From a virus (lineage: Duplodnaviria > Heunggongvirae > Uroviricota > Caudoviricetes), in the IMG/VR virus record IMGVR_UViG_2713896798_000008: a stretch of DNA of 64,000 nt; one strand, written 5' to 3'. Every line of letters starts with the position of its first letter. Positions within the stretch are counted from its first letter, which is position 1. The translations under genes were made by a program, and so were the position numbers. The notes under the pieces were generated by a model. It searched no databases. It had not been told where the DNA came from and was given only the letters and a program-made list of their open reading frames with translations. Positions 1 to 64,000 of this stretch are shown piece by piece.

Positions 1-345
1 CTCAAAGCGCCGTCCGGTCAGGTGCGGCACACAGCGGAATTTGTGAATGTCACCCTGGCAGACCAGCCACCAGGGCAGTGCGCTTTTTATCTGCAGTCGC
101 CGGTCTGCCTCGCTCAGCCAGGGCAGACCACCGGGATGACTGTGGACCAGTGCCACAATCTCCCCCTGCATCTCTGCCCGCAGCCAGTCTTCCGGGGCAA
201 TACGAAAATACGCCTCCGGCTCTGCAGAGATATTCACGCAGGGCTGGTACCGTTCGCCCTCCGGGGTGCTTATCACGAAGCCGCACGACTCCGCTGGCGC
301 ACACCGCCGGGCATGCGCCAGAATCGCTGATTCAGTCTGTGTCAT
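1..345 (-). CDS. K: Minor tail protein K (N-terminal 115 codons; 3' end lies beyond window start)
   Basis: Reverse-strand translation from ATG at 345 reads MTQTESAILAHARRCAPAESCGF..., matching lambda gpK N-terminus; sits directly downstream of L as in lambda. Confidence 0.8.
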   Translation of the reverse strand, partial: MTQTESAILAHARRCAPAESCGFVISTPEGERYQPCVNISAEPEAYFRIAPEDWLRAEMQGEIVALVHSHPGGLPWLSEADRRLQIKSALPWWLVCQGDIHKFRCVPHLTGRRFE

Positions 346-355
346 AAAACAGGAT

Positions 356-1057
356 TTACTGCGAAAGTTTATTGATGGAAAGGAAACCGCCAAAATTAAC
401 CGCCATGCCGCGCATCTCACACCCGCGCATGCACTTGCTGCATCTGTCCTTACGGATATCGGTGGTGGGATTGTCGAACTCATCTGCCACTGCCGGACCG
501 TTATATCCGCATTCATCTCCCCTGTAATCCCACATACAGGTATTCGCCAGCATAATGCGATCGGGAAACAGCGCCCCGTCCGTCTCCGTCGGTGTGGCCA
601 GCACAAACGAGGCCGTCATGGCCGTCAGCTCTGACATCTGCTCCACCACCCACCGGTCCGTCAGCTCCTGCTCCGGGTCTGCCTCAGGATTGCCTGCCAC
701 AAAGTTCACCGCATCCAGAAAACGCGCATACACCCGACGGCGGACCACCGTGGCCCCCACCAGACTCTGCAGGTCCTCCGCCATACCGGTGACAAGACCG
801 AACAGATTGGACACCGTCAGCGACGGTCTGGCACTGCTGCCCTTCCCGTTCATCTCAAAACCGCTGCCGTCAATCGGGTATGCCTGATATTGCCGCCCCT
901 GCCAGGTGACCGCCTCCCCTTTTTCATTCAGCTCGTTGCAGAAAAAATACCGCTCACCGCCCTGCACCGTCAGGTCAATTTCCCAGAGCACCACCCGCGG
1001 TGACTGTTCTGATTTCACCGACTCGTTCAGACTTTCTTCATGAATATCCTGCATCAC
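356..1057 (-). CDS. L: Minor tail protein L
   Basis: 233-aa ORF, MMQDIHEESLNE...GGFLSINKLSQ, lambda gpL-like throughout; position between M and K. Confidence 0.9.
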   Translation of the reverse strand: MMQDIHEESLNESVKSEQSPRVVLWEIDLTVQGGERYFFCNELNEKGEAVTWQGRQYQAYPIDGSGFEMNGKGSSARPSLTVSNLFGLVTGMAEDLQSLVGATVVRRRVYARFLDAVNFVAGNPEADPEQELTDRWVVEQMSELTAMTASFVLATPTETDGALFPDRIMLANTCMWDYRGDECGYNGPAVADEFDNPTTDIRKDRCSKCMRGCEMRGMAVNFGGFLSINKLSQ

Positions 1058-1063
1058 ACCTCC

Positions 1064-1393
1064 TCAGCTCACCACCTGTTTAAACTCGGCACTGAATTCA
1101 ACCCGCAGCATGCGAACCCGTGATGACCAGGCGGCACAGGTCACCTTTATCTGCCGGTATGCATAAGGCGGTGTCCACAGAAACGCCTTCCAGCCACCGT
1201 GCTCTGCCAGAAACGCCTCCAGATGCCGGGCCTCCTCCCGGGTCACGGAAAGCGTCACACGGTATGTTTTCAGGTCAGCATTCAGCCCTGCCGCCATACG
1301 CTGCGAATAGCCGTCACCAAAACGCACTTCACGCACCGATGGCTGCGAGTTCACCTCCATATCCGGCTTCACTTTCCAGCGAAAGGTTTTCAT
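1064..1393 (-). CDS. M: Minor tail protein M
   Basis: 109-aa ORF with lambda gpM-like sequence and length; synteny H-M-L-K. Confidence 0.9.
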   Translation of the reverse strand: MKTFRWKVKPDMEVNSQPSVREVRFGDGYSQRMAAGLNADLKTYRVTLSVTREEARHLEAFLAEHGGWKAFLWTPPYAYRQIKVTCAAWSSRVRMLRVEFSAEFKQVVS

Positions 1394-3945
1394 CGCCTGC
1401 CTCCGGAAAATACGCCGCCATCACGCATCTGCGCCTGAATCTCATCCTGCGCCCCCTTGCGGGCCATGTCATACACCGCTTTCATCAGCTGCGGCCCTGC
1501 CTGCCCCCTGGTACCGTCGTTCTGAATCACCACGTGATTGTTCTGATTAAAATTAATGCCTTCCGTCCGCCGCATCTGCACCGGACTTCCGGCATCGCCG
1601 ACATAACCACCTTCCGCATAGCCCCGCATCAGGCGGTACAGGTTGCCGACACCAATCCGGCTGGTTGCCTCCTTCGTGAAGACAAACTCCCCGCGATGAA
1701 CAATCCCCGCAGGTTCATATTTACCTCCACTCCCGGTAAAACCCCCACCGGCAAATCCCATAGCTCCGGCCACGCTACTGACAACACCCACCATGGCCTG
1801 CTTCAGAAAAATCTCTGTCAGCATGGAGAGCACCGAACGGGTGAAACCTCGCCAGTCCTGCTCACTGCCGGTCAGCATTGCCGCCATATTCTGTGCAATA
1901 CCGTCAAAGGTCTGCGTGGCTGCACTCCTGACCTGCGAAAAACTGTCCGTCGCACTTTCCGCCCACTCGCCCCAGCCGGACTTCAGCCCGGCCATCCAGC
2001 TTCCACGAAGCTGCTCCTCCGCAGACCAGGTGTTCTTCAGTGCAGATGTGGCCTTCGCCAGCGCATCCGGATTATCACCATACACGTCACGAAGACGCTG
2101 CGATTCCGACTCCCGCTGTGCCTGACGGTCCGTCAGCCCCCGGGCTTTTGCGCTGATTGCAGCCTGCTTCGCACTCTGCTGCTGTTCAAACCGCGCAGCC
2201 TGATTTGCCAGCTCATTCAGCCGTTTCTGGTGCTCCACCTTGTCGCCCAGCTCAGCCAGCTGGCGTTTGTACTCAAGCGTCTCTTTCTCATGGGCCAGCA
2301 GGGATTTTTCCTGCTCAGATAACTGGCGTTTCGTGGCGGCCTCTTTCAGGACCGCATACTGATTTTCCGCTTTCCATAAATCACGGCGCTGCTGGCTGAT
2401 TTTCTCATTCGCACCGCTGTGCTTCTCCAGCGTCCTGAGCTCGGTTTCAAGCGCCAGCAGGGCTGCATGTGCCCGGTCTTCCTGGCGCTCACCGGCAGAC
2501 ACCTTCACACCGGACGGCTTTTTCTGCGTCGACTCATAATCCTTTTTTGCCGACGCCATCAGCGTGTTGTAATCCGCCTGCAGGATTTTCCCGTCTTTCA
2601 GGGCCTGATTCAGCTCCTTCTGGCGGGCGGTATATTTATCCAGCGGCGACAGCATCCGTTCATACGCCTTCTGTGCCTCTCCGGTATACTTCAGCTGTGA
2701 CGCGTCACGCTCAGCCTTATCCCTTGCCGCCAGTTCACCGGCTTTTTCCATATCCGACTGCAGCGTTGCCGCTGCCAGACTCAGACGGGCATTTTCACGG
2801 TCATCCCATGCCCCCTGAAGGTTGGCACGGAAAGAGGAGGTCTTTCCCCGGCGCTGGCTCCGGCTCTGGTACCACTGCCATTTTTTATCCGCCTCATCGA
2901 ATGCCTTCTGCGCACTGGCAAGCATATCCGCTGAGGATTCCGGACGACCAATATCCAGAATGGCATCCCACATCGATTTGAACGCCTTCCCTGTTTTATC
3001 CGCCCAGGTTTCCAGCGTCCCCATGTTTTCTTTCAGGCGACGGGTCTGCTCATCAAAGCCTTTCGTGGCGATATCGTTCGCCGCCTGCAATGCCCCGGCT
3101 TCATCTCCGGAACGCTGCAACTGAGCAACATACGCAATCTGCTCCGCCGTCACGTTACGGAACTGGCGTGCCATCGCCATCAGTCCCGACGTCGGGTCTG
3201 TGGTCAGCTTCCCGAAGGCTTCAGCGACCTTGTCCACCTCCACACCGGATGCAGAAGCAAAACGCGCGACACTCTGGTTGATGGCATCAAACTGTTCACC
3301 ACCACGCACACCGGCATTCACCAGGGCGGCCAGTGACTCACTCGCCTGGTTAAACGTCAGCCCTGCAGCCTGTCCGGCTCTGGAGAGCGTCAGCATGCGA
3401 TCGGCAGTCAGTCCGGACTGATTGCCGGAAAGGACCAGCGTTTTATTAAATTCTGAAAGCGTGGCGTCTCCCCGGTACCAGGCATACGCCAGCGCACCTG
3501 TCGCCACCGCCAGCGAGGTGACCCCGAACATCGGCAGGCTGATCGCTCCGGCAAGCCCCCTGAACATGGGGATCATCCCGCCGAAGGAGTCCTTCACCTG
3601 ACCGCCCTGTTGCAGCAGGATCAGCCAGGGATTCTGACCACCGGCAAGCTGCGTGGCCACGTCGGTGAACTGCATGGGTAGCATACGCATGGCCGCTTTA
3701 TACTGCCCGACGGAAATCCCGGCTTTTTGCGCAGCCAGCGCCTGACGGCTCAGGCCCTGTTCAACGGCAGTGGCCTGTTTATTAAAAGACTGGCTGACAC
3801 GCCCGGCCATCAAATCCGCAAGGTCACTGGTTTCCCCCAGTTCTTTCTTTACCCGTGCAGCCTCTTCAGAAAAACGGGTTGAATCCAGTGTAAGAACAGC
3901 TGTCAGATCGGCAAAATTACCCGCCATAGCGTACACCTCCTGCAA
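1390..3945 (-). CDS. H: Tail tape measure protein H
   Basis: 851-aa ORF, Ala/Gln-rich coiled-coil centre, lambda gpH-like length and position. Confidence 0.9.
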   Translation of the reverse strand: MQEVYAMAGNFADLTAVLTLDSTRFSEEAARVKKELGETSDLADLMAGRVSQSFNKQATAVEQGLSRQALAAQKAGISVGQYKAAMRMLPMQFTDVATQLAGGQNPWLILLQQGGQVKDSFGGMIPMFRGLAGAISLPMFGVTSLAVATGALAYAWYRGDATLSEFNKTLVLSGNQSGLTADRMLTLSRAGQAAGLTFNQASESLAALVNAGVRGGEQFDAINQSVARFASASGVEVDKVAEAFGKLTTDPTSGLMAMARQFRNVTAEQIAYVAQLQRSGDEAGALQAANDIATKGFDEQTRRLKENMGTLETWADKTGKAFKSMWDAILDIGRPESSADMLASAQKAFDEADKKWQWYQSRSQRRGKTSSFRANLQGAWDDRENARLSLAAATLQSDMEKAGELAARDKAERDASQLKYTGEAQKAYERMLSPLDKYTARQKELNQALKDGKILQADYNTLMASAKKDYESTQKKPSGVKVSAGERQEDRAHAALLALETELRTLEKHSGANEKISQQRRDLWKAENQYAVLKEAATKRQLSEQEKSLLAHEKETLEYKRQLAELGDKVEHQKRLNELANQAARFEQQQSAKQAAISAKARGLTDRQAQRESESQRLRDVYGDNPDALAKATSALKNTWSAEEQLRGSWMAGLKSGWGEWAESATDSFSQVRSAATQTFDGIAQNMAAMLTGSEQDWRGFTRSVLSMLTEIFLKQAMVGVVSSVAGAMGFAGGGFTGSGGKYEPAGIVHRGEFVFTKEATSRIGVGNLYRLMRGYAEGGYVGDAGSPVQMRRTEGINFNQNNHVVIQNDGTRGQAGPQLMKAVYDMARKGAQDEIQAQMRDGGVFSGGRR

Positions 3946-4321
3946 TTCCCTCAGACACCATCATCAGCATGGCTTCATCCTCTGTACTGATCCGCATGTC
4001 ATCACTGACCGTAACGATTTCCTTCCCGTCAGCCCCAAAGCGGACACCACCAGAAAGACCTGCCGCTTTCCGCATCAGCATATCGTCCTCATCCGGCATC
4101 TCCGTCTGCTCATCATCACGTCGTGGTGCAAGCAGACTGAAGTCCGAGGGATGCATATCCGGATCGCAAAAAAACAGGCTGAGTACGGCGTACGTCAGCC
4201 CGGAAAAATGCATATCCAGTTGGGTATCGTGAAAATAATGCGTGCGGTAAAAATGTCGCCAGTCGGCATATTCGGTGGATGTCATCCCGGCAAGCATGGC
4301 GCGCCAGTCAGGCCTCCCCAT
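3917..4321 (-). CDS. T: Tail assembly protein T (C-terminal part of G-T frameshift fusion)
   Basis: ORF in -1 frame relative to G, directly downstream of the slippery heptamer; lambda G-T arrangement. Confidence 0.7.
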   Translation of the reverse strand: MGRPDWRAMLAGMTSTEYADWRHFYRTHYFHDTQLDMHFSGLTYAVLSLFFCDPDMHPSDFSLLAPRRDDEQTEMPDEDDMLMRKAAGLSGGVRFGADGKEIVTVSDDMRISTEDEAMLMMVSEGIAGGVRYGG

Positions 4322-4347
4322 CTCACGCGCCAGTCTGAGGGCAAAAT

Positions 4348-4779
4348 TCAGCTCGCCGTCGAAGGCTTTCCCGCAGAAAAATCATCATCAGTCAGCGCGT
4401 TATTTTTCTCCACTTCGGTGATATCCGTATCCACATAAACAGGCCCGCTCATCCCGGACAGACGCAACACCACGTCTTCCGCCCGGGCAATGGCATCAGC
4501 AGGCCAGGTGGTCAGGACTTCCTGCTCAATCTGCATCACGGCCTCATTCATTGACGGTGACTGCGTTTTCTGTGGATGGTTATGCCACAGGGACATCGCC
4601 ACCAGAAACGCGCCGGTTCTGACGAGATCTTCCACGCTTACCTGCAGGTTGCCGCTGGATTCTGCCTGTTCTGCCCGCCGTTTCAGGAGGGCAAGATGCT
4701 CAATACGCTGCAGCGCGGACAGCTCAGAAAGCGTGACGGACACACCGTTATATTCAAATTGTTCTGTTTTCAGAAACAT
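4348..4779 (-). CDS. G: Tail assembly chaperone G
   Basis: 143-aa ORF MFLKTEQFEYNGVSVTLSELSALQRIEHLALLKR..., lambda gpG-like. Confidence 0.85.
   Translation of the reverse strand: MFLKTEQFEYNGVSVTLSELSALQRIEHLALLKRRAEQAESSGNLQVSVEDLVRTGAFLVAMSLWHNHPQKTQSPSMNEAVMQIEQEVLTTWPADAIARAEDVVLRLSGMSGPVYVDTDITEVEKNNALTDDDFSAGKPSTAS
4366..4372 (-). promoter_or_regulatory. Programmed -1 ribosomal frameshift slippery site (GGGAAAG) for G-T fusion
   Basis: Plus strand reads CTTTCCC, i.e. GGGAAAG on the coding strand, a few codons before the G stop, same as lambda. Confidence 0.7.
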
Positions 4780-4798
4780 GCTTTATCATTCCCTCAGC

Positions 4799-5548
4799 TT
4801 AACCCGCTGCACCATCCGTGACGTTAATTTCCGCCACTGCCGCAAACTGACCATTTCCGGTCACCACAGGGATCTGCGCTTTACCGGCCGCAACACCTTT
4901 CACCGTGATCGTATTCCCCTTCACGGTAATGGTCGCAAAATTCTGATTCGCCGACGTGGCGCGGAAGGTTTTATCTGTCGCCCCTTCCGGCTGAACAGCC
5001 ACGGTCAGGGTGATATTCTGACCTTTTGCCACATTGCCCGTTGGTGGCGTAACGGTAATACCGGTAACCGGTGTGATATCCCCCTGATCTTCCGCCAGCG
5101 ACGGACGGCCGATATTGGTGATCTTCACGGTACGGGTGATCACCTCTCTGGCGGTCACCGCTTTACCAATGGCACTCACCCAGCCACGGAACACATCCAC
5201 CGTGCCGTTCGGGAAACGGATTTTGTAGGCCCGGGTCTCACTGCTGTCAAACCAGGCGATCAAATCACGCTGTCCTTGCTCACCCGGTTTCCAGGCCAGC
5301 GTAAAACTGGTGTCACCGGCAGATTTCTGCCCCTGCCCGGTGGATACCCAGTCAGCATCCTCATCATCCAGATAGTTATCATCGTAGGATTCTGCCGTCA
5401 TCTCGCCAGGGGTCAGATCTTTTATCTTTGCCAGGCGCGTCCACTCATCGTCTGACAACGGGTTTGCATAAGCATCACCAGTGCCGGTGTACACCCATAG
5501 TGTGGTGCCGGAACCTTTCACCGGCTCAAGAGGATTTGGTATTGCCAT
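4799..5548 (-). CDS. V: Major tail protein V with C-terminal Ig-like domain
   Basis: 249-aa ORF, lambda gpV-like N-terminal domain, C-terminal repeat [16 protein letters not shown] typical of Big_2-like extension. Confidence 0.9.
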
Positions 5549-5555
5549 ATCGTCC

Positions 5556-5954
5556 TCACATCTCGTAGGTAATTTTCCACAGGAGATCTGCCGATCCCCA
5601 CATCATAAACTCATCATCCCGGCGGTAGTCATACCCCTGAAGATTCATCTTCAGCAGTAACACACTGAGGCCGGGAACCGCTTCCAGCGCAGGAAGAATT
5701 TTCTCTTCCATCCACATATCCAGTGCCGAGTCCGGTTCTTTTGCCCTGAGAAAAACTTCAATATGTAGTGTCGCCTCCCAGGTCCCCTCATCAACGAACT
5801 CGTCAGCCGCAGACGCATCTGTCAGGTAAACAGCAACAGCAGGCAGTTCCTGTTCATCAATAAAAACCGGGCGGCCGTCAAACCAGTTCACCCGCTCAGA
5901 AATATTTGCTTTCAGGGCTGACAGAACTGCCGCCCGTATTTCACGGTGTTTCAT
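5556..5954 (-). CDS. U: Tail terminator protein U
   Basis: 132-aa [14 protein letters not shown]...GYDYRRDD...ITYEM, lambda gpU-like. Confidence 0.85.
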
Positions 5955-5966
5955 ACACCCTCCCTG

Positions 5967-6590
5967 TCATTTTCTTTTCAGCACCAGGCGTAACTGATGC
6001 GTCATGGCTTTCATCATCTGCTCCGGTAATTTTTCCCGGTACATCCTGTCACGCTCACGCTCAAAGGTTTCTGCCAGCGGTTTTGCCGTCGCTATTTTCA
6101 CCACTTCAATTGGCAGGCGGTGACGTTTTGGCCTCCCTTTGCTGTCAATACCGGTAGACAATGAAGCCTGTGGCATACGCTGCATCACATGCCACCGGCC
6201 ATTTGCCAGTCGGGTGATAAACGCATCAGGGATGCGCCGTTTACCCACAATCAGCACACTGCCACCGCCTTTCAGAAATGCGCGCTCACCTTTCTTTCTC
6301 CGCTTGCTTCGGGAAAGCCGCACGCGGGCCTCCCCGAGTTTTATTGCAGGCAGATTACCGGTATTGATGTAAACCTTTGCGTTGACCTTGTCAGCCCGTG
6401 CCCGACTTAAACGGATACGGGCACGGATGAGACGGCGTGGAACCGCCAGTTCACGGGCAACAGAAGAAGCCGTTTTCGCGATGATGGACTCCGCCACACG
6501 GTTAAGCGTGGTGGCTGCCGCACGGGGAACGGCACGGCGATCCAGCGCATCAAGATTTCGCATAGCCTGAGCCATTCCCTTTATCGCCAT
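5967..6590 (-). CDS. Z: Tail completion protein Z family
   Basis: 207-aa basic protein with RRKKG...KGGGSV...GRWHVMQR motifs, position between head-tail connector and U. Confidence 0.75.
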   Translation of the reverse strand: MAIKGMAQAMRNLDALDRRAVPRAAATTLNRVAESIIAKTASSVARELAVPRRLIRARIRLSRARADKVNAKVYINTGNLPAIKLGEARVRLSRSKRRKKGERAFLKGGGSVLIVGKRRIPDAFITRLANGRWHVMQRMPQASLSTGIDSKGRPKRHRLPIEVVKIATAKPLAETFERERDRMYREKLPEQMMKAMTHQLRLVLKRK

Positions 6591-6592
6591 AC

Positions 6593-6874
6593 TTACTCCT
6601 GCTCGAGAAAAATTCTGGTTTTGCCGTTATGAGTGTCATAACGGGTCACCACCAGTAAGCGACCGTCAAACACAACTTCATCATGGCGTGCCGGAACGTA
6701 CTGCTGTGAAAAAACAACCAGAGATAGCAGGCTGCCGGAAAGCGCCCCCATATCGGCAGGCGCTTCATCCGGTATCACGTCATACTTGATCCCGTTAATT
6801 TCCGCCTGTTTGCCCATCACGTGAACAGTCACAGAATCCATCCGACGGCACATACGGCCAAACAGATCAGACAT
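6593..6874 (-). CDS. Head-tail connector protein (FII-like)
   Basis: 93-aa ORF between head and tail modules; family call from position and size only. Confidence 0.5.
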   Translation of the reverse strand: MSDLFGRMCRRMDSVTVHVMGKQAEINGIKYDVIPDEAPADMGALSGSLLSLVVFSQQYVPARHDEVVFDGRLLVVTRYDTHNGKTRIFLEQE

Positions 6875-7193
6875 TGATTTTTACCGCCACAGTGGTGCTG
6901 TTTACAGGGGCATTTTCCCAGGCTACCCCCGCTGCCACCGCACCGTCTGCAGCCAGCTGCACAACCCCGTCCTTCAGATAAACCACCGCGCCGGACTGAA
7001 TATCGTCAGCAGACTGTTTGGGCAGCAGGAACACGCCTTCGGCAAAACCGTCACCGACATCACCGGCAGGAATATCGGTAATGGCCACTGCAACCATACT
7101 GCCCACCACCACCGCAGCACCGCTCAGGATGGTCTGATCTCCGGCATTCACCAGTTCAATGGTGGTACCGTCCTGTACAAAATTTTTAGCCAT
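6867..7193 (-). CDS. Gly/Ala-rich small head protein (DUF2190-like)
   Basis: 108-aa Gly/Ala/Val-rich ORF directly downstream of the capsid gene. Confidence 0.5.
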   Translation of the reverse strand: MAKNFVQDGTTIELVNAGDQTILSGAAVVVGSMVAVAITDIPAGDVGDGFAEGVFLLPKQSADDIQSGAVVYLKDGVVQLAADGAVAAGVAWENAPVNSTTVAVKINV

Positions 7194-7280
7194 AATGCTG
7201 TTTCTCCGGACAGCCCCTGTGGGGCTGTTTTTCAGGCATAAAAAAAGCCCTTTCGGGCAGTGATTGTGATAACGCGGTTA

Positions 7281-9260
7281 TCAGGCCACCGACGAACGCA
7301 CCAGTCCACGCCAGTCTAGCGGTGCCACACCGGCATCAATGCGGATTTTTGTGGCAATGCCGTCAGTGGTGAAACCTTCCTGCTGATCAATGTATGGCGT
7401 GTCCACCCCATCCAGCCAGGCCACTTCAATGGTGTCGGTGCCCTGTGCCGCCGCCAGATACCAGGTTTTCGGATCTGCCGCATCAAGACGCGCTTCTGCA
7501 ATCACCTCAGCAAAGTTCTGGATGGGGTTAATGACACCGGCGTTTGCATCAGCCCCTTTCACACTGGCCGATTTGATGGTCTGGTTCGCCACCGTCTCCA
7601 GTGCCACAGGGACCAGCATGAAGGCCGGGCGGATATTCAGGGCACGATCGCCTTCTTTCTGCAGGCGCATCATCTGACGGGCCGCATCCAGTCCGGAAAC
7701 GGAGATCCCCCCGGTGGCAATATTTTTGTGATCGGCATGGAACAGCGCCTTACCGTCTGACAGTTTCGGGTTATCCGTCAGCACCTTGTAAACCAGGTCA
7801 CCAATCGTTGCCTTCGCCGCACGCCCCATCTTCATCGGCACGTCAACCAGCATATTCAGATCATCATTGATAATGGCCTGGCGGGTGATGGAGAAAATCT
7901 CCCCGTAGGTGGCCAGTGCAATGGTCTCCTTGCGATCTGAGGTGGTGATGTATTTATACTCCGCTCCCTCACGCACCTGACGCAGCGAACCAAAACCGCC
8001 CATGCCCACGCGATATGCAGTTTTGAAGTCTGACAGGCGTCCCTTACGGGTCCACTTCTGGAAGGTTTCTTCTGATTCCTCCCAGCCCTGGATCAGCCCC
8101 TTGTTCGACACATCCAGCAGGATATTGCCAAAATCAGAGGTGCTGTGCGTCAGCGCCAGCCCGACCATCTGCATGGGGTTATAACTGGCCATCCCAATAC
8201 CGCGCTCCGTCAGTGACATGCGAGCCCATTCACGCAGGGTCATCCCGTTATAGACGTTATCCTTCTCGATATTTTCAAATCCGGCACGGGCCAGCATCGC
8301 CTGGCGGATCCCGTCTCCCACAAAATTGCCGTTTCCGGCATAAATATGGGCCGGTGTGTTTTTGTTGGTCGGCGAGGACTCCTTGCCCATTTCATTCAGA
8401 AGGCGCTCGCGGGCCATTTCCAGCGAACAGTCAGGATCGGCCACACACTGCGCCTGAAGCGCCTGATAGCGCCCGCCAAACATGGCAAACAGATCGTTAA
8501 TGCCTGACATGCGGGCTTTCTGCTCAGCCATAACGCGGGCGCGAATGGTCGCCTCATCAGACACTGCCGGTACCGGTGATGGTTCTGTTACCGCCGGTGC
8601 AGGGATTGTCACTGTGGTATCACGCGGGGCACTGTTGCGTGGCGGAGTAATCATGTTTCGGATGGATTCCGGCATCTTTTTAAATTCCTCTGTACGTTTT
8701 GACTGAATACATGCCATTGCCTTAACAGCGGGTGTCACCTGGTCAGCAAATCCGTGTGCCAGACATTCAGCACCGGACATCCAGGTTTCATCCGCCAGCA
8801 TGGCGGCAATTTCATCGGTGGTTTTTCCGGTTTTCTGCGCATAGGCTGGCAACAGTACCGATTCGACTTTATCCAGCAAATCGGCATAACTGCGCATATC
8901 CTCAGCATCCCCGCCACTGAATCCCCATGGCTTATGGATCATCATGAAGGCATTTTCCGGCATAATGACCGTATCACCGGCCATCGCAATCACGGATGCC
9001 ATCGAGGCGGCAACGCCATCCACATACACGGTAATGGTCGCCCCCTGATTTTTCAGGGCATTAAAAATGGCGATGCCTTCAAAGACATCGCCACCCGGTG
9101 AATTGATATGGAGATTAATGTGGGTGATATCACCAAGTGCATTCAGTTCGCTGACAAACTGCTTCGCGGTAACGCCCCAGAAACCAATCTCATCATAAAT
9201 ATAAATATCTGCGTCACCCGGCCCCCCAGCCTGCATCCTGAACCAGGATTTATTCTTCAT
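7281..9260 (-). CDS. Prohead protease (ClpP/S49-like) fused to HK97-fold major capsid protein
   Basis: Start at ATG 9260 (MKNKSWFRMQAGG...) just after the portal stop; N-terminal serine-protease motifs (GVAASMAS, MIHKP), C-terminal capsid-like region; longer track ORF overlaps portal. Confidence 0.8.
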   Translation of the reverse strand: MKNKSWFRMQAGGPGDADIYIYDEIGFWGVTAKQFVSELNALGDITHINLHINSPGGDVFEGIAIFNALKNQGATITVYVDGVAASMASVIAMAGDTVIMPENAFMMIHKPWGFSGGDAEDMRSYADLLDKVESVLLPAYAQKTGKTTDEIAAMLADETWMSGAECLAHGFADQVTPAVKAMACIQSKRTEEFKKMPESIRNMITPPRNSAPRDTTVTIPAPAVTEPSPVPAVSDEATIRARVMAEQKARMSGINDLFAMFGGRYQALQAQCVADPDCSLEMARERLLNEMGKESSPTNKNTPAHIYAGNGNFVGDGIRQAMLARAGFENIEKDNVYNGMTLREWARMSLTERGIGMASYNPMQMVGLALTHSTSDFGNILLDVSNKGLIQGWEESEETFQKWTRKGRLSDFKTAYRVGMGGFGSLRQVREGAEYKYITTSDRKETIALATYGEIFSITRQAIINDDLNMLVDVPMKMGRAAKATIGDLVYKVLTDNPKLSDGKALFHADHKNIATGGISVSGLDAARQMMRLQKEGDRALNIRPAFMLVPVALETVANQTIKSASVKGADANAGVINPIQNFAEVIAEARLDAADPKTWYLAAAQGTDTIEVAWLDGVDTPYIDQQEGFTTDGIATKIRIDAGVAPLDWRGLVRSSVA

Positions 9261-10752
9261 GCTGGCTTTCGGTGTCGCGCTGATGCTGTCGTTCAGTTCC
9301 GGCACTGTTTCCTCCTTTATCGTTGACGGGGTCAGTATCAAAGACCAGCCCCAGTCTGCTGTTTTCATCAATTTCAGCCTTGCGGCGACGTTTGACCTCA
9401 TCCGGATTGCGCCCTCCGGCCCGAACCCAGTCGGATTCTGTCGCTGCACCACCCCGGATCTGAATTCTCCAGGCTTCAGCTTCCTTAACCGGATCGATCC
9501 ACGGCATCACCGGACCGGAATACGTCGCGTTATATAGCGTTTTCATCTCCACATCTGCCGGAATTTTCAGCAGACCTGCCGCAACCACCATATTCAGCCA
9601 TGTCCGGTACACAGGGCGGGTTACCGCGCCAATAAAACAGTCCTGCAGGATCAGATACCCGTCGGTGGACTCGACCAGCTCCTGCCGCTGGGCACTGTAG
9701 GTACCGTTATAGTTACGCGCCGCACTGGAAAAACTCAGACGACTGCCTGCAGCTACTGCACGCAGCTGACCGTTACGAAAGGTTTCAAGATTGGGGTTAG
9801 GACGGTCAGATTTGACCATGCCGATATCCTCGCCCTTGCGCAAATCGTCATAAATAATACCCGGGGTGATATGGACTTCCCGCTCGGTCTCTTTGATCCC
9901 AGGATCTTCATAGTCCTGCCCGTCCCCTTTACGGATATACAGTCCCAGCGCCGCAGCAATACGCGCTGCCGTCAGTTCCGCATCCTCATACTCCTTAAGG
10001 GCACTGATCCGCATCAGCACCCCCGATAACATGGATGAGCCTCGCGTCTGATGCAGACGACGAGTGAACTTCAGGTGGATCATTTTTCCGGCAACGATTT
10101 CTTTCGTATCACTCTGCCGGCCGCTGACCGGATAATTTTTATAAACCAGATATTTTTTCGGTCTTCCCCACTCATCAAGAAAAACCCCCTGATTCAGCCC
10201 GGCGGATTCATCACTGCGCATGGGAACAAAATCCGGCTCCATCGCTTCAAGCCAGAATGGCACTCCCGCCGTCCGTTCCAGACCATTTCCCGCCCCACTG
10301 ACCATCTGCGCAAACACTTCACCATCCCGCAGCCAGGTCCGCAGCAGTAAACGCTCAAGCACGGGACGGGTATACTGCCCTGTCACATCCGGACTGACCG
10401 ACCATTCAGCCCACAACCGGCGGATATCCGCAGCCAGCTCTGCCGCCATTTCCCCGTTTTTTCGTAATGGCTGAGGCTCCACAATAATTCCCCTGGCACC
10501 AATCACCCGCTCTTCAAGCTTGTCAAACACACCAATCACCAGGTCATGATTGATATCCAGAAAACGGGCCTGCTCCCGCAGGGAAACCGCACCGTATTTA
10601 CTGAGCTGATCAGCAGAGCGATTTTCCCGCCGGGCTTTATGTGTCCGGGTCGTTTTCACCGCCTCATAGGCCATGATTAATGCCCTTGAACGCAGTCTGG
10701 CTGCTTTCCATCCGGGGGAAAACACGCCTATCACATCATCGATAATTGCCAT
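9250..10752 (-). CDS. Portal protein
   Basis: 500-aa ORF between terminase and protease/capsid, acidic C-terminal tail. Confidence 0.85.
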   Translation of the reverse strand: MAIIDDVIGVFSPGWKAARLRSRALIMAYEAVKTTRTHKARRENRSADQLSKYGAVSLREQARFLDINHDLVIGVFDKLEERVIGARGIIVEPQPLRKNGEMAAELAADIRRLWAEWSVSPDVTGQYTRPVLERLLLRTWLRDGEVFAQMVSGAGNGLERTAGVPFWLEAMEPDFVPMRSDESAGLNQGVFLDEWGRPKKYLVYKNYPVSGRQSDTKEIVAGKMIHLKFTRRLHQTRGSSMLSGVLMRISALKEYEDAELTAARIAAALGLYIRKGDGQDYEDPGIKETEREVHITPGIIYDDLRKGEDIGMVKSDRPNPNLETFRNGQLRAVAAGSRLSFSSAARNYNGTYSAQRQELVESTDGYLILQDCFIGAVTRPVYRTWLNMVVAAGLLKIPADVEMKTLYNATYSGPVMPWIDPVKEAEAWRIQIRGGAATESDWVRAGGRNPDEVKRRRKAEIDENSRLGLVFDTDPVNDKGGNSAGTERQHQRDTESQHEE

Positions 10753-10988
10753 TAAAACCTCGCCAGTTTAAATCCCGGTTTTCCCCGTCTGCGGTTCTCC
10801 ATCGCGGCAAGCCTGCGTTCCCACTCCTGACGTCCGGCGCGGATCTGAGAAAGGCTTTCCAGCGTCAGTTGCTGCCCGTTGAAGGTGACAGACTTCCCCT
10901 CCAGTACCGCCCTTTCCGCTTCACGGTACCGCTGTATCATTTCTCTGACTTCTTCAGTGCTCACAACCAGCCTCCTGATGTTGTCCAT
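10752..10988 (-). CDS. Head-to-tail joining protein, gpW-like
   Basis: 78-aa ORF ending RRRGKPGFKLARF, resembles lambda gpW C-terminus; between terminase and portal. Confidence 0.65.
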   Translation of the reverse strand: MDNIRRLVVSTEEVREMIQRYREAERAVLEGKSVTFNGQQLTLESLSQIRAGRQEWERRLAAMENRRRGKPGFKLARF

Positions 10989-13084
10989 GGATTATCTTCC
11001 GCACGCTCCGTCCGCAGTTTTTTCTTCCGGCGACGGCGTTTTTCTGCCCCGGCCGTCAGTTCCGGGGATGCCATTTCACCAGAGCACTCCTGCGGGAAGA
11101 CGAGCCACGTTTCCCGCTGAGCCCAGTCCGGTGCGGAGGGCCAGCGGATCTTTTCGTAACCATGCAGAACGGCAAGCGCATCCGCATAAACCAGCAGGTC
11201 AAACGCCTCGTTAGCGCCCCTGCCCGGTTTTCGCCATTTTCCGTCACTGCCGCGTTCTTCATAGGTCAGCTCATCGTAAAACCACCGCCCCAGCCAGTCG
11301 GGAAAGTGGATATAGTTCGGCCCGGGTGTGTCACGCCACAGGGCATTATTTACACGGTCCTTAAACGCATCCGTCTGAACCAGCCACAACGCGACATCGC
11401 CACTGGCTCTGGCCCGGCGGGCACTTCTGCCGGTATTATCCGGAAAGGTCCTGTTAATCAGTCTGTCACGACGAAGACCATCCCCCTTGAACAGATACAC
11501 CCTGTTGCCCAGCCCTTCACTACGGCACCGACGCCAGAAACGATAGGCGTTATCTGTCACCCCGGCTTCCCCTCCCGTATCCACCGCCATGGCCATCAGA
11601 CGCATGCGCACATCCGGATCAGAAGCCAGCGGCCATGTTTTATGGAACACATCCGTCAGCAACAAATCCCAGTCCTCCGGATATGCCGCCGGATCAATCG
11701 GCAGACTTTCACCGTTGGGACTGCAGCGCAGTGAATGCCGGATGTTGTAGCGATCAACAATCCAGCGTTCCCCCTGCTCTCCGTATCCGGTGATCTGCAC
11801 AACAAAACGGCGATTTTTACCGCCCTGGACGTCAACCGTTGCCTCAATAAAACGCACACCATCCGGCACAGATCGCCGGGGAAACGGCTCGGCACGCTGT
11901 TCAAGCAGTTCACTTTTACGCTGTTCCGTGGCTGAACGGGGCAGATAGGGGCGTCCGATATCGGTGTTCACCACCGCCTTCAGGGTCTCTTCACTGCCGG
12001 TTCGCTCATACTCTTCTTCTGCCGCCAGCAGTTTAAAAATCAGTTGTTCCCAGGTCTGAAACGCCGCAGCCGGACCCTCCATCCAGAAACTTGCTATTCT
12101 GGAATTTCGGGGGGTTCCGGTGATACGGCCATCCGCCGCTGCCCGTTCGCCTTCCCGCAGCCAGATCCCCTGGTTATTCAGTTCACGCTTCTGTTCCGGC
12201 GCAATCAGGCCGCGGCAGTGCGGACACATCAGGCGGGCCGCCTGCCCGGCAGCCACAAAATCAGGGTTGTTCCGGTAACCGGTCATGTTATCCATCACCG
12301 GCTGAAAATATTCCCCGCAGTGCGGACACGGCCAGTACCACCGGCGACGATCCCCCCGGTTATACAGGGACAGGATCCCCGTGGTTGGCGGAGCCTCATG
12401 TGCACCACCACAGCGCCATTTGGTATCGGTGATATCCCGCCCCGGTGAACTCTCAACCAGGGTCATCCCGGAGGACATAAAGGTGGTGGTACGCTTTGAG
12501 GCCAGGGTGAAGGCATCCCCTTCCCCGTCCACGTTCTCAGGGAAACGGTCATAATCCGTCAGCGCCACACGACGGTAATCCGAGGAGGAAAATACGGTGA
12601 TCGACGGCCAGCCAATTTTCAGGAATGAGCCGTCAAGAAACATTTTGTCGTGGACGTTGTTGTCATTACGGGAAGGACTGAGACGTTTACTCACTTCCGG
12701 ACTGTGACGAAACGTCCTGGAAAGACGCGTTCTGGAATGCTCACGCGCCTTGGTTTCGGTCATCTGCACCACCAGCATATCCGCCGGATCACAGATGATG
12801 CCGTACACAATCCAGCCATCAATCAGCCCTTCTGTTTTCCCGGTCCGCGCCGGTCCCACAAACACCACCGCGTCATATTCACGGGCTGATAATGTATTAA
12901 TGGGGTCAATCATATAGGGCGTCAGCGATGACTCCCACGGACCGGAAGTATTGGCTCCCCGTGGTACCCGCATATAACGTCTGATGGCTTCCGCTACTGG
13001 TAACCGGCTGGGCGGGCGAAACAGCGAGGCCACTTCGCGCCAGATATCGGATGCGCGGCTATGGCTCTCGTTCACCTGATTCAC
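10961..13084 (-). CDS. Terminase large subunit (lambda gpA family)
   Basis: 707-aa ORF with Walker A (GPARTGKT) and nuclease-domain Cys/His cluster (CPHCG...CPHCRG). Confidence 0.9.
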   Translation of the reverse strand: MNQVNESHSRASDIWREVASLFRPPSRLPVAEAIRRYMRVPRGANTSGPWESSLTPYMIDPINTLSAREYDAVVFVGPARTGKTEGLIDGWIVYGIICDPADMLVVQMTETKAREHSRTRLSRTFRHSPEVSKRLSPSRNDNNVHDKMFLDGSFLKIGWPSITVFSSSDYRRVALTDYDRFPENVDGEGDAFTLASKRTTTFMSSGMTLVESSPGRDITDTKWRCGGAHEAPPTTGILSLYNRGDRRRWYWPCPHCGEYFQPVMDNMTGYRNNPDFVAAGQAARLMCPHCRGLIAPEQKRELNNQGIWLREGERAAADGRITGTPRNSRIASFWMEGPAAAFQTWEQLIFKLLAAEEEYERTGSEETLKAVVNTDIGRPYLPRSATEQRKSELLEQRAEPFPRRSVPDGVRFIEATVDVQGGKNRRFVVQITGYGEQGERWIVDRYNIRHSLRCSPNGESLPIDPAAYPEDWDLLLTDVFHKTWPLASDPDVRMRLMAMAVDTGGEAGVTDNAYRFWRRCRSEGLGNRVYLFKGDGLRRDRLINRTFPDNTGRSARRARASGDVALWLVQTDAFKDRVNNALWRDTPGPNYIHFPDWLGRWFYDELTYEERGSDGKWRKPGRGANEAFDLLVYADALAVLHGYEKIRWPSAPDWAQRETWLVFPQECSGEMASPELTAGAEKRRRRKKKLRTERAEDNPWTTSGGWL

Positions 13085-13557
13085 ATATCGGCCTCATCAC
13101 AACAGTCAATGACTGCCTTTTCCAGTGTGTCGCGGATCTCATCAACCACAATCTGTACTTCATTCAGTTGTGATGCAGTCCACCCTCTGTCCCTCTCCAG
13201 CCGGTCAGGCCAGGTTTCCAGTACCTGAACTATCGCTTTCACCACGACGGAAAACGACCGCCTGACATCACTGACAGGCACAAGCTGAACAGTTTCATGC
13301 TGAAATTTAAGACGCTCGCGCTCGGACTGATACCATGCCTTACGAGCGTGAGGATCCATATCCTCATCTTCTGCTGATGGTGGTTTTTCCAGCAACGAAG
13401 TTATCAAATCCGTCAGGAGATACAGTTTTTTCTTTTCATTACTGCCTGGTGCAAGAGGAACATCTGCCATTCTGGCGGCGACAGTCTGTCGGTGCAGGCC
13501 TGAAAGGGATGCCAGTTGATTAATATTGAACTTCATATTTTTCAGCTCGCCGTCCAT
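13081..13557 (-). CDS. Terminase small subunit (HTH DNA-binding)
   Basis: 158-aa ORF overlapping start of large subunit; N-terminal HTH-like NINQLASLSGLHRQTV. Confidence 0.6.
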   Translation of the reverse strand: MDGELKNMKFNINQLASLSGLHRQTVAARMADVPLAPGSNEKKKLYLLTDLITSLLEKPPSAEDEDMDPHARKAWYQSERERLKFQHETVQLVPVSDVRRSFSVVVKAIVQVLETWPDRLERDRGWTASQLNEVQIVVDEIRDTLEKAVIDCCDEADM

Positions 13558-13744
13558 TCACGCCTCCTCCACAAATACCGCAGAACAGAAGTGACTCTGT
13601 TTTTTTTGTAAAGAAACAGCGCCACGCAAAGATGTCGAACAAAAATTAACCTTAATCATCATCTTTTCAGAACGAATGTGCTTAAAAACAACAAGTTACA
13701 CACATGATGATGATGACGATAAAATCACAAAAATGCGCTTTTTT

Positions 13745-13815
13745 CCGCGCCGACCCGCCCCGTGTTCAGGCCCACCACACCAGGAGGACCCGAAAAATGA
13801 TAATGGTTATCATTT
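13745..13815 (-). other. Putative cos region of prophage A (cosN-like GC-rich core plus cosQ-like TGATAATGGTTATCA palindrome)
   Basis: CCGACCCGCCCC resembles reverse complement of lambda cosN; palindrome parallels lambda right-end sequence also found at 40385-40400. Confidence 0.45.
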
Positions 13816-14019
13816 GTAATGTAGTCCGGTTTCTTCCACCATCACACCGGACCAGCGACTATGAGGGGACAACGCCGCGCTCCGTTAACGCGGTAAACCC
13901 CGGTGTGTATCGTTTTTGATTATCCCCGCACACTCGCGCAGAGGAGTCTCCCTGTCGGGCTGCGGTCTCTGTTAATACGGGAATACGGCGACAATACCGC
14001 GCATGGATAATAAGGTCGC

Positions 14020-14244
14020 TCAACACACTGGCTGTAATGCAGCGGATACCATGCGGCATTTAGCGGCATTCATCGTACACTCAACGGTTAGCTCTTCATT
14101 CGTGGCATTCACCTGAAAGGTCCGGGAGTGTAATTGCGTACATTTACCACTGAACGAACCTTCAACAAGAACACGACCACGCTGCAAAATACGGAACGGA
14201 ATTGTTCCCTGAAAAGGCTTTACGGTTACCAGTAATTTCTTCAT
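14020..14244 (-). CDS. Hypothetical protein downstream of Rz
   Basis: 74-aa ORF from internal Met MKKLLVTV... with GGAGAA Shine-Dalgarno. Confidence 0.35.
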   Translation of the reverse strand: MKKLLVTVKPFQGTIPFRILQRGRVLVEGSFSGKCTQLHSRTFQVNATNEELTVECTMNAAKCRMVSAALQPVC

Positions 14245-14267
14245 GCATTCTCCGGATAACAAAAATA

Positions 14268-14753
14268 CTAGTTAATACACTGAGTGCGGATATATTCCTG
14301 CGCCCCTTCCAGCTGCTTCTGCATCATCATCAACCGTTCTCTGAGGATGAAATAATCCCGTTCAGCGGTGTCTGCCAGTCGGGGGCCGGTTGCATTATCC
14401 ACGCCGGAGGTGCCGGTGGCTTCACGCACGGTACCGTGGCAGGTGGCGTTGATCCGCAGGCGCTTACGACCAGCGGCAACATCAGCACGCAGAGTTTCAT
14501 TTTCAGCTCTCGCATCGGCTAATTCCTTCGAGTATTTTGCATCGAGCGCAGCAACATCACGCTGACGCACCTGCATGTCAGTAATGGTGGCATTCGCCTG
14601 TTCCAGCTCTCTGGCTTTTTTATCGCGCTGCGCTTTGTAGGTGATGGCGTTATCGCGGTAATGATTAACAGCCCATAACAGACAGACGATGATGCAGATA
14701 ACCAGAGCGTAAATAATCGCGGTTACTCTTCTCACTGATCTATCCCCCAACAA
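14268..14753 (-). CDS. Rz: Spanin inner-membrane subunit (Rz)
   Basis: 161-aa ORF, N-terminal TM segment, coiled-coil body, embedded Rz1 in alternate frame. Confidence 0.8.
14330..14515 (-). CDS. Rz1: Spanin outer-membrane lipoprotein subunit (Rz1), embedded in Rz
   Basis: 61-aa ORF with lipobox LVVSAC and proline-rich body, entirely inside Rz. Confidence 0.75.
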
Positions 14754-15265
14754 GCTAATGCGCTTTCCTGGTCACGACGAATAACCTGTCCGTAGCAGTT
14801 ATTTGAACGTGTGCGGCAATCACGCCCACCGTCCTTAATCCACCAGCGAATCGCCTCACACGCTCCCCTGCGATCACCTGCATTAATTCGTTTATAAAAC
14901 GTCGACGGGAAACACTTACCGGGACCAATGTTGTACGGACAGAATGACGCAATCCCCGCTTTCTGGGGTTCGGTCAGTGGCACTTTGATGTTTTTCTCCA
15001 CCCATGCCAGCGCCTTATCACGCTCAATGGCGTTAACCCGGTCGCATTTTTCCTTCGACAGCTTCATGCCAGGAATCACAGGCTTACCATCCACCATGAT
15101 GGCACCTCGGCAGATGGTCCAGATACCCGCACCATCACGGTATGCCGTGGTGTGGTTACCTTCCTTTTCATCCAGAAACTGGTCGAGAATGTCAGGCGCA
15201 GGCGCACCAGCGGCAATCAGCGCCAGAACGGCAGCCGACAGGCCGTATTTGATTTTGGTGTTCAT
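14732..15265 (-). CDS. R: SAR endolysin (phage lysozyme, phage 21 R-type)
   Basis: 177-aa [24 protein letters not shown]... with N-terminal signal-anchor-release segment; 90 percent identical to second copy at 43324-43857. Confidence 0.9.
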
Positions 15266-15307
15266 GGATATTTATCAGGATTTATCGGCAACAGATAACG
15301 AGCCAGC

Positions 15308-15868
15308 TTATATACGTCCTTTAAGATAAGTCAGTCCTGGATGAAACCAGTAAGCCGGCACTTTTTTAAAGGGCGGGTTGTCAAACTCACGAAGAAGAGC
15401 CTCCCGCACAACTGCATCCTTGTCAGCACCACTGGCCAGCGCTTCAATCTCAGCAGCTATCTGCAGATATCCCATGCAACGACCAATGCACTTCATCAGC
15501 CCCTGCTTTTTATTGTTCTTCAGGTAATCAATGGCAAATTCAATGAGCTCCTCACTATGCTGGTGCGATGGCGGTGTTACTTTCCCATTTTCTGAGATGG
15601 TTATTTTCCCAGCATCACCGGATACAACAAAGGATGGCCGGTTACACTCCCATTCCAGCTCACTGAAATTATCATTATGAATACTGAAACACTCTGAGAG
15701 ATTTCTGCTCATCACTTTCCGACAATAATCGTCAAACGCAGCAAACTGCTCATCGCGGCGTTTTTTTTCATCTTCAGAAGGCATCAGCGTCGACAGTTTT
15801 TTATTCAGTTCAGCAATTTCATTTTCCAGACGACTGAAGCGCTGATTCATTTCTTCATGGTTCATCAC
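15308..15868 (-). CDS. Hypothetical 186-aa protein inserted between holin and endolysin
   Basis: Intact ORF abutting holin stop; N-terminal coiled coil (NQRFSRLENEIAELNKKLSTL); no family recognised. Confidence 0.5.
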   Translation of the reverse strand: MMNHEEMNQRFSRLENEIAELNKKLSTLMPSEDEKKRRDEQFAAFDDYCRKVMSRNLSECFSIHNDNFSELEWECNRPSFVVSGDAGKITISENGKVTPPSHQHSEELIEFAIDYLKNNKKQGLMKCIGRCMGYLQIAAEIEALASGADKDAVVREALLREFDNPPFKKVPAYWFHPGLTYLKGRI

Positions 15869-16075
15869 CTAATCTCCCCGGGCAGCCTTGCGACGGTCCT
15901 CTTTAATTTTGAAATACAGGTTAGTCAGATACGTCAGCAGGCCAAACAGCAGACTCCCCAGCACACCTATCGCCACCCACTGGGACGGAGAGACTTTGTC
16001 CAGCAGCTGCAGTAACCAGTATCCCGTCCCCACCGCTGACGTGGTGTATGACACACCTGTTGTGATTTTTTCCAT
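15869..16075 (-). CDS. S: Pinholin (phage 21 S-type class II holin)
   Basis: 68-aa [26 protein letters not shown]...[15 protein letters not shown], two TM segments, S21-like. Confidence 0.85.
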
Positions 16076-16521
16076 CCGATGTATGTCTCCGTCACCGCCG
16101 ACAGAAAATGAAAGTAAAGAAAAACAAAAAAACCGCCAGTGTCACCCACTGACGGCCAACTCCGGGAGCCGTGATTATGGCATTCAGGCTCTGCTAAAAA
16201 TGCCAGATAACATTCCGGCCCCCCCCTAGTTCAGGTTATAAATGACACAATATCTTGACAACATCCGTCACTGTCTGTCAGAAAATATACCGCCAGGCAT
16301 AAGTATCATGTGAAATCCAACTATCCTTTTGAGCCAGCACCTCTCCACCGAAAGTCAGTGCTGGCTGTTTTTTTCCTTAATAAAGCATCTGTAACTGAAA
16401 CAATCCGCATATTGATAATATATTGACAGGCATCATTGCTGTCTGTGAAAAATAAGTCTCTACAAACATATAAGGCCTTTTAGCCAGCGTCTTCTTTCAG
16501 GTCAGCCGCTGGCTTTTTTTA

Positions 16522-18423
16522 TTATGCTGCCGGTGCATTTATCTCCAGCACCAGACTTTCTATCTCAACGCCATACGCTGCATTTTTTGTAACATCCGTC
16601 AGCGTCAGCGCATTCAGCCCCAGTGTCAGACTGTCTTTTATGACCTGGAATGCCGGGCCAGCCACTCCATTCAGTTTCGGAGTAACCGTGGCACTGCCGG
16701 CGGTGAACACCAGCTCCAGCGTCTGCCAGTCGTTACCGTAATCGCCGAACTCCCCCAGCTTCGTGTTTCCGGCTTTCCTGTGATGCATCAGATTCACTCT
16801 GCCGTCAGTGGTCTGAGTGAAGTACGACATCAGGAACGGATTACCGGTACCCGTCATCGCCACACCATCAGGAACGGGAGCATCCGTATACAGATAAATC
16901 CCCAGCCCGAACTGATTGTTGGTCAGTGCGCCTGACAGGCGGAACTTACAGGTCAGTCTGCCGCCCTGTGTCAGCAGGGTAATTGCGTCATCCACCGGAT
17001 GCGTCAGGGACCAGGTTTTATTGCTCTGCTTGGTGATCTTAAATACACCATCTGACAACTGAATTCCGCCATCCTTAATGCTCCAGCCCTGCGCAGCAGC
17101 CTCTCCGGCTGCCGGCAGCAGGGAGATTGTGCGAACGGACGTATCTGCAGACGGACCCGATGGCGTGTTGCCGCCGGGCGAGGGTTTGATTTCCGGTGCC
17201 TTACCACTGATGAAGGCTGAGGTGCGCCCGGCTGCGTTCAGAATAGCGGTTGCCATACGATCCGGAATAATGCTCCTGCGCGCCCATGAACTGAAATGTG
17301 TCGGGCGGTTTGATGATACCTGGTTTCCATTCGTTCTCGATGCCGCACCGTAATATCCTGATGCCGGAATATCCGGATCTTCTGCCGGCGCGTTAGTGGC
17401 GGTATTGACGCCGTTACCGTCTGTCATGAAGGGCACAAAATAAACGCCCTCACTCTCCCTGTTTTTATACCCGCCGTACACGGTGTCGTACTGGGTAGCG
17501 TATGTATTTTTCCAGTAATACGTCGTGTCACCACAAATCCACGGCACATCTGCAGCACTGCCACCATGGCACTGCGCGTTAAACACGGAGAGGTCAGCAC
17601 GAAACTGTGTCAGCATGGCTGTAAACAGCGCAGGTTGCTGTGCGTGGGTGGCGGCGCTCATGTCAAACTCTCCCTGCATCCAGCACACCGCCAGCAACAC
17701 ATTTTTCGGGTTCTTCTGTAATGCAGCTTTGGTGCGCGCAATCAGGTCCTGATATAACGGTTTACCCACACCCCAGCGCGCCGAATCCTGGCTGGCCCCC
17801 GTGTCCGCACTGAATGTCCCCTCCGCGCCCTGGGTAAATGCCGAACCACCACGACAGCATGGTACCAGCAGGATCCCCGCGTTATTCGGGATATACGGGA
17901 GCAGTTTTTTGGCAATATGTAACCCCTGGCCGACACAGCCGTACTGCCCTTTGCTCAGGTCTGCCTTCGGATGATTCAGCGTACTCATATCCTGCACATC
18001 ATGCAGGCAGTGGTCGGCCGGAATAATATCGTTATATCTGCAGGCAGCCCCACCCGGCGTCACTGTACTGCGGCGCGCCAGCTGCTTAATGCGCGGGTCC
18101 GGACGGTCATATGTCTCCGGCAGCGGAAGGCCTTCACCATATGCCATGCCGTTTGACTGCCCCGCCAGAACCACAACAAAGTAATACTCCGGGTCTCTGG
18201 TGGCGCTGATTACTGTGCCTTCTCCATCCGACGGCTTCACCACAACAGGTGTGCTCACATCACCTTCTGCGACAATCGCCTGAATAAGTGCTGCGCCATC
18301 ATCCGTATACGAAGAAAACGGCCCGCCGTATGGCTGCCATCCTTCACGAATTTTTTGAGCAAGCGCATCCGCAAGGTCTGACGGCGACGCCGCCCTGACC
18401 ACGTCATAGTGTTTAAATGCCAT
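16522..18423 (-). CDS. Prophage sialate O-acetylesterase (NanS-p-like, SASA domain)
   Basis: 633-aa ORF with GQSNG esterase motif; position between tRNAs and lysis genes as in EHEC lambdoid prophages. Confidence 0.75.
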   Translation of the reverse strand: MAFKHYDVVRAASPSDLADALAQKIREGWQPYGGPFSSYTDDGAALIQAIVAEGDVSTPVVVKPSDGEGTVISATRDPEYYFVVVLAGQSNGMAYGEGLPLPETYDRPDPRIKQLARRSTVTPGGAACRYNDIIPADHCLHDVQDMSTLNHPKADLSKGQYGCVGQGLHIAKKLLPYIPNNAGILLVPCCRGGSAFTQGAEGTFSADTGASQDSARWGVGKPLYQDLIARTKAALQKNPKNVLLAVCWMQGEFDMSAATHAQQPALFTAMLTQFRADLSVFNAQCHGGSAADVPWICGDTTYYWKNTYATQYDTVYGGYKNRESEGVYFVPFMTDGNGVNTATNAPAEDPDIPASGYYGAASRTNGNQVSSNRPTHFSSWARRSIIPDRMATAILNAAGRTSAFISGKAPEIKPSPGGNTPSGPSADTSVRTISLLPAAGEAAAQGWSIKDGGIQLSDGVFKITKQSNKTWSLTHPVDDAITLLTQGGRLTCKFRLSGALTNNQFGLGIYLYTDAPVPDGVAMTGTGNPFLMSYFTQTTDGRVNLMHHRKAGNTKLGEFGDYGNDWQTLELVFTAGSATVTPKLNGVAGPAFQVIKDSLTLGLNALTLTDVTKNAAYGVEIESLVLEINAPAA

Positions 18424-18953
18424 GAATCCTCCCGGCCGGGATAATGTTGTGAGTCAGATAAGGGGCGGGCTGAAGTCCGGAAGTTACAGGACAATGACAG
18501 AAGGAAGACTACAGCCCGCAATACGAAAAAGGCCGCGCAGTTGCGCAGCCTTATAAACCCTGGTTAAAATCCACACGATAAAAATGACAATGCAAGTATC
18601 TCATGCTGTTGCCCGAACCTACTCGGGCTTTTTTTGCATGTAAAAAGGCTCCTGCGATGAGGAGCCTGGATATATGCCTAATCTCTGTATACAGCATGAT
18701 GCCGGGTGCCTCCCGGTGAATTCTGCAATGACCAGACAGAATCCGCAACTTGCCTATACAATACGCAACCAAACATCTGTCATTATGCCCCGCCGCCCAG
18801 GGGGATTCATCATGCAGGATTTTTTTAACAAACGCTCAGCATGTCAGGCAACAGTCAACTACCTGAATTGTGAGGCATTTAACATTTCACTGTCCGGTGT
18901 CTTTCCTGTAATAAAAAGCCCGCAAAAGAGAGTCAGGGCAGATAAGTGTGGTG

Positions 18954-19030
18954 TGGCGCGTTGTACTGGATTCGAACCAGTGACCGATTGCTTAGAAGGC
19001 AATTGCTCTGTCCGGCTGAGCTAACAACGC
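18954..19030 (-). tRNA. tRNA-Arg (anticodon UCU)
   Basis: Reverse complement folds as cloverleaf: GCGTTGT acceptor, anticodon loop CTTCTAA, T-loop GGTTCGAATCC, 3' GCCA. Confidence 0.85.
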
Positions 19031-19110
19031 AGAATACCGATAATGGACCGCCACCGGGGACTCCGAATCTCGCACAGGGTGACGTTCTTTCCTGATGAGC
19101 TAGTGGCGGT

Positions 19111-19186
19111 TGGTGGCCCTTGCTGGATTTGAACCAGCGACCTGGCGATTATGAGTCACTCGCTCTCACCACTGAGCTAAAGGGCC
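19111..19186 (-). tRNA. tRNA with CAU anticodon (Ile2/Met type, ileZ-like)
   Basis: Reverse complement GGCCCTTTAGCTCAGTGG...CTCATAA...GGTTCAAATCC...CCACCA; resembles E. coli ileX. Confidence 0.8.
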
Positions 19187-19226
19187 GGGCGCAGAATAAT
19201 AACGGTGCGTCACTGATTCTGCAATA

Positions 19227-20285
19227 TCATCCGTTCTGACTGATTAAATCCTGAACTTCCCTGACTGTCTGCTCAAAACGTCCGGTCTCCAGCTCAACAC
19301 CAATCGCCCTACGTCCCAGTGACAGCGCCGCTTTTACCGTTGAACCTGACCCCATGAAGAAATCTGCAACCAGGTCTCCCGGACGACTGCTCGCACTGAT
19401 TATCTGCCGCAGCATTTCTGCCGGTTTTTCGCACGGATGTTTTCCGGGATAGTACTGTACGGGTTTGTGCGTCCACACATCCGTATAAGGAACCGCAGCC
19501 GATACGGAAAAATAACGCCGCAGGGTTTTATACTCTTCCTGCAGGCTGACATATTGTCGGTTCAGTTCACTGTATGTACTGACCAGCTGGTGGTGTGGCC
19601 ATTCCAGTTCACCGCGCTGATGCTTCTCTTCTGCCACCCGGACAAACAGCGCCTGTAATTTCAGATAATCGCTTTCGTTCGGCAACTGCCACTGACTGGC
19701 ACTGAACCAGTGCGACACCATGTTTTTCTTTCCTGTGACATCTGCAATCTGTTTTGCCGTTATCCCCAGGGCAGCGCGCGCATCACGAAAGTAAGCAATC
19801 AGCGGGGCCATCACATGCTGTTTCAGTGCCCTGCCCTTCGCCTCACAGCCATCATCTTTCGGGCGATACGGCCCCTGATAATGTTCCGCGAACAGAATGC
19901 GCTCTGTGGCCGGAAAATACGCCCGCAGGCTTTCCTTGTTACACCCGTTCCAGCGTCCGGACGGCTTTGCCCAGATGATATGGTTCAGTACGTTAAACCG
20001 CTCACGCATCATGATTTCGGTGTCAGATGCCAGGCGATGGCCACAGAACAGGTAAAGACTTCCGGCTGGTTTCAGCACCCGCCAGAACTGCGCAAGGCAC
20101 TGGTCCAGCCACTTCAGGTAATCTTCATCACCCACCCACAGGTTATCCCAGTCCGCGGGTTTCACTTTGAAGTACGGCGGGTCCGTGACTATCAGGTCCA
20201 CAGAATTTTCGGGTAACGACCGCATAAATTCCAGGCAGTCGGCGTTGATTAACTCATAACTGGATATTTTTACAGTATTAAGCAT
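19227..20285 (-). CDS. DNA methyltransferase (beta-class amino-MTase, N6-adenine or N4-cytosine)
   Basis: 352-aa ORF with N-terminal catalytic motif DPPY (VTDPPYFKV) and C-terminal AdoMet motif FFMGSGST. Confidence 0.85.
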   Translation of the reverse strand: MLNTVKISSYELINADCLEFMRSLPENSVDLIVTDPPYFKVKPADWDNLWVGDEDYLKWLDQCLAQFWRVLKPAGSLYLFCGHRLASDTEIMMRERFNVLNHIIWAKPSGRWNGCNKESLRAYFPATERILFAEHYQGPYRPKDDGCEAKGRALKQHVMAPLIAYFRDARAALGITAKQIADVTGKKNMVSHWFSASQWQLPNESDYLKLQALFVRVAEEKHQRGELEWPHHQLVSTYSELNRQYVSLQEEYKTLRRYFSVSAAVPYTDVWTHKPVQYYPGKHPCEKPAEMLRQIISASSRPGDLVADFFMGSGSTVKAALSLGRRAIGVELETGRFEQTVREVQDLISQNG

Positions 20286-20435
20286 GGATCATTAAGCCTG
20301 TCTCTGATAGGCTCATTCTGCTTTTGCGCAAAGCAGTGGGCCTGAGGTTTGCTTGTGATCCAGACGCATGAGCAGATGGCTGGTGAGTGCCCCTAACACC
20401 CACCAGCCGCCCATTTACCACAAATAAAAAAGCCT

Positions 20436-20633
20436 TCAGGACTGAAGGCGTCTGTAACAACCGAACTGATAGTCTGCCAGACCCGCCATAACCAGCTGGG
20501 TCAGTATTAACTGGCAGCGTTCGCGTGAAAGGTAAGTATTCTGCGCAATCTCCCCGACTGTCGCCGGGTCGGTAACGCTTAATTCATTAAACACCACTCT
20601 GGCGGTTTCTGTCATATCCTGCTGTTTTAGCAT
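20436..20633 (-). CDS. Small hypothetical protein, first ORF of late transcript (possible winged-helix)
   Basis: 65-aa ORF from internal Met MLKQQDMTETARV... with AAGGG SD; located just after pR'-tR'. Confidence 0.4.
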   Translation of the reverse strand: MLKQQDMTETARVVFNELSVTDPATVGEIAQNTYLSRERCQLILTQLVMAGLADYQFGCYRRLQS

Positions 20634-20752
20634 GCCTTTTTTCCCTTTTCCGGTTAACGTGACATACCAATAACTCTTGTCGAAAAAGCCAGCAAGCTGA
20701 AAGACCCGTATTCGCAACCACCAGCGCGTTTACTGTACTGACGCGATTTTCG

Positions 20753-20778
20753 GGCATAAAAAAACCGCCTGGCGGCGG
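20753..20778 (-). terminator. tR'-like intrinsic terminator downstream of late promoter
   Basis: CCGCC-GCCA-GGCGG hairpin followed by T-run on transcribed strand. Confidence 0.5.
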
Positions 20779-20833
20779 TTTTTTCTTACTTTGCCATCGC
20801 GTACAAAATCGGCAAAATATCAGATTTACATGA

Positions 20834-20862
20834 AATATATGCTCTTCAGTTCTATTTTGCAA
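20834..20862 (-). promoter_or_regulatory. Putative late promoter pR' (TTGCAA-17-TATATT)
   Basis: Sigma70-like hexamers with 17-bp spacer overlapping the 3' end of the Q-like gene, followed by terminator. Confidence 0.45.
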
Positions 20863-21541
20863 GATATGGTTCTAAATTAAGCGACTGTTGCCGTGATCGT
20901 ACCCGCATTACTGAAATAAGAGCATCCCTGTCCAGCCCCTCTGCACTACCCCGCATAGCCAACCAGTGAGGCCTGTGTGTTGTTGTCCATGTAGATTTAG
21001 CAACTCCCATCAACACCGCCAACGCCTGATGTTCATAGGTCTCACGCCCGACCAGCTCGCTCTTCACATCCTGTACAGCCAGCCAGATCAACCTCTTCAG
21101 GCGTTCCTGCGTTTTCCCCGCTATTTTTCTGGTACCGGATTGAGCCTTAAACTCACTCCATACCCACTGTGTTATGGTGACCTGATCTTCCCAGCAAACA
21201 TTTCCACTGTAGCACCACAGTAACCACGCCTTCTGATGCTCTTCCAGTTCCAGAACGGCACGCCGCCACGATGATGTTGAAAACTCAACCGGACTGACCA
21301 GAGGAATTGACGTCCCCTTCGCCAGCGATTGCTTTCCCGGGATTGGTGGATTATCCCGCGTTATCATTTTTCCAGTCACTTCATCGCGGTACCGGATTTT
21401 TTTTCGCCTGTAACGCCCTGTATCGAACATGGCATTCTCTTGCCAGGCTTCAAGCTGACCTTTTGTTGCCCCACTCAAATCAGCGGTGGCGATAATGAGC
21501 TGCTCACGCACAAACTGTAAATACTGGTTATTCATGCGCAC
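20852..21541 (-). CDS. Putative late-gene antiterminator Q
   Basis: 229-aa ORF immediately upstream of pR'-tR' and downstream of rusA; call from synteny and recalled family resemblance. Confidence 0.55.
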   Translation of the reverse strand: MRMNNQYLQFVREQLIIATADLSGATKGQLEAWQENAMFDTGRYRRKKIRYRDEVTGKMITRDNPPIPGKQSLAKGTSIPLVSPVEFSTSSWRRAVLELEEHQKAWLLWCYSGNVCWEDQVTITQWVWSEFKAQSGTRKIAGKTQERLKRLIWLAVQDVKSELVGRETYEHQALAVLMGVAKSTWTTTHRPHWLAMRGSAEGLDRDALISVMRVRSRQQSLNLEPYLAK

Positions 21542-21891
21542 TCCAGTTCTGTGATTTTTATCCCCAACCGCCCACCAGGAACGAGTTGACCGCGCACAAT
21601 ATTGATTTCATCAAACTGCTCGTCGTCTATGAGTAGTCCGGCATGCGTCAGCGCATCCAGTGGTGCTTTCAGGATATTGTCCAGGTCACGACGGCGCTTA
21701 TCCGGTGGCTCTGCAATAATCTTTATCGCCAGCCTTCCGGACAGGTTTAATTTCAACCGCTGCTGGCGAACAATAAGCGCCACTGCCCGGCGATAACGCT
21801 CCCCGGCTTTTGATACAAAATATGTGCTGCCACGGCGTCGCCAGTAAGTGTTCACTGTCGGCGGATAAGGTAAAACCAAATCTATGAGCAT
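21532..21891 (-). CDS. rusA: Holliday junction resolvase RusA
   Basis: 119-aa ORF MLIDLVLPYPPTVNTYW...RRRDLDN..., RusA-like. Confidence 0.85.
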   Translation of the reverse strand: MLIDLVLPYPPTVNTYWRRRGSTYFVSKAGERYRRAVALIVRQQRLKLNLSGRLAIKIIAEPPDKRRRDLDNILKAPLDALTHAGLLIDDEQFDEINIVRGQLVPGGRLGIKITELECA

Positions 21892-21903
21892 CAGTCACCT
21901 CTT

Positions 21904-22953
21904 TTACCCGAGCACGCCAGTTGCAAAGGCGTGATCAAGAAAACGAAAAATTAACTCAACCTGGGAGCCGTACTTTTTCTCAAACTCCAGCGGGTCAGCA
22001 TGAAGTTCGTTGTGATGTTCCCGGCACAACGGTAGCGTGAAAATATCGTGGGCCTTTGTTCCCATTCCCCCCTGACCATGACCAATCAGGTGATGCGGAT
22101 CGTCAGCTGGCTTACCACAACACGCACACGGCTGTGTCTTTACCCAGCGCGTGTATTTCTCATTAACCCAACGGCGACGTTTAGGCCGCCTCATGAACGA
22201 TTCAGGAGACTCCGGATCAACAGCGATACTGACAACCGTTTTTTTCTGTGGTGGATTTTGTTGCTGGTGGACGTGAAGTGGCAGCGCAATATTTTTTGTG
22301 CGCTGCTTCAGTATGCTGATGGCTGTCTGTTCTCCCGGTACGATGTCACTCTCACGGTATACGGAGCGGATTTTTTCCGCTGGTAATCCCAGCGAACGAC
22401 GCGCTACTGCCTCAGGCAGTGCATCCACCACCTGATTGCAGGCCGCCCACCAGGATAATTCGGCCAGCGATAACTCCCTCTCCTGCGTACCGCTTATTGC
22501 GTGACGGATGACGTCAATCATCCAGGCAACCAGATTCTGCTGAGCAAGTTGATCGAGTGATTCTGATGTCTGGTCGCGCAGCTGGTTGTCACAGTGCCAG
22601 CACAACACCATCGCGCCGGTACCGTAACGGTGAATGACGGTTTCGCTGTGATGATAATCGCCATGTGGCCACTGGCAGGATTTCACTTGACGTAATAACC
22701 AGTCAGACAGTGCACCAGCGCCACCCGCAGCACAAATCACCCGTTCGTTGCTGAAAAATGGCAGTAATGTTTTATCCTCTGCCAGCGGCTGTCGAACGGC
22801 AGGAACGACTCCGGACGGCAGACCGCGCATGTTTTTCGGTTCCGGCTCCACCAATATTCTGCCGTTATGGAATGCTGACATTGATTCACGGCCCGGCTTT
22901 AGGAGCACCATCCCGAGTTCCGGTACCAGAACAGGTCGAAGTAATACCCGCAC
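21904..22953 (-). CDS. DUF968-family protein with C-terminal HNH-like Cys/His motif (YdfU-like)
   Basis: 349-aa ORF; C-terminus CACCGKPADDPHHLIGHG...CREHHNELH; paralog at 47055-48143. Confidence 0.7.
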   Translation of the reverse strand: MRVLLRPVLVPELGMVLLKPGRESMSAFHNGRILVEPEPKNMRGLPSGVVPAVRQPLAEDKTLLPFFSNERVICAAGGAGALSDWLLRQVKSCQWPHGDYHHSETVIHRYGTGAMVLCWHCDNQLRDQTSESLDQLAQQNLVAWMIDVIRHAISGTQERELSLAELSWWAACNQVVDALPEAVARRSLGLPAEKIRSVYRESDIVPGEQTAISILKQRTKNIALPLHVHQQQNPPQKKTVVSIAVDPESPESFMRRPKRRRWVNEKYTRWVKTQPCACCGKPADDPHHLIGHGQGGMGTKAHDIFTLPLCREHHNELHADPLEFEKKYGSQVELIFRFLDHAFATGVLG

Positions 22954-22954
22954 G

Positions 22955-23233
22955 TTACCTCCAGATGCGCTGCTGGAATGTGCGGGACGGACGCGGTGGG
23001 CGTTCGGAATAAGGGAGCCTGACGGAGATTATCCAGTGACGACGATCGAAGCTGAGATCTTTCTGAAACTCGTAACCACGTCTGCGGTAGCACTGAATCA
23101 GCCATTCGGCCTGTTCTTCAGTGCATGGGTCATGCCGGAACCAGTCAGATTTGAATGCATGAGAACGCCGCCCGTGCCTGCTGGCAGGGGCGGCAGAGTT
23201 ATCCGAATTGTAAAATCTGGTATCGTGCGCCAT
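22955..23233 (-). CDS. Conserved small prophage protein (paralog at 48106-48384)
   Basis: Start taken at Met aligning with B copy (MAHDTRFYNSDNS...); shared C-terminus HWIISVRLPYSERPP. Confidence 0.5.
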   Translation of the reverse strand: MAHDTRFYNSDNSAAPASRHGRRSHAFKSDWFRHDPCTEEQAEWLIQCYRRRGYEFQKDLSFDRRHWIISVRLPYSERPPRPSRTFQQRIWR

Positions 23234-23348
23234 CAGTTTTCTCTGCTGACGCAGCAGGTGCCAGTTGTTCAGGCTGGCGTGCGAATTGTAAACCAGAATG
23301 CAAGGAAAAAACAAAACCCGCCGAAGCGGGTTTTCATTGGAAGCACCT

Positions 23349-23834
23349 TTAGTTTTGCTGTTCTATTTTAAGCTTGATAGTTTCATACAAAACAATAGTT
23401 GCGCCTGTTTTACATAATTCCCGGCTGTCATATGCACGAGACCAATAACACAACCAGTTCTCGAGATCTTCTCGAGTATAGGTTTTGCAGGCCAGTCCCT
23501 CTGCCATTTCCACGATTTCATCGCCTGGTGCTGTTAACTCATAGCCATTCAACAACAAGAAGACGTAACCAGCCATCATAGCTGTTCGTTTGTTCGCATT
23601 CGCAAACGGATGATTCTGAATCAGACTTTCAATCAATACCGATGCCAGTACAAACATGTCATTGATCTGTTTATACCATCGAACCATGCTGGGACGGGCC
23701 TGAGAAGAACTTAAGTTATCTGGACTCAGAACACCAACGGGTTCATCTGGCGTCTGTAATTCAATTAGGGAACGATTGATTTCAACAAGATCATCAACCG
23801 TAAGGTAATGCACTCCTTCAACAATCTCAGCCAT
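23349..23834 (-). CDS. Doc/Fic-family toxin-like protein
   Basis: HPFANANKRTA matches the Doc-type Fic motif HxFx(D/N)(A/G)NKR; C-terminal extension; start probably MAEIVEGVHYL. Confidence 0.7.
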   Translation of the reverse strand: MAEIVEGVHYLTVDDLVEINRSLIELQTPDEPVGVLSPDNLSSSQARPSMVRWYKQINDMFVLASVLIESLIQNHPFANANKRTAMMAGYVFLLLNGYELTAPGDEIVEMAEGLACKTYTREDLENWLCYWSRAYDSRELCKTGATIVLYETIKLKIEQQN

Positions 23835-23852
23835 AGAGCACAATACCCATCA

Positions 23853-24032
23853 TTACACTTTTGAAAGTTCTTCCATTGCCTTCTCGTAACGAGAAAAACC
23901 GAAATCGAAAGCATTTTTCACCTGCTCACGATGAGTGCAGTTTTCATCAATCGCCGGGCGAGGGGCTGCCACAACTCGTTTGTCGCGAGGCGGAATATTT
24001 AGCCGTGTGTGTTTCTTGAGTGCGTAGCTCAT
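23853..24032 (-). CDS. Small protein upstream of Doc-like gene (candidate antitoxin)
   Basis: 59-aa ORF from Met with AAGGGAAA SD; stop 10 bp before Doc-like ORF; palindrome TTAGATTAGTCTAA at 24106-24119 upstream. Confidence 0.4.
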   Translation of the reverse strand: MSYALKKHTRLNIPPRDKRVVAAPRPAIDENCTHREQVKNAFDFGFSRYEKAMEELSKV

Positions 24033-24240
24033 CTTGTCGTTTCCCTTGAAGTTCTTTTGGCAAGGCCAACGCACCAACCTGGCGCGTAATTAATGGTGTA
24101 GTACTAAGGTTAGATTAGTCTAATGCGGATAAAAATTTTTAGCTACCAAAACGACACTTTTGGTTCCTCCACCCCAATGTTAAAATAAGCCATCCGCCCC
24201 GCTCTCTTACTGGCGGATTCGTAAGCTATATAAATCAAAG

Positions 24241-24278
24241 ATCCCGGCTCATGTTTGTGTCGGGATCTTTTTTTTACG
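24241..24278 (+). terminator. Intrinsic terminator on plus strand (hairpin plus T8)
   Basis: GATCCCGGC..GTCGGGATC stem followed by TTTTTTTT; flanking genes are minus strand. Confidence 0.45.
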
Positions 24279-24283
24279 GTGAT

Positions 24284-24367
24284 TTATCCCCAGCGGCAAA
24301 TCGAATACACCACCAGCGCCACCGCCATCGCAATTCCTGCCGTTGTGAATGCTTCAGGCCTGGTCAT
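24284..24367 (-). CDS. 27-aa hydrophobic peptide, translationally coupled to upstream nin gene
   Basis: [31 protein letters not shown] start/stop overlap with preceding ORF. Confidence 0.3.
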
Positions 24368-24708
24368 CGTAAAACATCCTCCACGCTTGTCAGTCCGTTT
24401 CGCTCCAGGTAGTCCATCGCCTTATCCGGCAGTTTGCAGTCCGGCTTCGCTTTCCTCAGTTGCCAGGCTAACTGCTTTACCTGCATAGTTAACTCGTCGA
24501 CCAGACGCTGATACCCCACTGGTTTGTATTCATGCAATTTACCGACTGGCTCTGCTGCCAGCGATGCCAGTGCGATTTCCAGAACAGCAATATCCATCTT
24601 ATATGTGCGGATGATGTCATGGTCGATTGTGCTCGGTATGCACAGTCTCTGTGCTTCAATGGTCTCCTCTGCGTGAGCTATTAACTGCTCTCTGGTAAAA
24701 GTAGTCAT
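24364..24708 (-). CDS. Hypothetical nin-region protein
   Basis: 114-aa ORF with GAGGA SD; degenerate copy of this region at 58750-58860. Confidence 0.5.
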
Positions 24709-24711
24709 GTG

Positions 24712-24999
24712 TTAGTCCTCATCCACTTCAACGCCATCTTTCAGCGTGATGCCGTGCCAATCATCAGCCCAACTGGTTAACCCTGGCGCATCAATGCTAG
24801 GCATATAGACTCTTGCAGTGTGGTAGCCCTTATCGTTATCAATGCTGGCAACGTGCTCGCCGTTGTATGCGCTCAGCGTGTCCAGGACGCTATAAAACTT
24901 TCCTCCGGCTGCCCTGAAATCCTTTACAGCCTTCACAAGGCGCTTCCACGCTTTTTCCTGTTCTGGCGTCAGGCCGATTAATTCCTGCAAAGTAGCCAT
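24712..24999 (-). CDS. Hypothetical nin-region protein
   Basis: Start at MATLQELIGL with AAGGAG SD; overlaps stop of upstream gene. Confidence 0.5.
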   Translation of the reverse strand: MATLQELIGLTPEQEKAWKRLVKAVKDFRAAGGKFYSVLDTLSAYNGEHVASIDNDKGYHTARVYMPSIDAPGLTSWADDWHGITLKDGVEVDED

Positions 25000-25001
25000 G
25001 T

Positions 25002-25361
25002 TCACTCTCCTTTGATGCCAATGTTTACAGCCTGGCAGGCCTCTTTGAGCACCCAATCAACGGCATCTTTCCACGCTCCGGTTTCGACTGGCGGATTTTC
25101 ACGCTTAACCTGTTCATAGAAGCGCACTGCTTTAATCAATCCTTCTGGTGTCAGTGGCACAGCCTGGGTCGTAAATAACTCCTGAATTTCATAGTTCGGT
25201 CTGTCGTTGCAATCCTCTTTTGTCGGTACATATTTCCAGTCACCAACCCTCTGCTTCCCCTGAAAGTCTGTAACGTCTTTTTTCACGTAGCGATATCGCC
25301 ATGCCACTGGTTTTGCCTGCCCTGCCGTTTCATGCCCTTCCTGATAATTAATCTCGCTCAT
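25002..25361 (-). CDS. Hypothetical nin-region protein
   Basis: 119-aa ORF in operon context. Confidence 0.5.
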   Translation of the reverse strand: MSEINYQEGHETAGQAKPVAWRYRYVKKDVTDFQGKQRVGDWKYVPTKEDCNDRPNYEIQELFTTQAVPLTPEGLIKAVRFYEQVKRENPPVETGAWKDAVDWVLKEACQAVNIGIKGE

Positions 25362-25534
25362 TCATCGCCCCACTCATCACAATATGCTTCGACCGGAGTT
25401 TTTCCTGCTTCATAGTCATCACGCCATGCTTCAGCATCGGCGGCACTTCCACCGCGTAACTCTGCATAGTCCATTAACAGTTCATGCCATTCTTCAAAAC
25501 TGGCGTTATATTTAGTTGAACCAAAATCAGCCAT
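25358..25534 (-). CDS. Small acidic hypothetical protein (58 aa)
   Basis: MADFGSTKYN...CDEWGDE; ATGA overlap with downstream gene start. Confidence 0.4.
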   Translation of the reverse strand: MADFGSTKYNASFEEWHELLMDYAELRGGSAADAEAWRDDYEAGKTPVEAYCDEWGDE

Positions 25535-25709
25535 TTTGTTCTTCCTCTTCGTCTTTTATTTCGTGATATGAGTAATTGCAGTGGTTAAAGAAAATTTCTT
25601 TTGCTTCGTCATGAATTTCATCAGGTGTTGCGTCATCGTCCACTTCGAATACATCCTCAAAATCTCCACCGGCTATTCCCGTTTCAATAATTATTTTGAA
25701 CTTTCGCAT
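25527..25709 (-). CDS. Small acidic hypothetical protein
   Basis: 60-aa ORF; truncated pseudogene copy present at 59360-59530. Confidence 0.5.
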   Translation of the reverse strand: MRKFKIIIETGIAGGDFEDVFEVDDDATPDEIHDEAKEIFFNHCNYSYHEIKDEEEEQNG

Positions 25710-25856
25710 TTCACTACCGCCCTGCCGGGCGGTCTCCTGATGTTCTGAGGGTGCAGGAATCCCTCCGGTTAAGGATTAAATTTTATTTACAGTGCTGATT
25801 TTAATTATTCAGTTCTGGATTATGCTTTCTCTTTCAACTGCCGTAGTTCCTGGTAA

Positions 25857-26162
25857 TTAATTTCGCTCACTGGTTGCCTCCTGGAAAATAACCGCATGTC
25901 CCAGTTTCTCCGCCAGTGCCAGTTCTGCCTTAGCGCCTGCCGACCGCTGCCAGCCTTTCAGCATATAAACCGCATCCACACAACGAATCATTGCCATGCA
26001 AATATCCATGTAATGTGGCTGAGTCAGCCCGTCCGGAAGTACTGCCGGGTTTAAAACGGTATGCCCTTCCCGTTTCAGCACCTCTTCCGCTTTGTGAAAT
26101 GCCTCGCGGTTAAAATTTTCATATCCCGTCATCGGACCGGCGATATAAACCCTCACCCTCAC
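25857..26162 (-). CDS. DUF4406-like protein (nucleoside 2-deoxyribosyltransferase-like fold)
   Basis: 101-aa ORF MRVRVYIAGPMTGYENFNREAF..., recalled as DUF4406 signature. Confidence 0.5.
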   Translation of the reverse strand: MRVRVYIAGPMTGYENFNREAFHKAEEVLKREGHTVLNPAVLPDGLTQPHYMDICMAMIRCVDAVYMLKGWQRSAGAKAELALAEKLGHAVIFQEATSERN

Positions 26163-26413
26163 TCCTGAACCCTCCTGTCGAAATAAACGTAGTTATTCAC
26201 TGCGCCCAACTTCATCCCAAACTTTTCGGCAATTTCCCGTCGGGGTACACCACGCTGATGCAGTTGCCGCGCCAGCTCAATATCACGCTGTGAACATTTG
26301 GCTGACTGGTGATAATCACCCCGTAACATCATGCTGATACCCAGTTCCCGCGCTTTCGTCCTGACGGCTGACTCACTACGGCCAATCAGATAACCGATGC
26401 TTTCGACTTTCAT
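26159..26413 (-). CDS. Small HTH-like protein
   Basis: Start at internal Met MKVESIGYL... to avoid overlap; HTH-like RREIAEKFGMKLGAVNNYV. Confidence 0.4.
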   Translation of the reverse strand: MKVESIGYLIGRSESAVRTKARELGISMMLRGDYHQSAKCSQRDIELARQLHQRGVPRREIAEKFGMKLGAVNNYVYFDRRVQE

Positions 26414-26472
26414 CGTTCCCGCACACTGCCGGAGTATCAGGATTTCAGCCCAGCGCCACTTCTTCCAGCCAC

Positions 26473-27207
26473 TCACCGCTGCTGCTCTCTGGTGGCGGTA
26501 ATATCCCGGAGAATATCCCTGTGTTTGTTCAGTTCCCGTAGCGCAGCACAGACTCGCTCCCACTTCTGAACATCACTTTTCGCCCGGCGCAGCTCGCGGT
26601 TAGCCACATGCAGCGATGGTAGAATCAGGTCATCTGCTTTCGTTTCGGTGACCGATGGCTGTAACTTCACAATGTCTTCCTCGATTTCTGTTTTCATTTC
26701 TTCCTGTGTCGTCGTTTCCTGGACTGGTAACGCAACTCCTGCTGACTGAGGAAAGGCTTTACCATCCGTTTCCGCTGCGGATGCAGCTTCCGGCTCTGCT
26801 GGTAAATTATCGCCCGGCATGCAGTAACGAAATTTACCGCCCTGATTCACGCGAATCAGACGCCCTTTGCTGATTGCCATCGCCAGCGATGAATTCGCCC
26901 GGCGGGAGGTAATTCCGAACATCAGTGCCAGTTCATCCGCCGTTTGTGAGCCATGTTGTTCAATCGCCTCTGTCAGCATTTGCGCTGTCACTTTCGGTAC
27001 CGGTGACACTGGTTCACTTTCACCAGCCTGAATCAGCCACCACATCGAACCCTTGTTATCCGCTTCACCGCGGCGCTTCAGTTTCCACAGTTCGTTGACC
27101 GCCTCTTCACGGCTGATTCCAAGGCGCGATGCCACTACCTGTGAAGAGGCTTTTTTCAGTGCTTTCAGTGCGTCAAATACGGTTTCCATTAAAACGTCCT
27201 CCGACAA
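26473..27207 (-). CDS. Hypothetical protein following replication genes
   Basis: 244-aa ORF, acidic central linker, possible winged-helix modules. Confidence 0.5.
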
Positions 27208-27210
27208 AAA

Positions 27211-27957
27211 TTACTTCACAACCCTCTGATTGCTGACATTTGGACGCCAGCTATCCCAGTTAAACGTCACCCATCGACCACCGTTCATGGTCATGCGGTC
27301 CATAATCCTCTCACCGAGAAGCGTACTCATTGCGGCATGATTCAGGTTTGTTAACATCCCGACACTGCACAGTGATGCTGTCCGGCGATCAATTATCTGG
27401 TGCAATACCACCTGCTCGTTTTTCGTCTCACGCTGAACGCCTATTTCATCCAGGACCAGCAAATCAACCCCGCAAAGCTCCTGTAAAAATTTTTCCCCGG
27501 ACTGGCCGTTGTCGTAGCTGTCATGCAACACACTCATGACGTCAGACACGGTGACGATAATCACGCTGCTCCCCTTCGCCATCAGCCGGTTGCCCATCGC
27601 CGCTGCAAGGTGATTTTTCCCGGTGCCGGTTTTACCGCTGAACACAAAATTCGTGCACCCGGTCATCAGTTCGTCAGCGATGGATTTTGCCTGGCTCAGC
27701 GCGTGTTTTTGCCCGTCGTTCTGCACCTGATAATTCGCAAACGAGCATTTGCTGTGCAGAGGCTGGATGCCCGAACGATTCAGGATTTTTTCCACCCGCA
27801 ACTGGCGATTCTGGCGGTTAATCTCCTCGCTGCGTTTTCGTCCTTCAGCAAGCTGCCATTCCCGCCACTCCTCCACCGTCCGGTACGGTGGAACCGCCCC
27901 CTGTGGTGCAAGTCTGCGAATACGTTCAAGAACCCCGGCTGCCGCAATGTTTTTCAT
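27211..27957 (-). CDS. DnaC-like replication helicase loader (IstB-like ATPase)
   Basis: Walker A GKTGTGKNHLA and Walker B LLVLDEIG. Confidence 0.85.
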   Translation of the reverse strand: MKNIAAAGVLERIRRLAPQGAVPPYRTVEEWREWQLAEGRKRSEEINRQNRQLRVEKILNRSGIQPLHSKCSFANYQVQNDGQKHALSQAKSIADELMTGCTNFVFSGKTGTGKNHLAAAMGNRLMAKGSSVIIVTVSDVMSVLHDSYDNGQSGEKFLQELCGVDLLVLDEIGVQRETKNEQVVLHQIIDRRTASLCSVGMLTNLNHAAMSTLLGERIMDRMTMNGGRWVTFNWDSWRPNVSNQRVVK

Positions 27958-27963
27958 GCCACG

Positions 27964-28947
27964 TCACCCCCTGAATCCAGGCGGTATTTCAGTGTCCGGT
28001 TCAGAAATGTGATTCACGCAACGATGCTCGGGCGAACGCCCCAGGCGGATAACCAGTTCATCCCATTTTTCCCGGAGTTTTGCCGGACTCATGATGTTTT
28101 TTACCCAGAACGAATCCCGCTGGACACGCCCAAACATTTCACAAATCTGCCGGTGACTACGTCCATCCAGCATACGCATCATGCGCACATCATTCGCCCA
28201 GGTCGTCCAGTTAGGTTCTCGGGGGCGTGACACCTCACCATCATCACTGGCGGCCTGTTCATACAACGCCACAACCCGTCCCCAAATCCACTGCGCACAG
28301 GCGACATCCTCACGGGTACCCCACTGTCGCTTCGGTACATTCCAGGTATGCGCATCCGGGTGTTTCTCCAGAAATCGCTCAACTGGTGATGATTGTTTTT
28401 CGTCCGGCAGTGAAAGGTCCGGACAAGAAGATCTTTTATCTGACGGATCAGGTTTTAATACTGACGGATCGGGGTCAATCATCGCCCCCCTAATCGGCAG
28501 TTTTTTATCAACCGTTGATCCATCAAAATTTGACGGGTCAACCGTTGAGGGGTCAATATTTGACGGGTCAACTATTAACGGGTCATTTTTTGCCGGGCTA
28601 ATTTTTCTTTTCGGTTTATATGACTCACGCGCCGCCGCCGCAGCTGCTTCGAGTTTTTCCACATTAAGCCGATAGATATTGCTTACATTACGCCCACCGA
28701 CCTTACGCTCTTCCTTCGTCAGCCAGCCCTCTTTCGCCAGTTCTGCAATAGCCGATTTCACGGTGGATTCACTTCTTGCACCGATCTGACGCCGGATAGT
28801 TTCAATAGCAGGCCATGACACGCCCTCGTCATTGCTGTAGTCTGCAAGACGGGCCATCACTGCCACCCGGGATAAGATCATGCCGGTGAAGGCGCATCCT
28901 TCCCAGACAAGACCATGAAGCTTGCTGCTCATAAAACCCCCGAACAC
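27964..28947 (-). CDS. Replication initiation protein (lambda O-like) containing ori iterons
   Basis: 327-aa ORF with N-terminal HTH and internal DPSNIDPSTVDPSNFDGSTVD repeats encoded by DNA iterons. Confidence 0.75.
   Translation of the reverse strand: MFGGFMSSKLHGLVWEGCAFTGMILSRVAVMARLADYSNDEGVSWPAIETIRRQIGARSESTVKSAIAELAKEGWLTKEERKVGGRNVSNIYRLNVEKLEAAAAAARESYKPKRKISPAKNDPLIVDPSNIDPSTVDPSNFDGSTVDKKLPIRGAMIDPDPSVLKPDPSDKRSSCPDLSLPDEKQSSPVERFLEKHPDAHTWNVPKRQWGTREDVACAQWIWGRVVALYEQAASDDGEVSRPREPNWTTWANDVRMMRMLDGRSHRQICEMFGRVQRDSFWVKNIMSPAKLREKWDELVIRLGRSPEHRCVNHISEPDTEIPPGFRG
28441..28625. repeat. Replication origin: iterons (TGACGGGTCAAC-like) followed by AT-rich tract
   Basis: At least five related direct repeats at 28441-28600 then ATTTTTCTTTTCGGTTTATA, inside O-like gene as in lambda ori. 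Confidence 0.6.
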
Positions 28948-28954
28948 CGTGCAG

Positions 28955-29380
28955 TTAGTGCATCACCACGGCATTTCCTGCCGGGCCGCCGCGATTCATC
29001 TGGTCATACAAAACAACCGCTGACGCAACAAAATCGTCGACATCTTTCACCAGCCGATCCCGCCGTTCGACGATCTCACGGTAATACTCAGAACTGTGGC
29101 TGCGCATACGGGCCACCAGCAAAGGCGGCATCGCCTTTTCGATCGCTGGTAACAGAGCCTGAATTTTTTCAACAGCATCAGGGGTGTCTTTATCCAGCCA
29201 ACGGAAAATTTTCTGGGTATTACGGGCCAGGGCTTCCGGATGACTGTCGTCGTACAGTTCCGGGAACGTCATCCCCAGCTCGAAATACGCTTTGGTAATT
29301 TTCGCAGCCGGTACTTTTTCGCCGTCCGGATGCGCCCAGGCATTCATCGCCATGCGGATGTGTTCATGCTTGATTTTCAT
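28955..29380 (-). CDS. YdaT-like/CII-like early regulator
   Basis: 141-aa ORF MKIKHEHI..., Rac YdaT-like; position after cro-like gene. Confidence 0.6.
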   Translation of the reverse strand: MKIKHEHIRMAMNAWAHPDGEKVPAAKITKAYFELGMTFPELYDDSHPEALARNTQKIFRWLDKDTPDAVEKIQALLPAIEKAMPPLLVARMRSHSSEYYREIVERRDRLVKDVDDFVASAVVLYDQMNRGGPAGNAVVMH

Positions 29381-29604
29381 GAATCATTTTTCCTTTCGTT
29401 CGAGGTGTTATCCTTCTTTTTGTAAAGTTCTGGGTTCAACGATAATTTTCCCTTGGAGTATGCAACTGCTTCAGCAGCCCTCCCCTTGGGAACTATTTCG
29501 CCGGGACGCTTACGCCACATGTATATAGCTTCTCGGGTTACCCCATAAAAATCAGCGACTCTTTGGACAGAACCAAAAAACTGGACAAGTTCATCAACTC
29601 GCAT
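29377..29604 (-). CDS. Cro-like HTH regulator (YdaS-like)
   Basis: 75-aa ORF divergent from cI with AAGGAGG SD. Confidence 0.65.
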   Translation of the reverse strand: MRVDELVQFFGSVQRVADFYGVTREAIYMWRKRPGEIVPKGRAAEAVAYSKGKLSLNPELYKKKDNTSNERKNDS

Positions 29605-29632
29605 TTCGCCCTCCTTAAAACTAAGTATTTTT

Positions 29633-29660
29633 AGATTAAAGGGTAATTTTTTTTAGGTCA
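29633..29660 (-). promoter_or_regulatory. pR-like promoter (TTGACC-17-TAATCT) with operator palindrome CTAAGTATTTTTAG
   Basis: Hexamers read on minus strand in the cI-cro intergenic region; palindrome at 29621-29634. Confidence 0.45.
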
Positions 29661-29703
29661 ATACAATCTAAAATAATTTATATTCAATTCGCGGGAGAAA
29701 ATA

Positions 29704-30348
29704 ATGGAAAGCCTTGGCATTAGGCTTAAGAAACTCAGAAAAGACAAAGGTCTGACCCAAGTTGAACTTGGCAAGCTTTCTGGCGTAACTGGGGTAACAA
29801 TAGGATACTGGGAGAAAGATCTAAACGAACCAGGTAGCAAAGCTCTTAGTAAATTAGCCCTAGCACTAGGCACTACTGAGTCCTATCTCCTGTATGGAGT
29901 ATCATCACCTGAATCATCCCTTGTGCAGAAAAATCCAGGTATCCAAATCCCATACCTTTCTTGGGGAGAAGCGATTTCTTTCCTAATATTAAAAGGAGAG
30001 AAAACTATGGGAAATGTCGACAGGATCACCACATTCTTTGATGTCAAGGAGGGAGATTTTGCCGTTTCAATGCCTGATGATACTATGCACAATCCATCAG
30101 GGTCCCCAAGCATTCCAGTTGGAGCCACAGTGATCATGAGGCCTAGCGAAAAATATAAAAATGGTAGCATCGTCGCAGTAATAGTCCCAGATCCACTCAC
30201 AAACGAACCATCCATGACTATAAAAAAATTAGTTATTGATGGAAAGCTCGTGTACTTAGCCCCCCTTAACCCACGCTATCAATCATCCTTACTTACACCG
30301 GAATGTAACATCGTTGCTGTAGCAAAAGGTGTTCAGTTCAGCCTCTAG
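29704..30348 (+). CDS. CI-like repressor (HTH_XRE N-domain plus S24 LexA-like peptidase C-domain)
   Basis: 214-aa ORF; HTH LTQVELGKLSGVTGVTIGYWE; C-terminal S24 fold with Ser/Lys dyad context. Confidence 0.85.
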   Translation: MESLGIRLKKLRKDKGLTQVELGKLSGVTGVTIGYWEKDLNEPGSKALSKLALALGTTESYLLYGVSSPESSLVQKNPGIQIPYLSWGEAISFLILKGEKTMGNVDRITTFFDVKEGDFAVSMPDDTMHNPSGSPSIPVGATVIMRPSEKYKNGSIVAVIVPDPLTNEPSMTIKKLVIDGKLVYLAPLNPRYQSSLLTPECNIVAVAKGVQFSL

Positions 30349-30400
30349 CTCCCGCTTTGCCCTGTAATCAGAGGTCGGCTTTGTCGGCCTTTTATCTTAA

Positions 30401-30448
30401 AAATATTTATATTCAACTTGACGGCAAAACTAAATATTCTTATATTCA
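30401..30448 (+). promoter_or_regulatory. pL-like promoter (TTGACG-17-TATATT) overlapped by two operator-like repeats AAATATT(C)TATATTCA
   Basis: -35 at 30418-30423, -10 at 30441-30446; repeat copies at 30401-30416 and 30432-30448, third copy at 29671-29687. Confidence 0.5.
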
Positions 30449-30620
30449 TTACAACCCACCCCGCTTCACAGAATGCAGGGCAATACTTCGAGTTACCCGG
30501 CAGTGGTCAGGGGTTAAGTAGCCAGCCCGAGGCGTATGAACATGACGGCGGGAACACTTTGTATAACAGCGCAGCAGGTTTTTAGTTCCGCGACCCGGCG
30601 TTAAGGGGAAATGAGGTCAA

Positions 30621-30773
30621 CATGGATACCATCGATCTTGGCAACAACGAATCTCTGGTGTGCGGCGTCTTCCCCAATCAGGACGGCACGTTTACCGCGA
30701 TGACGTATACCAAAAGTAAAACGTTTAAAACCGAAGCTGGCGCGCATCGCTGGTTAGCCAGAAACGCCAACTG
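30621..30773 (+). CDS. YdfA-like small protein
   Basis: 50-aa ORF MDTIDLGNNESLVCGVFPNQDGTF... with strong SD; first gene after pL. Confidence 0.45.
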
Positions 30774-30920
30774 ATTAGCGCCAGTAAAAACAGGTTTCCA
30801 CAGGTTAATGTACCCTGAAAAGTCATGGCATAACACGAAAGCGCACGGAGAGGTTTCTTTGCATATAAGTCTTGTCGTTAAATTTCTTCGACCGTGCGCT
30901 TCCGGTTGTGTAGCCAGTGC

Positions 30921-30980
30921 AACCTCGTGGTGTACCCATTGGCGGCATCGGTTTGTTGCTGACTGATGTCCGCCCTTTTT
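30921..30980 (+). ncRNA. dicF: DicF-like small RNA with intrinsic terminator
   Basis: GGCGGCATCGGTTT...CCGCCCTTTTT terminator and downstream TAAAGTGAATTTTGTGATG match recalled K-12 dicF locus; 5' region differs; ends approximate. Confidence 0.5.
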
Positions 30981-31163
30981 AAAGTGAATTTTGTGATGCG
31001 GTGAATGCGGCTATGCGCACGCGGAACAGTTAAAACCGTAAAGTGGTATTTTACGGGGCGCAACGGGCATCCTTCTGTATTCCGACGTTAATTGTTAACT
31101 GGTTAACGTCACCTGGAGGCACCAGGCGCCGCATCAACAAAATTCATTGTTGAGGACGCGATA

Positions 31164-31352
31164 ATGGAAACGTCACTACCAAACGTTAATACGTCTGAAG
31201 GGTGTTTTGATATTGGTATTCTGCTCAGTAACCGGGAGTTTACTGAAGATGCCATTAAGATGAGAAAATATGAGCCTTATCTTCTCAATGATAATTCCAT
31301 ACTTTCCCGAATTGCTCTTCTTGAACTTGGTATTTTCGGAGAACGTCAATGA
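31164..31352 (+). CDS. dicB: Cell division inhibitor DicB-like
   Basis: 62-aa ORF METSLPNVNTSEGCFDIGILLSN.EFTEDAIKMRK, close to K-12 DicB. Confidence 0.7.
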   Translation: METSLPNVNTSEGCFDIGILLSNREFTEDAIKMRKYEPYLLNDNSILSRIALLELGIFGERQ

Positions 31353-31537
31353 CTTCAGCATTTGCACTGATGATGACGGTTTTTCTTATAACGGGTGAAT
31401 CACAGAATGTGATTACCGGAATTTATGCCAGTAAAGAATCCTGCCTCCAGGCAAGAGACGAGCAAAAAATTTCTGGTGAATGCCTCCCGGTAAAAAAAGT
31501 ATCGCTGTACCTGAATAACGAAACACCGGCTGGATAA
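31349..31537 (+). CDS. ydfD: YdfD-like small membrane protein
   Basis: 62-aa ORF with hydrophobic N-terminus, ATGA-coupled to dicB. Confidence 0.6.
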   Translation: MTSAFALMMTVFLITGESQNVITGIYASKESCLQARDEQKISGECLPVKKVSLYLNNETPAG

Positions 31538-31629
31538 CCCTCCAGCCATATTAACACCATACCAACGGATTAAAAATGCCAGCAATGGCAGGGATTTGTT
31601 CACCCTTAAATCTGTAATGAGGTTTATCA

Positions 31630-34092
31630 ATGAGCACTGATAAAGAAGAATTTGCGCTATATTGCGAAGCAAAAAATGACAAAGTCAGAAAACGTCTGGG
31701 AATTAAAGGTGGTTTTTACTGGACTACAGCAAAAAAATTATCTGTTGCCATCTCCCGCTGCATTACCGCAATGGATGACAACGATTATGATGAAGACGAC
31801 TTTAAAAAACCCGTTCGCGTCCATTTACCCGTTGTGAATGACCTTCCACCTGAAGGCGTGTTTGATACCGAATTCTGCAACCGATACGAAAAAGGCGGGG
31901 AAGATGGCATTACAATGGTATTTATCGCGCCCTCTCCCTCCGTGCAGGAGAAACCAGCCAGTACTGACAATACCAACGTCAACGGCGAAGACATGACGGA
32001 GATTGAGGAGAATATGCTCCTGCCGGTTTCTGGTCAGGAGCTGCCCATTCGCTGGCTTGCGCAACACGGCAGCGAAAAACCAGTAACGCACGTTGCACGG
32101 GAAGAACTTCAGGCATTACATATAGCACGGGCGGAAGAACTGCCGGCTGTTACTGCCCTGGCCATTTCTCACAAAACAAAGCTGCTCGACCCGCTGGAGA
32201 TTCGCGACCTTCACAAACTGGTACGCGACACTGACAAAGTTTTCCCTAATCCCGGTAATTCAGACCTGGGACTGATAACTGCTTTTTTCGAGGCATACCT
32301 GGACGCTGACTACACTGATCGGGGTCTGCTGACAAAAGAGTGGATGAAAGGAAATCGTGTTTCGCGTATCACCCGTACGGCTTCCGGTGCAAATGCCGGT
32401 GGCGGGAACAAAACCGATCGCAATCCGAATTTAGTACACACCTTCGATACGCTGGATGTGGAGATTGCAGCAGCCACACTTCCGATGGATTTTAATATTT
32501 ATGAAATTCCGGGCAGCGTTTATCGTCGCGCAAAAGAAATCGTCCTGAAAAGAGAAAGTCCGTTCAAAGAATGGTCCGCAGCACTTCGCGCAACCCCGGG
32601 TATTCTGGACTATTCCCGCGCCGCTATTTTTGCACTTATCCGGAGCGCTCACCCTGAGTTTTATCACTACCCGGGACGCCTTCAGGGGTATATCAACGCC
32701 TACTTAACGGAGACTGATCACGAGAACCCCAGCAAGGAAACTCTCACTGCTGCACGACATACACCGGAAAAAGATATCCTGGAAGAAGTTAACCGCGAAC
32801 TGTCTGCTAAGCAGGAAACAGAAGAAGAAGAAAATGATGAAGAAAAACCGCAACCATCTTGCGCAATGGCAGATGAACAGGCAACGGCTGAAACAGTGGA
32901 ACCGGATGCAACTGAACATCATCAGGACACGCAGCCGCTGGATGCTCAGTCACAGGTAAATTCTGTTGATGCGAAATATCAGAAACTGCGGGCAGAACTC
33001 CATGAAGCCCGGAAAAACATTCCGCCCCAAAATCCTGTCGATGCAGACAAATTACTGGCTGCCTCTCGCGGAGAATTTGTTGAAGGGATTAGCGACCCGA
33101 ATGATCCGAAATGGATTAAGGGGATCCAGACCCGCGATTCTGTGTACCAGAACCAGCAAGAAACGGAACAGAACGACCAGAAAGCGGAACAAAACAGCCC
33201 AAATGCGTTACAAAACGAGCCAGAAACGAAACAGCCTGAACCAGTGGCGCAACAGGAAGTGGAAAAAGTCTGCACCGCCTGCGGTCAGACCGGCGGCGGC
33301 AACTGCCCTGATTGTGGCGCGGTGATGGGCGACGCAACATACCAGGAAATATTCGATGACAAGAACCTGGTTGAAGTTCAGGAAGACGATTCGGAGAAAA
33401 TGGAAGGCGCTGAACATCCACACAAGGAGAATGCTGGCAGCGCTCAGGACCACGCCAGCGATAGTGAAACTGGCGAGACGGCAGATCCCTTAATTACGGT
33501 GAACGGTCATCACGTTATCACATCCACCAGCAGGACGTGTGACCATCTAATGATCGACCTTGAAACCATGGGAAAAAATCCTGATGCCCCGATTATCTCA
33601 ATAGGTGCAATATTTTTCGATCCGCAAACCGGAGATATGGGACCGGAATTTAGTAAGACTATCGATCTGGAAACTGCTGGCGGAGTCATTGATCGGGACA
33701 CCATTAAATGGTGGCTTAAGCAATCACGCGAAGCGCAATCTGCCATTATGACCGATGAAATCCCGTTAGATGATGCACTGTTACAATTGCGGGAATTTAT
33801 CGACGAAAACTCCGGTGAATTTTTTGTTCAGGTCTGGGGAAATGGAGCCAACTTCGACAACACGATTTTGCGCCGTTCATACGAACGGCAGGGGATCCCC
33901 TGCCCGTGGCGTTACTACAACGATCGCGATGTGCGCACAATCGTTGAGCTGGGGAAAGCCATAGACTTCGATGCCAGAACGGCTATTCCATTCGAAGGTG
34001 AGCGCCATAATGCACTTGATGACGCCCGTTACCAGGCAAAATACGTTTCAGTTATCTGGCAAAAACTGATCCCGAGTCAGGCTGATTCTTAA
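31630..34092 (+). CDS. Exonuclease: RecE N-terminal-like region, zinc ribbon, C-terminal DEDDh (DnaQ-like) 3'-5' exonuclease domain
   Basis: 820-aa ORF; N-region resembles RecE non-catalytic part; [16 protein letters not shown] ribbon; C-terminal [21 protein letters not shown] motifs. Confidence 0.7.
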
Positions 34093-34164
34093 TGTTCAAC
34101 TGTCGCCGGTTGTGACTGGTATTCTGCAACCGGCGCTCGTCTGATGTAAGAGATAAAGAAAGCG

Positions 34165-34416
34165 ATGAGCGAAGTAATCATGATTGTCTCTCCCGGCAAA
34201 TGGGTATCCGAAGAGCAGTTAATTGCGCTGAAAGGAATAAAAAAAGGTACGTTAAAAAAGGCCCGGGAAAAATCGTTTATGGAAGGAAGGGAATATAAGC
34301 ATGTCGCTCATGACGGTATGCCATGGGATAACAGTCCATGCTTTTACAACCTGGAAGAAATTGATCGCTGGATTGAGCGCCAGGCATCTGCAAGACCAAG
34401 ACGTCATCTTGCTTGA
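34165..34416 (+). CDS. Excisionase-like protein
   Basis: 83-aa ORF immediately upstream of integrase; identical copy at 62434-62685. Confidence 0.6.
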   Translation: MSEVIMIVSPGKWVSEEQLIALKGIKKGTLKKAREKSFMEGREYKHVAHDGMPWDNSPCFYNLEEIDRWIERQASARPRRHLA

Positions 34417-34435
34417 CTAAAAGCAACACGAACCA

Positions 34436-35731
34436 ATGAGAGAAGCTGAAATGAAATATCCGACAGGCGTGGAAAACCATGGAGGGAAATTACGTATCTG
34501 GTTTGTTTATAAAGGTGTAAGAGTCCGGGAAAATCTTGGGGTTCCTGACACAGCAAAAAACAGGCGCATTGCAGGTGAGCTACGCGCCTCTGTTTGTTAC
34601 GCAATAAAAACTGGCGCTTTCGACTATGCAAAACAGTTTCCCGCCTCACACAATCTGGAAAAATTTGGTGAGGCCCGACAAGATTTAACCATAAAAGAAC
34701 TGGCTGAAAAATTTCTGGCACTGAAAGAAACTGAAGTCGCAAAAACGTCACTCAACACGTACCGTGCCGTCATCAAAAATATTCTGAGCATAATCGGTGA
34801 AAAAAATCTTGCATCATCGATTAATAAAGAAAAATTGCTGGCGGTACGTAAAGAGTTACTGACTGGATACCAGATCCCCAAAAGTAACTATATTGTTACA
34901 CAACCCGGGAGATCGGCTGTTACCGTAAATAATTACATGACAAATCTTTACGCCGTGTTCCAGTTTGGTGTTGATAACGGTTATCTGGCAGACAATCCAT
35001 TTAAGGGGATCTCACCATTAAAGGAGTCGAGAACCATCCCGGATCCACTTTCGCGGGAGGAGTTTATCCGCCTTATTGACGCGTGCAGAAATCAGCAAGC
35101 CAAAAATTTATGGTGTGTTTCCGTTTATACTGGGATTCGCCCTGGTGAACTCTGTGCGCTTGGATGGGAAGATATAGATCTGAAAAATGGAACAATGATA
35201 ATCAGAAGAAATCTGGCAAAAGACCGTTTTACAGTACCAAAAACACAGGCGGGAACCAATCGTGTGATTCACCTTATTAAGCCCGCAATCGACGCTCTCC
35301 GGAGTCAGATGGCACTAACGAGACTGAGCAAAGAGCATATCATCGATGTTCACCTCAGAGAATTCGGCAGAACAGAGAAACAAAAATGTACCTTTGTTTT
35401 TCAACCTGAAGTGTCAGCGAAAGTAAAAAATTATGGCGACCATTTTACCGTTGACTCAATAAGGCAGATGTGGGACGCAGCGGTAAAGCGTGCCGGAATC
35501 CGCCATCGCAAATCGTATCAGTCGAGACACACTTATGCCTGCTGGTCGTTAACAGCAGGAGCTAACCCGGCATTCATTGCAAACCAGATGGGCCATGCAG
35601 ATGCGCAAATGGTGTTTCAGGTGTACGGGAAATGGATGTCAGAAAATAATAATGCGCAGGTAACGCTGTTAAATACACAGTTAAGCGAGTTTGCCCCAAC
35701 CATGCCCCATAACGAAGCGATGAAAAGTTAA
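34436..35731 (+). CDS. Tyrosine integrase (lambda family)
   Basis: 431-aa ORF with catalytic R...HxxR...Y context (RHRKSYQSRHTYACW); about 95 percent identical to copy at 62705-64000. Confidence 0.9.
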   Translation: MREAEMKYPTGVENHGGKLRIWFVYKGVRVRENLGVPDTAKNRRIAGELRASVCYAIKTGAFDYAKQFPASHNLEKFGEARQDLTIKELAEKFLALKETEVAKTSLNTYRAVIKNILSIIGEKNLASSINKEKLLAVRKELLTGYQIPKSNYIVTQPGRSAVTVNNYMTNLYAVFQFGVDNGYLADNPFKGISPLKESRTIPDPLSREEFIRLIDACRNQQAKNLWCVSVYTGIRPGELCALGWEDIDLKNGTMIIRRNLAKDRFTVPKTQAGTNRVIHLIKPAIDALRSQMALTRLSKEHIIDVHLREFGRTEKQKCTFVFQPEVSAKVKNYGDHFTVDSIRQMWDAAVKRAGIRHRKSYQSRHTYACWSLTAGANPAFIANQMGHADAQMVFQVYGKWMSENNNAQVTLLNTQLSEFAPTMPHNEAMKS

Positions 35732-36562
35732 TTTTTTATTTATCAATTAGTTAGATTGAATGACTCTTGAAATCCATAATTCACAGGTGTTTTTTCCCAT
35801 CCTGTGGTTTCCTTGGCGTTTTCTAGGTTTTTTCAGATAGTTGCATTTTTTAAAAAGCATCCTAAGTTCGATCTCAGTGTCTATCTGGGGCCCATTTCTG
35901 TCCCATATATGCCCCAAAAAAACTCCTCAACAGATAAGTAGTTTTTTCATGGAGTTACGCGTAAAATCAATAACGGCTGGAAATCATTCAATACTCGCAC
36001 TATCGAAAAATTTACCAGCCAACCGCAGCACGTTCTTGCATAAGGCGTGTCTGCGGTTTTTCAACTATTCAGATACATCACTCCCATCACATTCATTCCT
36101 CCACATCAAAGGCATATAGGCTATATCACCTTGATATTTTTCTTCTTCAGATAAAAACTGTTATCTATGTATACTTTTAAACCCAATCCGTGTAGAGTCT
36201 CTGCATAAGATAGTTTGCAGTTGCCACTTCAGCTTGCGCCATAAACCGCCTGATTTTTGCCGCCATCTGTTAGCATTCCTGTATACCTGAAACGACAATG
36301 TTTATCTACGAACTTTAAGAACACCCAGGATAAAAATTGTCAACTATATCATATATAACACATTACTAATTCGAGGCTATATGAACAGCATACTGATAAT
36401 CACTTCGCTCCTTATCATATTCAGCATTTTTAGTCATGCTCTAATAAAATTAGGGATTGGCATATCCAATAACCCAGACAAAACCGATGTATAAGTCAAC
36501 ATATCCTGAATCAGACATACAATATCGCAATGAAAATCAATAATATTTTAAGGAATATATTC

Positions 36563-36796
36563 ATGAAATCAAAAGACACCCTAAAGTGGTTCCCTGCGCA
36601 GCTTCCTGAAGTCAGAATTATCCTAGGGGATGCTGTAGTGGAAGTAGCAAAACAGGGAAGACCTATCAATACCAGAACATTGCTTGATTACATTGAAGGA
36701 AACATAAAGAAAAAATCATGGCTGGATAACAAAGAATTATTACAAACAGCGATATCAGTTCTTAAAGACAACCAAAATTTAAATGGTAAAATGTAA
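36563..36796 (+). CDS. ydfK: YdfK/YnaE-like cold-shock-induced prophage protein
   Basis: MKSKDTLKWFPAQLPEV... with AAGGA SD; leftmost gene of Qin-like module. Confidence 0.65.
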   Translation: MKSKDTLKWFPAQLPEVRIILGDAVVEVAKQGRPINTRTLLDYIEGNIKKKSWLDNKELLQTAISVLKDNQNLNGKM

Positions 36797-37112
36797 TATA
36801 ATAAACTTACTTTTTTATCATTTTTCCACTTTAACAACATTTTGCTCCACTTTTCCACGACCAAACAACTTGAAATCTGGTTAAAATAACACGCAACACT
36901 ATTCTTCTTCCTTGAGTCCGCCCGGAACTCGAAAAACAAACCGAGTTAAAGCCATTTTTCACAAAATCGATTTTGGGTCTCACCAAAGTTACGGGGTTGC
37001 ATACGCATTCGTTTATTTTCGAACGTGTACATACAAATATGCACAAAAATAATCAAAATTATTTTCTGAGATGCATTATGATATGAACACCAATTTCGTA
37101 TAGAGTCTCACT

Positions 37113-37703
37113 ATGTCTCGAATTTTTGCTTACTGTCGGATATCAACGCTGGATCAGACCACCGAAAATCAACGCCGGGAAATCGAAAGTGCAGGTTTTA
37201 AAATCAAACCTCAGCAAATAATCGAAGAACACATTAGCGGCTCAGCAGCAACCAGTGAGCGTCCTGGTTTTAACCGGTTGCTTGCTCGCCTGAAATGTGG
37301 TGATCAATTGATTGTGACAAAACTGGATCGCCTTGGTTGTAATGCAATGGATATCAGGAAAACAGTGGAACAACTGACCGAAACAGGTATCAGAGTGCAT
37401 TGCTTAGCATTGGGGGGCATTGACCTGACCAGTCCAACAGGAAAAATGATGATGCACGTAATTTCAGCAGTCGCTGAATTTGAACGAGACCTTTTACTTG
37501 AACGCACTCATTCCGGGATAGTAAGAGCCCGCGGCGCAGGGAAACGTTTTGGTCGACCACCTGTGTTAAATGAAGAACAGAAACAGGTGGTATTCGAACG
37601 AATTAAGTCAGGTGTAAGTATAAGTGCCATTGCCCGGGAATTCAAAACCTCGCGGCAAACCATTTTAAGAGCCAAAGCAAAACTTCAGACACCTGACATA
37701 TAA
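37113..37703 (+). CDS. pin: Serine recombinase, Pin/Gin/Hin DNA invertase family
   Basis: [20 protein letters not shown]... catalytic Ser in RIS, C-terminal HTH. Confidence 0.9.
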
Positions 37704-37800
37704 AAAATAATCTCGGTGTGAGATGCTTTACGTCTTCCAAGCCCCCTTCCTTGCCGTAAATGGAGAGATACATCTAATTATAGAATTTATATGTTTTACC

Positions 37801-38376
37801 CTACGGCAGTGCTGGCCATTCAATATCCGGTGCAGTTGATGTATCAACACGGTTCAGCAACACCCGATACTTTTTCCAGGCTTCCAGCAACAAGGTTTCT
37901 TCCTCCGTTGCGATCTCCAGATCCACAGCATCCTGAAGCGGCGCTATATGCTCACTGGCTATCTGCATCAGGCTGTTTTTTGTTTCTTCCGCCTCCCGGA
38001 TCCGGAACAGTTTTTCTGCTTCCGTATCCTTCACCCAGGCTGTGCCGTTCCACTTCTGATATTCCCCTCCCGGCGATAACCAGGTAACATTTTCCGGTAA
38101 CGGACCGAGTTCAGAAATAAATAACGCGTCGCCGGAAGCCACGTCATAAACCGTTTTACCCCGATGATCTTCAACGAGATGCCACGATGCCTCATCACTG
38201 TTGAAAACAGCCACGAAGCCTGCCGGAATATCTGGCGGTGCAATATCGGTACTGTTTGCTGGCAGACCTGTATGAGGCGGAATATATGCGTCACCTTCAC
38301 CAATAAATTCATTAGTTCCGGCCAGCAGATTATAAATTTTTATGGTCCGTGGTTGTTCACTCATTCTGAATGCCAT
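37801..38376 (-). CDS. Tail fiber assembly protein (Tfa)
   Basis: 191-aa ORF, Tfa-like; adjacent to pin and tail fiber C-terminal fragment. Confidence 0.8.
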
Positions 38377-39955
38377 TACGCAAGCCTCACAATATAGTTA
38401 AATGCGATGTTTTTGACGGTGTTTTCCGCGTTACCAGCAGCGTTAACGGTGATGGTATGTCCATGTGAACCAATCGCAACGGAGTGCGTATGAGCACCAA
38501 TACCGACAGTATGTGCGTGTGCACCTGCGCTTGCAGCAGTACCCGATACAGAGTGCGTATGAGCGCCTGCAGAAGAAGTGTTAACACTGTATTTAGAATA
38601 ATCAGGTGATCCACTTCCCGGAGCACCACTGGAACCACCTGAAACAAATGTCATCGAATGGGTATGTGCACCGGCTGTCCCCATGCATTTACCGCCCGGA
38701 CTGTCAGCCTGTAATTTCCCAGCGCCAGCTGCGTGAAGCGATATGTGGTTTCCGTCGTCCGGGCCGTGCTGACCAACCGCTCACTGCCGTCGTCCGCTGC
38801 CACGGTCAGGCGAAGCATAAAGCTCACCCCCTTCACCACCTTCGGCGTGTCCCAGCGCGCCAGCACCTGGTATTCCCCGCTGTCTGCGGTGACTTCTGCG
38901 GTCAGGTGCTGAACTGCTGGCGGCGTGACACCATTCACCGTGCCGCTCTGGTCACCGTCAAAGTGCGCCCCGTTATCCACGATGGCTTCTTTCTCCGGTA
39001 CATGCTGCACGGCAGTGATGGCATACGTACCGTCATCGTTCTCACGGATACTCACACAGCGGAACAGGCGCTGACGCAGCGTCGGCAGCTTCAGCCCCCA
39101 CACGCTGTACTCGGCAACGCCGTCAGGAACCCGGCTCACTTTCACCTTCACGCCGTCGGTGACGGACTGGACCTCCACGCTCACCGGATTACCCTGCCCG
39201 TCAACCAGGCTTATCAGCGTGGTGCCGGAGGATGGCAGCGTGATTTCACGGTCGAGCGTCAGTGTCCGCGTCTGGCTGTTCACCGCCAGCACGCGCCCGC
39301 CGATGCTGATCCCCGCATAGTCATCATCACAGATTTCAATGACATCACCTGGTACATGGCGAAGCCCTTCGGCACCCACGCTGAAGTCCACGGTCTGCGT
39401 TTCCAGCAGTTCCGTTTTAATCAGCCACAGCCCGGCTCGGTGCGCCTGCCCCCGCCTGGTACAGCCAAAGGCATCCATCTTCGTGACGTTACGACCGTAA
39501 CGGGCAATGGCCTGCGTGTCCTCCACAAGCTCTGTCGCCGTCTCCCAGCCGTTATCCGGGTCAATCCAGTTCACCTCAACGGCATTATGGCGGTCCTTCA
39601 GGGCGCTGAAGCTGTAGCGGAACGGCGCGCCATCATCCGGCATCACCACATTACTGCGGTTATAGGTCCACACCTTATCTGATGGTCGGTCCTGCACGAA
39701 CGTCAGCGTCTGCCCGTTCCATACCGGCATACAGCGCATCGCCGAGCAGAAATCACTGAGAACATCCCACGCCTTACGCTGTGTGGTCAGCCAGGCATTA
39801 CAGGTGATGCGCGGCTCCGTGCCGCCAAAACCGTCCGGCACCGACTGGTCGCAACACTGGCCGATGACATACAGCGCCCATTTATCCACATCTGCCGCAC
39901 CAAGACGTTTACCCATGCCGTAGCGCGGGTGGCTGGAGATCTGTCTCGCTGGCCT
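38376..39955 (-). pseudogene. Tail fiber remnant: lambda J central-domain fragment joined to Stf-type C-terminal GAHTHS-repeat domain, frameshifted near 38651-38684
   Basis: ORF 38651-40018 matches lambda gpJ central region but lacks J N- and C-termini; ORF 38376-38684 carries GAHTHS repeats in another frame. Confidence 0.65.
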
Positions 39956-40166
39956 GCCGCAGTTCTTCAACTTCCCGGCGCAGCTTTTCGTTCTCAATTT
40001 CAGCATCCCTTTCGGCATACCATTTTATGACGGCGGCAGAATCATAAAGCACCTCATTACCCTTGCCACCGCCTCGCAGAACGGGCATTCCCTGTTCCTG
40101 CCAGTTCTGAATGGTACGGATACTCGCACCGAAAATGTCAGCCAGCTGCTTTTTGTTGACTTCCAT
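39909..40166 (-). pseudogene. Nu1 terminase small subunit N-terminal fragment (nohQ-like), fused by deletion to J fragment
   Basis: MEVNKKQLADIFGASIRTIQNWQEQGMPVLRGGGKGNEVLYDSAAVIKWYAERDAEIENEKLRREVEELR matches lambda Nu1 N-terminus then diverges. Confidence 0.8.
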
Positions 40167-40343
40167 TGTTCATTCCACGGACAAAAACAGAGAAAGGAAA
40201 CGACAAAGGCCAAAAAGCCCGCTTTCAGCACCTGTCGTTTCCTTTCTTTTCAGGGGGTATTTTAAATAAAAACATTAAGTTACGACGAAGAAGAACGGAA
40301 ACACCTTAAACCGGAAAATTTTCATAAATAGCGAAAACCCGCG

Positions 40344-40355
40344 AGGTCGCCGCCC
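40344..40355 (-). other. Lambda-type cosN cohesive-end sequence (GGGCGGCGACCT) with flanking cosB/cosQ
   Basis: Plus strand AGGTCGCCGCCC; surrounding 40170-40420 matches reverse complement of lambda genome ends as recalled. Confidence 0.7.
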
Positions 40356-40554
40356 CGTAACCTGTCGGATCACCGGAAAGGACCCGTAAAGTGATAATGA
40401 TTATCATCTACATATCACAACGTGCGTGGAGGCCATCAAACCACGTCAAATAATCAATTATGACGCAGGTATCGTATTAATTGATCTGCATCAACTTAAC
40501 GTAAAAACAACTTCAGACAATACAAATCAGCGACACTGAATACGGGGCAACCTC

Positions 40555-40788
40555 ATGTCAACGAAGAACAGAACCCGCAGAACAACAACCCGCAACATCC
40601 GCTTTCCTAACCAAATGATTGAACAAATTAACATCGCTCTTGAGCAAAAAGGGTCCGGGAATTTCTCAGCCTGGGTCATTGAAGCCTGCCGCCGGAGACT
40701 GTGCTCAGAAAAAAGAGTTTCTTCTGAAGCAAACAAAGAAAAGAGTGACATTACTGAATTGCTCAGAAAACAGGTCAGACCAGATTGA
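40555..40788 (+). CDS. YnfO-like small basic protein
   Basis: 77-aa ORF at Qin-like position next to cos. Confidence 0.5.
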   Translation: MSTKNRTRRTTTRNIRFPNQMIEQINIALEQKGSGNFSAWVIEACRRRLCSEKRVSSEANKEKSDITELLRKQVRPD

Positions 40789-40830
40789 AGCAATTTAGAT
40801 AATCGTGCAGACTACGCCCCCTCATATCAC

Positions 40831-41256
40831 ATGGAAGGTTTATCTATGGATCAGGTAGTCATTTTTAAACAAATATTTGATAAAGTTCGAAACGATTTAA
40901 ACTATCAATGGTTTTATTCTGAGCTAAAACGTCACAATGTCTCACATTACATTTACTATTTAGCCACAGAGAATGTTCATATTGTATTAAAAAATGATAA
41001 TACAGTGTTATTAAAGGGCCTAAAAAACATTGTGTCTGTCAAATTTTCAAAGGATAGGCATCTTATAGAAACGACCTCTAATAAGCTGAAATCCAGAGAG
41101 ATCACATTTCAGGAATACAGAAGAAACCTTGCTAAAGCAGGAGTTTTTCGGTGGGTTACAAATATCCACGAACAAAAAAGATATTACTATACCTTTGATA
41201 ATTCATTACTATTTACTGAAAGCATCCAGAAAACTACACAGATCTTACCACGCTAA
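40831..41256 (+). CDS. ydfO: YdfO-like protein (DUF1398)
   Basis: 141-aa ORF; synteny with Qin ydfO. Confidence 0.6.
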
Positions 41257-41407
41257 ACCATAACGTCCGGCTTCTCTCACTCCTGAGCCGGACTGCATTG
41301 GTTTAATAAAAACCATCAACAATTGTGATTTAGATATTCGGAACCATTCAAATATAACAAAACCCCGTAAAAACGAGGTTTATGGATAAATTTTATTATT
41401 GAATACA

Positions 41408-41581
41408 TCAGATTAAATTAATCTTGACATCATAGCTTTCAAGACCCGTCATTTTTTCCCGTGCGGTAAACTGAATACTGGTAACTTCTTTCCCGGTCTT
41501 TTTCTTAAGTTCAATAATTTTTTTTGTTATATATTCAGAAATATCTGCTTCTGCTTTTGTTTTTAAGTTTTCAATATTCAT
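41408..41581 (-). CDS. gnsB: GnsB/GnsA-family small protein
   Basis: Not in ORF track (57 aa): MNIENLKTKAEADISEYITKKIIELKKKTGKEVTSIQFTAREKMTGLESYDVKINLI. Confidence 0.7.
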   Translation of the reverse strand: MNIENLKTKAEADISEYITKKIIELKKKTGKEVTSIQFTAREKMTGLESYDVKINLI

Positions 41582-41752
41582 CATTTCCTCTTTTAGTCTG
41601 TTATGACTTTCCAGTTACACAGTAAGTCGATTATATGGTGCAAACGTGTAAAAGATAAGATGAAACATCGCAATAATCAACATACGATAGTCTAAATTTT
41701 ACACAAACAGACAAAGAGAATTTTCCTGAATTATCAATGCAATAGCATCAAA

Positions 41753-42025
41753 TCAACTCAAGAGCCTTATTGCTGCTTCCAGAATTTCTTCTGAAGTAAC
41801 ATGTCGATCCGCGGCTACATAAATGACTTTATGATCTCCGGTCAGAGATGGAAACCCTGCGGCCATTACAGTAAGGTGTGTTTTTTCGCCATTTGGATAT
41901 TCACGCATGATGGTGTTAACTCCAGTCATCGCTGGCACTACCACTGCTGGTTCAGAGTTAAAAAAAACTATGATTTTTTTCATGATGTTACCGTAGTATG
42001 TGAGTATCCATCGAATAGACACCAA
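41753..42025 (-). CDS. Hypothetical prophage protein
   Basis: ORF with probable internal start MKKIIVFF; position between gnsB and cspI. Confidence 0.4.
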   Translation of the reverse strand: MVSIRWILTYYGNIMKKIIVFFNSEPAVVVPAMTGVNTIMREYPNGEKTHLTVMAAGFPSLTGDHKVIYVAADRHVTSEEILEAAIRLLS

Positions 42026-42254
42026 GCAAAAAAGCTCCCGAAGGAGCCTTCATTTTCACTTTTTTAAATCCAACGACAGACGGCTGGCATTTAAGTATTG
42101 TGAAATATTATCAAATGTAATCATCATTGATTTACAAAAGATACATTTTGCCCCGAAAGGATTCATGTCAGAAACATCAAAAGATGATGTTCTATACTGG
42201 GAACCATGACAACACGGGCATCTAAAGTGAATATGGTTTGTAATATTGTCTACC

Positions 42255-42467
42255 TCAAAGCGCCACTACATGAACAGCGGCAGGACCTTTAGGTCCGTTC
42301 TCAATACCAAATTCAACTTCCTGATTCTCAGTTAATGTTTTGAAATCGTTGCTCTGAATTGCTGAGAAATGGACAAACACATCTTTGCTGCCATCTTTCG
42401 GCGTGATGAAACCAAAACCTTTTTCAGGGTTAAACCATTTCACTAAACCAGTCATTTTGTTAGACAT
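42255..42467 (-). CDS. cspI: Cold shock protein CspI-like
   Basis: 70-aa CSD protein [21 protein letters not shown]. Confidence 0.85.
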
Positions 42468-42829
42468 AATTATTACCTTTTGAAGAAATTAGCCCTTGGG
42501 CAGAATGGTCCGAAAAAAAATATCAGAGAGAAAAACCAACAAGGAAATCTCAAGAGGTACAAATAATAAAATTATAACAATGACTGCTTCAGATAAATTT
42601 GTAACAAACCAGAACACCATTAACGCATGATTAACCACCCATAGCAAGGATTACTTTTGTAAAGAAAAACACAGCAATGAAAGAATGGCTTTATTTATTA
42701 ATAAAACGTGTCATTCTGATTAAGACCTTTTATCTTACCCTTAAGATTTCAGGAATTTTGGCTCATGGAAGAGTCCTTTTTATTTAAATTTTACATTCCG
42801 CGATGTAAATGTTCCGATTTAATATTACC

Positions 42830-43853
<1,024 letters not shown>

Positions 43854-43857
<4 letters not shown>

Positions 43858-44165
43858 AGATATTTATGATGAGGACGCTCGTGCTTATTGGCAGGATTTT
43901 CAATCTTAAAGGAGTACTGATGCTGCAGATAAGACTCAACTTTTTCTGACAATTTTTCTGCTACTTCCAGGAAGACTTGCCGGACGCTCCTTCTGGCTGC
44001 TGCCTCATAAAACTCCAGCGCAGCTCCTTCAACACGGTCCATGGCGACATCCAGGTCAAAAATTTCACCGTCAAAGCGTTCTTTGTCCTGTAAGGCTACA
44101 GTTACCGTAACTTTATTCTCAAAATTACGGACTCCTTTCACAACCAGTTCATAGTCTTGAGTCAT
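43854..44165 (-). CDS. ydfR: YdfR-like protein between holin and endolysin
   Basis: 103-aa ORF at Qin ydfR position. Confidence 0.65.
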
Positions 44166-44169
44166 TGGA

Positions 44170-44385
44170 TTACTCTCCTCTCGCAGCCTTACGCCTGTCT
44201 TCTTTAATCTTGAAATAAAGATTTGTCAGATACGTCAGCAGGCCAAAAACCAGGCTACCCAGCACACCGATTGCAGCCCACTGTGACGGAGTTACTTTAT
44301 CGAGTAACTGCAATGCCCAGAAACCAGCATTACCCGCCGATGTGCCATAGGCAACACCTGTTGTTAACTTATCCATTGATTTCAT
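44170..44385 (-). CDS. Pinholin S21-type with dual-start motif MKSMDK
   Basis: 71-aa product [18 protein letters not shown]...[13 protein letters not shown]; two Met separated by Lys-Ser. Confidence 0.85.
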
Positions 44386-44604
44386 ATCCTCACCCCGATG
44401 TACACGGATGGTGCAATATGTTTGAAAAGATCGGAGTCTACGGGGTAGTTTTGACAGCACACGTTGTTCTCAACGGCGCTAAAAAAACATACACATTAAA
44501 AATGTGGGTAATTATTTTGAAAGAAAGTCATATATAAAATAATAATACGAGAAATGTTTTCATATTTAGTGTACTGTATACGGCCATTTATACAGGAAAA
44601 GCCT

Positions 44605-44775
44605 ATGTCAGAACGTAAAAACTCAAAATCACGCCGTAATTATCTCGTTAAATGTTCCTGCCCAAACTGCACCCAAGAGTCAGAACACAGTTTTTCAAGA
44701 GTACAAAAAGGTGCCCTTTTGATCTGCCCTCATTGCAACAAAGTATTCCAGACAAATCTTAAAGCTGTAGCCTGA
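44605..44775 (+). CDS. Small C4 zinc-ribbon protein
   Basis: CSCPNC...CPHCNK motif in 56-aa product. Confidence 0.35.
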   Translation: MSERKNSKSRRNYLVKCSCPNCTQESEHSFSRVQKGALLICPHCNKVFQTNLKAVA

Positions 44776-45138
44776 TTGATTTTATTAGTAACAAGTATTT
44801 TTTATATTTTAATAATATATTTAAAGCAGATAATAAAAAACCCGCCTGAGCGGGTTTGAGATTGTGGTGCTTTTTGTGGGAGTCATCCACTTACGCACTT
44901 TGTTTTGCCATGCCAGCAGTTAGCTTCTGCTGTAAAACTATTCATGCAGCAAACCTGCACTTCACCACAATGGTTAGCATACTTTTCCTGATTAAGATTT
45001 TGCCAAATATGCTAGCCATTGTTTCATGTATTGGACCTCCTTACTTTTTATTAAAGAGATCCAATATTCACTACTCTGTCCGTATCTCTACTCAGGCATC
45101 AGCCTTCTTCGTTATCGTATACAGACGAGCGATGAATT

Positions 45139-45354
45139 TTAATCAGTAATGATGACATTTGCTGCTGCAGGACCTTTAGCACCACTCTCTATAGAGAAGG
45201 TAACCTTTTGACCTTCAAATAAGGTTCGATAATTATCATTCTGAATCGCAGAAAAATGCACAAACACATCTTTACTACCATCAACAGGAGAAATAAAGCC
45301 GAAACCTTTATCAGCGTTAAACCATTTTACTAAACCAGTCATTTTATTTGACAT
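45139..45354 (-). CDS. cspB: Cold shock protein CspB-like
   Basis: 71-aa CSD protein. Confidence 0.85.
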
Positions 45355-45654
45355 TCTACATTCCTTAACTTGAGCCTTTCGGCATAAATGGTTTGCATAA
45401 CAGAAACGACTTCGTACTTAATTGGAGAGACTCAAAGAAGGAATAAGTGAATAACACCTGAAATGAGAACTGCTTTAGTAAACTACTTCGTATATCGTCT
45501 GTTCTTCAAACCGACGCAATCATTAACGCATAGTTGAACATATGAAGCAATGTTTATTTTAGACATCCAGCCATCTTCAACCCCATCAAAAAACTATAGC
45601 TTTCTTCAGGAACGTGTGTATAGTGCGCCAAGTTATCAGTATTAAGGAATTTTT

Positions 45655-45867
45655 TTGTCCCGTAAAATGACAGGAATTGTCAAAACCTTTGACGGCAAAA
45701 GCGGCAAGGGTCTTATCACCCCATCCGATGGTCGTATCGATGTCCAGCTTCATGTTTCAGCGCTCAATCTCCGCGATGCAGAAGAAATTACCACCGGATT
45801 ACGCGTGGAATTTTGCCGGATAAATGGTCTGCGTGGCCCTTCAGCTGCCAATGTTTACCTTTCATGA
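45655..45867 (+). CDS. cspF: Cold shock protein CspF-like
   Basis: 70-aa divergent CSD protein [19 protein letters not shown]. Confidence 0.8.
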
Positions 45868-46288
45868 GCTATATTAAAGCTTTAATTTCAGGCCCCATCG
45901 GATCACACATGGAGAGTTTTTATGAATAACCCCGTCTGTCTTGATGACTGGTTGATTGGCTTTAAAAGCTTATGCTGTACTTTGGCCGTAATAGCTCTGC
46001 TAATAATATAATAAGCAGACTCATTGTGTTTAGGGACATTGTACTGGAAGAAAACATTTTAAACATCAGGCAAATAACCAAGTCACCAGCTAAATAATAA
46101 GTTAACAGACATGAGTCCCGGGATGAGATTCAACATTACCATTGCCCCATTTAAAGCACAAAACCCGCTCATCAGCGGGTTTTCTACTTTTTCTTAACGT
46201 CGGGTATACAAAGCCCATCGTTGAAAAAATTTTATCCATATTTTTTGAAAAATGCAAACATCATGTCGCCATCTTCAGCAAAAATCAT

Positions 46289-47071
46289 TTATCTCGTCAC
46301 CTTCCTCAATTGCGCTTCCGCGTATGCTTCTTCCTGCCAGCACTTTGTTACCAGTTTACCAATGACGTCCGCATACCCCTTATACCACTGATAATCGGTC
46401 AGGTCTGGTACCAGCTTCTGGACATGACGTCGTGCCAGCGTGGTCGGTAAACGACTAAACCGGTTTCCATTACAACGCCCACAAATCTTATATACCGGTA
46501 CGCCATGAAACCGGGTTCTTTTTTCATCCAGAACAATCCCTTTACCCTTACACCCTCTGCACGCTGTGCTGGCTTCGCCCTTACCATGGCAATGCTGACA
46601 TAGTTCCTTCACCCATTCTTCCTTGATTACAGATTCCCCGCGTCTGTAGTGTTTCACCACTTCGCGCAATACATTATAAAATCCCGTACCTGAACAATGC
46701 TCACAGCGAGCCTTACTTGCCGCAGACCTGGAGTAATCAGCAAAGGCAAAACTCACGAGGTAAGGAATAATCTGTAACCGGATTTCTTCACTCAATTTGT
46801 TCAATGTCGGGTTATCCAGTGCCATCGCGTAATTTAGCAGGCCTTCAATCGCAAACTGAGGGTCCTGAACACCAACTTTTGCCAGAAATAAGGCCAACCC
46901 AAGTGGTGCTTTCGACTGCACCATCCCCTGCGCTGCCATTACATCCGTAATTGTTAAACAACCGGTGCCTGTCGCTGGAGCGTCATCGCTCAATTTTGGA
47001 GATTTTGGGGAGTAATATTTTGGTAAGGCTTCAAGGTTCATGCTCGTTCTCCACTTACGCCAGTACGCCAA
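46289..47071 (-). CDS. Late antiterminator Q (zinc-finger type, QuuQ-like)
   Basis: Cys clusters CEHCSGTG, CQHCHGKG, CRGCKGKG, CGRCNGN; true start may be Met at 47041. Confidence 0.8.
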   Translation of the reverse strand: MAYWRKWRTSMNLEALPKYYSPKSPKLSDDAPATGTGCLTITDVMAAQGMVQSKAPLGLALFLAKVGVQDPQFAIEGLLNYAMALDNPTLNKLSEEIRLQIIPYLVSFAFADYSRSAASKARCEHCSGTGFYNVLREVVKHYRRGESVIKEEWVKELCQHCHGKGEASTACRGCKGKGIVLDEKRTRFHGVPVYKICGRCNGNRFSRLPTTLARRHVQKLVPDLTDYQWYKGYADVIGKLVTKCWQEEAYAEAQLRKVTR

Positions 47072-48143
47072 TTGCCAGCGCGCGATCGATAAAACGAAAT
47101 ATCAGCTCCAGTTGGGAGCCATACTTATCTTCAAATGCCACTGTATCCGTATGCAGCTCGTTGTGATGCTTTCTGCACAAAGGCAACACAAAGAGATCAT
47201 GTGCTTTTGTTCCCATTCCGCCCTGCCCGTGACCAATCAGATGATGCGGATCGTCGGCTGGCATACCGCAGCAAGCACACGGCTGTGTCTTAACCCAACG
47301 TGTGTATTTCTCCTTAACCCAGCGGCGACGTTTAGGCAGCTTCATGAAAGATTCCGGAGACTCTGGATCAACGGTGATGCTTACCACCGTCTTTTCCTGT
47401 GGTGATTTTTGTTGCTGGTGGGCGTAAGGCAACGGTGCAAGATTTTTTGTGCGTTGTTTCAATATGCTGGTGGCGGTCTGCTCTCCCGGTACGATGTCGC
47501 TTTCGCGGTACACCGAGCAGATTTTTTCCGCTGGTAATCCCAGCGAACGACGCGATACAGCCTCAGGTAGTGCATCCACCACCTGATTGCAGACCGCCCA
47601 CCAGGATAATTCAGCCAAAGATAATTCCCGCTCCTGCGTACCGCTTATTGCGTGACGGATGACGTCAATCACCCATGCTGTCAGATTTTGTTGAGCAAGC
47701 AGCTCCAGTGATTCCGATGTCTGGTCACGCAGTTGGTTGTCGCAGTGCCAGCACAACACCATTGCGCCGGTACCATAACGGTGAATGACTGTTTCAGTGT
47801 GATGGTAATCGCCATTAGGCCACTGGCAGGATGTAACATGACGTAATAGCCAGTCGGACAATGCGCCAACGCCGCCAGCAGCACGAATCACCCGTTCGTT
47901 ACTAAAAAACGGCAGCAATGTTTTGTCTTCCGCCAGCGGCTGGCGAACGGCAGGAACGACTCCGGATGGCAGATTACGCATGCTTTTTGGTTCCGGTTCC
48001 ACCAGCACTCGAGGATTATGAAATATCTGTATGGATTCACGGCCCGGCTTAAGGACCACCAGCCCAAGCTCAGGCACCAGAACAGGTCTAAGTAATACCC
48101 GCACGTTACCTCCAGATCCGTTGCTGGAAAGTGCGGGACGCAC
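47055..48143 (-). CDS. ydfU: DUF968-family protein with HNH-like motif (YdfU-like)
   Basis: Paralog of 21904-22953; start may be downstream GTG aligning with A copy. Confidence 0.7.
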   Translation of the reverse strand: MRPALSSNGSGGNVRVLLRPVLVPELGLVVLKPGRESIQIFHNPRVLVEPEPKSMRNLPSGVVPAVRQPLAEDKTLLPFFSNERVIRAAGGVGALSDWLLRHVTSCQWPNGDYHHTETVIHRYGTGAMVLCWHCDNQLRDQTSESLELLAQQNLTAWVIDVIRHAISGTQERELSLAELSWWAVCNQVVDALPEAVSRRSLGLPAEKICSVYRESDIVPGEQTATSILKQRTKNLAPLPYAHQQQKSPQEKTVVSITVDPESPESFMKLPKRRRWVKEKYTRWVKTQPCACCGMPADDPHHLIGHGQGGMGTKAHDLFVLPLCRKHHNELHTDTVAFEDKYGSQLELIFRFIDRALAIGVLA

Positions 48144-48384
48144 GTGGTGGGCGTTCGGAATAAGGCAGCCTGACAGAGATTATCCAGTGCCGATAGTCGA
48201 GACTGAGAGCTTTCTTAACCTCGAACCCGCGCCTGCGGTAAGAATGAATCAGCCATTCGGCCTGTTCTGCAGTGCATGGAGGGTGCTGGAACCATTCAGA
48301 CTTGAATGCGTGAGAATACCGCCCGTGCGTGCAGGCAAGAACGGGCGAATTATCAGAATTGTAATATTTTGCGTTGCGTGCCAT
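48106..48384 (-). CDS. Conserved small prophage protein (paralog of 22955-23233)
   Basis: 92-aa ORF sharing C-terminus with A copy. Confidence 0.5.
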   Translation of the reverse strand: MARNAKYYNSDNSPVLACTHGRYSHAFKSEWFQHPPCTAEQAEWLIHSYRRRGFEVKKALSLDYRHWIISVRLPYSERPPRASRTFQQRIWR

Positions 48385-48450
48385 CGGTTTTCTCCGGTGG
48401 CACGGTGTTACTCAGCGGGAGTTCAGCCCCGCGCAAGATTGTAGATGAGT

Positions 48451-48702
48451 TTATTCTCCTGAAAAAGCAGAAAAGCCAGCTTTTATTCCGATCTCTTTCA
48501 ATGCCTGTAATGAAGTGACAAACTCACCTTCGCGCAAGATAAATCCGTCCGTGACCCGAGCATCCACAAAATTAATTAACGCAGCCCCATTCTTTCGCAA
48601 ACACATAATGCGGTAATGACTAACAAGATTTCCATTTTCAACGCACACAGCATAGAGGCCATCTTCACAAAAAATTTTACGCAGTTCTTCGATGTTCATC
48701 AT
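48451..48702 (-). CDS. Hypothetical protein
   Basis: 83-aa ORF between rem-like gene and hokD. Confidence 0.4.
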   Translation of the reverse strand: MMNIEELRKIFCEDGLYAVCVENGNLVSHYRIMCLRKNGAALINFVDARVTDGFILREGEFVTSLQALKEIGIKAGFSAFSGE

Positions 48703-48918
48703 CAGAATCCTTCCGGATAATTAGCTCTCCCCTTTAAGGGACCATCCCTCTTATCCCTGCGCGCTACTTAAGTATTTTTGATTCTATTCCGGCACCGTCC
48801 AGAACTTCAAACGCGTTGAAAATAAAAACAAAAACCCGCCGAAGCGGGTTAAGTGCGGGTGCGTTGAGGATGCCTGCCACATCAGAGGTGGCGAGGGATT
48901 TCTCCCCCGCCGGGTCTC

Positions 48919-49074
48919 TTACTCCTCAGGTTCGTAAGCTGTGAAGACAGCGACCTCCGTCTGGCCGGTTCGGATTCGTACCTCGCAGAGGTCTTTCCTC
49001 GTTACCAGTGCCGTCACTATGACGGTTAAACAGATGACGATCAGGGCGATTAACATCGCCTTTTGCTGCTTCAT
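48919..49074 (-). CDS. hokD: Hok-family small membrane toxin (HokD/RelF-like)
   Basis: Not in ORF track (51 aa): MKQQKAMLIALIVICLTVIVTALVTRKDLCEVRIRTGQTEVAVFTAYEPEE. Confidence 0.8.
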   Translation of the reverse strand: MKQQKAMLIALIVICLTVIVTALVTRKDLCEVRIRTGQTEVAVFTAYEPEE

Positions 49075-49145
49075 AGCCTGCTTCTCCTGTCAACGCAAAG
49101 CAGAAGTGTCACCTTCGGTGCGAAACAGAGATGTCATGCTTTGGT

Positions 49146-49433
49146 TCAGAGAATGCGTTTGACCGCCTCGCTATATACTTCCGAGCGTTCTCTTTTCCCA
49201 ACAGAAATCACGAAAACGACAACTTTCTCGTCTATAACCTGGTATACAAGGCGATAGCCTGAAGACCGGAGCTTAATCTTGTAACAATCAGGCATACCAC
49301 GGAGCTTGTTTGCTTCAATCCGGGGTGACTCAAGTACTTCAACCAGCTTCTTTTTCAACTGTTCACGTACCGTCGAGCCCAGCTTTCGCCATTCCTTTAG
49401 TGCCCGCTCGTCAAAATCCAGAAAATACGCCAT
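49146..49433 (-). CDS. relE: RelE mRNA interferase toxin
   Basis: 95-aa ORF, RelE-like. Confidence 0.9.
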   Translation of the reverse strand: MAYFLDFDERALKEWRKLGSTVREQLKKKLVEVLESPRIEANKLRGMPDCYKIKLRSSGYRLVYQVIDEKVVVFVISVGKRERSEVYSEAVKRIL

Positions 49434-49672
49434 CAGAGTTCATCCAGCGTCACACGTACTGGCTTAGGATTACGAAGCCGTTCTTTCACTATCTCCACAA
49501 GTTCAGCATCTTCATCACTCAGGAGTGTCTGTTTGAACGGCAAGCGTTCATTGTCAGCGATATACTCGAGCATGAGACGAAGCGCTTCAGAAGGAGTTAC
49601 ACCCATTTTTTCAAGCGCGGCGTAAGAACGCGCTTTAAGTTCATCGTCAATACGCAGGTTAATGCTACCCAT
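49433..49672 (-). CDS. relB: RelB antitoxin
   Basis: 79-aa ORF overlapping relE start. Confidence 0.9.
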   Translation of the reverse strand: MGSINLRIDDELKARSYAALEKMGVTPSEALRLMLEYIADNERLPFKQTLLSDEDAELVEIVKERLRNPKPVRVTLDEL

Positions 49673-49683
49673 GTCTTACACCT

Positions 49684-49709
49684 CTTGTAATTACAAATGT
49701 CATTACAAG
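49684..49709 (-). promoter_or_regulatory. relBE operator (relO): palindrome TTGTAATTACAA plus adjacent TGTCATTACAAG repeat
   Basis: Perfect 12-bp palindrome at 49685-49696 immediately upstream of relB start. Confidence 0.6.
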
Positions 49710-50154
49710 TATCGCACTACAACATGCTTAGGGCAAGTCACGAAGGAAGTCAGAAAGTAGTCGTAAGAACGGTGATCACTGTCCGCTTTGTGCCAGGAGC
49801 AGCCATTGCTAAGTCCATCCTGTATTGTGCAGGTCAGCTCGTTTTTAAAGAGTCCGGCCATCATCTTACTGGTACAGACACCATATACTTTGTGACGGTC
49901 AGGCTACATATGCACAACTCAACTTATTCATCTATTTTTTGCTTTAGCATGTCAGTGTTGCTTTCTCGTCGGCGGGTGAGCGGTGACCTGACCTGTCGAT
50001 AAAGGAACGTAACACGTTTTATGCAACACCCGCATGCGGCAGAAAATTATTGCCGAACGTTTACCCCTGTCAACAAGCTTTACTTTCTGAGGCGCGCCAG
50101 CCCGCGAGGAAAACAATCTGAACATCAAACAATTAATGACACAAGAAATACGAT

Positions 50155-50181
50155 TAAAGATTTTTTTGTGCATGCCGATAG
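50155..50181 (+). promoter_or_regulatory. Sigma28 (FliA)-type promoter TAAAGATT-N11-GCCGATAG upstream of flxA
   Basis: Matches consensus TAAAGTTT-N11-GCCGATAA with correct spacing, 25 bp upstream of ATG at 50207. Confidence 0.6.
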
Positions 50182-50206
50182 TGCTTTTTTAAAAGGAGAA
50201 ATCTAT

Positions 50207-50248
50207 GTCTGTCACAATTCAGGGAAATACCTCAACCGTTATTTCAAA
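50207..50248 (+). pseudogene. flxA: flxA-like gene 5' fragment, truncated by IS66 insertion
   Basis: ATG with GGAG SD encodes MSVTIQGNTSTVIS then runs into IS terminal repeat GTAAGCG. Confidence 0.5.
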
Positions 50249-50285
50249 GTAAGCGTGCAGCAAGAACCGTATTGACGGGGATGTG

Positions 50286-51824
50286 TTATTCAGTCGGCAG
50301 TGCTACGCGCCAGGGGAGCAGTTCGCCGACCCGGTTTATCGGCCAGTCGGCTATGACGTCAAGGACATAGCGGAGGTAGCTTTCTGGCTCCACTCCGTTC
50401 AGTTTGCACGTCCCGATCAGGCTGTACAGCAGCGCTCCCCGCTCTCCTCCATGATCCGAACCGAAGAACAGGTAGTTTTTGCGGCCCAGACTGACCATCC
50501 GCAACGCATTTTCAGCGATGTTATTGTCCGCCTCAGCCCAGCCATCATCTGCATAGTACGTCAGCGCCGGCCACTGGTTCAGGGCGTATGCGAACGCTTT
50601 CGCCAGTTCTGAGTGTCGCGACAGGGTTTTCATCTTTTCACGCAGCCAGCTTTCCAGGGATTTCAGCAGCGGTTTCGTTTTCAACTGACGTTCGGCAAGG
50701 CGCTGCTCCGCCGTCATTCCCCTTATCTCTGCCTCGATGGCGTACAGTTCGCCGATCCGTTTCAGCGCTTCCTCCGTCAGGGCTGACGGGGTGCGAACGT
50801 GCACATCGTGGATTTTACGGCGGGCGTGAGCCCAACAGGCGGCTTCCGTTATCCGGCCATCCCGGTACAGCTCGTTGAACCCGGCGTATGCATCCGCCTG
50901 CAGTACACCACTGAACCCCGCAAGATGGGTCTGCGGATGGATGCCTTTTCTGTCCGGGCTGTAAGCGAACCACACCGCCGGCGCCAGCGTTGACCCGGCG
51001 TTACGGTCGTCACGAACGTAGGTCCATAACCGCCCGGTCTTCGTTTTCTTATTGCCTGGCAACAGCACCGGGACAGGCGTGTCATCAGCATGGAGCTTAC
51101 CGTCAGTCAGCACATAGTCCTGAAGCGCTTCTTCCAGCGGTGACAGTAGCCGGCAGCATGCATCCACCCAGCCCGACAGCAGTGAACGACTCAGCTCCAC
51201 GCCCTGGCGGCCGTACATTTCAGACTGGCGGTACAGCGGGGTGTGCTCTGCATACTTTGAGATCAGCACGCGGGCCAGCAGCCCCGGTCCTGCGATACCC
51301 CGCTCGATGGGCCGTGAAGGCGCGGGGGCCTGCACGATGGCATCGCACTGAGTACAGGCATGCTTTTCACGTACAGTCCGGATAACCCGGAAGACGCTGC
51401 GCATCAACTCCAGCTGTTCGGCGGCATCCTCACCCAGATAGCTCAGTGAGCCTCCACATTCCGGGCAGCATGACGCTGCCGGCAGCAGCCGTTTTTCATC
51501 GCGGGGGAGTGATTCGGGGAACGGTTTGCGGGTGCGGGTTTGACGCAGCGGGCGCTGCACGGCCGGGTCGTCAACCCGACCGGTAAGGGTATCACTTTCT
51601 TTCTGAAGTGCCTTCAGGTCAGCTTCCATCTGTGCGATACGACGGGAGACTTTTTCGGAGCGGCTGCCGAAGTTCATCCGGCGCAGCTTATCCAGCTGTG
51701 CCTGCAGATGGTCTATTTCGCGTTCACGCTCGTTCAGCTTTTCCAGCAGGGCACGGTTCAGCGCCTCCTGTTCGGCAAGGAGACGTTTCAGTGCATTGAT
51801 ATCGTCAGGAAGTGAGCTGCTCAT
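50286..51824 (-). CDS. IS66-family transposase (TnpC)
   Basis: 512-aa ORF with IS66 transposase features. Confidence 0.85.
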
Positions 51825-51872
51825 ACCGGGTATATTACCAGGCTCATTCAGCGTCGACCAGGATAAAGAGGC

Positions 51873-52220
51873 TTACAACATAGTCAGGGACGTAAGCAGT
51901 CTTTTAGGCTGCCGCCAGTCGATACCTTCAAGGAGCATCGCCAGCTGTGCCGGTGTGAGGAACACTTTGCCATCCCGGGCTGACGGCCAGGCGAAGCGGC
52001 CGCGCTCCAGCCGTTTGGTCAGCAGACACAGTCCATCGCCGGTAGACCAGAGGAGCTTTACCTGACTGCCATTACGCCCACGGAAGATAAAAACGTGACC
52101 TGACATCGGATCGTCTTTCAGCGTCGTCTGCACCTTTGCCGCCAGGCCGTTGAAGCCATTTCTCATATCGGTGATACCGGCAACCAGCCAAATTTTTGTC
52201 CCGGAAGGTAACGGGATCAT
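51873..52220 (-). CDS. IS66 TnpB accessory protein
   Basis: 115-aa ORF MIPLPSGTKIWLVAGITDMRNGFNGLA, IS66 orf2 signature. Confidence 0.85.
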   Translation of the reverse strand: MIPLPSGTKIWLVAGITDMRNGFNGLAAKVQTTLKDDPMSGHVFIFRGRNGSQVKLLWSTGDGLCLLTKRLERGRFAWPSARDGKVFLTPAQLAMLLEGIDWRQPKRLLTSLTML

Positions 52221-52618
52221 CGCTTCAGTTCCTGTATCAGCAGAGTCAGGAGCTTTTCGCTGACATTGCCATTGAAGCGGAGCGTCCCGTGCCGGAACGT
52301 TACCTCACAGCTGATACTGAGGGTTTTCGGGTCCTCTGCGAGCGATTCTGGCTGTTCGGCAGCTGCATCGAGAGTCACAGGAAGTAGCTGGGGGCTCTCT
52401 GAAGAAGGTAATAGCAGCTTTCCCTCGCGCCATTGTTGTCGCCATTTGAACAACAGATTGGCGTTAATGCCATTTTCAAGAGCAAGTTTTGAGATGGATA
52501 TCCCGGGTTCACAGGAGGCAGCAACGAGCTGCTGTTTAAATTCGGGAGGATAATTAGGGCTGCCTTTTCGCCTGCCGGGAGTCACATTTTTCTGCATATC
52601 TGACACTTTGGTTCCCAC
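52217..52618 (-). CDS. IS66 OrfA (HTH accessory protein)
   Basis: 133-aa ORF, overlaps tnpB start. Confidence 0.8.
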   Translation of the reverse strand: MGTKVSDMQKNVTPGRRKGSPNYPPEFKQQLVAASCEPGISISKLALENGINANLLFKWRQQWREGKLLLPSSESPQLLPVTLDAAAEQPESLAEDPKTLSISCEVTFRHGTLRFNGNVSEKLLTLLIQELKR

Positions 52619-52685
52619 TACTTATTTGGTGGACACCACTTTGTCTAATTCGTCAGATTCTGACCAGACGGTTCAGGCTGTACGC

Positions 52686-54248
52686 TTACAGATCAACTTT
52701 CCAGGGCAACAGATCGCGTACCCGGTTTGCCGGCCAGTCCTGGATATGTTCAATGACGTAACGCAGCCACTTTTCTGGCTCCACATTGTTCAGACGGCAT
52801 GTGCCGATCAGCGAGTACAACACCGCCGCATGTTCACCACCGCTGTCGGAACCCGCGAACATCCAGTTTTTCCGGCCTACGGCCACTCCCCGTAAGGCGT
52901 TCTCTGCGATGTTGTTGTCGATTTCCACCCAGCCATTACTGCAGTACACGTTCAGTGCATCCCACTGTTTCAGCAGGTATGCGAACGCTTTTGCCGTATC
53001 TGAGTGACGCGACAGTGTTTTCATCTGTTGCTGTATCCAGTCATACAGTGACTGCATCAGTGGCGCGGCTCTGGCTTTTCTTGCCGCCAGACGCTGTTCT
53101 GCTGAACAGCCCCGGACCTCTGCCTCGATGGCATACAGTTCACCGATACGCTGCAGGGCTTCCGTGGTGATGTAGGTGGGCGCTCTTGCATGCACATCGT
53201 GGATTTTTCTCCGGGCATGAGCCATACACGCGGCTTCCGTTATTCTGCCGGATTCGTATAACGCCCGGTAACCACCGTAAGCATCGGCCTGAAGCACACC
53301 GCTGTAACCGGCCAGGTGATTTTGTGGATGGATACCTTTCCGGTCCGGACTGTACGCGAACCAGACCGCCGGGGGCATCTGTGAACCGGCGTTACGGTCA
53401 TCACGGACGTAGACCCACAGCCGGGCTGTCCGGGTTTTACCGCTGCCCGGCTCCTGGACCGGGACGGGGATATCATCAGCATGGACTTTACCGGGCATCA
53501 GCACATACTGGCGCAGGACGTCATACAGCGGCTCCAGCAGTTCAGCAACAGCACCTGTCCAGCGCCCCAGTGTGGCACGGCTCAGCTCCACTCCCTGACG
53601 ACGGTATATTTCTGACTGGCGGTATAACGGCAGATGGTCTGCATATTTCCCGGTGACAACATGGGCCAGAAGCCCCGCTCCGGCATAACTGCGTGCAATG
53701 GGTTTTGAAGGTACTGGTGCCTGCACGATATGGTCGCACCGGCAACAGGCCTGTTTCGGACGTTGTGTTTCGATAACCTTAAAGGCGCTGCTGATAAGCT
53801 CCAGTTGCTCTGACACATCACATCCCAGAGAACTGAGTTCACCACCACAGGCAGGACAGCATTCCTCTTCCGGCCGGATAACCCGGGTTTCACGGGGAAG
53901 TGAGGCCGGTAACGGTTTACGGGCTGAAGACTGGCGCAGGGCGGATGGCAGTACCGGGTCATATTGCTCACCCAGCGTTTCCGCCATTTCTTCCTGAAGT
54001 GCGCTGATTCGCTCCTGTGCTTCCTGTATCTGCCGTTCGGTTTTTGCACGAAGTTTTTCTGAGCTTTTACCGAACTGCATACGTTGCAGTTTCGCAACCA
54101 GCGCCTTCAGCCGGTTGATTTCGGAAGCATAAGCCGCCACCCGCTGTGAGAGCAGGCGGTTGTATTCAGCCATCTGGCGGATGGTGTCCTGTTGCGTCTG
54201 CAACAGTGCCCGCAGGCGGGCGTTCTCATGAGCAAGTGAGGTGTCCAT
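52686..54248 (-). CDS. IS66-family transposase (TnpC), second element
   Basis: 520-aa ORF, roughly 60 percent identical to copy 1; C-terminus a few residues shorter. Confidence 0.8.
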
Positions 54249-54267
54249 ATCCTCACTTTACAACGGG

Positions 54268-54615
54268 TTATATGCGGATTCCAGCGCGTTCCGTTCGTTT
54301 CGGGTGCTTCCAGTTGATACCTTCAAGAAGCATGGATAACTGAGCCGGAGTAAGGTGCACCTTGCCGTCACGGGTGACTGGCCAGACGAAGCGGCCCCGC
54401 TCCAGGCGTTTGGTGAAGAGGCACAGTCCGTCACTGTCAGCCCACAACACTTTTATCTGGTCACCCCGGCGTCCGCGGAAGATGAACAGGTGTCCGGAGA
54501 ACGGGTCATCCTTCAGGACGTTCTGAACTTTTGATGCCAGGCCGTTAAAGCCATTTCGCATATCGGTGATACCTGCAACCAGCCAGATACGCGAACCTGC
54601 AGGGAGAGATATCAT
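54268..54615 (-). CDS. IS66 TnpB accessory protein, second element
   Basis: 115-aa ORF MISLPAGSRIWLVAGITDMRNGFNGLA. Confidence 0.85.
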   Translation of the reverse strand: MISLPAGSRIWLVAGITDMRNGFNGLASKVQNVLKDDPFSGHLFIFRGRRGDQIKVLWADSDGLCLFTKRLERGRFVWPVTRDGKVHLTPAQLSMLLEGINWKHPKRTERAGIRI

Positions 54616-55292
54616 CAGTGGCTGCTCCCTTTTATTTCGCGGATAAGTGTCTGTAATAACGCCGGCGTCAGTTTACCTTTAAGCCTGAGAGTTCCGGCCG
54701 GCAGAACCAGCTCACAACACAGACTGTCGGACGGTGTATTTATCTGCTCTGGTTCCTGTGCGGGGGCCGGGATTTTATTATCCGGCTCCGGCGTTAACGT
54801 CACGGGAAGCAGTGCCGGCATATTTTTTCCGGAAGGCAGCAGGCCACCTTTCCGGTATTGATGGCGCCAGTTGAAGAGCAGGTTATCGTTGATTCCGTTT
54901 TCCCGGGCGATCTGCGCCACACAGGCTCCGGGCTGTAGTGACTGCTCCACTAAGGCGATTTTAAACTCATAAGGGAAGTTGGGCCGCCGGGGACGTTTTT
55001 TTACCACGGGGGCTTCGGATATAACGGTGCTTTCAGGACGTACGACTGGTACCGTGGAAAATTGTCCGTAAAGGCAGGCATCAAGTTCCTGCTCCGACAT
55101 GCCTGCGGGCAAAGGCCACGAAAGGCCAGCTCTCCGAAAGCGCACGAACATACTACAAACTGTTGATTTTGGTACACTCAGGCGACGCCCGGCCACAACC
55201 CGGGGTAAATGTTCTTCAAAGTGAAGACGTAAAGCTTCAGTGATCCAGGTCCGGTGTTTCATACGATAGTGTCCATTAAAAATGATGGACAT
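54615..55292 (-). CDS. IS66 OrfA-like protein with N-terminal extension (start uncertain)
   Basis: 225-aa track ORF; conserved OrfA core begins near KKRPRRPNFPYEFK. Confidence 0.6.
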   Translation of the reverse strand: MSIIFNGHYRMKHRTWITEALRLHFEEHLPRVVAGRRLSVPKSTVCSMFVRFRRAGLSWPLPAGMSEQELDACLYGQFSTVPVVRPESTVISEAPVVKKRPRRPNFPYEFKIALVEQSLQPGACVAQIARENGINDNLLFNWRHQYRKGGLLPSGKNMPALLPVTLTPEPDNKIPAPAQEPEQINTPSDSLCCELVLPAGTLRLKGKLTPALLQTLIREIKGSSH

Positions 55293-55345
55293 TATTTTTG
55301 TAGAGCCGGAGGAAACAGACCAGACGGTTTAAATGAGCCGGTTAC

Positions 55346-55591
55346 AGACAAATTCAGGTGCTGACTGAAAAGCTTGGGAAAATCTCATCGGAAGAGGGGA
55401 TGACGACACAGCAGAAAAAAGAAATGGCTGCATTGGTACAGAAGCAAATTGAAAGCCTCTGGGCTCAACTGGAGCAGTTGTTAAGGCAGCAGGCAGAGAA
55501 AAAGAATGAAGACGCGACAGTTCAGCCTGATAAAAAAGAAGAGAAAAAAGACGATACAAATACCGCTGGCACCATTGATATTTACGTCTAA
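55346..55591 (+). pseudogene. flxA: flxA-like gene 3' fragment
   Basis: In-frame continuation ...RQIQVLTEKLGKISSEEGMTTQQKKEMAAL... immediately after IS terminus; terminator follows. Confidence 0.5.
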
Positions 55592-55606
55592 GTGACAGCC
55601 GTATTG

Positions 55607-55628
55607 TGGCCCTCATCGGGCCACTTTT
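55607..55628 (+). terminator. Intrinsic terminator after flxA
   Basis: TGGCCC-TCATC-GGGCCA hairpin followed by CTTTT. Confidence 0.5.
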
Positions 55629-56027
55629 CGCCATCAGCCTTTTCTTTAAAGACATATTATCTTTGTATCATTTCTGATAGTTAACATTACAAGATATAAG
55701 TAATGGACGCACTCCCAATTAGTCTATTTAAATCGCCACGAGTTTAACTGACAACCCATGATCAATTATGAATTGCAACTATTTCTGTAGTCACTTTTGT
55801 GGGGACAGTCCACAAAACTGCCAACTTCCGCTTCTTGCTCTTAGCGGACATTAGCATAGGCTATTTACCATAACGCCTCATTACGCGCACCGCCCAGACT
55901 GACTCAGCGCGTTTCTGGCATATCCCCGGTAAAACAAGTAACAAACCACCCGAAAATGAACACCAGAAACGCGACTTAAGGATCTACCCTATGAATGGAT
56001 ATGCACTCAACCGAATCGATCTTGGTT

Positions 56028-57341
56028 TCAATCTTTTTTATCGGGATCAGGCTTCTTTTTAGGTAACTTCGGGGGCTTAACTTGCTGATGACTTTGCGTT
56101 CGGCGCGTAAGCCAGGGATGGTCAGCTTTAGGTTTAACATAGTATTTTGAGCGTAAATCAATACGGGCATTATCCACTCGTTCATGGACACTCTTTTCAT
56201 CATCCAGTGGTATAGGCTCCGGGCCATCAACATACTTTTCCCAGCCCAGCGCTTTCCCGTCATACAGAACGTTAATTTCACCGTCAAAGTTCTCGCATAC
56301 AGTAACAACCGAATGCCTAAGTCGATATCCCCGGCCCTCACTGCGTACCTGAAACGCACTGCTTTTGTACTGGAAAGTGAGATTTTTAGACAGAACGCGC
56401 TTCGCCTGTAGGCTGAAGATATAACCCAGTTCCTCTTCAGAATGGTGCACATCAAGATGAGCATTATCAGTAGTACGAGGCGACGTAGCGAACCGGTTGT
56501 TATAGGCTTCAATAAAGGTCGGCAACCATGCATTTGCTGTTTCAATATCACTGATATTCTGAAGCCGCATTTCTTTGACCAGCCTGTCCTGTAGTGTCTG
56601 ATTGGCGCGCTCTACCCGCCCTTTTGCCTGCGGGCTGTTGGCATGGATTGGCTCGATGCCCAGTGTCTTTATCGCACGAGTGAACTGGGTCAGCTCACCT
56701 TCCCGCTCTGGGTTATTTACCCTGAATATACTGTGTCTATCAGAGTAGAGAGCGAGCGGTACGCCATGATCATTAAGGTAACCCCGGAGGGTTTCCATGT
56801 AAGCCCGGGTTGTTTCAGCAGGCACAAAACGCAACGCCATCAACGCACTGGTGGCATCATCAATGAAAACGATCAGTGTACATCTGGGGCCTCGATTTTC
56901 AAACCAGTCATGAGGTGAGCCATCAATCTGGATCAGTTCACCGTAAGATGGTCGTCGCATGCGGCGTTGATATATACGGGCAATTTTACGACGGCGTTCA
57001 CGCCATAACCCCTCTTCTATCATCCACTTTCTGAGAGTTTCAACGGATAAAGATAAACCGTGTATCTCGCGCAATTTTTCGCACGCAAACGTAGGTCCAA
57101 AATCAGCGTAACGGCCTTTGAGGAGTGAAATTACTGTTGCTCTGAATTCAGTAGAAAAGGAATTATTAGGACGCTTTCCACGTCGGTGGGAAACCAGACC
57201 AGAAGGCCCTTCATTTCTATACCGTTGCACCAGACGTTTAACCTGCCGAATAGAAATGCCAATGCGTGCCGCAGCTTGTTCCTGAATAATCTGAAGTCGG
57301 TGGAGTTCCTTATGACTCATCGTAACAGTCTCTTTGATCAT
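56028..57341 (-). CDS. DDE transposase with integrase-core domain (IS481-like family, single ORF)
   Basis: 437-aa ORF: N-terminal HTH, DDE triad context (IQIDGS, LYSDRHS, SPQAKGRVERAN). Confidence 0.6.
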   Translation of the reverse strand: MIKETVTMSHKELHRLQIIQEQAAARIGISIRQVKRLVQRYRNEGPSGLVSHRRGKRPNNSFSTEFRATVISLLKGRYADFGPTFACEKLREIHGLSLSVETLRKWMIEEGLWRERRRKIARIYQRRMRRPSYGELIQIDGSPHDWFENRGPRCTLIVFIDDATSALMALRFVPAETTRAYMETLRGYLNDHGVPLALYSDRHSIFRVNNPEREGELTQFTRAIKTLGIEPIHANSPQAKGRVERANQTLQDRLVKEMRLQNISDIETANAWLPTFIEAYNNRFATSPRTTDNAHLDVHHSEEELGYIFSLQAKRVLSKNLTFQYKSSAFQVRSEGRGYRLRHSVVTVCENFDGEINVLYDGKALGWEKYVDGPEPIPLDDEKSVHERVDNARIDLRSKYYVKPKADHPWLTRRTQSHQQVKPPKLPKKKPDPDKKD

Positions 57342-57781
57342 GAAAAATCCCCCAGAGAATTGTCTGGGGACATTTTAGAATGGTTCAAAGGGGACATTAC
57401 AGCTTGGTGTTAACAATAGCCTGCTTCTCCGTGCCTTTCGGCACGTAAGAGGCTAACCTACATGTGTCTAGCATGAAATTGGCCTCAGATTAATGTTAAG
57501 CGTCTTGCAGGACGCGTAATGTTAACTGGGGCTTTTCTCTATCTGCCGTTGGTGTCCATGCCCGAGGCAGATAGCCTCAAGCACCCGCAGTCATTCTACT
57601 TAACTAAGATTTCCCCGCAAACCGTTTTTGTCCAGCACAGTAAATATCCAACTAAACCAATGGAGTTCGCTGTATTTACCGCCAGTATTCAATGCACATG
57701 ACCGCCATGAACACCCCTAAAAAAAGGGCATTTATATATCCAAATATTAATATCAAAACATCAACTTTTTCCATATACCTT

Positions 57782-57790
57782 GCTGTGAAG
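57782..57790. repeat. IS1 target-site duplication GCTGTGAAG (left copy)
   Basis: Identical 9-mer at 58559-58567 directly flanking the other IS1 end. Confidence 0.85.
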
Positions 57791-57845
57791 GGTGATGCTG
57801 CCAACTTACTGATTTAGTGTATGATGGTGTTTTTGAGGTGCTCCA

Positions 57846-58121
57846 GTGGCTTCTGTTTCTATCAGCTGTCCCTCCTGTTCAGCTACTGACGGGGTGGTGC
57901 GTAACGGCAAAAGCATCGCCGGACATCAGCGCTATCTCTGCTCTCACTGCCGTAAAACATGGCAACTGCAGTTCACTTACACCGCTTCTCAACCCGGTAC
58001 GCACCAGAAAATCATTGATATGGCCATGAATGGCGTTGGATGCCGGGCAACTGCCCGCATTATGGGCGTTGGCCTCAACACGATTTTACGTCACTTAAAA
58101 AACTCAGGCCGCAGTCGGTAA
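57846..58121 (+). CDS. insA: IS1 InsA
   Basis: 91-aa [26 protein letters not shown]. Confidence 0.9.
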
Positions 58122-58543
58122 CCTCGCGCATACAGCCGGGCAGTGACGTCATCGTCTGCGCGGAAATGGACGAACAGTGGGGCTATGTCGGGGCTAAATC
58201 GCGCCAGCGCTGGCTGTTTTACGCGTATGACAGGCTCCGGAAGACGGTTGTTGCGCACGTATTCGGTGAACGCACTATGGCGACGCTGGGGCGTCTTATG
58301 AGCCTGCTGTCACCCTTTGACGTGGTGATATGGATGACGGATGGCTGGCCGCTGTATGAATCCCGCCTGAAGGGAAAGCTGCACGTAATCAGCAAGCGAT
58401 ATACGCAGCGAATTGAGCGGCATAACCTGAATCTGAGGCAGCACCTGGCACGGCTGGGACGGAAGTCGCTGTCGTTCTCAAAATCGGTGGAGCTGCATGA
58501 CAAAGTCATCGGGCATTATCTGAACATAAAACACTATCAATAA
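58040..58543 (+). CDS. insB: IS1 InsB (expressed as InsAB' by frameshift)
   Basis: 167-aa ORF in -1 frame overlapping insA. Confidence 0.85.
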
Positions 58544-58558
58544 GTTGGAGTCATTACC

Positions 58559-58567
58559 GCTGTGAAG
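58559..58567. repeat. IS1 target-site duplication GCTGTGAAG (right copy)
   Basis: Identical 9-mer at 57782-57790. Confidence 0.85.
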
Positions 58568-58749
58568 ATGATGGGCATACATGATGCGAACAACCAGAAC
58601 GCAACAAACAAAAACTGCAATGCGTTTTTCATTATTCCTCCTACAATCAATGTGCAATTACATTTAAACACACCTCAATTTGGCCGGACATATAAATATC
58701 TAAACCAGAAAAAATCACTTACATAGCGTTACAAACTCTTTAGTCTAAA

Positions 58750-59620
58750 GGTTCATCGTAAAACATTCCCCATACTTATCAGTCCGTTCCGCGCCAGGTA
58801 GCTCATTGCCTTATCTGGCAACCTGTAATCAGGTTTCCGCTTTTTCAGTTGGCTGGTCGTTTAACCGACATAGTTAATCCATTAATCTAGTTGCCGGATG
58901 TTGGTGGATTTTCGCGTTTTAGTTGTTCATAAAAGTGCACAGCTTTAACCAGTTCTTCTGATGTAACTGGGACTGGTGAGGCAGTGAATAAGGCCTGAAT
59001 TTGATAGTTCGGCCTGTCGTTACAATCCTCTTTTTTCGGTACATATTTCCAGTCACCAGACCACTACTTCCCCTGAAAGTCCGTAACGCCTTTTTTCACG
59101 TAGCGATATCGCCATGCCACTGGTTTTGCTTGCCCCGCCGTTTCATGCCCTTCCTGATAATTAATCTCGCTCATTCATCGCCCCACTCATCACAATATGC
59201 TTCGACCGGAGTTTTTCCCGCTTCATAGTCATCACGCTAGGATTCGACATCAGCAGCACTTCCACCGCGTAACTCACCATAGTCCATTAATAGTTCATCC
59301 CGCTCTTCAAAACTGATGTTATATTTAGCTGAACAAAAATCAGCCACTTTGTTCTTCCTCATCGTCTTTTATTTCGTGGTATGAGTAATTGCAGTAGTTA
59401 AAGAAAATTTCTTATGCTCCGTCATGAATTTCCTCAGGTGTTGCGTCATCGTCCACTTCGAATACATCCTCAAAATCTCCACCAGCTATTCCCGTTTCAA
59501 TAATAATTTTGAACTTTCGCATTTCACTACCGCCCTTTCGGGCGGCCTCCTGATGTTCTGAGGGTGCAGAAATCCATCCGGTTAAGGATTAAATTTTATT
59601 TACAGAACTGAATTTAATTA
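58750..59620 (-). pseudogene. Decayed copy of prophage-A nin-region genes (homologous to 24390-25810)
   Basis: Colinear nucleotide similarity with premature stops, e.g. MRKFKIIIETGIAGGDFEDVFEVDDDATPEEIHDGA-stop. Confidence 0.6.
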
Positions 59621-59784
59621 TTCAGATATACGTATCTGTAGCCTTACGAATCTACTCACTGGATGCCTCTTTCATAAAAATAATCCAGTGGGTTTTATCG
59701 TTTTTTCCCTGTTCGTTGACAGATAACAGGTTTTCTGTCTGTCAGTGCCAGAATCTGGCTTACCGGTATTTGCGTTTCATTCCA

Positions 59785-60141
59785 TTAAAAAATCAGAACG
59801 CCGTGCGGCCTCAACACCCGAAAGGCTTCTTTAAATCTCTGTCGCGAATCATCACGCCAGGCATCTTTATTCAGCCGTCCATATTTCTTTCCCATCCAGG
59901 CGTTATCACCAACACTCTCAAGATGCGGAGGGTCTAATACAACCATCGAAAAAGATGCGTCTGCAAATGATAATGCACGAAAATCTGCGATAATGTCAGG
60001 GCTGATAATCAAGCGTCTCCCATTGCGTAATGTGTATCCTTCTTTTCTGATATCGCTGAATATCGCCCGTTCGTCAGACTTATCGAACCAGAACATGCGG
60101 CTGCCACAGCACATATCAAGAATGGTTGCCGGTGCACTCAC
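59785..60141 (-). CDS. Short methyltransferase-like protein (possibly truncated)
   Basis: DMCCGSRMFWF (AdoMet motif I-like) and LDPPH (motif IV-like) in 118 aa. Confidence 0.45.
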   Translation of the reverse strand: MSAPATILDMCCGSRMFWFDKSDERAIFSDIRKEGYTLRNGRRLIISPDIIADFRALSFADASFSMVVLDPPHLESVGDNAWMGKKYGRLNKDAWRDDSRQRFKEAFRVLRPHGVLIF

Positions 60142-60404
60142 TGCGCCACGTCCTGAAAATTACCCTGATAGAAAGCCAGTATGCGCTGCATAACTTCGCT
60201 CTTCCGGCACTCGCGACAGATTATGTTTAGGCGACTGTCGTAGCGACGTATTTCTCCGTCAGGTGATGACCAGATAAGGTCCGGATCAACCACAGCAGGT
60301 TTCTTCACCTTTGCCCTCGAGAGTTTTTTGCGGGCGTTTTGCCAGTCCTTACGCGCCTGTTCAGAGGGGAATAACCCGTATCCGGAGCTTAAGTTGCACG
60401 CCAT
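60138..60404 (-). CDS. Hypothetical protein translationally coupled to MTase-like gene
   Basis: 88-aa ORF with ATGA overlap to downstream gene. Confidence 0.4.
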   Translation of the reverse strand: MACNLSSGYGLFPSEQARKDWQNARKKLSRAKVKKPAVVDPDLIWSSPDGEIRRYDSRLNIICRECRKSEVMQRILAFYQGNFQDVAQ

Positions 60405-60462
60405 TGGGTGGGTTAAGCATAAATGTATTCCTGGTGCTAAATGGCCCGAAATTCAGGCAGAG

Positions 60463-62361
60463 ATGCGCATCTGGAAAAAACGTCGCGAAGGTGAACGCAA
60501 GGAAACCGGAAAATACACGTCTGTTGTTGATCTCGCCCGCGCCAGAGCCAATCAACAGTACACTGAAAATTCAACAGGAAAAATCAGCCCGGTCATTGCT
60601 GCCATTCATCGCGAATACAAGCAGACATGGAAAACACTGGATGACGAACTGGCCTACGCTCTCTGGCCTAGTGATGTGGATGCCGGAAACATTGACGGCA
60701 GCATCCATCGCTGGGCAAAAAAAGAAGTTATCGACAACGACCGCGAAGACTGGAAGCGTATCTCGGCATCAATGCGCAAACAGCCTGATGCCCTTCGCTA
60801 CGACCGCCAAACTATTTTTGGCCTTGTCCGTGAGCGTCCGATCGACATTCACAAAGATCCCGTAGCACTGAACAAATATATCTGCGAATACCTGACGACA
60901 AAGGGCGTGTTTGAGAATGAAGAAACAGACCTGGGCACTGTTGATGTTCTCCAGTCATCAGAAACACAAACTGATGCAGTGGAAACTGAGGTATCTGATA
61001 TCCCAAAAAATGAAACCGCGCCGGAAGCTGAACCATCTGTAGAGCGTGAGGGGCCGTTCTATTTCCTCTTCGCAGATAAGGACGGAGAAAAATACGGTCG
61101 CGCAAACAAACTCTCTGGTCTGGATAAGGCACTGGCTGCTGGCGCCACTGAAATCACAAAAGAAGAATATTTTGCCCGAAAAAATGGCACATACACGGGC
61201 TTACCGCAAAATGTAGATACCGCTGAAGATTCAGAACAACCAGAGCCGATAAAAGTTACCGCTGACGAAGTAAACAAAATTATGCAGGCAGCCAATATCA
61301 GCCAGCCTGACGCCGATAAGTTGCTTGCTGCATCACGTGGTGAATTTGTTGAAGGGATTAGTGACCCGAATGATCCGAAATGGGTTAAGGGGCTCCAGAC
61401 CCGCGATTCTGTGAACCAGAACCAGCATGAATCGGAACGGAACTACCAAAAAGCGGAACAAAACAGTCCAAATGCGTTACAAAACGAGCCAGAAACGAAA
61501 CAGCCTGAACCAGTAGCGCAACAGGAAGTGGAAAAAGTCTGCACCGCCTGCGGTCAGACCGGCGGCGGCAACTGCCCTGATTGTGGCGCGGTGATGGGCG
61601 ACGCAACATACCAAGAAACATTCGATGAAGAGTATCAGGTTGAAGTTCAGGAAGATGATCCGGAGGAAATGGAAGGCGCTGAACATCCACACAAGGAGAA
61701 CACTGGCGGCAATCAGCATCACAATAGCGATAATGAAACTGGCGAGACGGCAGATCACCCAATTAAGGTGAACGGTCATCACGAAATCACATCCACCAGC
61801 AGGACGTGTGACCATCTAATGATCGACCTTGAAACCATGGGAAAAAATCCTGATGCCCCGATCATCTCAATAGGTGCAATATTTTTCGATCCGCAAACCG
61901 GAGATATGGGACCGGAATTTAGTAAGACTATCGATCTGGAAACTGCTGGCGGAGTCATTGATCGGGACACCATTAAATGGTGGCTTAAGCAATCACGCGA
62001 AGCGCAATCTGCCATTATGACCGATGAAATCCCGTTAGATGATGCACTGTTACAATTGCGAGAATTTATCGACGAAAACTCCGGTGAATTTTTTGTTCAG
62101 GTTTGGGGAAATGGAGCCAACTTCGACAACACGATTTTGCGCCGTTCATACGAACGGCAGGGGATCCCCTGCCCGTGGCGTTACTACAACGATCGCGATG
62201 TACGCACAATCGTTGAGCTGGGGAAAGCCATAGACTTCGATGCCAGAACGGCTATTCCATTCGAAGGTGAGCGCCATAATGCACTTGATGACGCCCGTTA
62301 CCAGGCAAAATACGTTTCAGTTATCTGGCAAAAACTGATCCCGAGTCAGGCTGATTCTTAA
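60463..62361 (+). CDS. Exonuclease: distinct N-terminal region plus zinc ribbon and DEDDh 3'-5' exonuclease C-domain shared with 31630-34092
   Basis: Start taken at Met after the minus-strand gene; C-terminal 340 aa nearly identical to prophage A copy. Confidence 0.65.
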   Translation: MRIWKKRREGERKETGKYTSVVDLARARANQQYTENSTGKISPVIAAIHREYKQTWKTLDDELAYALWPSDVDAGNIDGSIHRWAKKEVIDNDREDWKRISASMRKQPDALRYDRQTIFGLVRERPIDIHKDPVALNKYICEYLTTKGVFENEETDLGTVDVLQSSETQTDAVETEVSDIPKNETAPEAEPSVEREGPFYFLFADKDGEKYGRANKLSGLDKALAAGATEITKEEYFARKNGTYTGLPQNVDTAEDSEQPEPIKVTADEVNKIMQAANISQPDADKLLAASRGEFVEGISDPNDPKWVKGLQTRDSVNQNQHESERNYQKAEQNSPNALQNEPETKQPEPVAQQEVEKVCTACGQTGGGNCPDCGAVMGDATYQETFDEEYQVEVQEDDPEEMEGAEHPHKENTGGNQHHNSDNETGETADHPIKVNGHHEITSTSRTCDHLMIDLETMGKNPDAPIISIGAIFFDPQTGDMGPEFSKTIDLETAGGVIDRDTIKWWLKQSREAQSAIMTDEIPLDDALLQLREFIDENSGEFFVQVWGNGANFDNTILRRSYERQGIPCPWRYYNDRDVRTIVELGKAIDFDARTAIPFEGERHNALDDARYQAKYVSVIWQKLIPSQADS

Positions 62362-62433
62362 TGTTCAACTGTCGCCGGTTGTGACTGGTATTCTGCAACC
62401 GGCGCTCGTCTGATGTAAGAGATAAAGAAATCG

Positions 62434-62685
62434 ATGAGCGAAGTAATCATGATTGTCTCTCCCGGCAAATGGGTATCCGAAGAGCAGTTAATTGCGCTGA
62501 AAGGAATAAAAAAAGGTACGTTAAAAAAGGCCCGGGAAAAATCGTTTATGGAAGGAAGGGAATATAAGCATGTCGCTCATGACGGTATGCCATGGGATAA
62601 CAGTCCATGCTTTTACAACCTGGAAGAAATTGATCGCTGGATTGAGCGCCAGGCATCAGCGAGACCAAGACGTCATCTTACTTGA
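62434..62685 (+). CDS. Excisionase-like protein
   Basis: 83-aa ORF, one substitution versus 34165-34416. Confidence 0.6.
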   Translation: MSEVIMIVSPGKWVSEEQLIALKGIKKGTLKKAREKSFMEGREYKHVAHDGMPWDNSPCFYNLEEIDRWIERQASARPRRHLT

Positions 62686-62704
62686 CTAAAAGCCACACTA
62701 ACTA

Positions 62705-64000
62705 ATGAGAGAAGTTGAAATGAAATATCCGACAGGCGTGGAAAACCATGGAGGGAAATTACGTATCTGGTTTGTTTATAAAGACATAAGAGTCAGGGAA
62801 AATCTGGGGGTTCCTGACACAGCAAAAAACAGGCGCGTTGCAGGTGAACTACGCTCCTCTGTTTGTTACGCAATAAAAACTGGTGTTTTCGACTATGCAA
62901 AACAGTTTCCCTCCTCACGCAATCTGGAAAAATTTGGTGAGGCCCGACAAGATTTAACCATAAAAGAACTGGCTGAAAAATTTCTGGCACTGAAAGAAAC
63001 TGAAGTCGCCAAAACATCACTCAACACATACCGTGCCGTCATCAAAAATATCCTGAGCATAATCGGTGAAAAAAATCTTGCCTCATCGATTAATAAAGAA
63101 AAATTACTGGAGGTTCGTAAAGAGTTACTGACTGGATACCAGATCCCCAAAAGTAACTATATTGTTACACAACCAGGGAGATCGGCTGTAACTGTAAATA
63201 ATTACATGACAAATCTTAACGCCGTGTTCCAGTTTGGTGTTGATAACGGTTACCTGGCAGATAATCCGTTTAAGGGGATCTCGCCATTAAAGGAATCAAG
63301 AACCATTCCGGATCCTCTTTCGCGGGAAGAATTTATCCGTCTTATCGATGCGTGCAGAAATCAGCAAGCAAAAAATTTATGGTGTGTTTCTGTTTATACT
63401 GGAGTTCGCCCTGGTGAGCTGTGTGCACTTGGATGGGAGGACATAGATCTGAAAAATGGAACAATGATGATCAGGAGAAATTTAGCAAAAGACCGTTTCA
63501 CGGTACCAAAAACACAGGCGGGAACCAATCGGGTCATTCATCTTATTAAGCCAGCAATCGACGCTCTCCGGAGTCAGATGACATTAACGAGACTGAGCAA
63601 AGAGCATATCATTGATGTTCACCTCAGAGAGTATGGCAGAACAGAAAAACAAAAATGCACCTTTGTTTTTCAACCTGAAGTGTCAGCGAGAGTAAAAAAT
63701 TATGGTGACCATTTTACCGTTGACTCAATAAGGCAGATGTGGGACGCAGCGATAAAACGTGCCGGACTCCGCCATCGAAAATCATATCAGTCGAGACATA
63801 CTTATGCCTGCTGGTCGCTGACAGCTGGTGCTAACCCGGCATTTATAGCAAACCAGATGGGCCATGCAGATGCGCAAATGGTATTTCAGGTATACGGAAA
63901 ATGGATGTCTGAAAACAATAATGCACAGGTAGCTTTGTTAAATACACAGTTAAGCGAGTTTGCCCCAACCATGCCCCATAACGAAGCAATGAAAAATTAA
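62705..64000 (+). CDS. Tyrosine integrase (lambda family), second copy
   Basis: 431-aa ORF ending with TAA at window end; about 95 percent identical to 34436-35731. Confidence 0.9.
   Translation: MREVEMKYPTGVENHGGKLRIWFVYKDIRVRENLGVPDTAKNRRVAGELRSSVCYAIKTGVFDYAKQFPSSRNLEKFGEARQDLTIKELAEKFLALKETEVAKTSLNTYRAVIKNILSIIGEKNLASSINKEKLLEVRKELLTGYQIPKSNYIVTQPGRSAVTVNNYMTNLNAVFQFGVDNGYLADNPFKGISPLKESRTIPDPLSREEFIRLIDACRNQQAKNLWCVSVYTGVRPGELCALGWEDIDLKNGTMMIRRNLAKDRFTVPKTQAGTNRVIHLIKPAIDALRSQMTLTRLSKEHIIDVHLREYGRTEKQKCTFVFQPEVSARVKNYGDHFTVDSIRQMWDAAIKRAGLRHRKSYQSRHTYACWSLTAGANPAFIANQMGHADAQMVFQVYGKWMSENNNAQVALLNTQLSEFAPTMPHNEAMKN

Follow-up and report, generated by a model that had tools for sequence, protein, structure and literature searches.

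A divergent RNA at the dicF position in the division-inhibition operon of a lambda-like prophage

We found that a lambda-like prophage carries a cell-division-inhibition operon, ydfA / DicF-type RNA / dicB / ydfD, at positions 30398-31537 of the window (the whole analyzed stretch of 64,000 nucleotides from IMG/VR record IMGVR_UViG_2713896798_000008). The RNA cassette of this operon occupies the exact position of dicF in Qin, but judged by its sequence the RNA is not a canonical DicF, since every segment used for target recognition in K-12 is replaced. The best explanation as a whole, which we hold to be slightly favored, is that the element is a terminated and processed Hfq-type sRNA with new targets. 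We infer that the RNA is produced, processed, bound by Hfq and directed at targets in trans; its targets are most likely mRNAs other than those of K-12 DicF.

Organization of the operon

The genes and control elements of the locus are as follows (window coordinates):

29377-29604, minus strand: cro-like gene
29704-30348, plus strand: cI-like repressor gene (Pfam HTH_3 and Peptidase_S24; 'LexA family protein' in RefSeq)
30398-30415 and 30431-30448, plus strand: operator-like 18-nt repeats that bracket and overlap the promoter
30398-30448 (operators included), plus strand: pL-like promoter from a motif scan (TTGACG at 30418-30423, 17-nt spacer, TATATT at 30441-30446)
30622-30774, plus strand: ydfA-like gene, 50 aa (Pfam DUF1391, 7.8e-30)
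31164-31352, plus strand: dicB, 62 aa (Pfam DicB PF05358, 4.1e-35; DicB in RefSeq)
31349-31537, plus strand: ydfD-like gene, 62 aa (DUF1482, 2.9e-15)

TTGACG-17-TATATT (30418-30446) was the sole sigma-70-like site within 30300-31700, and its -10 hexamer is overlapped by the second operator-like repeat. A related operator motif lies at 29673-29686 in the intergenic region of the cro-like and cI-like genes; four matches to the motif were observed in the window versus 0.43 expected. As in dicBF operons, a repressor-controlled promoter is found beside a divergent cI-like / cro-like immunity pair. The cI-like gene is located directly upstream of the module in the same orientation, so that the module belongs to the pL-equivalent operon, and we read the segment 30398-31537 as the beginning of the early-left (pL-like) operon of a lambdoid prophage. 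The earlier note had described just such a Qin-type module behind a pL-like promoter overlapped by operator repeats, and the promoter, both repeats, the ydfA-like, dicB and ydfD-like genes and the terminator of the RNA were all confirmed at their coordinates. It should be mentioned that the repressor, an S24-peptidase type protein of 214 aa, differs from the 135-aa DicA.

Identity to the K-12 proteins was 90% for the YdfA-like protein, 45% for the YdfD-like protein and 62% for DicB, whose C-terminal third is divergent. The PF05358 match of DicB (119.7 bits at a cut-off of 27) spans residues 1-62, i.e., the full length of the protein, and the dicB stop and the ydfD-like start overlap by 4 nt. 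DicB of K-12 inhibits division in a MinC-dependent manner and excludes phages in a ManYZ-dependent one (PMC6832061); by extrapolation, which we consider fair, the module in the window may likewise confer DicB-based superinfection exclusion.

Compared with the Qin-type arrangement ydfA-ydfB-ydfC-dicF-dicB-ydfD, the order ydfA, RNA, dicB, ydfD is kept while ydfB and ydfC are absent. Some of the dicBF operon genes are missing from other natural dicBF loci as well (PMC5069750). Past ydfD the operon runs on into exoVIII-like, xis and int genes. It resembles the pL operon of phage lambda with its kil gene and internal terminators, which is likewise a repressor-controlled early-left operon leading from the immunity region to exo, xis and int and encoding an inhibitor of host cell division. 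It differs from the lambda operon in that no N gene or recognizable nut site was identified in it, the inhibitor is DicB (MinC-dependent) rather than Kil, and an sRNA cassette is embedded in it.

The prophage looks intact in its visible part, as had been claimed: the portal, terminase, capsid and tail ORFs are all unbroken, and none of the three IS insertions found in the otherwise near-identical strain SCPM-O-B-9504 is present in it. A RefSeq-annotated strain is 100% identical across the module region, which supports the identity of the module. A 52-aa ORF overlapping the RNA (30808-30966) was rejected as a gene; it has no Pfam match and spans both the variable core and the hairpin.

Structure of the RNA element and its relation to K-12 DicF

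Between ydfA and dicB we distinguished four parts of the element:

30837-30903, plus strand: conserved upstream hairpin (MFE and centroid fold), arm A GAAAGCGCACGG at 30837-30848 paired with arm B CCGUGCGCUUCC at 30892-30903
30907-30940, plus strand: allele-specific 5' module UUGUGUAGCCAGUGCAACCUCGUGGUGUACCCAUU, in a core just 64-79% alignable to other alleles
30941-30980, plus strand: GC-rich hairpin GGCGGCAUCGGUU-UGUUGCU-GACUGAUG-U-CCGCC followed by C and U5 (about -20 kcal/mol)
30981-31163, plus strand: leader from the terminator to dicB, composed of AAAGUGAAUUUUGUGAUGCGGUGAAUGCGGCU..GCGCACGCGGAACAGUUAAA, a variable spacer, CGUUAAUUGUUAACUGGUUAACGUCACCUGGAGGCACCAGGC and the dicB RBS

The upstream hairpin, which was found 5' of nearly all alleles and is followed by CCGGUUGUG, is likely a processing platform 5' of the sRNA. 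Both arms switch in concert from class I loci (AGCGCAC/GUGCGCU) to class II loci (GGCGCA/UGCGCC). A long-range stem between arm B and the downstream GCGCACGCGGAAC, enclosing the sRNA, was considered and rejected; the downstream copy shows no covariation, and the compensatory change between the classes fits the local hairpin of arms A and B. We place the putative 5' end of the sRNA at 30907, just past arm B, from an RNase E-like GG|UUG site. The 5' module is presumed to be the target-recognition part.

The hairpin at 30941-30974 with its GGCGG/CCGCC base and the T5 tract at 30976-30980 form a Rho-independent terminator, presumably serving also as the Hfq-binding 3' end of the sRNA. In 18 distinct alleles, 90.9% of the stem cells were paired versus 24-57% with a slid partner, and compensatory changes were revealed at three stem pairs. 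Moreover, all 29 distinct hairpins folded at -10 to -24 kcal/mol, each with a U-tract. The pairing, compensatory pairs and uniform folding indicate that the hairpin is kept by selection. The first 58 nt of the leader are 91-100% identical across alleles. In Rfam, a weak STnc100-like match (29.8 bits) covers 30987-31141.

The element is located in a dicB-type operon between ydfA and dicB with conserved flanks, in the place that dicF takes in Qin. It shares with K-12 DicF these flanks, the upstream hairpin, the GGCGG/CCGCC stem base, the U5 tail and the downstream leader; biogenesis by termination and RNase E trimming, as modeled for K-12 DicF (PMC5069750; PMC9438474), is presumed by analogy. 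DicF RNA is characterized by Hfq dependence and by an origin from termination or RNase III cleavage combined with RNase E processing. However, the Rfam DicF model (RF00039) matched at 30927-30975 with 29.0 bits (local E 6e-4), below the gathering score of 48 bits, whereas the K-12 control scored 76.7 bits. The K-12 5' seed UGGUGACGUUU (nt ~4-16) is changed to CGUGGUGUACCCAUU, in agreement with the divergent 5' region reported in the earlier note. The loop and 3' arm UUUUACUCCGUGACUGCUCUGCC (nt ~25-52) are replaced as well and the ACUCCG motif is absent; the K-12 loop and inner 3' arm UUUUACUCCGUGACUGCUCUG is as divergent from its counterpart UUUGUUGCUGACUGAUGU as the 5' region is. Thus, the suggested match of the 3' part to K-12 holds for the stem base, U-tract and downstream flank, but fails for the loop and inner 3' arm, and the change is larger than that note assumed. 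In addition, a structured insert of ~115 nt upstream of K-12 dicF is absent from the locus, and the hairpin is stronger than in K-12, with a loop of 7 nt versus ~9-11 nt.

Beyond the stem base and U-tract, the mature RNA retains just a gapped CU-GGUG-AC / CGUGGUGUAC resemblance to K-12 DicF. Alignment to K-12 dicF succeeds in the flanks, while the mature RNA comes close to having no alignment beyond the terminator, and homology to dicF rests mainly on the flanks.

Predicted pairing with the targets of K-12 DicF

K-12 DicF uses its 5' end to pair with xylR and its 3' region to pair with the ribosome-binding site of ftsZ; mutation DicF23 both weakens repression of ftsZ and abolishes that of pykA (PMC5069750). 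The earlier note had tied ftsZ specificity to the 5' region, which these data do not support. We calculated windowed duplexes with accessibility and then site-restricted energies in comparison with shuffles; these replaced duplexes of the full-length sRNA with 160-nt targets, which were long, unrealistic and gave no discrimination. The duplex scan recovered the published sites for K-12 DicF: xylR +9..+20 with nt 4-16, the pykA RBS with nt 25-43, manX +33..+52 with nt 35-54 and the ftsZ RBS with nt 25-44. For the allele in the window these sites were not recovered.

At the xylR site, the best local duplex was -10.8 kcal/mol for the window allele and -16.3 kcal/mol for K-12; the site-restricted value was marginal (p=0.07 versus p=0.003 for K-12), so that seed pairing of the K-12 kind was not seen. 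A weak pairing with xylR may persist, because a gapped likeness of CGUGGUGUAC to K-12 CUGGUGAC is retained in the sequence. The window allele stayed within the shuffle expectation at pykA (p=0.42; K-12 p=0.000) and at manX (p=0.61; K-12 p=0.000). At ftsZ it gave p=0.64, in a low-powered test where K-12 DicF itself reached p=0.18; since the energy test is weak, the main ground for deducing loss of ftsZ control is that the ACUCCG anti-RBS loop is absent. Unusual exact complementarity to the xylR, pykA, manX and ftsZ loci was not found. Thus, the K-12 pairings with all four mRNAs are predicted by these models to be weakened or absent, in line with the earlier suggestion that target specificity may differ. 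No target was revealed within the 64-kb window either: the sole match, a 12-nt perfect complement at 26243-26254, was rejected, being antisense to a gene on the minus strand, with 0.2 matches of this kind expected by chance.

It could be proposed that the RNA is nevertheless a functional equivalent of DicF that lowers FtsZ synthesis by a different ftsZ pairing, so that the prophage would have two division inhibitors, as in Qin. The location upstream of dicB, the low power of the ftsZ test and the predicted pairing of the conserved CCGGUUGUG, which immediately precedes the allele-specific part, with ftsZ -21..-10 (Ehyb -11.5 kcal/mol) are compatible with this proposal. But CCGGUUGUG is present in all alleles and in K-12 lies ~190 nt upstream of mature DicF, the anti-RBS loop is missing, the best ftsZ duplex does not outperform shuffles and exact complementarity in ftsA-ftsZ does not exceed chance. 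We therefore regard it as improbable.

In the explanation that we prefer, a promoter flanked and overlapped by the putative operators of the adjacent cI-like repressor would drive ydfA, the RNA cassette, dicB and ydfD. The cassette has the same build as that of Qin (upstream hairpin, short single-stranded segment, GC hairpin with U-tract, leader). Upon derepression, transcription would partly stop at the hairpin 30941-30980, and RNase E would trim the 5' side of the 3'-terminal fragment just past the upstream hairpin, yielding an Hfq-type sRNA of roughly 40-75 nt. Read-through would produce YdfD and DicB, the MinC-dependent division inhibitor and ManYZ-dependent block of phage entry. The sRNA would belong to a polymorphic 'dicF-locus' family that recombines, and would be one of its rare alleles. 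As its 5' module and its loop and 3' arm differ from K-12, repression of xylR, pykA, manX and ftsZ through the K-12 pairings would not be expected.

Variability of the dicF position among prophages

To place the allele in context, we compared ~120 prophage loci with a dicF position and 5426 complete E. coli genomes. Canonical DicF was present in 3967 of the genomes and 1429 had a Rac/kilR-linked allele whose seed is RprA-like, while the window allele was detected in only 11. Its 103-nt core was 100% identical in these 11 genomes and in six IMG/VR contigs (17 records), the contigs having two different downstream contexts. Strains SCPM-O-B-9504, GE3, A30 and O111:H11 8D are among the carriers. 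A search for a 19-mer of the allele in one genome per species gave six matches, each in an unrelated MAG whose flanks showed no similarity, where ~4 are expected by chance.

Identical copies and an intact-looking host prophage indicate that the allele is stable rather than decaying, although the lack of variation among the 17 copies could reflect recent spread of one phage. A decayed, non-functional dicF remnant that arose by a ~115-nt deletion and point mutations might be imagined from the missing upstream segment and the sub-threshold Rfam score. This is very improbable: the 'short' layout is common to many alleles, including the Rac allele of the 1429 genomes, its stem differences compensate for each other, 17 independent records have the identical allele and the prophage that carries it looks intact.

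Mean identity to ~100 other loci was 83% in the upstream block and 95% in the 58-nt downstream block, while the core was 64-79% alignable, with sharp borders between the conserved flanks and the variable core. Conservation of the flanks around a divergent core means that the RNA belongs to the same locus as dicF. Many different pairings of 5' module and hairpin type with upstream class and downstream gene (dicB, kilR or a third gene) were seen, and the 5' modules form discrete, internally conserved classes with no continuum between them. Judged from these sequences, the dicF position is a mosaic cassette in which conserved flanks surround interchangeable 5' modules and hairpins.

The Rac allele is located, unannotated, upstream of kilR at 1417815-1417870 of the K-12 record NZ_CP152465.1. 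It shares with the window allele the 'short' layout (upstream hairpin, CCGGUUGU, ~30-nt 5' module, hairpin), nearly identical hairpin arms GGCGGCAUC.G / CUGAUGUCCGCC and the downstream leader. In contrast, its 5' module is RprA-like (AUUGCUGUGUGUAGUC versus GCAACCUCGUGGUGUACCC in the window, with the GUGUA core alone in common), its loop is different, and it has a class II upstream hairpin and kilR downstream, whereas the window has class I and dicB. RprA itself activates rpoS and represses csgD and ydaM. The closest core, with 79% identity, belongs to the 'type C' alleles (IMG/VR loci L065 and L020; 17-25 complete genomes). Their hairpin GGCGGCAUCGGUUU(AAU)UUGCUG(G)CUGAUGUCCGCC differs from that in the window by a loop 2 nt shorter and a few substitutions; their 5' module (…GCUGUGUGAAGUACCAGUU) and upstream hairpin class are different and kilR or a third gene lies downstream. 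It should be mentioned that the non-canonical alleles could not be linked to the Hfq-CRAC sRNAs EcOnc10-12 and EcOnc22-24 of EHEC Sakai (Tree 2014, supplement), the Sakai coordinates of which fall in tail and terminase regions and not in dicF-like loci.

These comparisons bear on the main rival explanation, namely that the element is a mere intra-operon intrinsic terminator or attenuator limiting dicB and ydfD, that the released RNA has no role in trans and that the allele differences are neutral, being tolerated provided that stem and U-tract persist. The high stability and small loop of the hairpin are as compatible with a plain terminator as with an sRNA; conservation is limited to the stem, U-tract and flanks while loops and 5' segments vary freely across alleles, and no target was found at the four K-12 target loci or in the 64-kb window. 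Yet at this position the canonical allele has been proven to act in trans as an Hfq-dependent sRNA (PMC5069750), the 5' modules fall into discrete conserved classes, and the borders of the variable core are sharp. Moreover, 17 nt of the Rac/kilR allele are identical to the RprA seed region, a match that neutral drift does not predict and that makes the 5' modules look like real seeds. A pure attenuator role thus appears rather unlikely, and we retain the explanation by a processed sRNA with new targets.

The literature regards DicF as one sRNA, of which the copy number but not the sequence diversity was noted; the 2016 survey took copies that were >99% identical, and accessible DicF papers and reviews contain no description of divergent dicF alleles. 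Annotation by the Rfam threshold misses both the window allele (29 bits) and the Rac allele (39 bits), and RefSeq lists no feature at either. It can be tentatively hypothesized, at somewhat less than even confidence, that lambdoid prophages have a swappable sRNA cassette at the dicF position, in which a constant processing and terminator scaffold surrounds exchangeable seeds, and that the window allele is a new sRNA controlling a regulon of its own in the host or phage. Some of the seeds would be copies of those in host core sRNAs, for example the RprA-like one of the Rac/kilR allele, which a quarter of E. coli genomes carry. If this is true, the regulatory specificity that is inserted into this one division-inhibition operon varies from prophage to prophage. 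If the alleles are active, giving the number of dicF copies in a strain underestimates its prophage sRNA regulators, and the cassette would represent natural seed swapping on a fixed sRNA scaffold. Division inhibition by the prophage in the window would then rest on DicB alone, with the role of the sRNA lying elsewhere, and dicB and kilR prophages would differ in the host mRNAs that they silence on induction.

The division-inhibition operon and its tandem prophages

Reading of the window at 29800-32200 and listing of its ORFs revealed the following order, with all described genes on the + strand:

29704-30348, +, repressor gene (cI-like), 214 aa; ORF list, HTH_3 and Peptidase_S24 domains
between the repressor gene and the 50-aa ORF, +, promoter-bearing non-coding stretch
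30398-30415, operator-like 18-nt repeat TAAAAATATTTATATTCA flanking the promoter
30431-30448, operator-like 18-nt repeat TAAATATTCTTATATTCA
30622-30774, +, ydfA-like ORF, 50 aa; Pfam DUF1391 (YdfA) 7.8e-30, 90% identical to K-12 Qin YdfA
about 390 nt between the 50-aa ORF and dicB, +, no credible ORF
31164-31352, +, dicB, 62 aa; Pfam DicB 4.1e-35 over the full length, 62% identical to K-12 Qin DicB
31349-31537, +, ydfD-like ORF, 62 aa; DUF1482 (YdfD) 2.9e-15, 45% identical to K-12 Qin YdfD
31630-34092, +, exonuclease VIII-like gene, 820 aa

The dicB and ydfD-like ORFs overlap by 4 nt; compared with K-12, ydfB and ydfC are absent from the module. The sole sigma-70-like site revealed by a promoter scan within 30300-31700, TTGACG-17-TATATT at 30418-30446, is bracketed by the two 18-nt repeats, with overlap of its -10 hexamer. 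The motif recurs in related form at 29673-29686, in the gap separating the divergent cro-like and cI-like genes, and has four matches in the window versus 0.43 expected. This arrangement of genes, promoter and repeats gives the lambda order (cI, oL/pL, early-left genes, exo, xis, int). The module drawn in the earlier note is borne out: a pL-like promoter with operator repeats, a YdfA-like ORF, a DicF-like RNA with its terminator, DicB and YdfD.

Over 1301 nt around the module, identity to E. coli SCPM-O-B-9504 is 100%; RefSeq annotates the same genes there, and 34065-64000 differs from this strain at just three positions. When window 1-30365 was compared with the same genome (NZ_CP144930.1), three insertions of the latter were found to be missing: IS1 in the nin-like region, IS3 near tRNA-Ile, and ISEc23 (IS66-family), which splits the portal gene in SCPM-O-B-9504. 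The source of the window is therefore another carrier of this prophage, one that is IS-free. Since the portal ORF (9250-10752, 500 aa) and the large terminase, protease/capsid and tail ORFs are all unbroken, calling the prophage intact-looking was fair for its visible part. Its xis and int genes (34165-35731, integrase at about 34436-35731) adjoin a Qin-like remnant, so that the two are tandem prophages. The remnant contains:

about 36381-37703, ynfT, ydfK, pinQ
about 42.3 kb, cspI
about 45.2 kb, cspB
also present, cspF, hokD and relBE
about 60370-64000, second exo pseudogene, xis and int, at its end

The dicA-to-ydfD block of the remnant, including dicB and dicF, is gone, with IS66, IS1 and ISNCY elements in its place; the only dicF-type cassette of the window is that at 30907-30980. 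Other RNA families were also detected. An IS009 match (221 bits, 37835-38033, -) lies just downstream of pinQ, between pinQ and tfaQ. In the IS-rich part of the remnant, sok antitoxin RNA is matched over its full length (104 bits, 57415-57586, -), at a site distant from the annotated hokD. A complete STnc100 copy (175.6 bits, 18636-18844, -) adjoins AgvB (18576-18635, +) and two tRNA genes (18957-19186) in the late region of the module-bearing prophage.

The DicF-like RNA and its pairing potential

DicF was not found in the window at Rfam gathering thresholds. With permissive settings its model matched 30927-30975 at 29.0 bits (threshold 48); the K-12 dicF locus, a control run with the same tool, gave 76.7 bits. 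Alignment with K-12 and two phages revealed near-identity in four parts: the upstream block (30812-30909), the stem base GGCGG...CCGCC with the U-tract, about 55 nt after the U-tract (AAAGTGAATTTTGTGATGCGGTGAATGCGGCT..GCGCACGCGGAACAGTTAAA) and the final 80 nt or so before dicB. The window's allele lacks the structured insert, about 115 nt long, found ahead of dicF in K-12. The 5' segment is UUUCUGGUGACGUUU in K-12 DicF and CCUCGUGGUGUACCCAUU here, and the loop with the inner 3' arm is AUCAGUUUUACUCCGUGACUGCUCUG in K-12 and AUCGGUUUGUUGCUGACUGAUGU here. Of the earlier view that the 3' part and flanks match K-12 while the 5' region diverges, the flanks, stem base, U-tract and 5' divergence stand, but the loop and inner 3' arm differ as well.

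When folded, the element is a hairpin of 13 bp, interrupted by one bulge and capped by a 7-nt loop (about -20 kcal/mol). C and U5 come directly after it, and a terminator scan classed the element as a terminator. Upstream of the sRNA there is a conserved hairpin (arms 30837-30848 / 30892-30903) whose loop contains the conserved UGUCGUUAAAUUU. Its structure is supported by compensatory arm changes between locus classes, AGCGCAC/GUGCGCU in class I versus GGCGCA/UGCGCC in class II, and it may be a processing signal. The leader between terminator and dicB has a weak STnc100 match (30987-31141, +, 29.8 bits) that takes in the hairpin CACCUGGAGGCACCAGGC; the Rac leader has one as well (28 bits).

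By analogy with the documented DicF pathway, a model for termination plus trimming (PMC9438474), we infer a DicF-type biogenesis. Derepression of the 30418-30446 promoter would yield a transcript through ydfA, part of which would stop at the terminator at 30941-30980. Once trimmed just past the conserved hairpin upstream, this part would become an sRNA whose 5' segment serves recognition and whose 3' end is of the Hfq type, and read-through transcripts would provide DicB and YdfD. The main rival is that the element is an attenuator for dicB and nothing more. The window's allele has a GG|UUG site at 30906/30907; K-12 DicF has a better RN|WUU site at its 5' end.

K-12 DicF pairs with xylR through its 5' end and with the ftsZ ribosome-binding site through its 3' region; the DicF23 mutation impairs ftsZ repression and abolishes that of pykA, and repression of xylR, ftsZ and pykA is Hfq-dependent (PMC5069750). 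A windowed duplex scan with accessibility terms, with K-12 DicF as positive control, recovered its nt 4-16 with xylR +9..+20, nt 25-43 with pykA -18..0, nt 35-54 with manX +33..+52 and nt 25-44 with the ftsZ ribosome-binding site. None of these pairings was recovered for the window's allele in the same scan. Its site-restricted energies were within shuffle expectation for pykA (p=0.42) and manX (p=0.61) and marginal for xylR (p=0.07), versus p <=0.003 for K-12 DicF at all three. For ftsZ they were also within expectation (p=0.64), in a weak test where K-12 DicF itself reached p=0.18; the ftsZ inference therefore rests mainly on the lost ACUCCG anti-RBS loop. Exact complementarity of the allele to the xylR, pykA, manX and ftsZ loci was at chance level. 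Within the 64-kb window, the only notable complement was a perfect 12-mer to the 5' module (GGGTACACCACG, 26243-26254, +), antisense to a minus-strand 'DNA-binding protein' gene and probably a coincidence (about 0.2 expected by chance). The suspected change of target specificity is probable, with predicted pairing to these four targets weakened or absent. On the sRNA reading, the allele is expected to lack the K-12 regulon and to have acquired a different one.

The dicF position as a mosaic cassette

Among 5426 complete E. coli genomes, 11 carry the exact 103-nt sequence of the window's allele; the sources of these isolates are human, cattle, horse, milk and water. The sequence is also present in six IMG/VR contigs, where an always identical core has two different downstream continuations. 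Canonical DicF is present in 3967 of the 5426 genomes, the commonest non-canonical allele in 1429, and the type C allele, whose core is closest to that of the window, in 17-25.

Scanning IMG/VR with the conserved 22-mer directly 3' of the terminator gave 120 loci, and these show a mosaic cassette at the dicF position. Its order is an upstream hairpin, the sRNA, the terminator, a conserved leader and one of three small genes. Five layers vary: the upstream hairpin (class I or class II), the 115-nt insert (present or absent), the 5' module (at least five discrete ones), the hairpin type (at least four) and the downstream gene. This gene is dicB, kilR (MIAHHF...) or a third one (MLNVAIE...) that starts MLNVAIENQNGW. 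Reassortment has joined 5' modules, hairpins and downstream genes in many combinations: a foreign hairpin accompanies the canonical 5' seed in locus L015, the canonical ftsZ-pairing ACUCCG loop accompanies a foreign seed in L007, L096 and L118, and kilR is preceded by canonical DicF in L041. In the window's allele, the upstream hairpin is of class I, the architecture is short, the 5' module is unique and the terminator hairpin resembles that of type C; dicB comes next. Mean identity of other loci to the window is 95% for the downstream flank and 83% for the upstream block, but just 64-79% for the core. A stable stem and U-tract are kept in all 29 distinct hairpins; when 18 alleles were aligned, pairing held for 90.9% of stem cells, versus 24-57% with partners slid, with both-sided changes at three stem pairs.

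The allele of the 1429 genomes, in near-identical copies, is that of the K-12 Rac prophage, upstream of kilR:

L145 (K-12 Rac locus) 1816-1871, - (NZ_CP152465.1 1417815-1417870), dicF-position allele between sieB and kilR

It scores 39 bits on the Rfam DicF model, under threshold, and is unannotated. Over 17 nt (AUUGCUGUGUGUAGUC), its 5' module is identical to the region of RprA, a core sRNA, that bears the seed, with further flanking matches. Given this identity, the 5' modules are unlikely to be neutral filler, and a role as target-recognition sequences is suggested. The 5' modules of the Rac and window's alleles have just a GUGUA core in common, and a permissive Rfam scan gave no match of the latter module to any other family.

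The window's allele shares with DicF the locus position and, by analogy, probably the mode of working; by sequence it falls below the Rfam threshold and lacks both target-pairing segments. The DicF literature has taken DicF as one sequence and counted its copies. Within the part of that literature covered, no divergent alleles, mosaic cassette or RprA-like Rac allele are described, and an earlier mention is possible. If confirmed, a seed-swapping cassette would, as a general picture, be more interesting than the single allele.

Follow-up and report, generated by a model that had tools for sequence, protein, structure and literature searches.

A RecE-like phage protein that ends in a DexA-family DEDDh exonuclease domain and is encoded without an annealase partner

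Background

The RecE protein of the Rac prophage joins a long N-terminal region to a C-terminal PD-(D/E)XK 5'-3' nuclease, and its gene is followed by recT, ralR and rcbA. The only effect of the 560-600-residue N-terminal region of RecE that is known to us is a boost to linear-linear recombineering. The function of this front part is given as unknown in PMC11611040. The nuclease-less "RecE-2" proteins described in PMC12315714 are related by their front part: the 682-aa protein of POCJ13, which adjoins a lambda-type Exo-Bet-Gam set, has the Exonuc_VIII N-region and no nuclease domain at all, so the RecE N-region can exist apart from the PD-(D/E)XK nuclease.

The second group of systems relevant here comprises exonucleases of the DEDDh type. 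Exonuclease A (DexA) of the virulent phage T4 (PDB 8KEL/8KEN) is a stand-alone protein of 227 aa, and its documented roles include scavenging of host DNA (PMC12153337). EcD, a DexA homologue of E. coli, is inactive on unmodified dsDNA but breaks down the DNA of T4 and confers protection against this phage (Kang et al. 2025, PMC12153337); the same work put the number of DexA homologues in bacteria at 3196, of which Escherichia accounts for 38 %. The Pfam family concerned, PF16473, is named after Rv2179c of Mycobacterium tuberculosis, an exoribonuclease according to the Pfam description. Stand-alone genes for DnaQ-type nucleases near int in lambdoid phages were noted in 2025 by Zheng et al. (PMC12315714), who also described a class of lambdoid phages lacking a Rec module, rich in Chi sites and aided by RecBCD. 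The stand-alone nuclease genes belong to the early region of phages without a Rec module and are frequently close to int.

Here we describe a gene, referred to as gene A, that combines the two groups. It lies in a stretch of 64,000 nucleotides (the window; IMG/VR record IMGVR_UViG_2713896798_000008) which also contains a second, partial copy (copy B). A sequence-only reading of the window had proposed that both copies are mosaic exonucleases without an annealase partner.

Results

Gene A is an intact ORF of 820 codons on the + strand (31630..34092), with a GAGG ribosome-binding site 8-9 nt 5' of the start codon; the RefSeq counterpart is WP_016241292.1, named "exonuclease". The proposed mosaic, in which the N-terminal region of RecE is joined to a DEDDh exonuclease of the DnaQ type in place of the PD-(D/E)XK nuclease, was recovered with Pfam, NCBIfam and blastp. 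Residues 60-622 align with residues 52-591 of Rac RecE at 62 % identity, with long near-identical stretches, which agrees with the resemblance to the Rac RecE front part read from the sequence. The homology stops at aa 622 (nt 33495), immediately ahead of the point where the RecE nuclease domain starts. The N-terminal Exonuc_VIII region, one of the criteria of the RecE family, is present as domain D1 (aa 57-189, 31798..32196, + strand; Pfam E 3.4e-34). The NCBIfam exodeoxyribonuclease VIII model aligned with gene A over positions 1-603 of 877 and gave 999 bits, below its cut-off of 1269. No Pfam match to the PD-(D/E)XK nuclease (RecE 564-866; DUF3799-type) was obtained in gene A and the RecE nuclease domain used as a query found nothing within the window, whereas Pfam does detect the domain in the RecE proteins of Gifsy-2, the Klebsiella phage, mEp237 and the Aeromonas phage. 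The label "exodeoxyribonuclease VIII" carried by many database records is thus a mis-annotation, since the RecE nuclease is absent.

Further modules of the front part are common to gene A and Rac RecE. Domain D2, a conserved helical segment at aa ~270-385 (32437..32784, +) delimited by tblastn, blastp and AlphaFold2, is found by tblastn in gene A, Rac RecE, the proteins of the type encoded by phage Tritos and a nuclease-less Stenotrophomonas phage protein. A three-way alignment revealed a conserved island at aa 466-500 (33025..33129, +) within an acidic linker that is probably disordered around it. A zinc ribbon of the form CxxC-x7-CxxC follows at aa 548-562 (33271..33315, +; C548, C551, C559 and C562). 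Its presence ahead of the exonuclease had been recognised from the sequence; the ribbon is real, but it belongs to the RecE scaffold and not to a new C-terminal module, as Rac RecE has the same one. Another acidic stretch, aa 563-634 (33316..33531, +), contains the module junction and has low pLDDT in the AlphaFold2 model. Judged from these alignments, gene A appears to be a RecE scaffold, made up of D1, D2, the acidic linker with its island and the zinc ribbon, in which the nuclease has been swapped.

The structure of this scaffold was predicted with low confidence. The AlphaFold2 model of the N-terminal region, built from a 28-row alignment, had a mean pLDDT of 50, with usable stretches only at aa 1-60 and 270-360; pLDDT was ~67-84 over the latter (D2) and D1 was of low confidence. 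A Foldseek search of the PDB with the RecE-type front part gave no match below E = 2, and a 57-sequence profile of the N-region run against PDB sequences matched nothing beyond low-complexity noise and 3H4R, the nuclease domain of RecE.

The C-terminal domain (aa 639-810, 33544..34059, +) is a 3'-5' exonuclease domain of the DEDDh type (DexA/Rv2179c-like), identified by Pfam, a PDB sequence match, AlphaFold2, Foldseek and motifs. Pfam assigned it to the Rv2179c-like family PF16473 with E 1.5e-67 (family cut-off 27 bits), so that the domain search suggested earlier found both expected halves of the protein. The motifs that had been quoted for the domain are all there and the five catalytic residues are complete: D643 and E645 in Exo I (D-x-E, motif DLET at 643 in the context MIDLETMG), D743 in Exo II (motif NGANFD at 738), and H793 and D798 in Exo III (H-x4-D, the "h" subtype, motif HNALDD at 793). 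They align with D7/E9, D119 and H186/D191 of DexA, respectively, and the DEDDh residues are nearly invariant among 122 homologues.

The closest solved relative by sequence is T4 DexA (PDB 8kel/8ken; phmmer against PDB sequences, E 1.7e-6); chains of Rv2179c, namesake of the shared Pfam family, were absent from these matches at E <= 0.01. The AlphaFold2 model of the C-domain, with pLDDT >90, has an RNase H-like alpha/beta fold, and its top Foldseek matches are DexA structures (E 3e-10, TM 0.62-0.70 on target); among 108 PDB matches at E <= 0.001 the best 50 are all exonucleases of the DEDD family. Structural prediction is therefore in line with a DEDDh exonuclease, as had been anticipated. T4-type dexA genes were reached from the gene A domain by tblastn at 28 % identity; with 1293 phage records, the family to which DexA belongs is very widespread among phages. 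Although the five catalytic residues align, identity between T4 DexA and the gene A domain is about 22-28 %, DexA has extra loops and helices, and in gene A the domain is joined to a RecE-type region of 630 aa instead of standing alone. Much closer are the stand-alone lambdoid proteins PhiR55_1 (190 aa) and PhiR46_1 (199 aa), which are 54-59 % identical to the domain; proteins of this type match the Pfam family with E 1e-67 to 3e-75. They are single-domain proteins, whereas gene A carries the domain as the C-terminus of a multi-domain RecE-type protein.

The gene order around gene A, all on the + strand, is cI (a CI-type repressor with HTH and S24 peptidase domains, 29704..30348), DUF1391 (30622..30774), dicB (31164..31352), a DUF1482/ydfD-like gene (31349..31537), the exonuclease gene, xis (34165..34416, directly 3' of gene A) and int (34436..35731). 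A consensus scan detected a putative PL-like promoter 3' of the repressor gene (30418..30446, +; 10 of 12 consensus matches) and no promoter directly 5' of gene A. By analogy with lambda, Rac and Qin, the PL-like site is presumed to be the start of an early-left operon ending in exo-xis-int, and gene A would thus occupy the same slot, just 5' of xis-int, as recE does in Rac. The name "exoO" has been used in the literature for a gene adjoining dicB in UTI89. At the Rfam gathering score, prophage A, the prophage carrying gene A, yielded no DicF RNA.

No sequence similar to RecT, Bet, Gam or lambda Exo was detected in the whole window by tblastn and phmmer, both run with positive controls, in the RefSeq annotation or by Pfam analysis of the neighbouring genes. 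An annealase hidden among the small genes 5' of gene A was ruled out because Pfam identifies their products as DUF1391, DicB and DUF1482. Eight other contigs encoding the gene A protein have no annealase adjacent to it, the whole genome of phage Tritos contains no RecT, Bet, Exo or Gam, and the same annealase-free gene order recurs in phages 640R1, Tritos, mEp460 and PPompW. In Rac, by contrast, recT, ralR and rcbA, none of which occurs 3' of gene A, lie 3' of recE, and RecT follows every PD-(D/E)XK RecE examined, i.e. those of Rac, Gifsy-2, the Klebsiella phage, mEp237, the Aeromonas phage and 673R7. The absence of an adjoining RecT/Bet-like annealase thus holds for both copies in the window and for mEp460 as well, and the suggestion that these proteins may not act as a classical recombination pair stands, because the PD-(D/E)XK nuclease is missing and no annealase is adjacent in the window or in relatives.

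Copy B had been taken for a gene starting at 60463 with a front part unrelated to that of gene A, and neither point survived comparison with phage Tritos. Homology begins at 60378: from there, copy B (60378..62361, +) matches the full-length 823-aa gene of Tritos by blastn at 99 % DNA identity, starting abruptly at the position of codon ~163, and the ATG at 60463 encodes a Met internal to the gene. The missing ~163 N-terminal codons, start codon and operon, the junction sequence, and the RefSeq entry, a pseudogene "missing N-terminus" that abuts an oppositely oriented DUF977 fragment, identify it as a 5'-truncated pseudogene of the Tritos/mEp460-type variant. Its front part is in part homologous to RecE, with aa 55-432 matching positions 271-600 of the exonuclease VIII model at E 4.6e-84. 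In Tritos itself aa 245-371 share 35 % identity with gene A aa 270-383 (blastp), and the part of the Tritos-type protein without similarity is limited to its first ~245 aa. Copy B was considered as a functional paralogue and rejected on account of the truncation point, the loss of its start and operon, and its annotation as a pseudogene in RefSeq; it is what remains, truncated and dead, of a sister variant, and lies in a Qin-type prophage that has decayed.

The near-identity of the C-terminal parts of the two copies is real, but it extends over 350 aa (gene A 471-820) and not 340. Pairwise alignment of the two regions, proposed earlier as a way of mapping the mosaic, showed that the DNA of 33040-35731 and 61309-64000 is 94.5 % identical, the block including a second xis (62434..62685, +) and a second int (62705..64000, +). 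The DEDDh domain of copy B (61813..62328, +) is identical in protein sequence to that of gene A: the 186 codons of the exonuclease domain differ by four synonymous and no non-synonymous changes, and the domain is under purifying selection. Between the copies dN/dS is 0.10 over aa 471-546, the region of the island; there are no nucleotide differences at all over aa 547-570, the zinc ribbon, and dN/dS is relaxed to 0.64 in the acidic linker (aa 563-634).

A Chi site (GCTGGTGG) lies inside gene A on the late-gene sense strand (33524..33531, - strand), and another one is present at the homologous position of copy B (61793..61800, -). The "no Rec module" class, an LLS functional type, is defined by at least 8 Chi sites on the top strand and at most 6 on the bottom strand, clustered rightward, together with the absence of an annealase, an anti-RecBCD function, an SSB and a canonical Rec nuclease from the early-left operon. 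This Rec-module absence was found in both prophage A and Tritos, the SSB part being taken from annotation. The top strand of Tritos carries 9 Chi sites, 8 of them within the right 42 % of the genome, and its bottom strand carries 2, so that this phage falls within the Chi limits. Prophage A, with 7 versus 2 sites inside the window and one more top-strand site, known from a RefSeq genome that is a close relative and situated outside the window towards the other end of the prophage, is borderline to within them. Since the carrier phages are without annealase and Gam and are rich in Chi, the host RecBCD and RecA probably supply recombination.

Of 5426 complete E. coli genomes, 1275 carry the full-length gene A. 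The search for full-length homologues returned near-identical E. coli sequences only, and the diversity of the family was therefore taken from representatives of 50 %-identity clusters and from distant queries. Among 83 long RecE-N-like cluster representatives, 14 carry a DEDDh domain, 26 a PD-(D/E)XK nuclease, and two are fused to RecT domains. The fusions of RecE-N with DEDDh make up 14 separate clusters, the domain is C-terminal in each, and all DEDDh residues are kept in 12 of the 14 independent representatives; one fusion representative, P0155, has lost two catalytic residues. RecE-N::DEDDh proteins are a large known family and not a rare local mosaic, already catalogued as RefSeq "exonuclease" and as PHROGs 607, 2082 and 20376, with both Pfam domains precomputed. 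The gene will be a modest surprise for the specialist, as it is very common and catalogued, and both its halves belong to known families. In the literature searched there were no biochemical or genetic data on the gene A protein or on any RecE-N::DEDDh fusion, and a transcriptome paper on EHEC treated with ciprofloxacin made no mention of gene A.

Discussion

On balance, and with moderate confidence, we read gene A as encoding a 3'-end exonuclease built on a RecE scaffold and expressed from the early-left operon, an accessory function, without an annealase, of phages relying on RecBCD, copy B being its dead relative. A DEDDh domain of the T4 DexA family, of expected opposite polarity, would have taken the place of the C-terminal PD-(D/E)XK nuclease of RecE and, with it, of recT; the junction falls within the acidic linker 3' of the zinc ribbon. 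The product would be a metal-dependent enzyme that acts on 3' ends to remove nucleotides, with DNA as the most probable substrate. Its expression from the PL-type operon, which is under repressor control, would most likely be confined to the time after induction or infection, and its accessory role may be to trim phage or host DNA at 3' ends or flaps, the front part contributing whatever targeting or assembly function it has in RecE. Host 3'-5' DNA exonucleases usually inhibit recombination rather than promote it (PMC12315714), and a pro-recombination role is for this reason not obvious. Provided that the protein does act as a 3'-5' exonuclease on DNA, it constitutes a natural "nuclease-swap" experiment on the role of the RecE N-region, and it bears on the handling of DNA ends in about one-fifth of lambdoid phages, those without a recombination module that rely on RecBCD and Chi.

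A more specific activity has been described for a relative of the domain, and gene A might by that example be a defence gene or inter-phage weapon of the HREX type, sparing unmodified DNA, degrading the 5hmC-type DNA of superinfecting T-even phages and so protecting the lysogen or the induced cell. We consider this unlikely. In its favour, EcD belongs to the DexA family and also comes from E. coli, DexA is the closest solved relative of the gene A domain, and many of the 3196 bacterial DexA homologues are probably prophage genes like gene A. Whether thousands of homologues proposed as anti-T4 defence are in fact early genes of prophages is a question on which gene A bears. The residues, however, speak against an HREX-like activity. 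W152 and D169, the 5hmC readers of DexA, correspond to Tyr and Ala in gene A in two alignments, the alignment of the loop being uncertain, and the D169 position is acidic in none of the RecE-N fusions. D90, the loss of which defines the EcD-like "dimer only" state, is kept in gene A as Asp; S87 of DexA is replaced by Pro. EcD shows the opposite pattern, with Ala at the D90 position and both the W and D readers conserved. It is, moreover, a different, short stand-alone protein that begins with MIDTET..., as encoded by its cloning primer. Being in a repressor-controlled operon with no promoter of its own detected, gene A should be silent in the lysogen. PADLOC models gave no match for gene A, and for the Tritos protein only a weak one to a generic Cas-associated DEDDh model (E ~2e-5), which we did not count as evidence of defence.

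Returning to the accessory exonuclease, its front part could have a wider meaning. The partners of the RecE N-region include a 5'-3' PD-(D/E)XK nuclease, a 3'-5' DEDDh domain and RecT, and it also occurs alone beside lambda Exo-Bet. It is conceivable, as a speculation to which we give little weight, that the N-region is a targeting or assembly scaffold compatible with any nuclease, or that the protein is directed, during induction, against the DNA of rival phages; in both cases, if true, the RecE scaffold would serve a new purpose that does not depend on an annealase.

The substrate might alternatively be RNA, with oligoribonucleotides or the 3' ends of RNA being trimmed. The name given to the family in Pfam (Rv2179c-like 3'-5' exoribonuclease), the "3'-5' exoribonuclease" among the RefSeq names, and RNase T, oligoribonuclease and ERI-type RNases among the structural neighbours found by Foldseek point that way, but we judge it quite unlikely. 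The best matches by sequence and structure are to a DNA exonuclease, DexA; the PDB sequence matches at E <= 0.01 include no chain of Rv2179c; the domain has taken the place of a DNA nuclease on a scaffold for DNA recombination; and a stand-alone homologue in phage RcDora adjoins a DNA polymerase gene.

With DNA as the preferred substrate, membership of the DexA family and a position that implies early expression would also suit an enzyme that degrades fragments of host DNA to nucleotides during lytic growth, like T4 DexA. To our knowledge, however, temperate lambdoid phages do not degrade the host chromosome, no partner endonuclease is encoded in the operon, and such scavenging would leave the conserved 630-aa RecE-type front part without explanation; this makes it very unlikely.

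Hardly probable, too, is that gene A forms half of a classical exonuclease/annealase pair, with the annealase encoded elsewhere in the phage or residing inside the N-region. That region has no known function or fold and two of its representatives are fused to RecT domains, but neither the window nor Tritos nor the RefSeq annotation contains an annealase-like sequence, the phages are Chi-rich like users of RecBCD, and a 3'-5' exonuclease, as the DEDDh polarity implies, would leave 5' tails, while the known pairs use 3' tails.

Finally, that gene A is a non-functional leftover, an accidental recombinant of recE and a DexA-like gene carried along by prophages, can be set aside as most improbable: lambdoid prophages are highly mosaic, copy B is a decayed fragment and P0155 is without two catalytic residues, but the gene is intact in the 1275 complete E. 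coli genomes and in the complete deposited genomes of Tritos and mEp460, the fusion recurs in the 14 separate clusters with the domain always at the C-terminus, and the domain is kept by purifying selection.

A RecE-type front part joined to a DexA-family exonuclease domain

Gene A, the exonuclease gene of prophage A, is an unbroken ORF of 820 codons (31630-34092, + strand) with a GAGG ribosome-binding site 8-9 nt 5' of its ATG. E. coli SCPM-O-B-9504 (NZ_CP144930.1) is nearly identical to the window and encodes the same gene as WP_016241292.1, annotated 'exonuclease'. Compared with NZ_CP144930.1 the window lacks, left of ~29 kb, an IS1 insertion of 777 bp and also an IS3 insertion, so the source genome is very close to that strain and not identical to it.

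Two Pfam families matched: Exonuc_VIII (RecE N-terminal) over aa 57-189 (E 3.4e-34) and the Rv2179c-like DEDDh family over aa 639-810 (E 1.5e-67). The NCBIfam exodeoxyribonuclease VIII model aligned only over its positions 1-603 of 877, with a score under the cut-off. In BLASTP residues 60-622 were 62 % identical to residues 52-591 of K-12 RecE, which bears out the resemblance to the RecE N-terminal region proposed in the sequence-only reading. The similarity ends in an acidic linker, just short of the start of the RecE nuclease domain (residues 564-866; 2023 review, PMC11611040). A conserved island (aa 466-500, containing DPNDPKW) and the zinc ribbon C548/C551/C559/C562 both fall inside the RecE-homologous stretch, and RecE has the same ribbon. 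Since the similarity runs past the ribbon to the linker, the ribbon is part of the RecE-type region of gene A and not, as had been described, a companion of the new C-terminal module; as judged from the alignments, the catalytic domain is the sole part exchanged relative to RecE. The front part could not be given a fold: AlphaFold2 reached a mean pLDDT of 50, with a usable model only for aa 1-60 and the helical domain 270-360, and neither Foldseek nor a profile search of PDB sequences gave anything meaningful.

The C-terminal domain proved clearly DnaQ-like by its Pfam assignment, catalytic residues and DexA matches. All five DEDDh residues are present (D643, E645, D743, H793 and D798) and align with their T4 DexA counterparts, and phmmer matched no PDB sequences other than those of DexA, 8KEL/8KEN (E 1.7e-6). 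Modelled by AlphaFold2 from an alignment of 122 rows, aa 540-820 gave pLDDT above 90 across the exonuclease domain. With this model Foldseek placed DexA chains on top (E 3e-10), followed by RNase T, the DnaQ domain from a Cas2 fusion, oligoribonucleases and Cap18. The domain family is common in phages (1293 phage records by tblastn), ranging from T4-type dexA to phages of Vibrio, Pseudomonas, Rhodobacter and Bacillus. In the E. coli temperate phages PhiR55_1 and PhiR46_1 it forms a protein of its own (190-200 aa), and in phage RcDora it adjoins a DNA polymerase gene.

Gene A in an early operon of phages without a recombination module

In the leftward early operon gene A comes last before xis-int. 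The operon comprises a CI-type repressor (29704-30348), DUF1391 (30622-30774), dicB (31164-31352), a DUF1482/ydfD-like gene (31349-31537) and, 3' of gene A, the excisionase (34165-34416) and integrase (34436-35731) genes. Consensus scanning alone indicated a PL-like promoter directly 3' of the repressor gene and none directly in front of gene A. The order dicB, ydfD, exo, xis, int recurs in phages 640R1, Tritos, mEp460 and PPompW; Tritos and mEp460 carry a full-length 823-aa sister variant of gene A.

The absence of an annealase beside gene A held up. Six-frame translation of the whole window gave no match to four RecT proteins, lambda Bet, Exo and Gam, a YqaJ nuclease or the RecE nuclease domain, and the same queries found their targets in control loci. 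Eight other contigs encoding exactly the same protein have identical neighbours, and in the complete Tritos genome (46 kb) neither annotation nor tblastn shows an annealase. Every PD-(D/E)XK RecE examined, by contrast, has RecT immediately 3' of it (Rac, Gifsy-2, Klebsiella ST16-OXA48phi5.1, mEp237, Aeromonas pAEv1818 and 673R7).

In a survey of 325 lambdoid phages (Zheng, Casjens, Davidson, Amundsen and Smith 2025, PMC12315714) 68 of the 314 enterobacterial ones lacked a Rec module and were rich in correctly oriented Chi (at least 8 on the top strand, at most 6 on the bottom, clustered to the right). RecBCD aids growth of the type phage of this class, DnaQ-type nuclease genes were found sporadically near int outside recognisable Rec modules, and the 'RecE-2' proteins of the survey have no nuclease domain. 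By these criteria the exonuclease would not be counted as a Rec-module gene. Tritos has 9 top-strand and 2 bottom-strand Chi sites, 8 of the 9 lying in the right 42 % of its genome. In prophage A the late-gene sense strand has 7 sites within the window and the other strand 2; the closely related RefSeq genome has one extra top-strand site near the far end of the prophage, beyond the window. Both fit the Chi-rich class without a Rec module, prophage A near the threshold in its Chi count. The window as a whole contains 16 sites versus about 2 expected from shuffles. The exonuclease gene itself contains a site, GCTGGTGG, positioned identically in the two copies (33524-33531 and 61793-61800, - strand, the 'active' strand for a lambdoid phage).

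Distribution and partners of the RecE front part

Of 5426 complete E. coli genomes, 1275 have gene A at full length and 4745 match at least part of it. PHROGs 607, 2082 and 20376 cover the gene, and a large protein collection already lists it with both Pfam domains under the names 'exonuclease' or '3'-5' exoribonuclease'. When aa 1-400 were compared with 1.84 billion cluster representatives only 221 clusters matched, which makes the RecE-type front part a narrow family. Of these representatives 83 were at least 450 aa long: 26 carried PD-(D/E)XK, 14 DEDDh (C-terminal in all) and 43 neither; Pfam found two RecT fusions and no other nuclease in these 43, some of which may be contig-truncated. 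The Stx phage POCJ13 has a nuclease-less RecE-type protein beside lambda-type Exo, Bet and Gam. The front part thus behaves as a separable module with several partners.

The full catalytic set is kept in 12 of the 14 DEDDh fusions. A 752-aa fusion (P0155) has Lys and Ala at the positions of DexA E9 and D119 and is therefore probably inactive. A 703-aa representative (P0146) is a direct fusion of the RecE N-terminal region with RecT (Pfam RecT domain, E 1e-42), an architecture that would arise by loss of the nuclease domain between recE and recT. Within 4001-7810 of Shigella phage POCJ13 (KJ603229) the gene labelled 'RecT' shares 94 % identity with lambda Bet, and a 'putative enzyme' shares 95 % with lambda Exo; the 682-aa RecE-type protein, devoid of a nuclease domain, is encoded just upstream of the two. 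Phage vB_EcoS-683R6 (ON470595, 3854-6519) has a Rac-type recE in two ORFs (555-aa N-terminal and 332-aa PD-(D/E)XK) followed by recT; the split reflects a frameshift or else a scaffold and a nuclease that are naturally separate.

The finding is real, and its first description was mostly good for gene A, failing for the zinc ribbon and the second copy. The arrangement is not a new kind of system: gene A is a common, catalogued variant in which a RecE scaffold carries a nuclease of opposite expected polarity, in phages without a recombination module. It provides a natural route to finding out what the RecE N-terminal region does.

Possible role of the gene A product

That gene A encodes an intact DexA-family DEDDh domain joined through an acidic linker to a RecE-type scaffold can be stated with high confidence. 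Its role is proposed tentatively, and identity and role together are judged slightly more likely than not. The protein would be produced upon induction or infection and would take nucleotides off DNA 3' ends, trimming ends or flaps in an accessory role, with recombination itself left to host RecBCD/RecA. The front part may have the same function here as in RecE, where it enhances linear-linear recombination (PMC11611040).

An unlikely alternative is a weapon against modified-DNA phages. EcD, a short E. coli DexA homologue, ignores unmodified dsDNA, degrades T4 DNA and protects cells ('HREX'; Kang et al., PMC12153337). However, the 5hmC-reading DexA residues assigned there, W152 and D169, are Tyr and Ala in gene A by alignment, D90 is kept in gene A and lost in EcD, and PADLOC made no defence assignment. 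EcD begins MIDTET and is thus a different protein from the gene A product. The same study counted 3196 bacterial homologues, 38 % of them in Escherichia, without mention of prophages; the gene A family may account for many such 'bacterial DexA homologues'.

RNA as the substrate is improbable. Scavenging of host DNA is slightly less probable again, and a hidden annealase is very improbable. That gene A is junk is hardly credible: relative to the second copy (copy B) the 186 codons of the exonuclease domain show 4 synonymous and 0 non-synonymous changes. dN/dS was 0.10 in the island region (aa 471-546) and a more relaxed 0.64 in the acidic linker (aa 571-634).

Copy B and the tandem prophage

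Copy B had been read as a gene at 60463-62361 with an unrelated N-terminal and a near-identical C-terminal part. The latter stands: 33040-35731 and 61309-64000 share 94.5 % DNA identity over a block, starting at gene A codon 471, that includes codons 471-820, xis and int. The N-terminal part is divergent yet homologous 5' of this block, and copy B matches positions 271-600 of the exonuclease VIII model (E 4.6e-84). Its DNA is 99 % identical to the Tritos gene only from 60378 on (Tritos codon ~163), the ATG at 60463 is an internal methionine, and RefSeq labels it a pseudogene 'missing N-terminus'. Copy B is thus, on its sequence, a remnant, located in an IS-riddled Qin-type prophage remnant. 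Its 5' neighbours are a DUF977 fragment in the opposite orientation and a gene for a class I SAM-dependent methyltransferase (59785-60404, - strand); their back-to-back fusion to the truncated gene indicates a deletion or inversion junction at about 60378.

Tritos residues 245-371 are 35 % identical to gene A 270-383, in the conserved helical domain D2 (aa ~270-385). Similarity to RecE or a Pfam family is undetectable only in the first ~245 residues of the Tritos-type protein. By this comparison there are two sister architectures, with D2, linker, island, zinc ribbon, linker and DEDDh in common and a different first domain.

The Qin-type remnant (~36000-64000) lies in tandem with prophage A, and carries ydfK, pinQ, tfaQ, cspB/F/I, relBE, hokD and essD, among others. 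IS1, an ISNCY fragment and two IS66-family elements break it up. Tritos (OV696610) looks like an intact version of this prophage type. The two xis-int pairs (34165-35731 and 62434-64000) differ at 3 of 252 nt in xis and at 90 nt in int (dN/dS 0.06); with two related integrases about 28 kb apart, the tandem prophages could recombine with each other. Rfam placed the sRNAs AgvB (anti-GcvB) and STnc100 and two tRNA genes at 18576-19186, among the late-regulatory sequences of prophage A, a set typical of EHEC-type lambdoid prophages.

Follow-up and report, generated by a model that had tools for sequence, protein, structure and literature searches.

Gene content of the locus and its assignment to Qin

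The window, that is, the whole stretch of 64,000 nt analysed, carries genes in the order ynfT-ydfK-pinQ-tfaQ-stf'-J'-nu1'-cos-ynfO-ydfO-gnsB. The features of the part under study are as follows, a slash marking a deletion joint:

37113-37703, + strand: pinQ, intact small serine recombinase (196 aa; Pfam Resolvase and HTH_7; annotated pinQ in identical genomes)
37704-37800: spacer of 97 bp between the convergent pinQ and tfaQ, holding the proposed pin-side arm (37748-37762)
37801-38376, - strand: tfaQ, intact tail fibre assembly chaperone (191 aa; Pfam Caudo_TAP, 2.4e-43; annotated tfaQ)
38376-38677, - strand: stf', last 99 codons and stop of the side tail fibre gene (GxHxH 'His-box' repeats; Pfam Phage_fiber repeat)
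38674-38677: J'/stf' deletion junction (4-nt microhomology, GCTG on the + strand, CAGC in gene sense)
38674-39932, - strand: J', central ~420 codons of the tail tip protein J (lambda J codons ~281-701; Pfam Phage-tail_3 and Ig_J)
38682-38700: proposed distal crossover-like arm, CATGCATTTACCGCC, inside J' (gene sense encodes ...RAVNAWGQ...)
39930-39932: Nu1'/J' deletion junction (3-nt microhomology, TGG on the + strand, CCA in gene sense)
39930-40166, - strand: nu1', codons 1-79 of the terminase small subunit (Pfam Phage_Nu1, 1.4e-48, profile positions 1-81 of 164)
40167-40717: lambda-type cos region (cosN 12-mer at 40344-40355)

The succession ynfT-ydfK-pinQ-tfaQ-...-nu1(noh)-cos-ynfO-ydfO-gnsB-ynfN-cspI-rzpQ-rrrQ agrees with that of annotated Qin loci, K-12 included, and the DNA identity to those loci is 97.7-100%. 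Because both gene order and identity match, the segment can be identified with high confidence as what decay has left of the late-gene end of Qin, a cryptic lambdoid prophage of E. coli. A Qin late-gene remnant is in itself already known and ordinary biology.

K-12 Qin (ydfK-pinQ-tfaQ-stfQ-nohA-ynfO-ydfO-gnsB...) has the same flanking gene order and is 97.7% identical to the window across pinQ-tfaQ and the stf 3' end, and 98.2% identical across nu1-cos-ynfO. The difference lies between these blocks. K-12 has one joint only, from Nu1 at lambda nt ~719 to stf, with no J fragment, which leaves a 189-aa NohA and a 320-aa StfQ, whereas in the window Nu1 is cut at codon 79 and is followed by a 420-codon J fragment and 99 codons of stf. 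The K-12 joint is independent of the window joints. The left flanks differ too: ydfJ lies left of Qin in K-12, and in most relatives ydfJ' directly adjoins ynfT, while in the window a second lambdoid prophage is found there, its integrase adjoining Qin as it also does in strain SCPM-O-B-9504.

Concerning the genes that remain whole, PinQ shares 99.5% identity with the invertase found in phages Turner and 2H10 and only 38% with e14 PinE, and among solved structures Mu Gin is the best relative (E = 2e-30); Din recombinases are about 60-70% identical to one another. The spacer downstream of pinQ is nearly constant, with 114 of 116 columns invariant in an alignment of the window, K-12 Qin, K-12 Rac and phages 2H10 and Turner, and the block at 37811-38525, in which tfaQ lies, matches lambda tfa and the stf 3' end at 93.8% identity. 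The intact lambdoid phages 2H10, Turner, mEp460 and Tritos share with the window the 97-bp spacer, a recombinase at 99.5% identity, and tfa with the stf 3' end at 95-97%; these phages keep a complete J (3.4 kb), lom and stf (3.35 kb), while the window is without the stretch from mid-J to the stf end.

Two out-of-frame deletion joints

The cos side of the segment follows lambda closely: positions 40100-40355 correspond to lambda nt 257-1 and positions 40356-40717 to nt 48502-48141, at 98% identity. Likewise, the block containing nu1' (40355-39930) is 98.1% identical to lambda nt 1-427. At 39930-39932 this block meets the J' fragment (39932-38671). The identity of J' is 92.6% to lambda nt 16347-17608 and 94.7% to the J gene of phage 2H10. 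The joint was recognised from BLAST blocks overlapping by 3 nt, and was confirmed by alignment with both parental sides (FDAARGOS_1337 and lambda). Lambda nt 427 is thus joined to nt 16347 at the shared TGG, and the whole interval that runs from Nu1 codon 80 as far as J codon 280 is absent. The original prediction had placed an N-terminal fragment of lambda Nu1 directly against the middle of J, with terminase, head and tail genes deleted between them, and this deletion proved real; it amounts to about 15.9 kb relative to lambda. The two frames differ by 1, so that nu1' reads through codon 79, continues for 6 out-of-frame codons and stops at 39909.

A three-way alignment placed the second joint; it set the window against J from phages 2H10, lambda and Turner on one side and against the full-length stfR from strain SZQ1 on the other. 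Around a shared CAGC the identity to J ends and the identity to stf begins, the parental sequences at the breakpoint being ...GGGGACAGCAGGGCG... in J and ...GCTTCAGCCGGTGCAC... in stf. J codon ~701 (lambda nt 17608) is joined to the last 99 stf codons, with reading frames differing by 2, and about 5.1 kb (in the 2H10 spacing) has been lost, comprising the J 3' end, lom and most of stf. A tail fibre C-terminus with GAHTHS repeats does follow J' in another reading frame, as predicted. The change had been taken for a frameshift within one J-like gene at 38651-38684; it is instead the deletion junction at 38674-38677, where J passes into a separate gene. A frameshift in a single gene was rejected on two grounds, namely, the 100% identity of positions 38612-38677 to the separate full-length stfR of SZQ1 and the occurrence of J, lom and stf as separate genes in intact relatives. 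The encoded stf' end matches the T4 gp37 tip structure 2xgf (E = 4.4e-25). An assembly artefact was also rejected, as 91 independently assembled complete genomes carry this joint.

Since both joints are out of frame, nu1', J' and stf' are pseudogenes; PGAP labels J' a partial pseudogene and stf' a partial tail fibre pseudogene. The J-stf joint also yields an ATG-led ORF of 102 codons (38684-38376), a fibre C-terminal fragment, which arose by chance. Promoters and terminators, scanned for across 36.8-40.6 kb, were no more numerous than expected from shuffled sequence.

Less-deleted alleles in related strains

Three other strains carry longer remnants of the same region. In lambda coordinates, the alleles are:

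300709: 138-703 / 2177-3501 / 5294-5626 / 9780-10687 / 15668-17608 / stf'
NCTC9040: ..703 / 2177-3470 / 16136-17608 / stf'
FDAARGOS_1337: ..699 / 16135-17608 / stf'
window: ..427 / 16347-17608 / stf'

The J'/stf' joint is common to the four alleles, and the other joints of these alleles have similarly short overlaps. The longer, nested remnants in related strains show that erosion went stepwise. Among 5,426 complete E. coli genomes the J'/stf' joint was found in 91 and the Nu1'/J' joint in at most 26, and the former, being the more widespread, is probably the older. Strains BUCT2930 and SCPM-O-B-9504 carry the allele of the window. FDAARGOS_1337, which may either descend from an NCTC9040-like allele or have arisen independently at the same TA(T)CC motifs, differs from NCTC9040 by one deletion, both ends of which fall within about 3 nt of older junctions. 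This coincidence of endpoints is unexpected under a purely random-breakpoint model, and it counts against the explanation proposed below.

Origin of the deletions

Decay of Qin by two short-homology deletions, without Pin site-specific recombination and with an stf'-tfaQ segment that is not invertible, is very probably the correct account of the locus. On this account a Nu1-A-...-J-lom-stf-tfa region that was once complete lost about 21 kb in two independent illegitimate deletions, each of them fusing sequences with only 3-4 nt in common. In the order that we infer, the first deletion would have brought J codon ~701 up against the final 99 stf codons, and the second, from Nu1 codon 79 to J codon ~281, would have been the last of several nested deletions in the lineage of the window. 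To judge from the scars, the route may have been replication slippage or short-homology, RecA-independent end joining, and an overlap of 3-4 nt would fit other end-joining routes too. Short-homology (illegitimate) deletion is reportedly a process of defective enterobacterial prophages. The window shares with that process the collinear parental blocks meeting at overlaps of a few nucleotides and the nested intermediates in related strains; it differs from it in nothing of substance and seems to be an instance of it.

A different origin would be that both deletions were adjacent deletions mediated by insertion sequences that were lost afterwards. Copies of IS1, IS3, IS66 and ISNCY are common in and around Qin alleles, and in several alleles the endpoints close to lambda nt 700 and nt 16135 almost coincide. 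Neither junction, however, shows an IS end, a target duplication or any inserted or foreign base; on both sides there is collinear phage sequence, parts that lie far apart in the parents meeting in the common 3-4 nt. This origin is considered highly improbable.

Less probable still is an aberrant deletion catalysed by PinQ between pseudo-sites in J and stf as the source of the J'/stf' joint. Serine invertases can occasionally act on pseudo-sites, and an intact pinQ lies 1 kb away, but the only substrate reported for PinQ is the e14 pix repeat, TTGGTTTGGGAGAAGG, and neither breakpoint parent resembles it. No recombinase site is seen at either joint, and a short overlap of the same appearance marks at least 5 further joints of this prophage that lie many kilobases away from pin.

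The proposed Pin crossover sites

The short-homology account leaves no part for an invertible element. The original prediction had gone beyond the deletion and had read stf'-tfaQ as the surviving cassette of a Gin/Pin-type invertible segment, with the repeats at 37748-37762 and 38686-38700 as degenerate crossover sites; this part was not supported. The reading has some initial appeal, since pinQ, a small serine recombinase, adjoins a tail fibre C-terminus and its chaperone, as in the e14 P segment (pinE), the Mu G segment (gin) and the P1 C segment (cin), and the stf and tfa of the window are homologous to those of these Din systems. Moreover, PinQ has been reported to be an active invertase in K-12 (PMC12529663).

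The inverted copy near pin does exist in the literal sense, 12 of the 15 nt of the two arms being complementary, and GCCGTAAATGGAG sits at 37753-37765, within the pinQ-tfaQ spacer. The similarity is nevertheless at chance level. The pin-tfa spacer was matched at least as well by 13% of random 70-nt windows from the same 64 kb and by 11% of shuffles, and the arm pair ranks only 22nd by length among 61 comparable inverted pairs in the surrounding 3.5 kb. An inverted-repeat similarity beyond chance in a statistical test was the first thing the invertible-segment reading called for, and by that measure it is already refuted; it can be regarded as extremely unlikely.

The distal arm had been taken for a crossover site at the frame change, and it turned out to be ordinary J coding sequence. 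CATGCATTTACCGCC lies at 38682-38696, that is, 5-19 nt on the J side of the J'/stf' junction and not on it. Lambda, which has no pin, carries this stretch in its J gene with a single substitution, and 2H10 J carries it too; in undeleted phages it is about 5 kb further off and in a different gene from the fibre. In Din segments the crossover site lies within the fibre gene, at the boundary of its constant and variable parts, and allows an in-frame swap.

Din segments are flanked by two inverted crossover sites of ~26 bp. In e14 of K-12 the arms are AAACCTTGGTTTGGGAGAAGG and CCTTCTCCCAAACCAACGTTT, 95% complementary and 1797 bp apart, and nothing similar was found in the window. The e14 pix pattern (...AAACC-NN-GGTTTGGGAGAA...) gave 0 matches in the 64 kb at up to 3 mismatches, and neither the e14 pix 16-mer (up to 4 mismatches) nor the 12-mer (up to 2) was found in 36.8-40.3 kb, while the same scan recovered both e14 sites as a positive control. 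The predicted resemblance to e14 crossover sites was accordingly not borne out at this locus. The AAACCNNGGTTT core was absent in and near the feature, and the five loose matches that it has in other parts of the window are no more than chance would give. Around pin in phage 2H10 and in Rac, the inverted repeats found measure only 16-27 nt at 71-94% complementarity, and none of them brackets stf-tfa in the manner of a G or P segment.

The arrangement of the genes also differs from that of a Din segment, which contains two alternative cassettes in opposite orientation, while in the window tfa and the stf C-terminus occur once each. A single surviving cassette had been proposed, but phages 2H10 and Turner, with an undeleted J-lom-stf-tfa followed by pin, have one stf-tfa cassette convergent with pin, so the single cassette is the native layout and not the survivor of two. 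In e14, pinE is divergent from stfE, its 5' end abutting the segment, whereas the 3' end of pinQ faces tfaQ. Lastly, both orientations of Din segments occur in natural or cultured populations. For the predicted inverted junction, a synthetic query run against 5,426 complete E. coli genomes matched in 0 of them, a match being any place that covers at least 80% of the query, and Kirigo et al. (PMC12529663) reported inversions only in e14.

Retained genes and the nested series

The ydfK-pinQ-tfaQ-stf' block is retained in every Qin erosion allele seen here. That pinQ and tfaQ are still intact may mean either that erosion has yet to reach them or that they are kept by selection. A use to the host could be imagined as the reason: PinQ would act in trans on an e14-type P segment located elsewhere in the genome, as has been reported for K-12, and the 102-codon ORF, expressed together with TfaQ, might by analogy with StfE2 serve in receptor masking or anti-phage defence. 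The ORF is a fragment without most of the fibre, and such a use is judged very unlikely.

For annotation, the analysis tidies the locus into three pseudogene fragments and two precisely mapped deletion joints, with the invertible element absent, and its importance is small. The one by-product of use is that E. coli strains preserve, for a single cryptic prophage, a clean natural series of nested deletions. Such a series could be a marker for phylogenetic work or, on a small scale, supply data on where breakpoints fall as prophages decay.

Identity of the region

In the 35-43 kb part of the window, ORF listing and a Pfam search gave these features.

Coding features (window coordinates, strand, description)
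37113-37703, +, small serine recombinase, pinQ (ORF and Pfam)
37801-38376, -, tail-fibre chaperone, tfaQ (Caudo_TAP)
38376-38684, -, ORF of 102 codons (Phage_fiber repeats)
38651-40018, -, ORF of 455 codons with tail tip protein J domains (Phage-tail_3 and Ig_J)
39909-40166, -, ORF of 85 codons (first 81 positions of the Nu1 profile)

Identical DNA was found in E. coli by megablast against 5,426 complete genomes, where it is annotated as ynfT-ydfK-pinQ-tfaQ-tail fibre (partial)-J (partial)-terminase small subunit (partial)-ynfO-ydfO-gnsB-ynfN-cspI-rzpQ. Judging from gene order and DNA identity, with which the K-12 record agrees, the segment is the cryptic prophage Qin. The fragments nu1', J' and stf' are already labelled as partial pseudogenes by PGAP, and about 25 public complete genomes carry the window allele; both the cryptic prophage and its process of decay are known.

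The integrase of another lambdoid prophage (34436-35731) lies just left of ynfT, in the window and likewise in strain SCPM-O-B-9504. This second prophage (window ~1-36000; excisionase, integrase, exonuclease, dicB, cI/cro-like regulators, Q, lysis genes and terminase) directly adjoins Qin ynfT, forming a tandem prophage array. In most other carriers of the window's Qin allele its position is occupied by ydfJ'.

The two deletion joints

In BLAST against lambda, window 40355-39930 matched lambda nt 1-427 (98.1% identity) and window 39932-38671 matched nt 16347-17608 (92.6%), the two blocks overlapping by three bases in the window. With lambda and the less-deleted allele of strain FDAARGOS_1337 as parental sides, Nu1 ...CTCCAG-CCA-GGGACT and J ...GCTGAC-CCA-CCCGCG aligned to window ...CTCCAG-CCA-CCCGCG, and the common CCA thus places the Nu1'-J' joint at 39930-39932 (TGG on the + strand). 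Nu1 codons 1-79 and J from about codon 281 are kept. According to the lambda feature table, 15.9 kb are gone, namely the rest of nu1, A, W, B, C, nu3, D, E, FI, FII, Z, U, V, G, T, H, M, L, K, I and the first 280 J codons. The direct joining of a Nu1 N-terminal fragment to central J, with loss of the genes between them, was thereby borne out. The two frames are offset by one at the joint, so Nu1' reaches a stop after six further codons and the joint encodes no fusion protein.

The change of frame in J, originally taken as a frameshift within one J-like protein, is real, but it corresponds to a second deletion joint, from J to the separate gene stf. Identity to J of lambda and of the intact lambdoid phages 2H10 and Turner ends at about window 38671, while identity to stf of K-12 Qin and Rac and of 2H10 runs from 37000 to 38567-38589. 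The 80-100 nt between these blocks come from another allele of the stf His-box region and share 87.7% identity with gp37 of the T-even (Mosigvirus) phage AV116. Strain SZQ1 has, on a circular replicon of 43 kb, a full-length stfR (3.35 kb) to which stf' is 100% identical up to window 38677. In a five-way alignment, in gene sense, J ...TGGGGA-CAGC-AGGGCGATCC and stf ...GCTGCTT-CAGC-CGGTGCACATACC give window ...TGGGGA-CAGC-CGGTGCACATACC, a microhomology of 4 nt at 38674-38677 marking the joint. Relative to the J frame, which ends at 38651, the stf frame is shifted by two, and it is opened by a chance ATG in J-derived sequence (38684-38682). Relative to 2H10, about 5.1 kb are absent (the last ~430 J codons, lom and the first ~1,000 stf codons); the 99 codons left of stf match the last 77 residues of the T4 gp37 tip fragment crystallised as 2xgf. 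It is highly improbable that the spared ydfK-pinQ-tfaQ-stf' block is kept for host benefit with the accidental 102-codon fibre-tip ORF expressed.

The SZQ1 replicon itself resembles a lambdoid prophage. The His-box patch at window 38590-38670, unlike stf of K-12 Qin, Rac or 2H10, is a small mosaic common to lambdoid and T-even fibres.

The proposed Pin crossover site

An imperfect inverted pair (arms at 37748-37762 and 38686-38700) had been proposed as crossover sites of a Gin/Pin-type invertible tail-fibre segment with one surviving variable cassette. The sequence CATGCATTTACCGCC (38682-38696) lies wholly on the J side of the J'-stf' joint; in gene sense it is GGCGGTAAATGCATG, a coding part of ...RAVNAWGQ.... 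At the equivalent place lambda J, and likewise 2H10, has GGCGGTAAATGCGTG, and since lambda lacks pin, 38682-38696 is ordinary J coding sequence. The partner arm sits within the 97-bp pinQ-tfaQ spacer, and 114 of 116 columns of an alignment spanning it show no variation across the window, the Qin and Rac prophages of K-12, and the free phages 2H10 and Turner. In these two intact phages the J sequence is about 5 kb more distant from the spacer; from this comparison, it is solely deletion that has placed the arms no more than about 0.9 kb apart.

The similarity of the arms did not exceed chance. The pair (15 nt, 80%) ranked 22nd by length among 61 inverted pairs reported by a repeat finder in 3.5 kb, and when the spacer was scored ungapped against all 70-nt stretches of the 64 kb and against shuffles, 13% and 11% of them, respectively, matched equally well or better. 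A 200-nt query for the post-inversion left junction was found in none of the 5,426 genomes, the best coverage being at most 55% of its length.

The reference for real Pin sites was K-12's e14 P segment. Site patterns built from its recovered crossover repeats (AAACCTTGGTTTGGGAGAAGG and CCTTCTCCCAAACCAACGTTT, 1797 bp apart) recovered e14 itself and nothing in the present region, K-12 Qin, Rac or the tail-fibre/pin regions of 2H10 and Turner. PinQ shares only 38% identity with e14 PinE, and its nearest solved relative is Mu Gin, with gamma-delta resolvase a close second; pinQ and tfaQ are convergent, but pinE diverges from the P segment. In the free phages 2H10 and Turner the order is J-lom-stf-tfa-pin (pin reversed) with one cassette, so that one cassette is the native arrangement and not a survivor, and no convincing inverted repeat surrounds the stf-tfa cassette in 2H10, Turner or Rac. 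Every testable defining feature of a Din-type segment failed (sites, two cassettes, in-frame boundary, recombinase relatedness and orientation, both orientations). PinQ is reported to invert the 1797-bp e14 P segment in trans (Kirigo et al., NAR 2025, PMC12529663), the only source on its DNA-binding specificity.

Eleven free lambdoid phages carry PinQ-type recombinases with identities of at least 98.5%, and of 38% to PinE. Their genes are convergent to tfa across the near-invariant 97-bp spacer in the window (37113-37800) and in loci L009 (9001-9688), L010 (9001-9688) and L008 (5988-6675). No native cis substrate is evident in intact-phage sequence, with no inverted repeats or second cassette nearby.

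Nested deletions among Qin alleles

Alleles of the series (lambda coordinates; slashes mark joints)
Strain 300709: 138-703 / 2177-3501 / 5294-5626 / 9780-10687 / 15668-17608 / stf'
NCTC9040: ..703 / 2177-3470 / 16136-17608 / stf'
FDAARGOS_1337: ..699 / 16135-17608 / stf'
Window: ..427 / 16347-17608 / stf'

The J'-stf' joint is common to all four alleles, and those of NCTC9040 and FDAARGOS_1337 are 100% identical to the window outside the deleted stretches. Among the 5,426 complete E. coli genomes this joint occurs in 91 and the window's Nu1'-J' joint in at most 26, at least 23 genomes having a single-piece full-length match. The simplest reading, with the order taken from parsimony and frequency and not from a tree, is that an old J-stf deletion came first and that successive nested deletions followed, each of which would have swallowed earlier joints. 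K-12 Qin differs in having an independent joint, at which Nu1 is fused at lambda nt ~719 to stf and a StfQ of 320 aa remains.

The other joints of the series share only 2-4 nt, and all tested features fit a short-homology deletion scar. While the scars are shown directly, we infer that the deletions were made by short-homology illegitimate recombination, which may have proceeded via slippage or end joining.

Compared with NCTC9040, FDAARGOS_1337 lacks exactly the A'-W-B' block (NCTC9040 locus 6138-6144 and 7424-7431; FDAARGOS_1337 locus 6139-6145; window 39930-39932). At both ends the missing block stops no more than about 3 nt from an older junction (GATA/AAGG and GGCTA/CCCG), and a TA(T)CC motif is common to the three sites, by coincidence or as a hotspot. 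IS66-family, IS3 and IS1 insertions occur at differing places among Qin alleles (300709 locus 25169-27784 and 28654-29882; locus L012 41064-46070; locus L001 3035-3732), in strain 300709, for instance, within ydfO and in the nu1-ynfO interval; insertion, besides deletion, thus contributes to Qin decay.

The cos region

A complete lambda-type cos junction is kept at window 40100-40717 (cosN at 40344-40355), with 40100-40355 corresponding to lambda 257-1 and 40356-40717 to lambda 48502-48141, both at 98%. Its cosB part contains a perfect 15-nt inverted repeat (40191-40205 and 40233-40247), which we take to resemble the Nu1-binding R elements. The Qin remnant might still be packageable by a helper phage.

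Follow-up and report, generated by a model that had tools for sequence, protein, structure and literature searches.

IS-mediated adjacent deletions are classical for IS1, IS903, IS26 and IS30, and for intramolecular transposition of the Tn3 type. We know of no experimental demonstration of such a deletion for IS66 elements, and of no circular or dimer intermediate in that family; literature searches returned no IS66-specific report of transposase-dependent adjacent deletion. Terminal-repeat targeting and head-to-tail arrays are features of IS30 and IS21 (PMC9333248 for IS30), whose dimers have repeat-repeat junctions of 2-3 bp. The gene affected at the locus described here, flxA, is b1566 in the Qin prophage of Escherichia coli K-12, where it is FliA-dependent and of unknown function. 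The K-12 FliA site was mapped by ChIP-seq as TAAAGATTTTTTTGTGCATGCCGATAGT, and flxA expression fell from 280 in the wild type to 2 on deletion of fliA (PMC4183435).

The locus lies in a window of 64,000 nucleotides, which is the whole stretch of DNA that was analysed. Insertion has destroyed flxA there, in a cryptic E. coli prophage of the Qin type, and the locus contains the following features (window coordinates, strand, description).

50155..50182, + strand, FliA (sigma-28) promoter of flxA, TAAAGATT-N11-GCCGATAG, intact and the unique match to the motif in the window
50193..50198, + strand, flxA ribosome-binding site AAGGAG, read from the sequence and identical to that of K-12
50205..50248, + strand, flxA 5' fragment (nt 1-44), an exact K-12 match; the ORF now reads MSVTIQGNTSTVISK
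50249..52689, - strand, complete ISEc22-type IS66-family element (IS-1), 2,441 bp, antisense to flxA, with ends matching duplication-defined ends elsewhere
50286..51824, - strand, ISEc22 tnpC, DDE transposase of 512 aa (Pfam DDE_Tnp_IS66, 1e-106)
51873..52220, - strand, ISEc22 tnpB, 115 aa (Pfam TnpB_IS66, 1.6e-38; NCBIfam IS66_TnpB)
52217..52597, - strand, ISEc22 tnpA, RefSeq coordinates (Pfam HTH_Tnp_1; NCBIfam IS66 TnpA)
52690..55345, - strand, ISCro1-type IS66-family element (IS-2), 2,656 of the 2,699 bp of an intact copy in ETEC H10407
52686..54248, - strand, ISCro1 tnpC, 520 aa instead of 523, with all four Pfam IS66 domains complete
54268..54615, - strand, ISCro1 tnpB, 115 aa (Pfam TnpB_IS66, 4.7e-40)
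54615..55292, - strand, ISCro1 tnpA, long form of 225 aa (NCBIfam IS66_access_TnpA, 4e-88)
55346..55591, + strand, flxA 3' fragment (nt 88-333, codons 30-110 and stop), an exact K-12 match (Pfam FlxA)

The neighbouring genes are those of K-12 flxA, with relBE-hokD-ydfV upstream and ydfW downstream. Comparison with K-12 revealed no mismatches in 549 nt of the left flank and one in 650 nt of the right flank, and homology to the K-12 Qin prophage ends at 56212, the start of K-12 ydfX. No difference from K-12 was seen in the promoter, the ribosome-binding site or either coding fragment; unlike K-12 flxA, the gene is interrupted here and lacks nt 45-87. A preliminary description, made from the sequence alone, had pointed to an intact, consensus-like sigma-28 promoter, and this is borne out: TAAAG-N14-GCCGATA has a single match in the window, TAAAGATTTTTTTGTGCATGCCGATA (50155-50180), against about 0.2 expected at up to one mismatch, and the promoter is identical base for base to the mapped K-12 site. 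With its TAAAGTTT-N11-GCCGATAA-like motif, the same as the site bound by FliA in vivo in K-12, it is predicted to act here as a class 3 FliA promoter.

The proposed joining of the two fragments was carried out against K-12 flxA, and they align to one gene with 100% identity (nt 1-44 and 88-333). Pfam FlxA (PF14282) matches the 3' fragment at 2.7e-9, and RefSeq labels that fragment 'FlxA-like family protein, incomplete, missing N-terminus'. Two details of the preliminary description required correction. The ORF does not begin at 50207 but at an ATG at 50205, and flxA does not resume in frame: a simple join gives 290 nt and is frameshifted, the upstream part stopping at position 2 of codon 15 and the downstream part beginning at position 1 of codon 30. 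Although the 5,097-bp insert is a multiple of three (3 x 1,699), the fragments are out of frame because 43 nt of flxA were lost. In translation, the 5' ORF ends at a TAA (50250-52) within the IS terminal repeat. The allele is null, and its own start can yield only a peptide of 15 residues.

Both elements resemble the described members of the IS66 family (IS66, IS679, ISEc8, ISEc22 and ISCro1) in their tnpA-tnpB-tnpC layout, in a length of 2.4-2.7 kb, in a DDE transposase with zinc-finger and leucine-zipper regions, and in terminal repeats that start GTAAGCG or GTAACCG. Copies of both found elsewhere have 8-bp target duplications, in contrast to the present locus, where neither has one and the ISCro1 element also lacks a repeat. 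The ends of the ISEc8/22 group were calibrated on copies with clean 8-bp duplications in TW14425 (GTGGAAAA), O17_K12a (GAAGGAAC) and 2017.06.04CC (GAAAAGCT), and those of ISCro1 on duplications in TW14425 (TGATAATC), pTW10590 (AAAAGAAC) and p99_0288 (GAACGGGC).

The first element, which RefSeq/PGAP assigns to the 'ISEc22 family', is identical at 2441/2441 positions to an ISEc22-annotated copy in strain 2017.06.04CC and 88.5% identical to an ISEc8-annotated copy. Both terminal repeats are present, as had been claimed, the tnpC-side repeat at 50249 and the tnpA-side repeat ending at 52689; these ends (GTAAGCGTGCAGC... and ...GCTGTACGCTTAC) are complementary at 23/30 positions, and both tips are GTAAGCG. 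Its tnpA, tnpB and tnpC are consecutive and intact, with all NCBIfam scores above their cut-offs. In addition to the DDE domain, tnpC matches zf-IS66, LZ_Tnp_IS66 and IS66_C (Pfam) and transpos_IS66 (NCBIfam), and tnpA, given here with its RefSeq start, could be extended to a GTG at 52618. The element is thus structurally intact and may be mobile.

No 8-bp target duplication borders this ISEc22 copy, its flanks being ATTTCAAA and AGATCAAC. As the same element has 8-bp duplications in O17_K12a and 2017.06.04CC, this absence is secondary. Loss of the duplication is common in the ISEc8/22 group: the 8-bp flanks were mismatched in 16 of the 29 fetched records with a complete ISEc8/22-type copy, a set made up mostly of IMG/VR prophage contigs together with two loci from E. 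coli genomes, the present one included.

The second element was compared with the intact ISCro1 of ETEC H10407 (L004, 4062-6760, 2,699 bp). The two elements had been described as non-identical, the second without its lower terminus and the last transposase codons, and both statements hold. Conserved parts of the two are just 69-76% identical, and the tnpC-side end of ISCro1 lacks 43 bp, including the terminal repeat, relative to the H10407 copy. TnpC ends ...WKVDL* instead of ...WKVDLSSQ*, its last three codons being gone; the final base of the last remaining codon and the stop codon are supplied by the ISEc22 repeat. The protein is otherwise nearly unchanged, with 517 of 521 compared positions identical to the H10407 protein when the stop is counted, and the copy carries tnpA, tnpB and a tnpC encoding an IS66-type DDE transposase (Pfam, NCBIfam). 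The tnpA-side repeat (...GAGCCGGTTAC) is intact and ends at 55345, a position confirmed by the duplications in TW14425, pTW10590 and p99_0288. Having this one repeat of the usual two, the copy is a truncated member of the family. Since it has only one end, it is presumably unable to move by itself, despite its near-complete proteins.

The gap of about 5.1 kb attributed to two tandem IS66 elements measures 5,097 bp, made up of ISEc22 (2,441 bp) and ISCro1 (2,656 bp). The flanks of the pair, ATTTCAAA and AGACAAAT, differ, so that the 8-bp duplication is absent, as had been noted, and flxA nt 45-87 (43 bp) are missing between them. At the left junction, flxA nt 44 abuts the G of GTAAGCG; between the elements, ...GCTTAC abuts ISCro1 nt 44, with a 1-nt ambiguity owing to a common C. 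Each of the three junctions was found uninterrupted in only two of the 5,426 complete E. coli genomes searched: SCPM-O-B-9504, to which the window corresponds, and SCPM-O-B-7615. The fused junction between the two elements occurred in 0 of 72,556 plasmids, and metagenome and GTDB genome contigs yielded no exact match to the junctions between flxA and the elements. The rarity of these junctions (2/5,426 genomes; no plasmid or metagenome searched) makes it most likely that the structure formed in place.

Repeated IS copies might have been collapsed or mis-joined in assembly, IS66 elements being multi-copy in the genome (about three ISEc22 ends and ten ISCro1 ends). All three junctions are, however, common to two separately assembled complete genomes, which are not copies of each other, since one has an additional ISEc23 inside ISEc22 tnpA. 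An artefact is extremely improbable.

The best explanation, to which we assign a probability of roughly 80%, is that of two independent insertions followed by a deletion of about 100 bp anchored at the ISEc22 tip. As two different IS species are present, at least two insertions and one deletion of approximately 94-102 bp are needed. ISEc22 and ISCro1 would have inserted in the same orientation within the first third of flxA, at a distance of roughly 50 bp from each other. The former presumably duplicated flxA nt 37-44 and the latter nt 88-95, with the tnpC-side end of ISCro1 facing the tnpA-side end of ISEc22. A later deletion, with one endpoint exactly at the ISEc22 tip, would have taken away the intervening DNA, the two internal copies of the duplications and 43 bp from the start of ISCro1. 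An endpoint of this kind is the hallmark of an adjacent deletion made by a transposase, where the IS end would attack a nearby site on the same molecule. A mirror-image order would give the same product: ISCro1 first, ISEc22 then inserting 43 bp inside its end, and a leftward deletion into flxA from the other ISEc22 tip.

Insertion followed by IS-mediated adjacent deletion had already been suggested, and it remains the most economical account: the last base of an intact ISEc22 repeat bounds the loss on one side, both duplications are gone and the fused junction was seen nowhere else in the collections searched. As in the classical cases, one endpoint of the loss falls exactly on the last base of an intact IS, which is itself unchanged, and no target duplication is left; unlike them, it is very short (about 100 bp) and ends inside the terminal repeat of an IS of the same family. 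Because the chemistry of IS66 transposition is, to our knowledge, not established, the ability of ISEc22 to make such deletions is assumed by analogy with IS1, IS26, IS903 and IS30. No strain was found with only one of the two insertions at these flxA positions, so that the presumed duplications, like the order of events, are inferred.

The lost DNA is symmetric, comprising 43 bp of flxA, one 8-bp duplication copy and 43 bp of ISCro1, if the duplication is placed as presumed. Such symmetry is not predicted by a simple adjacent deletion and may hint at a one-step event, in which ISCro1 was already in flxA and the ISEc22 ends joined targets on either side of the ISCro1 end, 94 bp from each other and not 8, so that the insertion itself deleted the intervening DNA. 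Just two events would be required. The loss of exactly 43 + 8 + 43 bp, about nine helical turns, would be centred on the presumed ISCro1 duplication copy, and the symmetry might arise if the target was a terminal repeat that was looped or bound by protein; IS66 elements also appear drawn to one another's ends. No precedent was found in the IS66 family, however, a second example was absent from every collection searched, and the symmetry depends on the assumed duplication position, with chance odds of approximately 1 in 50-100. A one-step origin is regarded as unlikely.

Insertions of these elements at other sites were also observed. Nucleotides 44-116 of flxA have been hit by ISEc8/ISEc22 elements at least four independent times in unrelated strains. 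In other strains, two different ISEc22/ISEc8 elements occupy the identical 8-bp site at nt 58-65, in the same orientation, and one such insertion lies at nt 109-116.

ISCro1 lands repeatedly 0-38 bp from an ISEc8/22 end. At five unrelated loci its distance from the tip of ISEc8/22 on the tnpA side is 1, 9, 9, 29 and 38 bp, with the two in the same orientation; the inferred original spacing of 59 bp at the present locus is greater, a point against the preferred history. These head-to-tail placements resemble those of IS30 and IS21, and the ISCro1 duplication in H10407 (CGCTTACC) includes the last 7 bp of its partner's repeat; unlike IS30 and IS21, the partners are different IS species, and ordinary 8-bp duplications replace the short junctions of the dimers. 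Since ISEc22/ISEc8 alone has hit flxA elsewhere and ISCro1 recurs near ISEc8/22 tips, independent insertion of each partner is plausible.

The two IS types occur together, in the same order, in approximately 75 genomes, as might be expected if the 5.1-kb pair had formed elsewhere and transposed into flxA as a unit by means of the ISCro1 tnpA-side and ISEc22 tnpC-side ends. Between the tnpC-side repeats of ISEc22 and ISCro1, the latter lost here, 21/30 positions agree, the value for the two ends of ISCro1 itself being only 18/30. Against this, the pair has no 8-bp duplication, 43 bp of target are missing and the fused internal junction is confined to the present locus. Where junctions were read at paired loci (five), moreover, 1-38 bp lie between the elements, and each element bears a duplication of its own in every case in which its flanks could be paired; these loci represent separate insertions, not a moving unit. 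A compound element is very unlikely, being largely refuted by the lack of a duplication around the pair, the unique junction and the separate insertion of the partners elsewhere.

The duplications could also have been removed, with no transposase activity, by homologous recombination between copies of the IS at separate sites. Such recombination does occur between ISEc8/22 copies, as in IMG/VR contig L060, where the flanks correspond to duplications belonging to two other sites of insertion. Here, the elements present are only 69-76% identical and are joined at the repeat tip, not inside homologous sequence. With flxA on both sides, similarly oriented and separated by only 43 bp, recombination would have required a second ISEc22 copy within about 100 bp of the first. 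This locus geometry disfavours recombination, which we consider scarcely credible.

With two insertions and a later end-anchored deletion as the preferred history, the locus is a case of ordinary IS decay in a decaying cryptic prophage, and is already recorded in RefSeq as an interrupted gene with two IS66 elements. More tentatively, and on balance doubtfully, ISEc8/ISEc22/ISCro1-type elements may have an undescribed target preference, combining a flxA hot spot with attraction to IS66 repeats, the 43 + 8 + 43 bp loss being an insertion scar. The first approximately 120 bp of flxA, with at least four ISEc8/22 hits and one ISCro1 hit, may constitute the hot spot, and the terminal repeats of other IS66-family elements may draw insertions, giving head-to-tail arrays. 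If this were true, the symmetric loss would be the scar of insertion into a transposase-bound terminal repeat and not of a later, separate deletion.

The locus provides a worked example of a short, end-anchored deletion beside an element of the IS66 family, whose transposition chemistry is poorly known, and it leaves an ISCro1 copy presumably immobilised yet still protein-encoding. Only the comparative data, on the recurrent flxA hits and the grouping of IS66 elements near one another's ends, might be of interest to transposon specialists. Since the flxA promoter is intact and the start codon lies only 44 nt from the IS, FliA-driven transcription would have to enter ISEc22 antisense to tnpC, and the promoter probably now fires into the element against its transposase gene. 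A FliA promoter that is strong and well characterised is thereby set against an IS66 transposase gene, and this could link activity of the IS to the motility regulon.

At approximately 50-56 kb the window carries part of a cryptic prophage of Qin type, the stretch relBE-hokD-ydfV-flxA-ydfW. E. coli SCPM-O-B-9504 (NZ_CP144930.1) matches this stretch at 100% identity, in one piece, and the sequences flanking the insertion differ from those of K-12 at 0 of 549 nt on the left and 1 of 650 nt on the right. The relevant features are listed below; flxA is numbered as in K-12, with nt 1 at window position 50205.

Features of the interrupted flxA locus
50155-50182: FliA promoter motif of flxA, the sole match to the motif in the window
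50205: flxA start codon
50205-50248: flxA 5′ fragment, K-12 flxA nt 1-44
50249-52689, minus strand: element 1, ISEc22 type, 2,441 bp; tnpA, tnpB and tnpC, the IS66-family domains all present
52690-55345, minus strand: element 2, 'ISCro1 family', 2,656 bp; long-form TnpA, TnpB and TnpC
55346-55591: flxA 3′ fragment, K-12 flxA nt 88-333

Both fragments are identical to the corresponding parts of K-12 flxA and so derive from one gene, as the preliminary description had proposed. Its further proposal, that flxA resumes in frame, must be abandoned. K-12 nt 45-87 (43 bp) are absent from the window, and the reading frame is shifted because of that loss, even though the 5,097 bp insert is divisible by three; a simple join of the fragments yields 290 nt and runs into stop codons. 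The product from flxA's own start codon is now only MSVTIQGNTSTVISK, ended by a TAA within the IS repeat. The window flxA is a null allele. A RefSeq 'hypothetical protein' of 84 aa (WP_024196036.1, 50021-50275, plus strand) occupies another frame across the flxA promoter and 5′ end and terminates within the ISEc22 repeat; almost certainly the insertion gave rise to it as an artefact of annotation. Homology to K-12 Qin ends at 56212, the start of K-12 ydfX. Beyond it lie a truncated ISNCY-family transposase gene (approximately 56298-57320, minus strand) and IS1A (approximately 57846-58543); the dicC-dicA side of Qin has been replaced in the window strain (56213-58543). Strain O17_K12a shares the ISNCY remnant and lacks the IS1A.

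The FliA promoter is, letter for letter, the site that FliA binds at K-12 flxA (PMC1935009, PMC4183435). Deletion of fliA reduces K-12 flxA expression from 280 to 2; flxA, a gene of unknown function, is described as playing no evident part in motility or in the making of flagella (PMC4183435). In the window the promoter lies 67 bp upstream of the IS, and a terminator scan from the promoter to the IS interior gave no terminator-like signal above shuffled expectation. The promoter should, therefore, drive antisense transcription across the tnpC of ISEc22.

It is apparent that the two elements are different IS species and not copies of one, since even their conserved parts are only 69-76% identical. 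Their true ends were calibrated on copies elsewhere that bear clean 8-bp duplications, and are named here for the nearest gene (tnpA side or tnpC side). Element 1, whose transposase is named 'ISEc22 family' in RefSeq, keeps both terminal repeats (23/30 complementary) and is intact. The ISCro1 copy has kept its genes and one end only: measured against the intact 2,699-bp copy of H10407 (ETEC), the initial 43 bp of its tnpC side, GTAAGCGACTCG...GAGAGCTC, are missing. Its TnpC ends in WKVDL, with the stop codon supplied by the ISEc22 repeat, as against WKVDLSSQ in the complete protein. Some 10 other ISCro1 ends are present in the same genome. The 8-bp flanks of the pair, ATTTCAAA and AGACAAAT, show no duplication. 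The earlier account of this structure (two non-identical IS66-family elements, the first with both terminal repeats, the second without one terminus and its last transposase codons, and no target duplication) is thus confirmed in each of these respects.

Among 5,426 complete E. coli genomes, only those of SCPM-O-B-9504 and SCPM-O-B-7615 contain each of the three junctions in one piece. The fused IS-IS junction was absent from the PLSDB plasmids searched, and neither flxA-IS junction had an exact-pattern match in metagenome or GTDB genome contigs. In SCPM-O-B-7615, a third IS66-family element, ISEc23, lies in opposite orientation within tnpA of the same ISEc22 (approximately 3303-5850 of its locus record). 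This insertion shows that the two assemblies are independent, and assembly error is excluded, as two independent genomes have the structure; it also shows that the flxA locus keeps gathering IS66 elements and that the IS66 nest is still growing. The structure is therefore real and lineage-specific, and was most likely made in place. Movement of the two elements together, as one compound unit, is contradicted and was rejected: no duplication surrounds the pair, the fused junction was found at no other place searched, and in the paired loci examined elsewhere the elements are 1-38 bp apart and carry separate duplications wherever flanks could be paired.

Ordinary IS66 insertion duplicates 8 bp. 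Nevertheless, the 8-bp flanks were unmatched in 16 of 29 fetched records with a complete ISEc8/22-type copy, mostly IMG/VR prophage contigs that bear the ISEc8/22 tnpA-side repeat (L013-L071); two of the records, L001 and L004, are loci from E. coli genomes, and one of these is the window locus itself. A missing duplication is not unusual for the ISEc8/22 group. At least one record is clearly the outcome of recombination between IS copies: the flanks of IMG/VR contig L060, cgaaaaac and gacatcag, are the duplications that belong to two other sites. The geometry of the flxA locus is at odds with homologous recombination between IS copies.

The present structure most likely arose by two normal insertions followed by one further deletion. 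In one scenario, ISEc22 would have duplicated flxA nt 37-44 and ISCro1 would have duplicated nt 88-95; the deletion would then have removed 102 bp (59 bp of flxA and 43 bp of ISCro1), starting precisely where ISEc22 ends on its tnpA side. In the other, ISCro1 came first and ISEc22 would have entered it at nt 44-51; the deletion would have removed 51 + 51 bp, starting precisely where ISEc22 ends on its tnpC side. In both scenarios, one side of the deletion coincides with the final base of an intact ISEc22 end. Such an endpoint is the hallmark of adjacent deletion by transposase, and we infer that an event of this kind took place. A literature search found no experiment on such deletions by IS66 elements. 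Insertion followed by IS-mediated adjacent deletion, as originally suggested, is supported by this endpoint, with the refinement that there were two insertions, of different elements. The genome, plasmid and contig searches turned up no strain in which either insertion occupies its position without the other. The join GTACGCTTAC+ATTTCAAACAACTCC, if seen, would mark ISEc22 alone with the nt 37-44 duplication (ISEc22 first), and CACAAGACAAAT+GTAAGCGACTCG would mark ISCro1 alone with the nt 88-95 duplication (ISCro1 first).

A one-step insertion, with the two ISEc22 ends landing 94 bp apart, is unlikely. Its sole attraction is that the lost DNA would be exactly symmetric (43 bp of flxA and 43 bp of ISCro1, one on each side of the 8-bp duplication copy); this symmetry presupposes the usual ISCro1 duplication at flxA nt 88-95 and may be due to chance. 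Descent from an insertion of the O17_K12a type (ISEc22 at nt 58-65, opposite orientation) was also considered and rejected, as it would need an in-place flip and two deletions.

Other IS66 insertions were found in flxA. In O17_K12a, whose Qin variant is the same, a single ISEc22 lies in sense orientation with the duplication GAAGGAAC at flxA nt 58-65; it differs from the window copy by 3 nt. In GPEC1446, ISEc8 occupies precisely this site, and neither its orientation nor its duplication differs; this is an independent event, since its ISEc8 is only 88.5% identical to ISEc22. In 2017.06.04CC, the ISEc22 at nt 109-116, with the duplication GAAAAGCT, is identical in sequence to that of the window. 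With the window included, there are at least four independent ISEc8/22 insertions and one of ISCro1 within approximately 75 bp of flxA. The 5′ third of the gene (nt 44-116, equivalent to window 50248-50320) is thus a recurrent target and a possible insertion hot spot. The consensus of 13 ISEc8/22 sites with clean duplications reveals a weak bias (G first in 8 of 13, mostly A-rich), which is insufficient to account for repeated insertion at one site. The motif AACCGT (flxA nt 31-36) is similar to the block conserved in the terminal repeats but is an unlikely cause: it faces in the wrong direction relative to the insertion sites and is a mere 6-mer.

Five unrelated loci were also found in which ISCro1 lies head-to-tail beside an ISEc8/22 element, at the tip of its tnpA side.

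Spacers between ISCro1 and the ISEc8/22 element (positions in each locus record)
L004 (H10407), 4047-4105: 1 bp
L005 (TW14425), 4040-4110: 38 bp
L007, 3550-3580: 9 bp
L008, 3550-3600: 29 bp
L009 (p99_0288-1), 3550-3580: 9 bp

In H10407, ISCro1 was the second to arrive, because its duplication, CGCTTACC, includes the last 7 bp of its partner's repeat. When the opposite orientation at the same ISEc end served as control, no two-piece case lay nearer than approximately 83 bp, and the nearest spacers in two controls at the other ISEc end were 26 and 56 bp; the comparison is informal, as the genomes share phylogenetic descent and islands tend to accumulate IS elements. These results suggest end-directed insertion among IS66 elements. 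The opposite-orientation control also gave two weaker hits, H229 (MS 85-1 plasmid) and H230 (strain 21310), which match an artificial tail-to-tail join of the tnpA sides of ISEc22 and ISCro1 in a single piece of 109-113 bp; they suggest that IS66 elements may abut or overlap tip-to-tip in opposite orientation. In p99_0288-1 (L009 1-2700), an ISCro1 also lies inside tnpC of an ISEc8-type element; at a distance of 9 bp from the other end of this ISEc8-type element is a further ISCro1-type element, a case of IS66 nesting.

The locus itself is a routine case of a cryptic-prophage gene decaying through IS activity, and existing annotation already describes it in this way. Taken together, the re-use of flxA and the clustering at ends suggest, on informal statistics, target preferences of which no description was found in the literature, and it is these observations on IS66 target choice that alone merit specialist interest.
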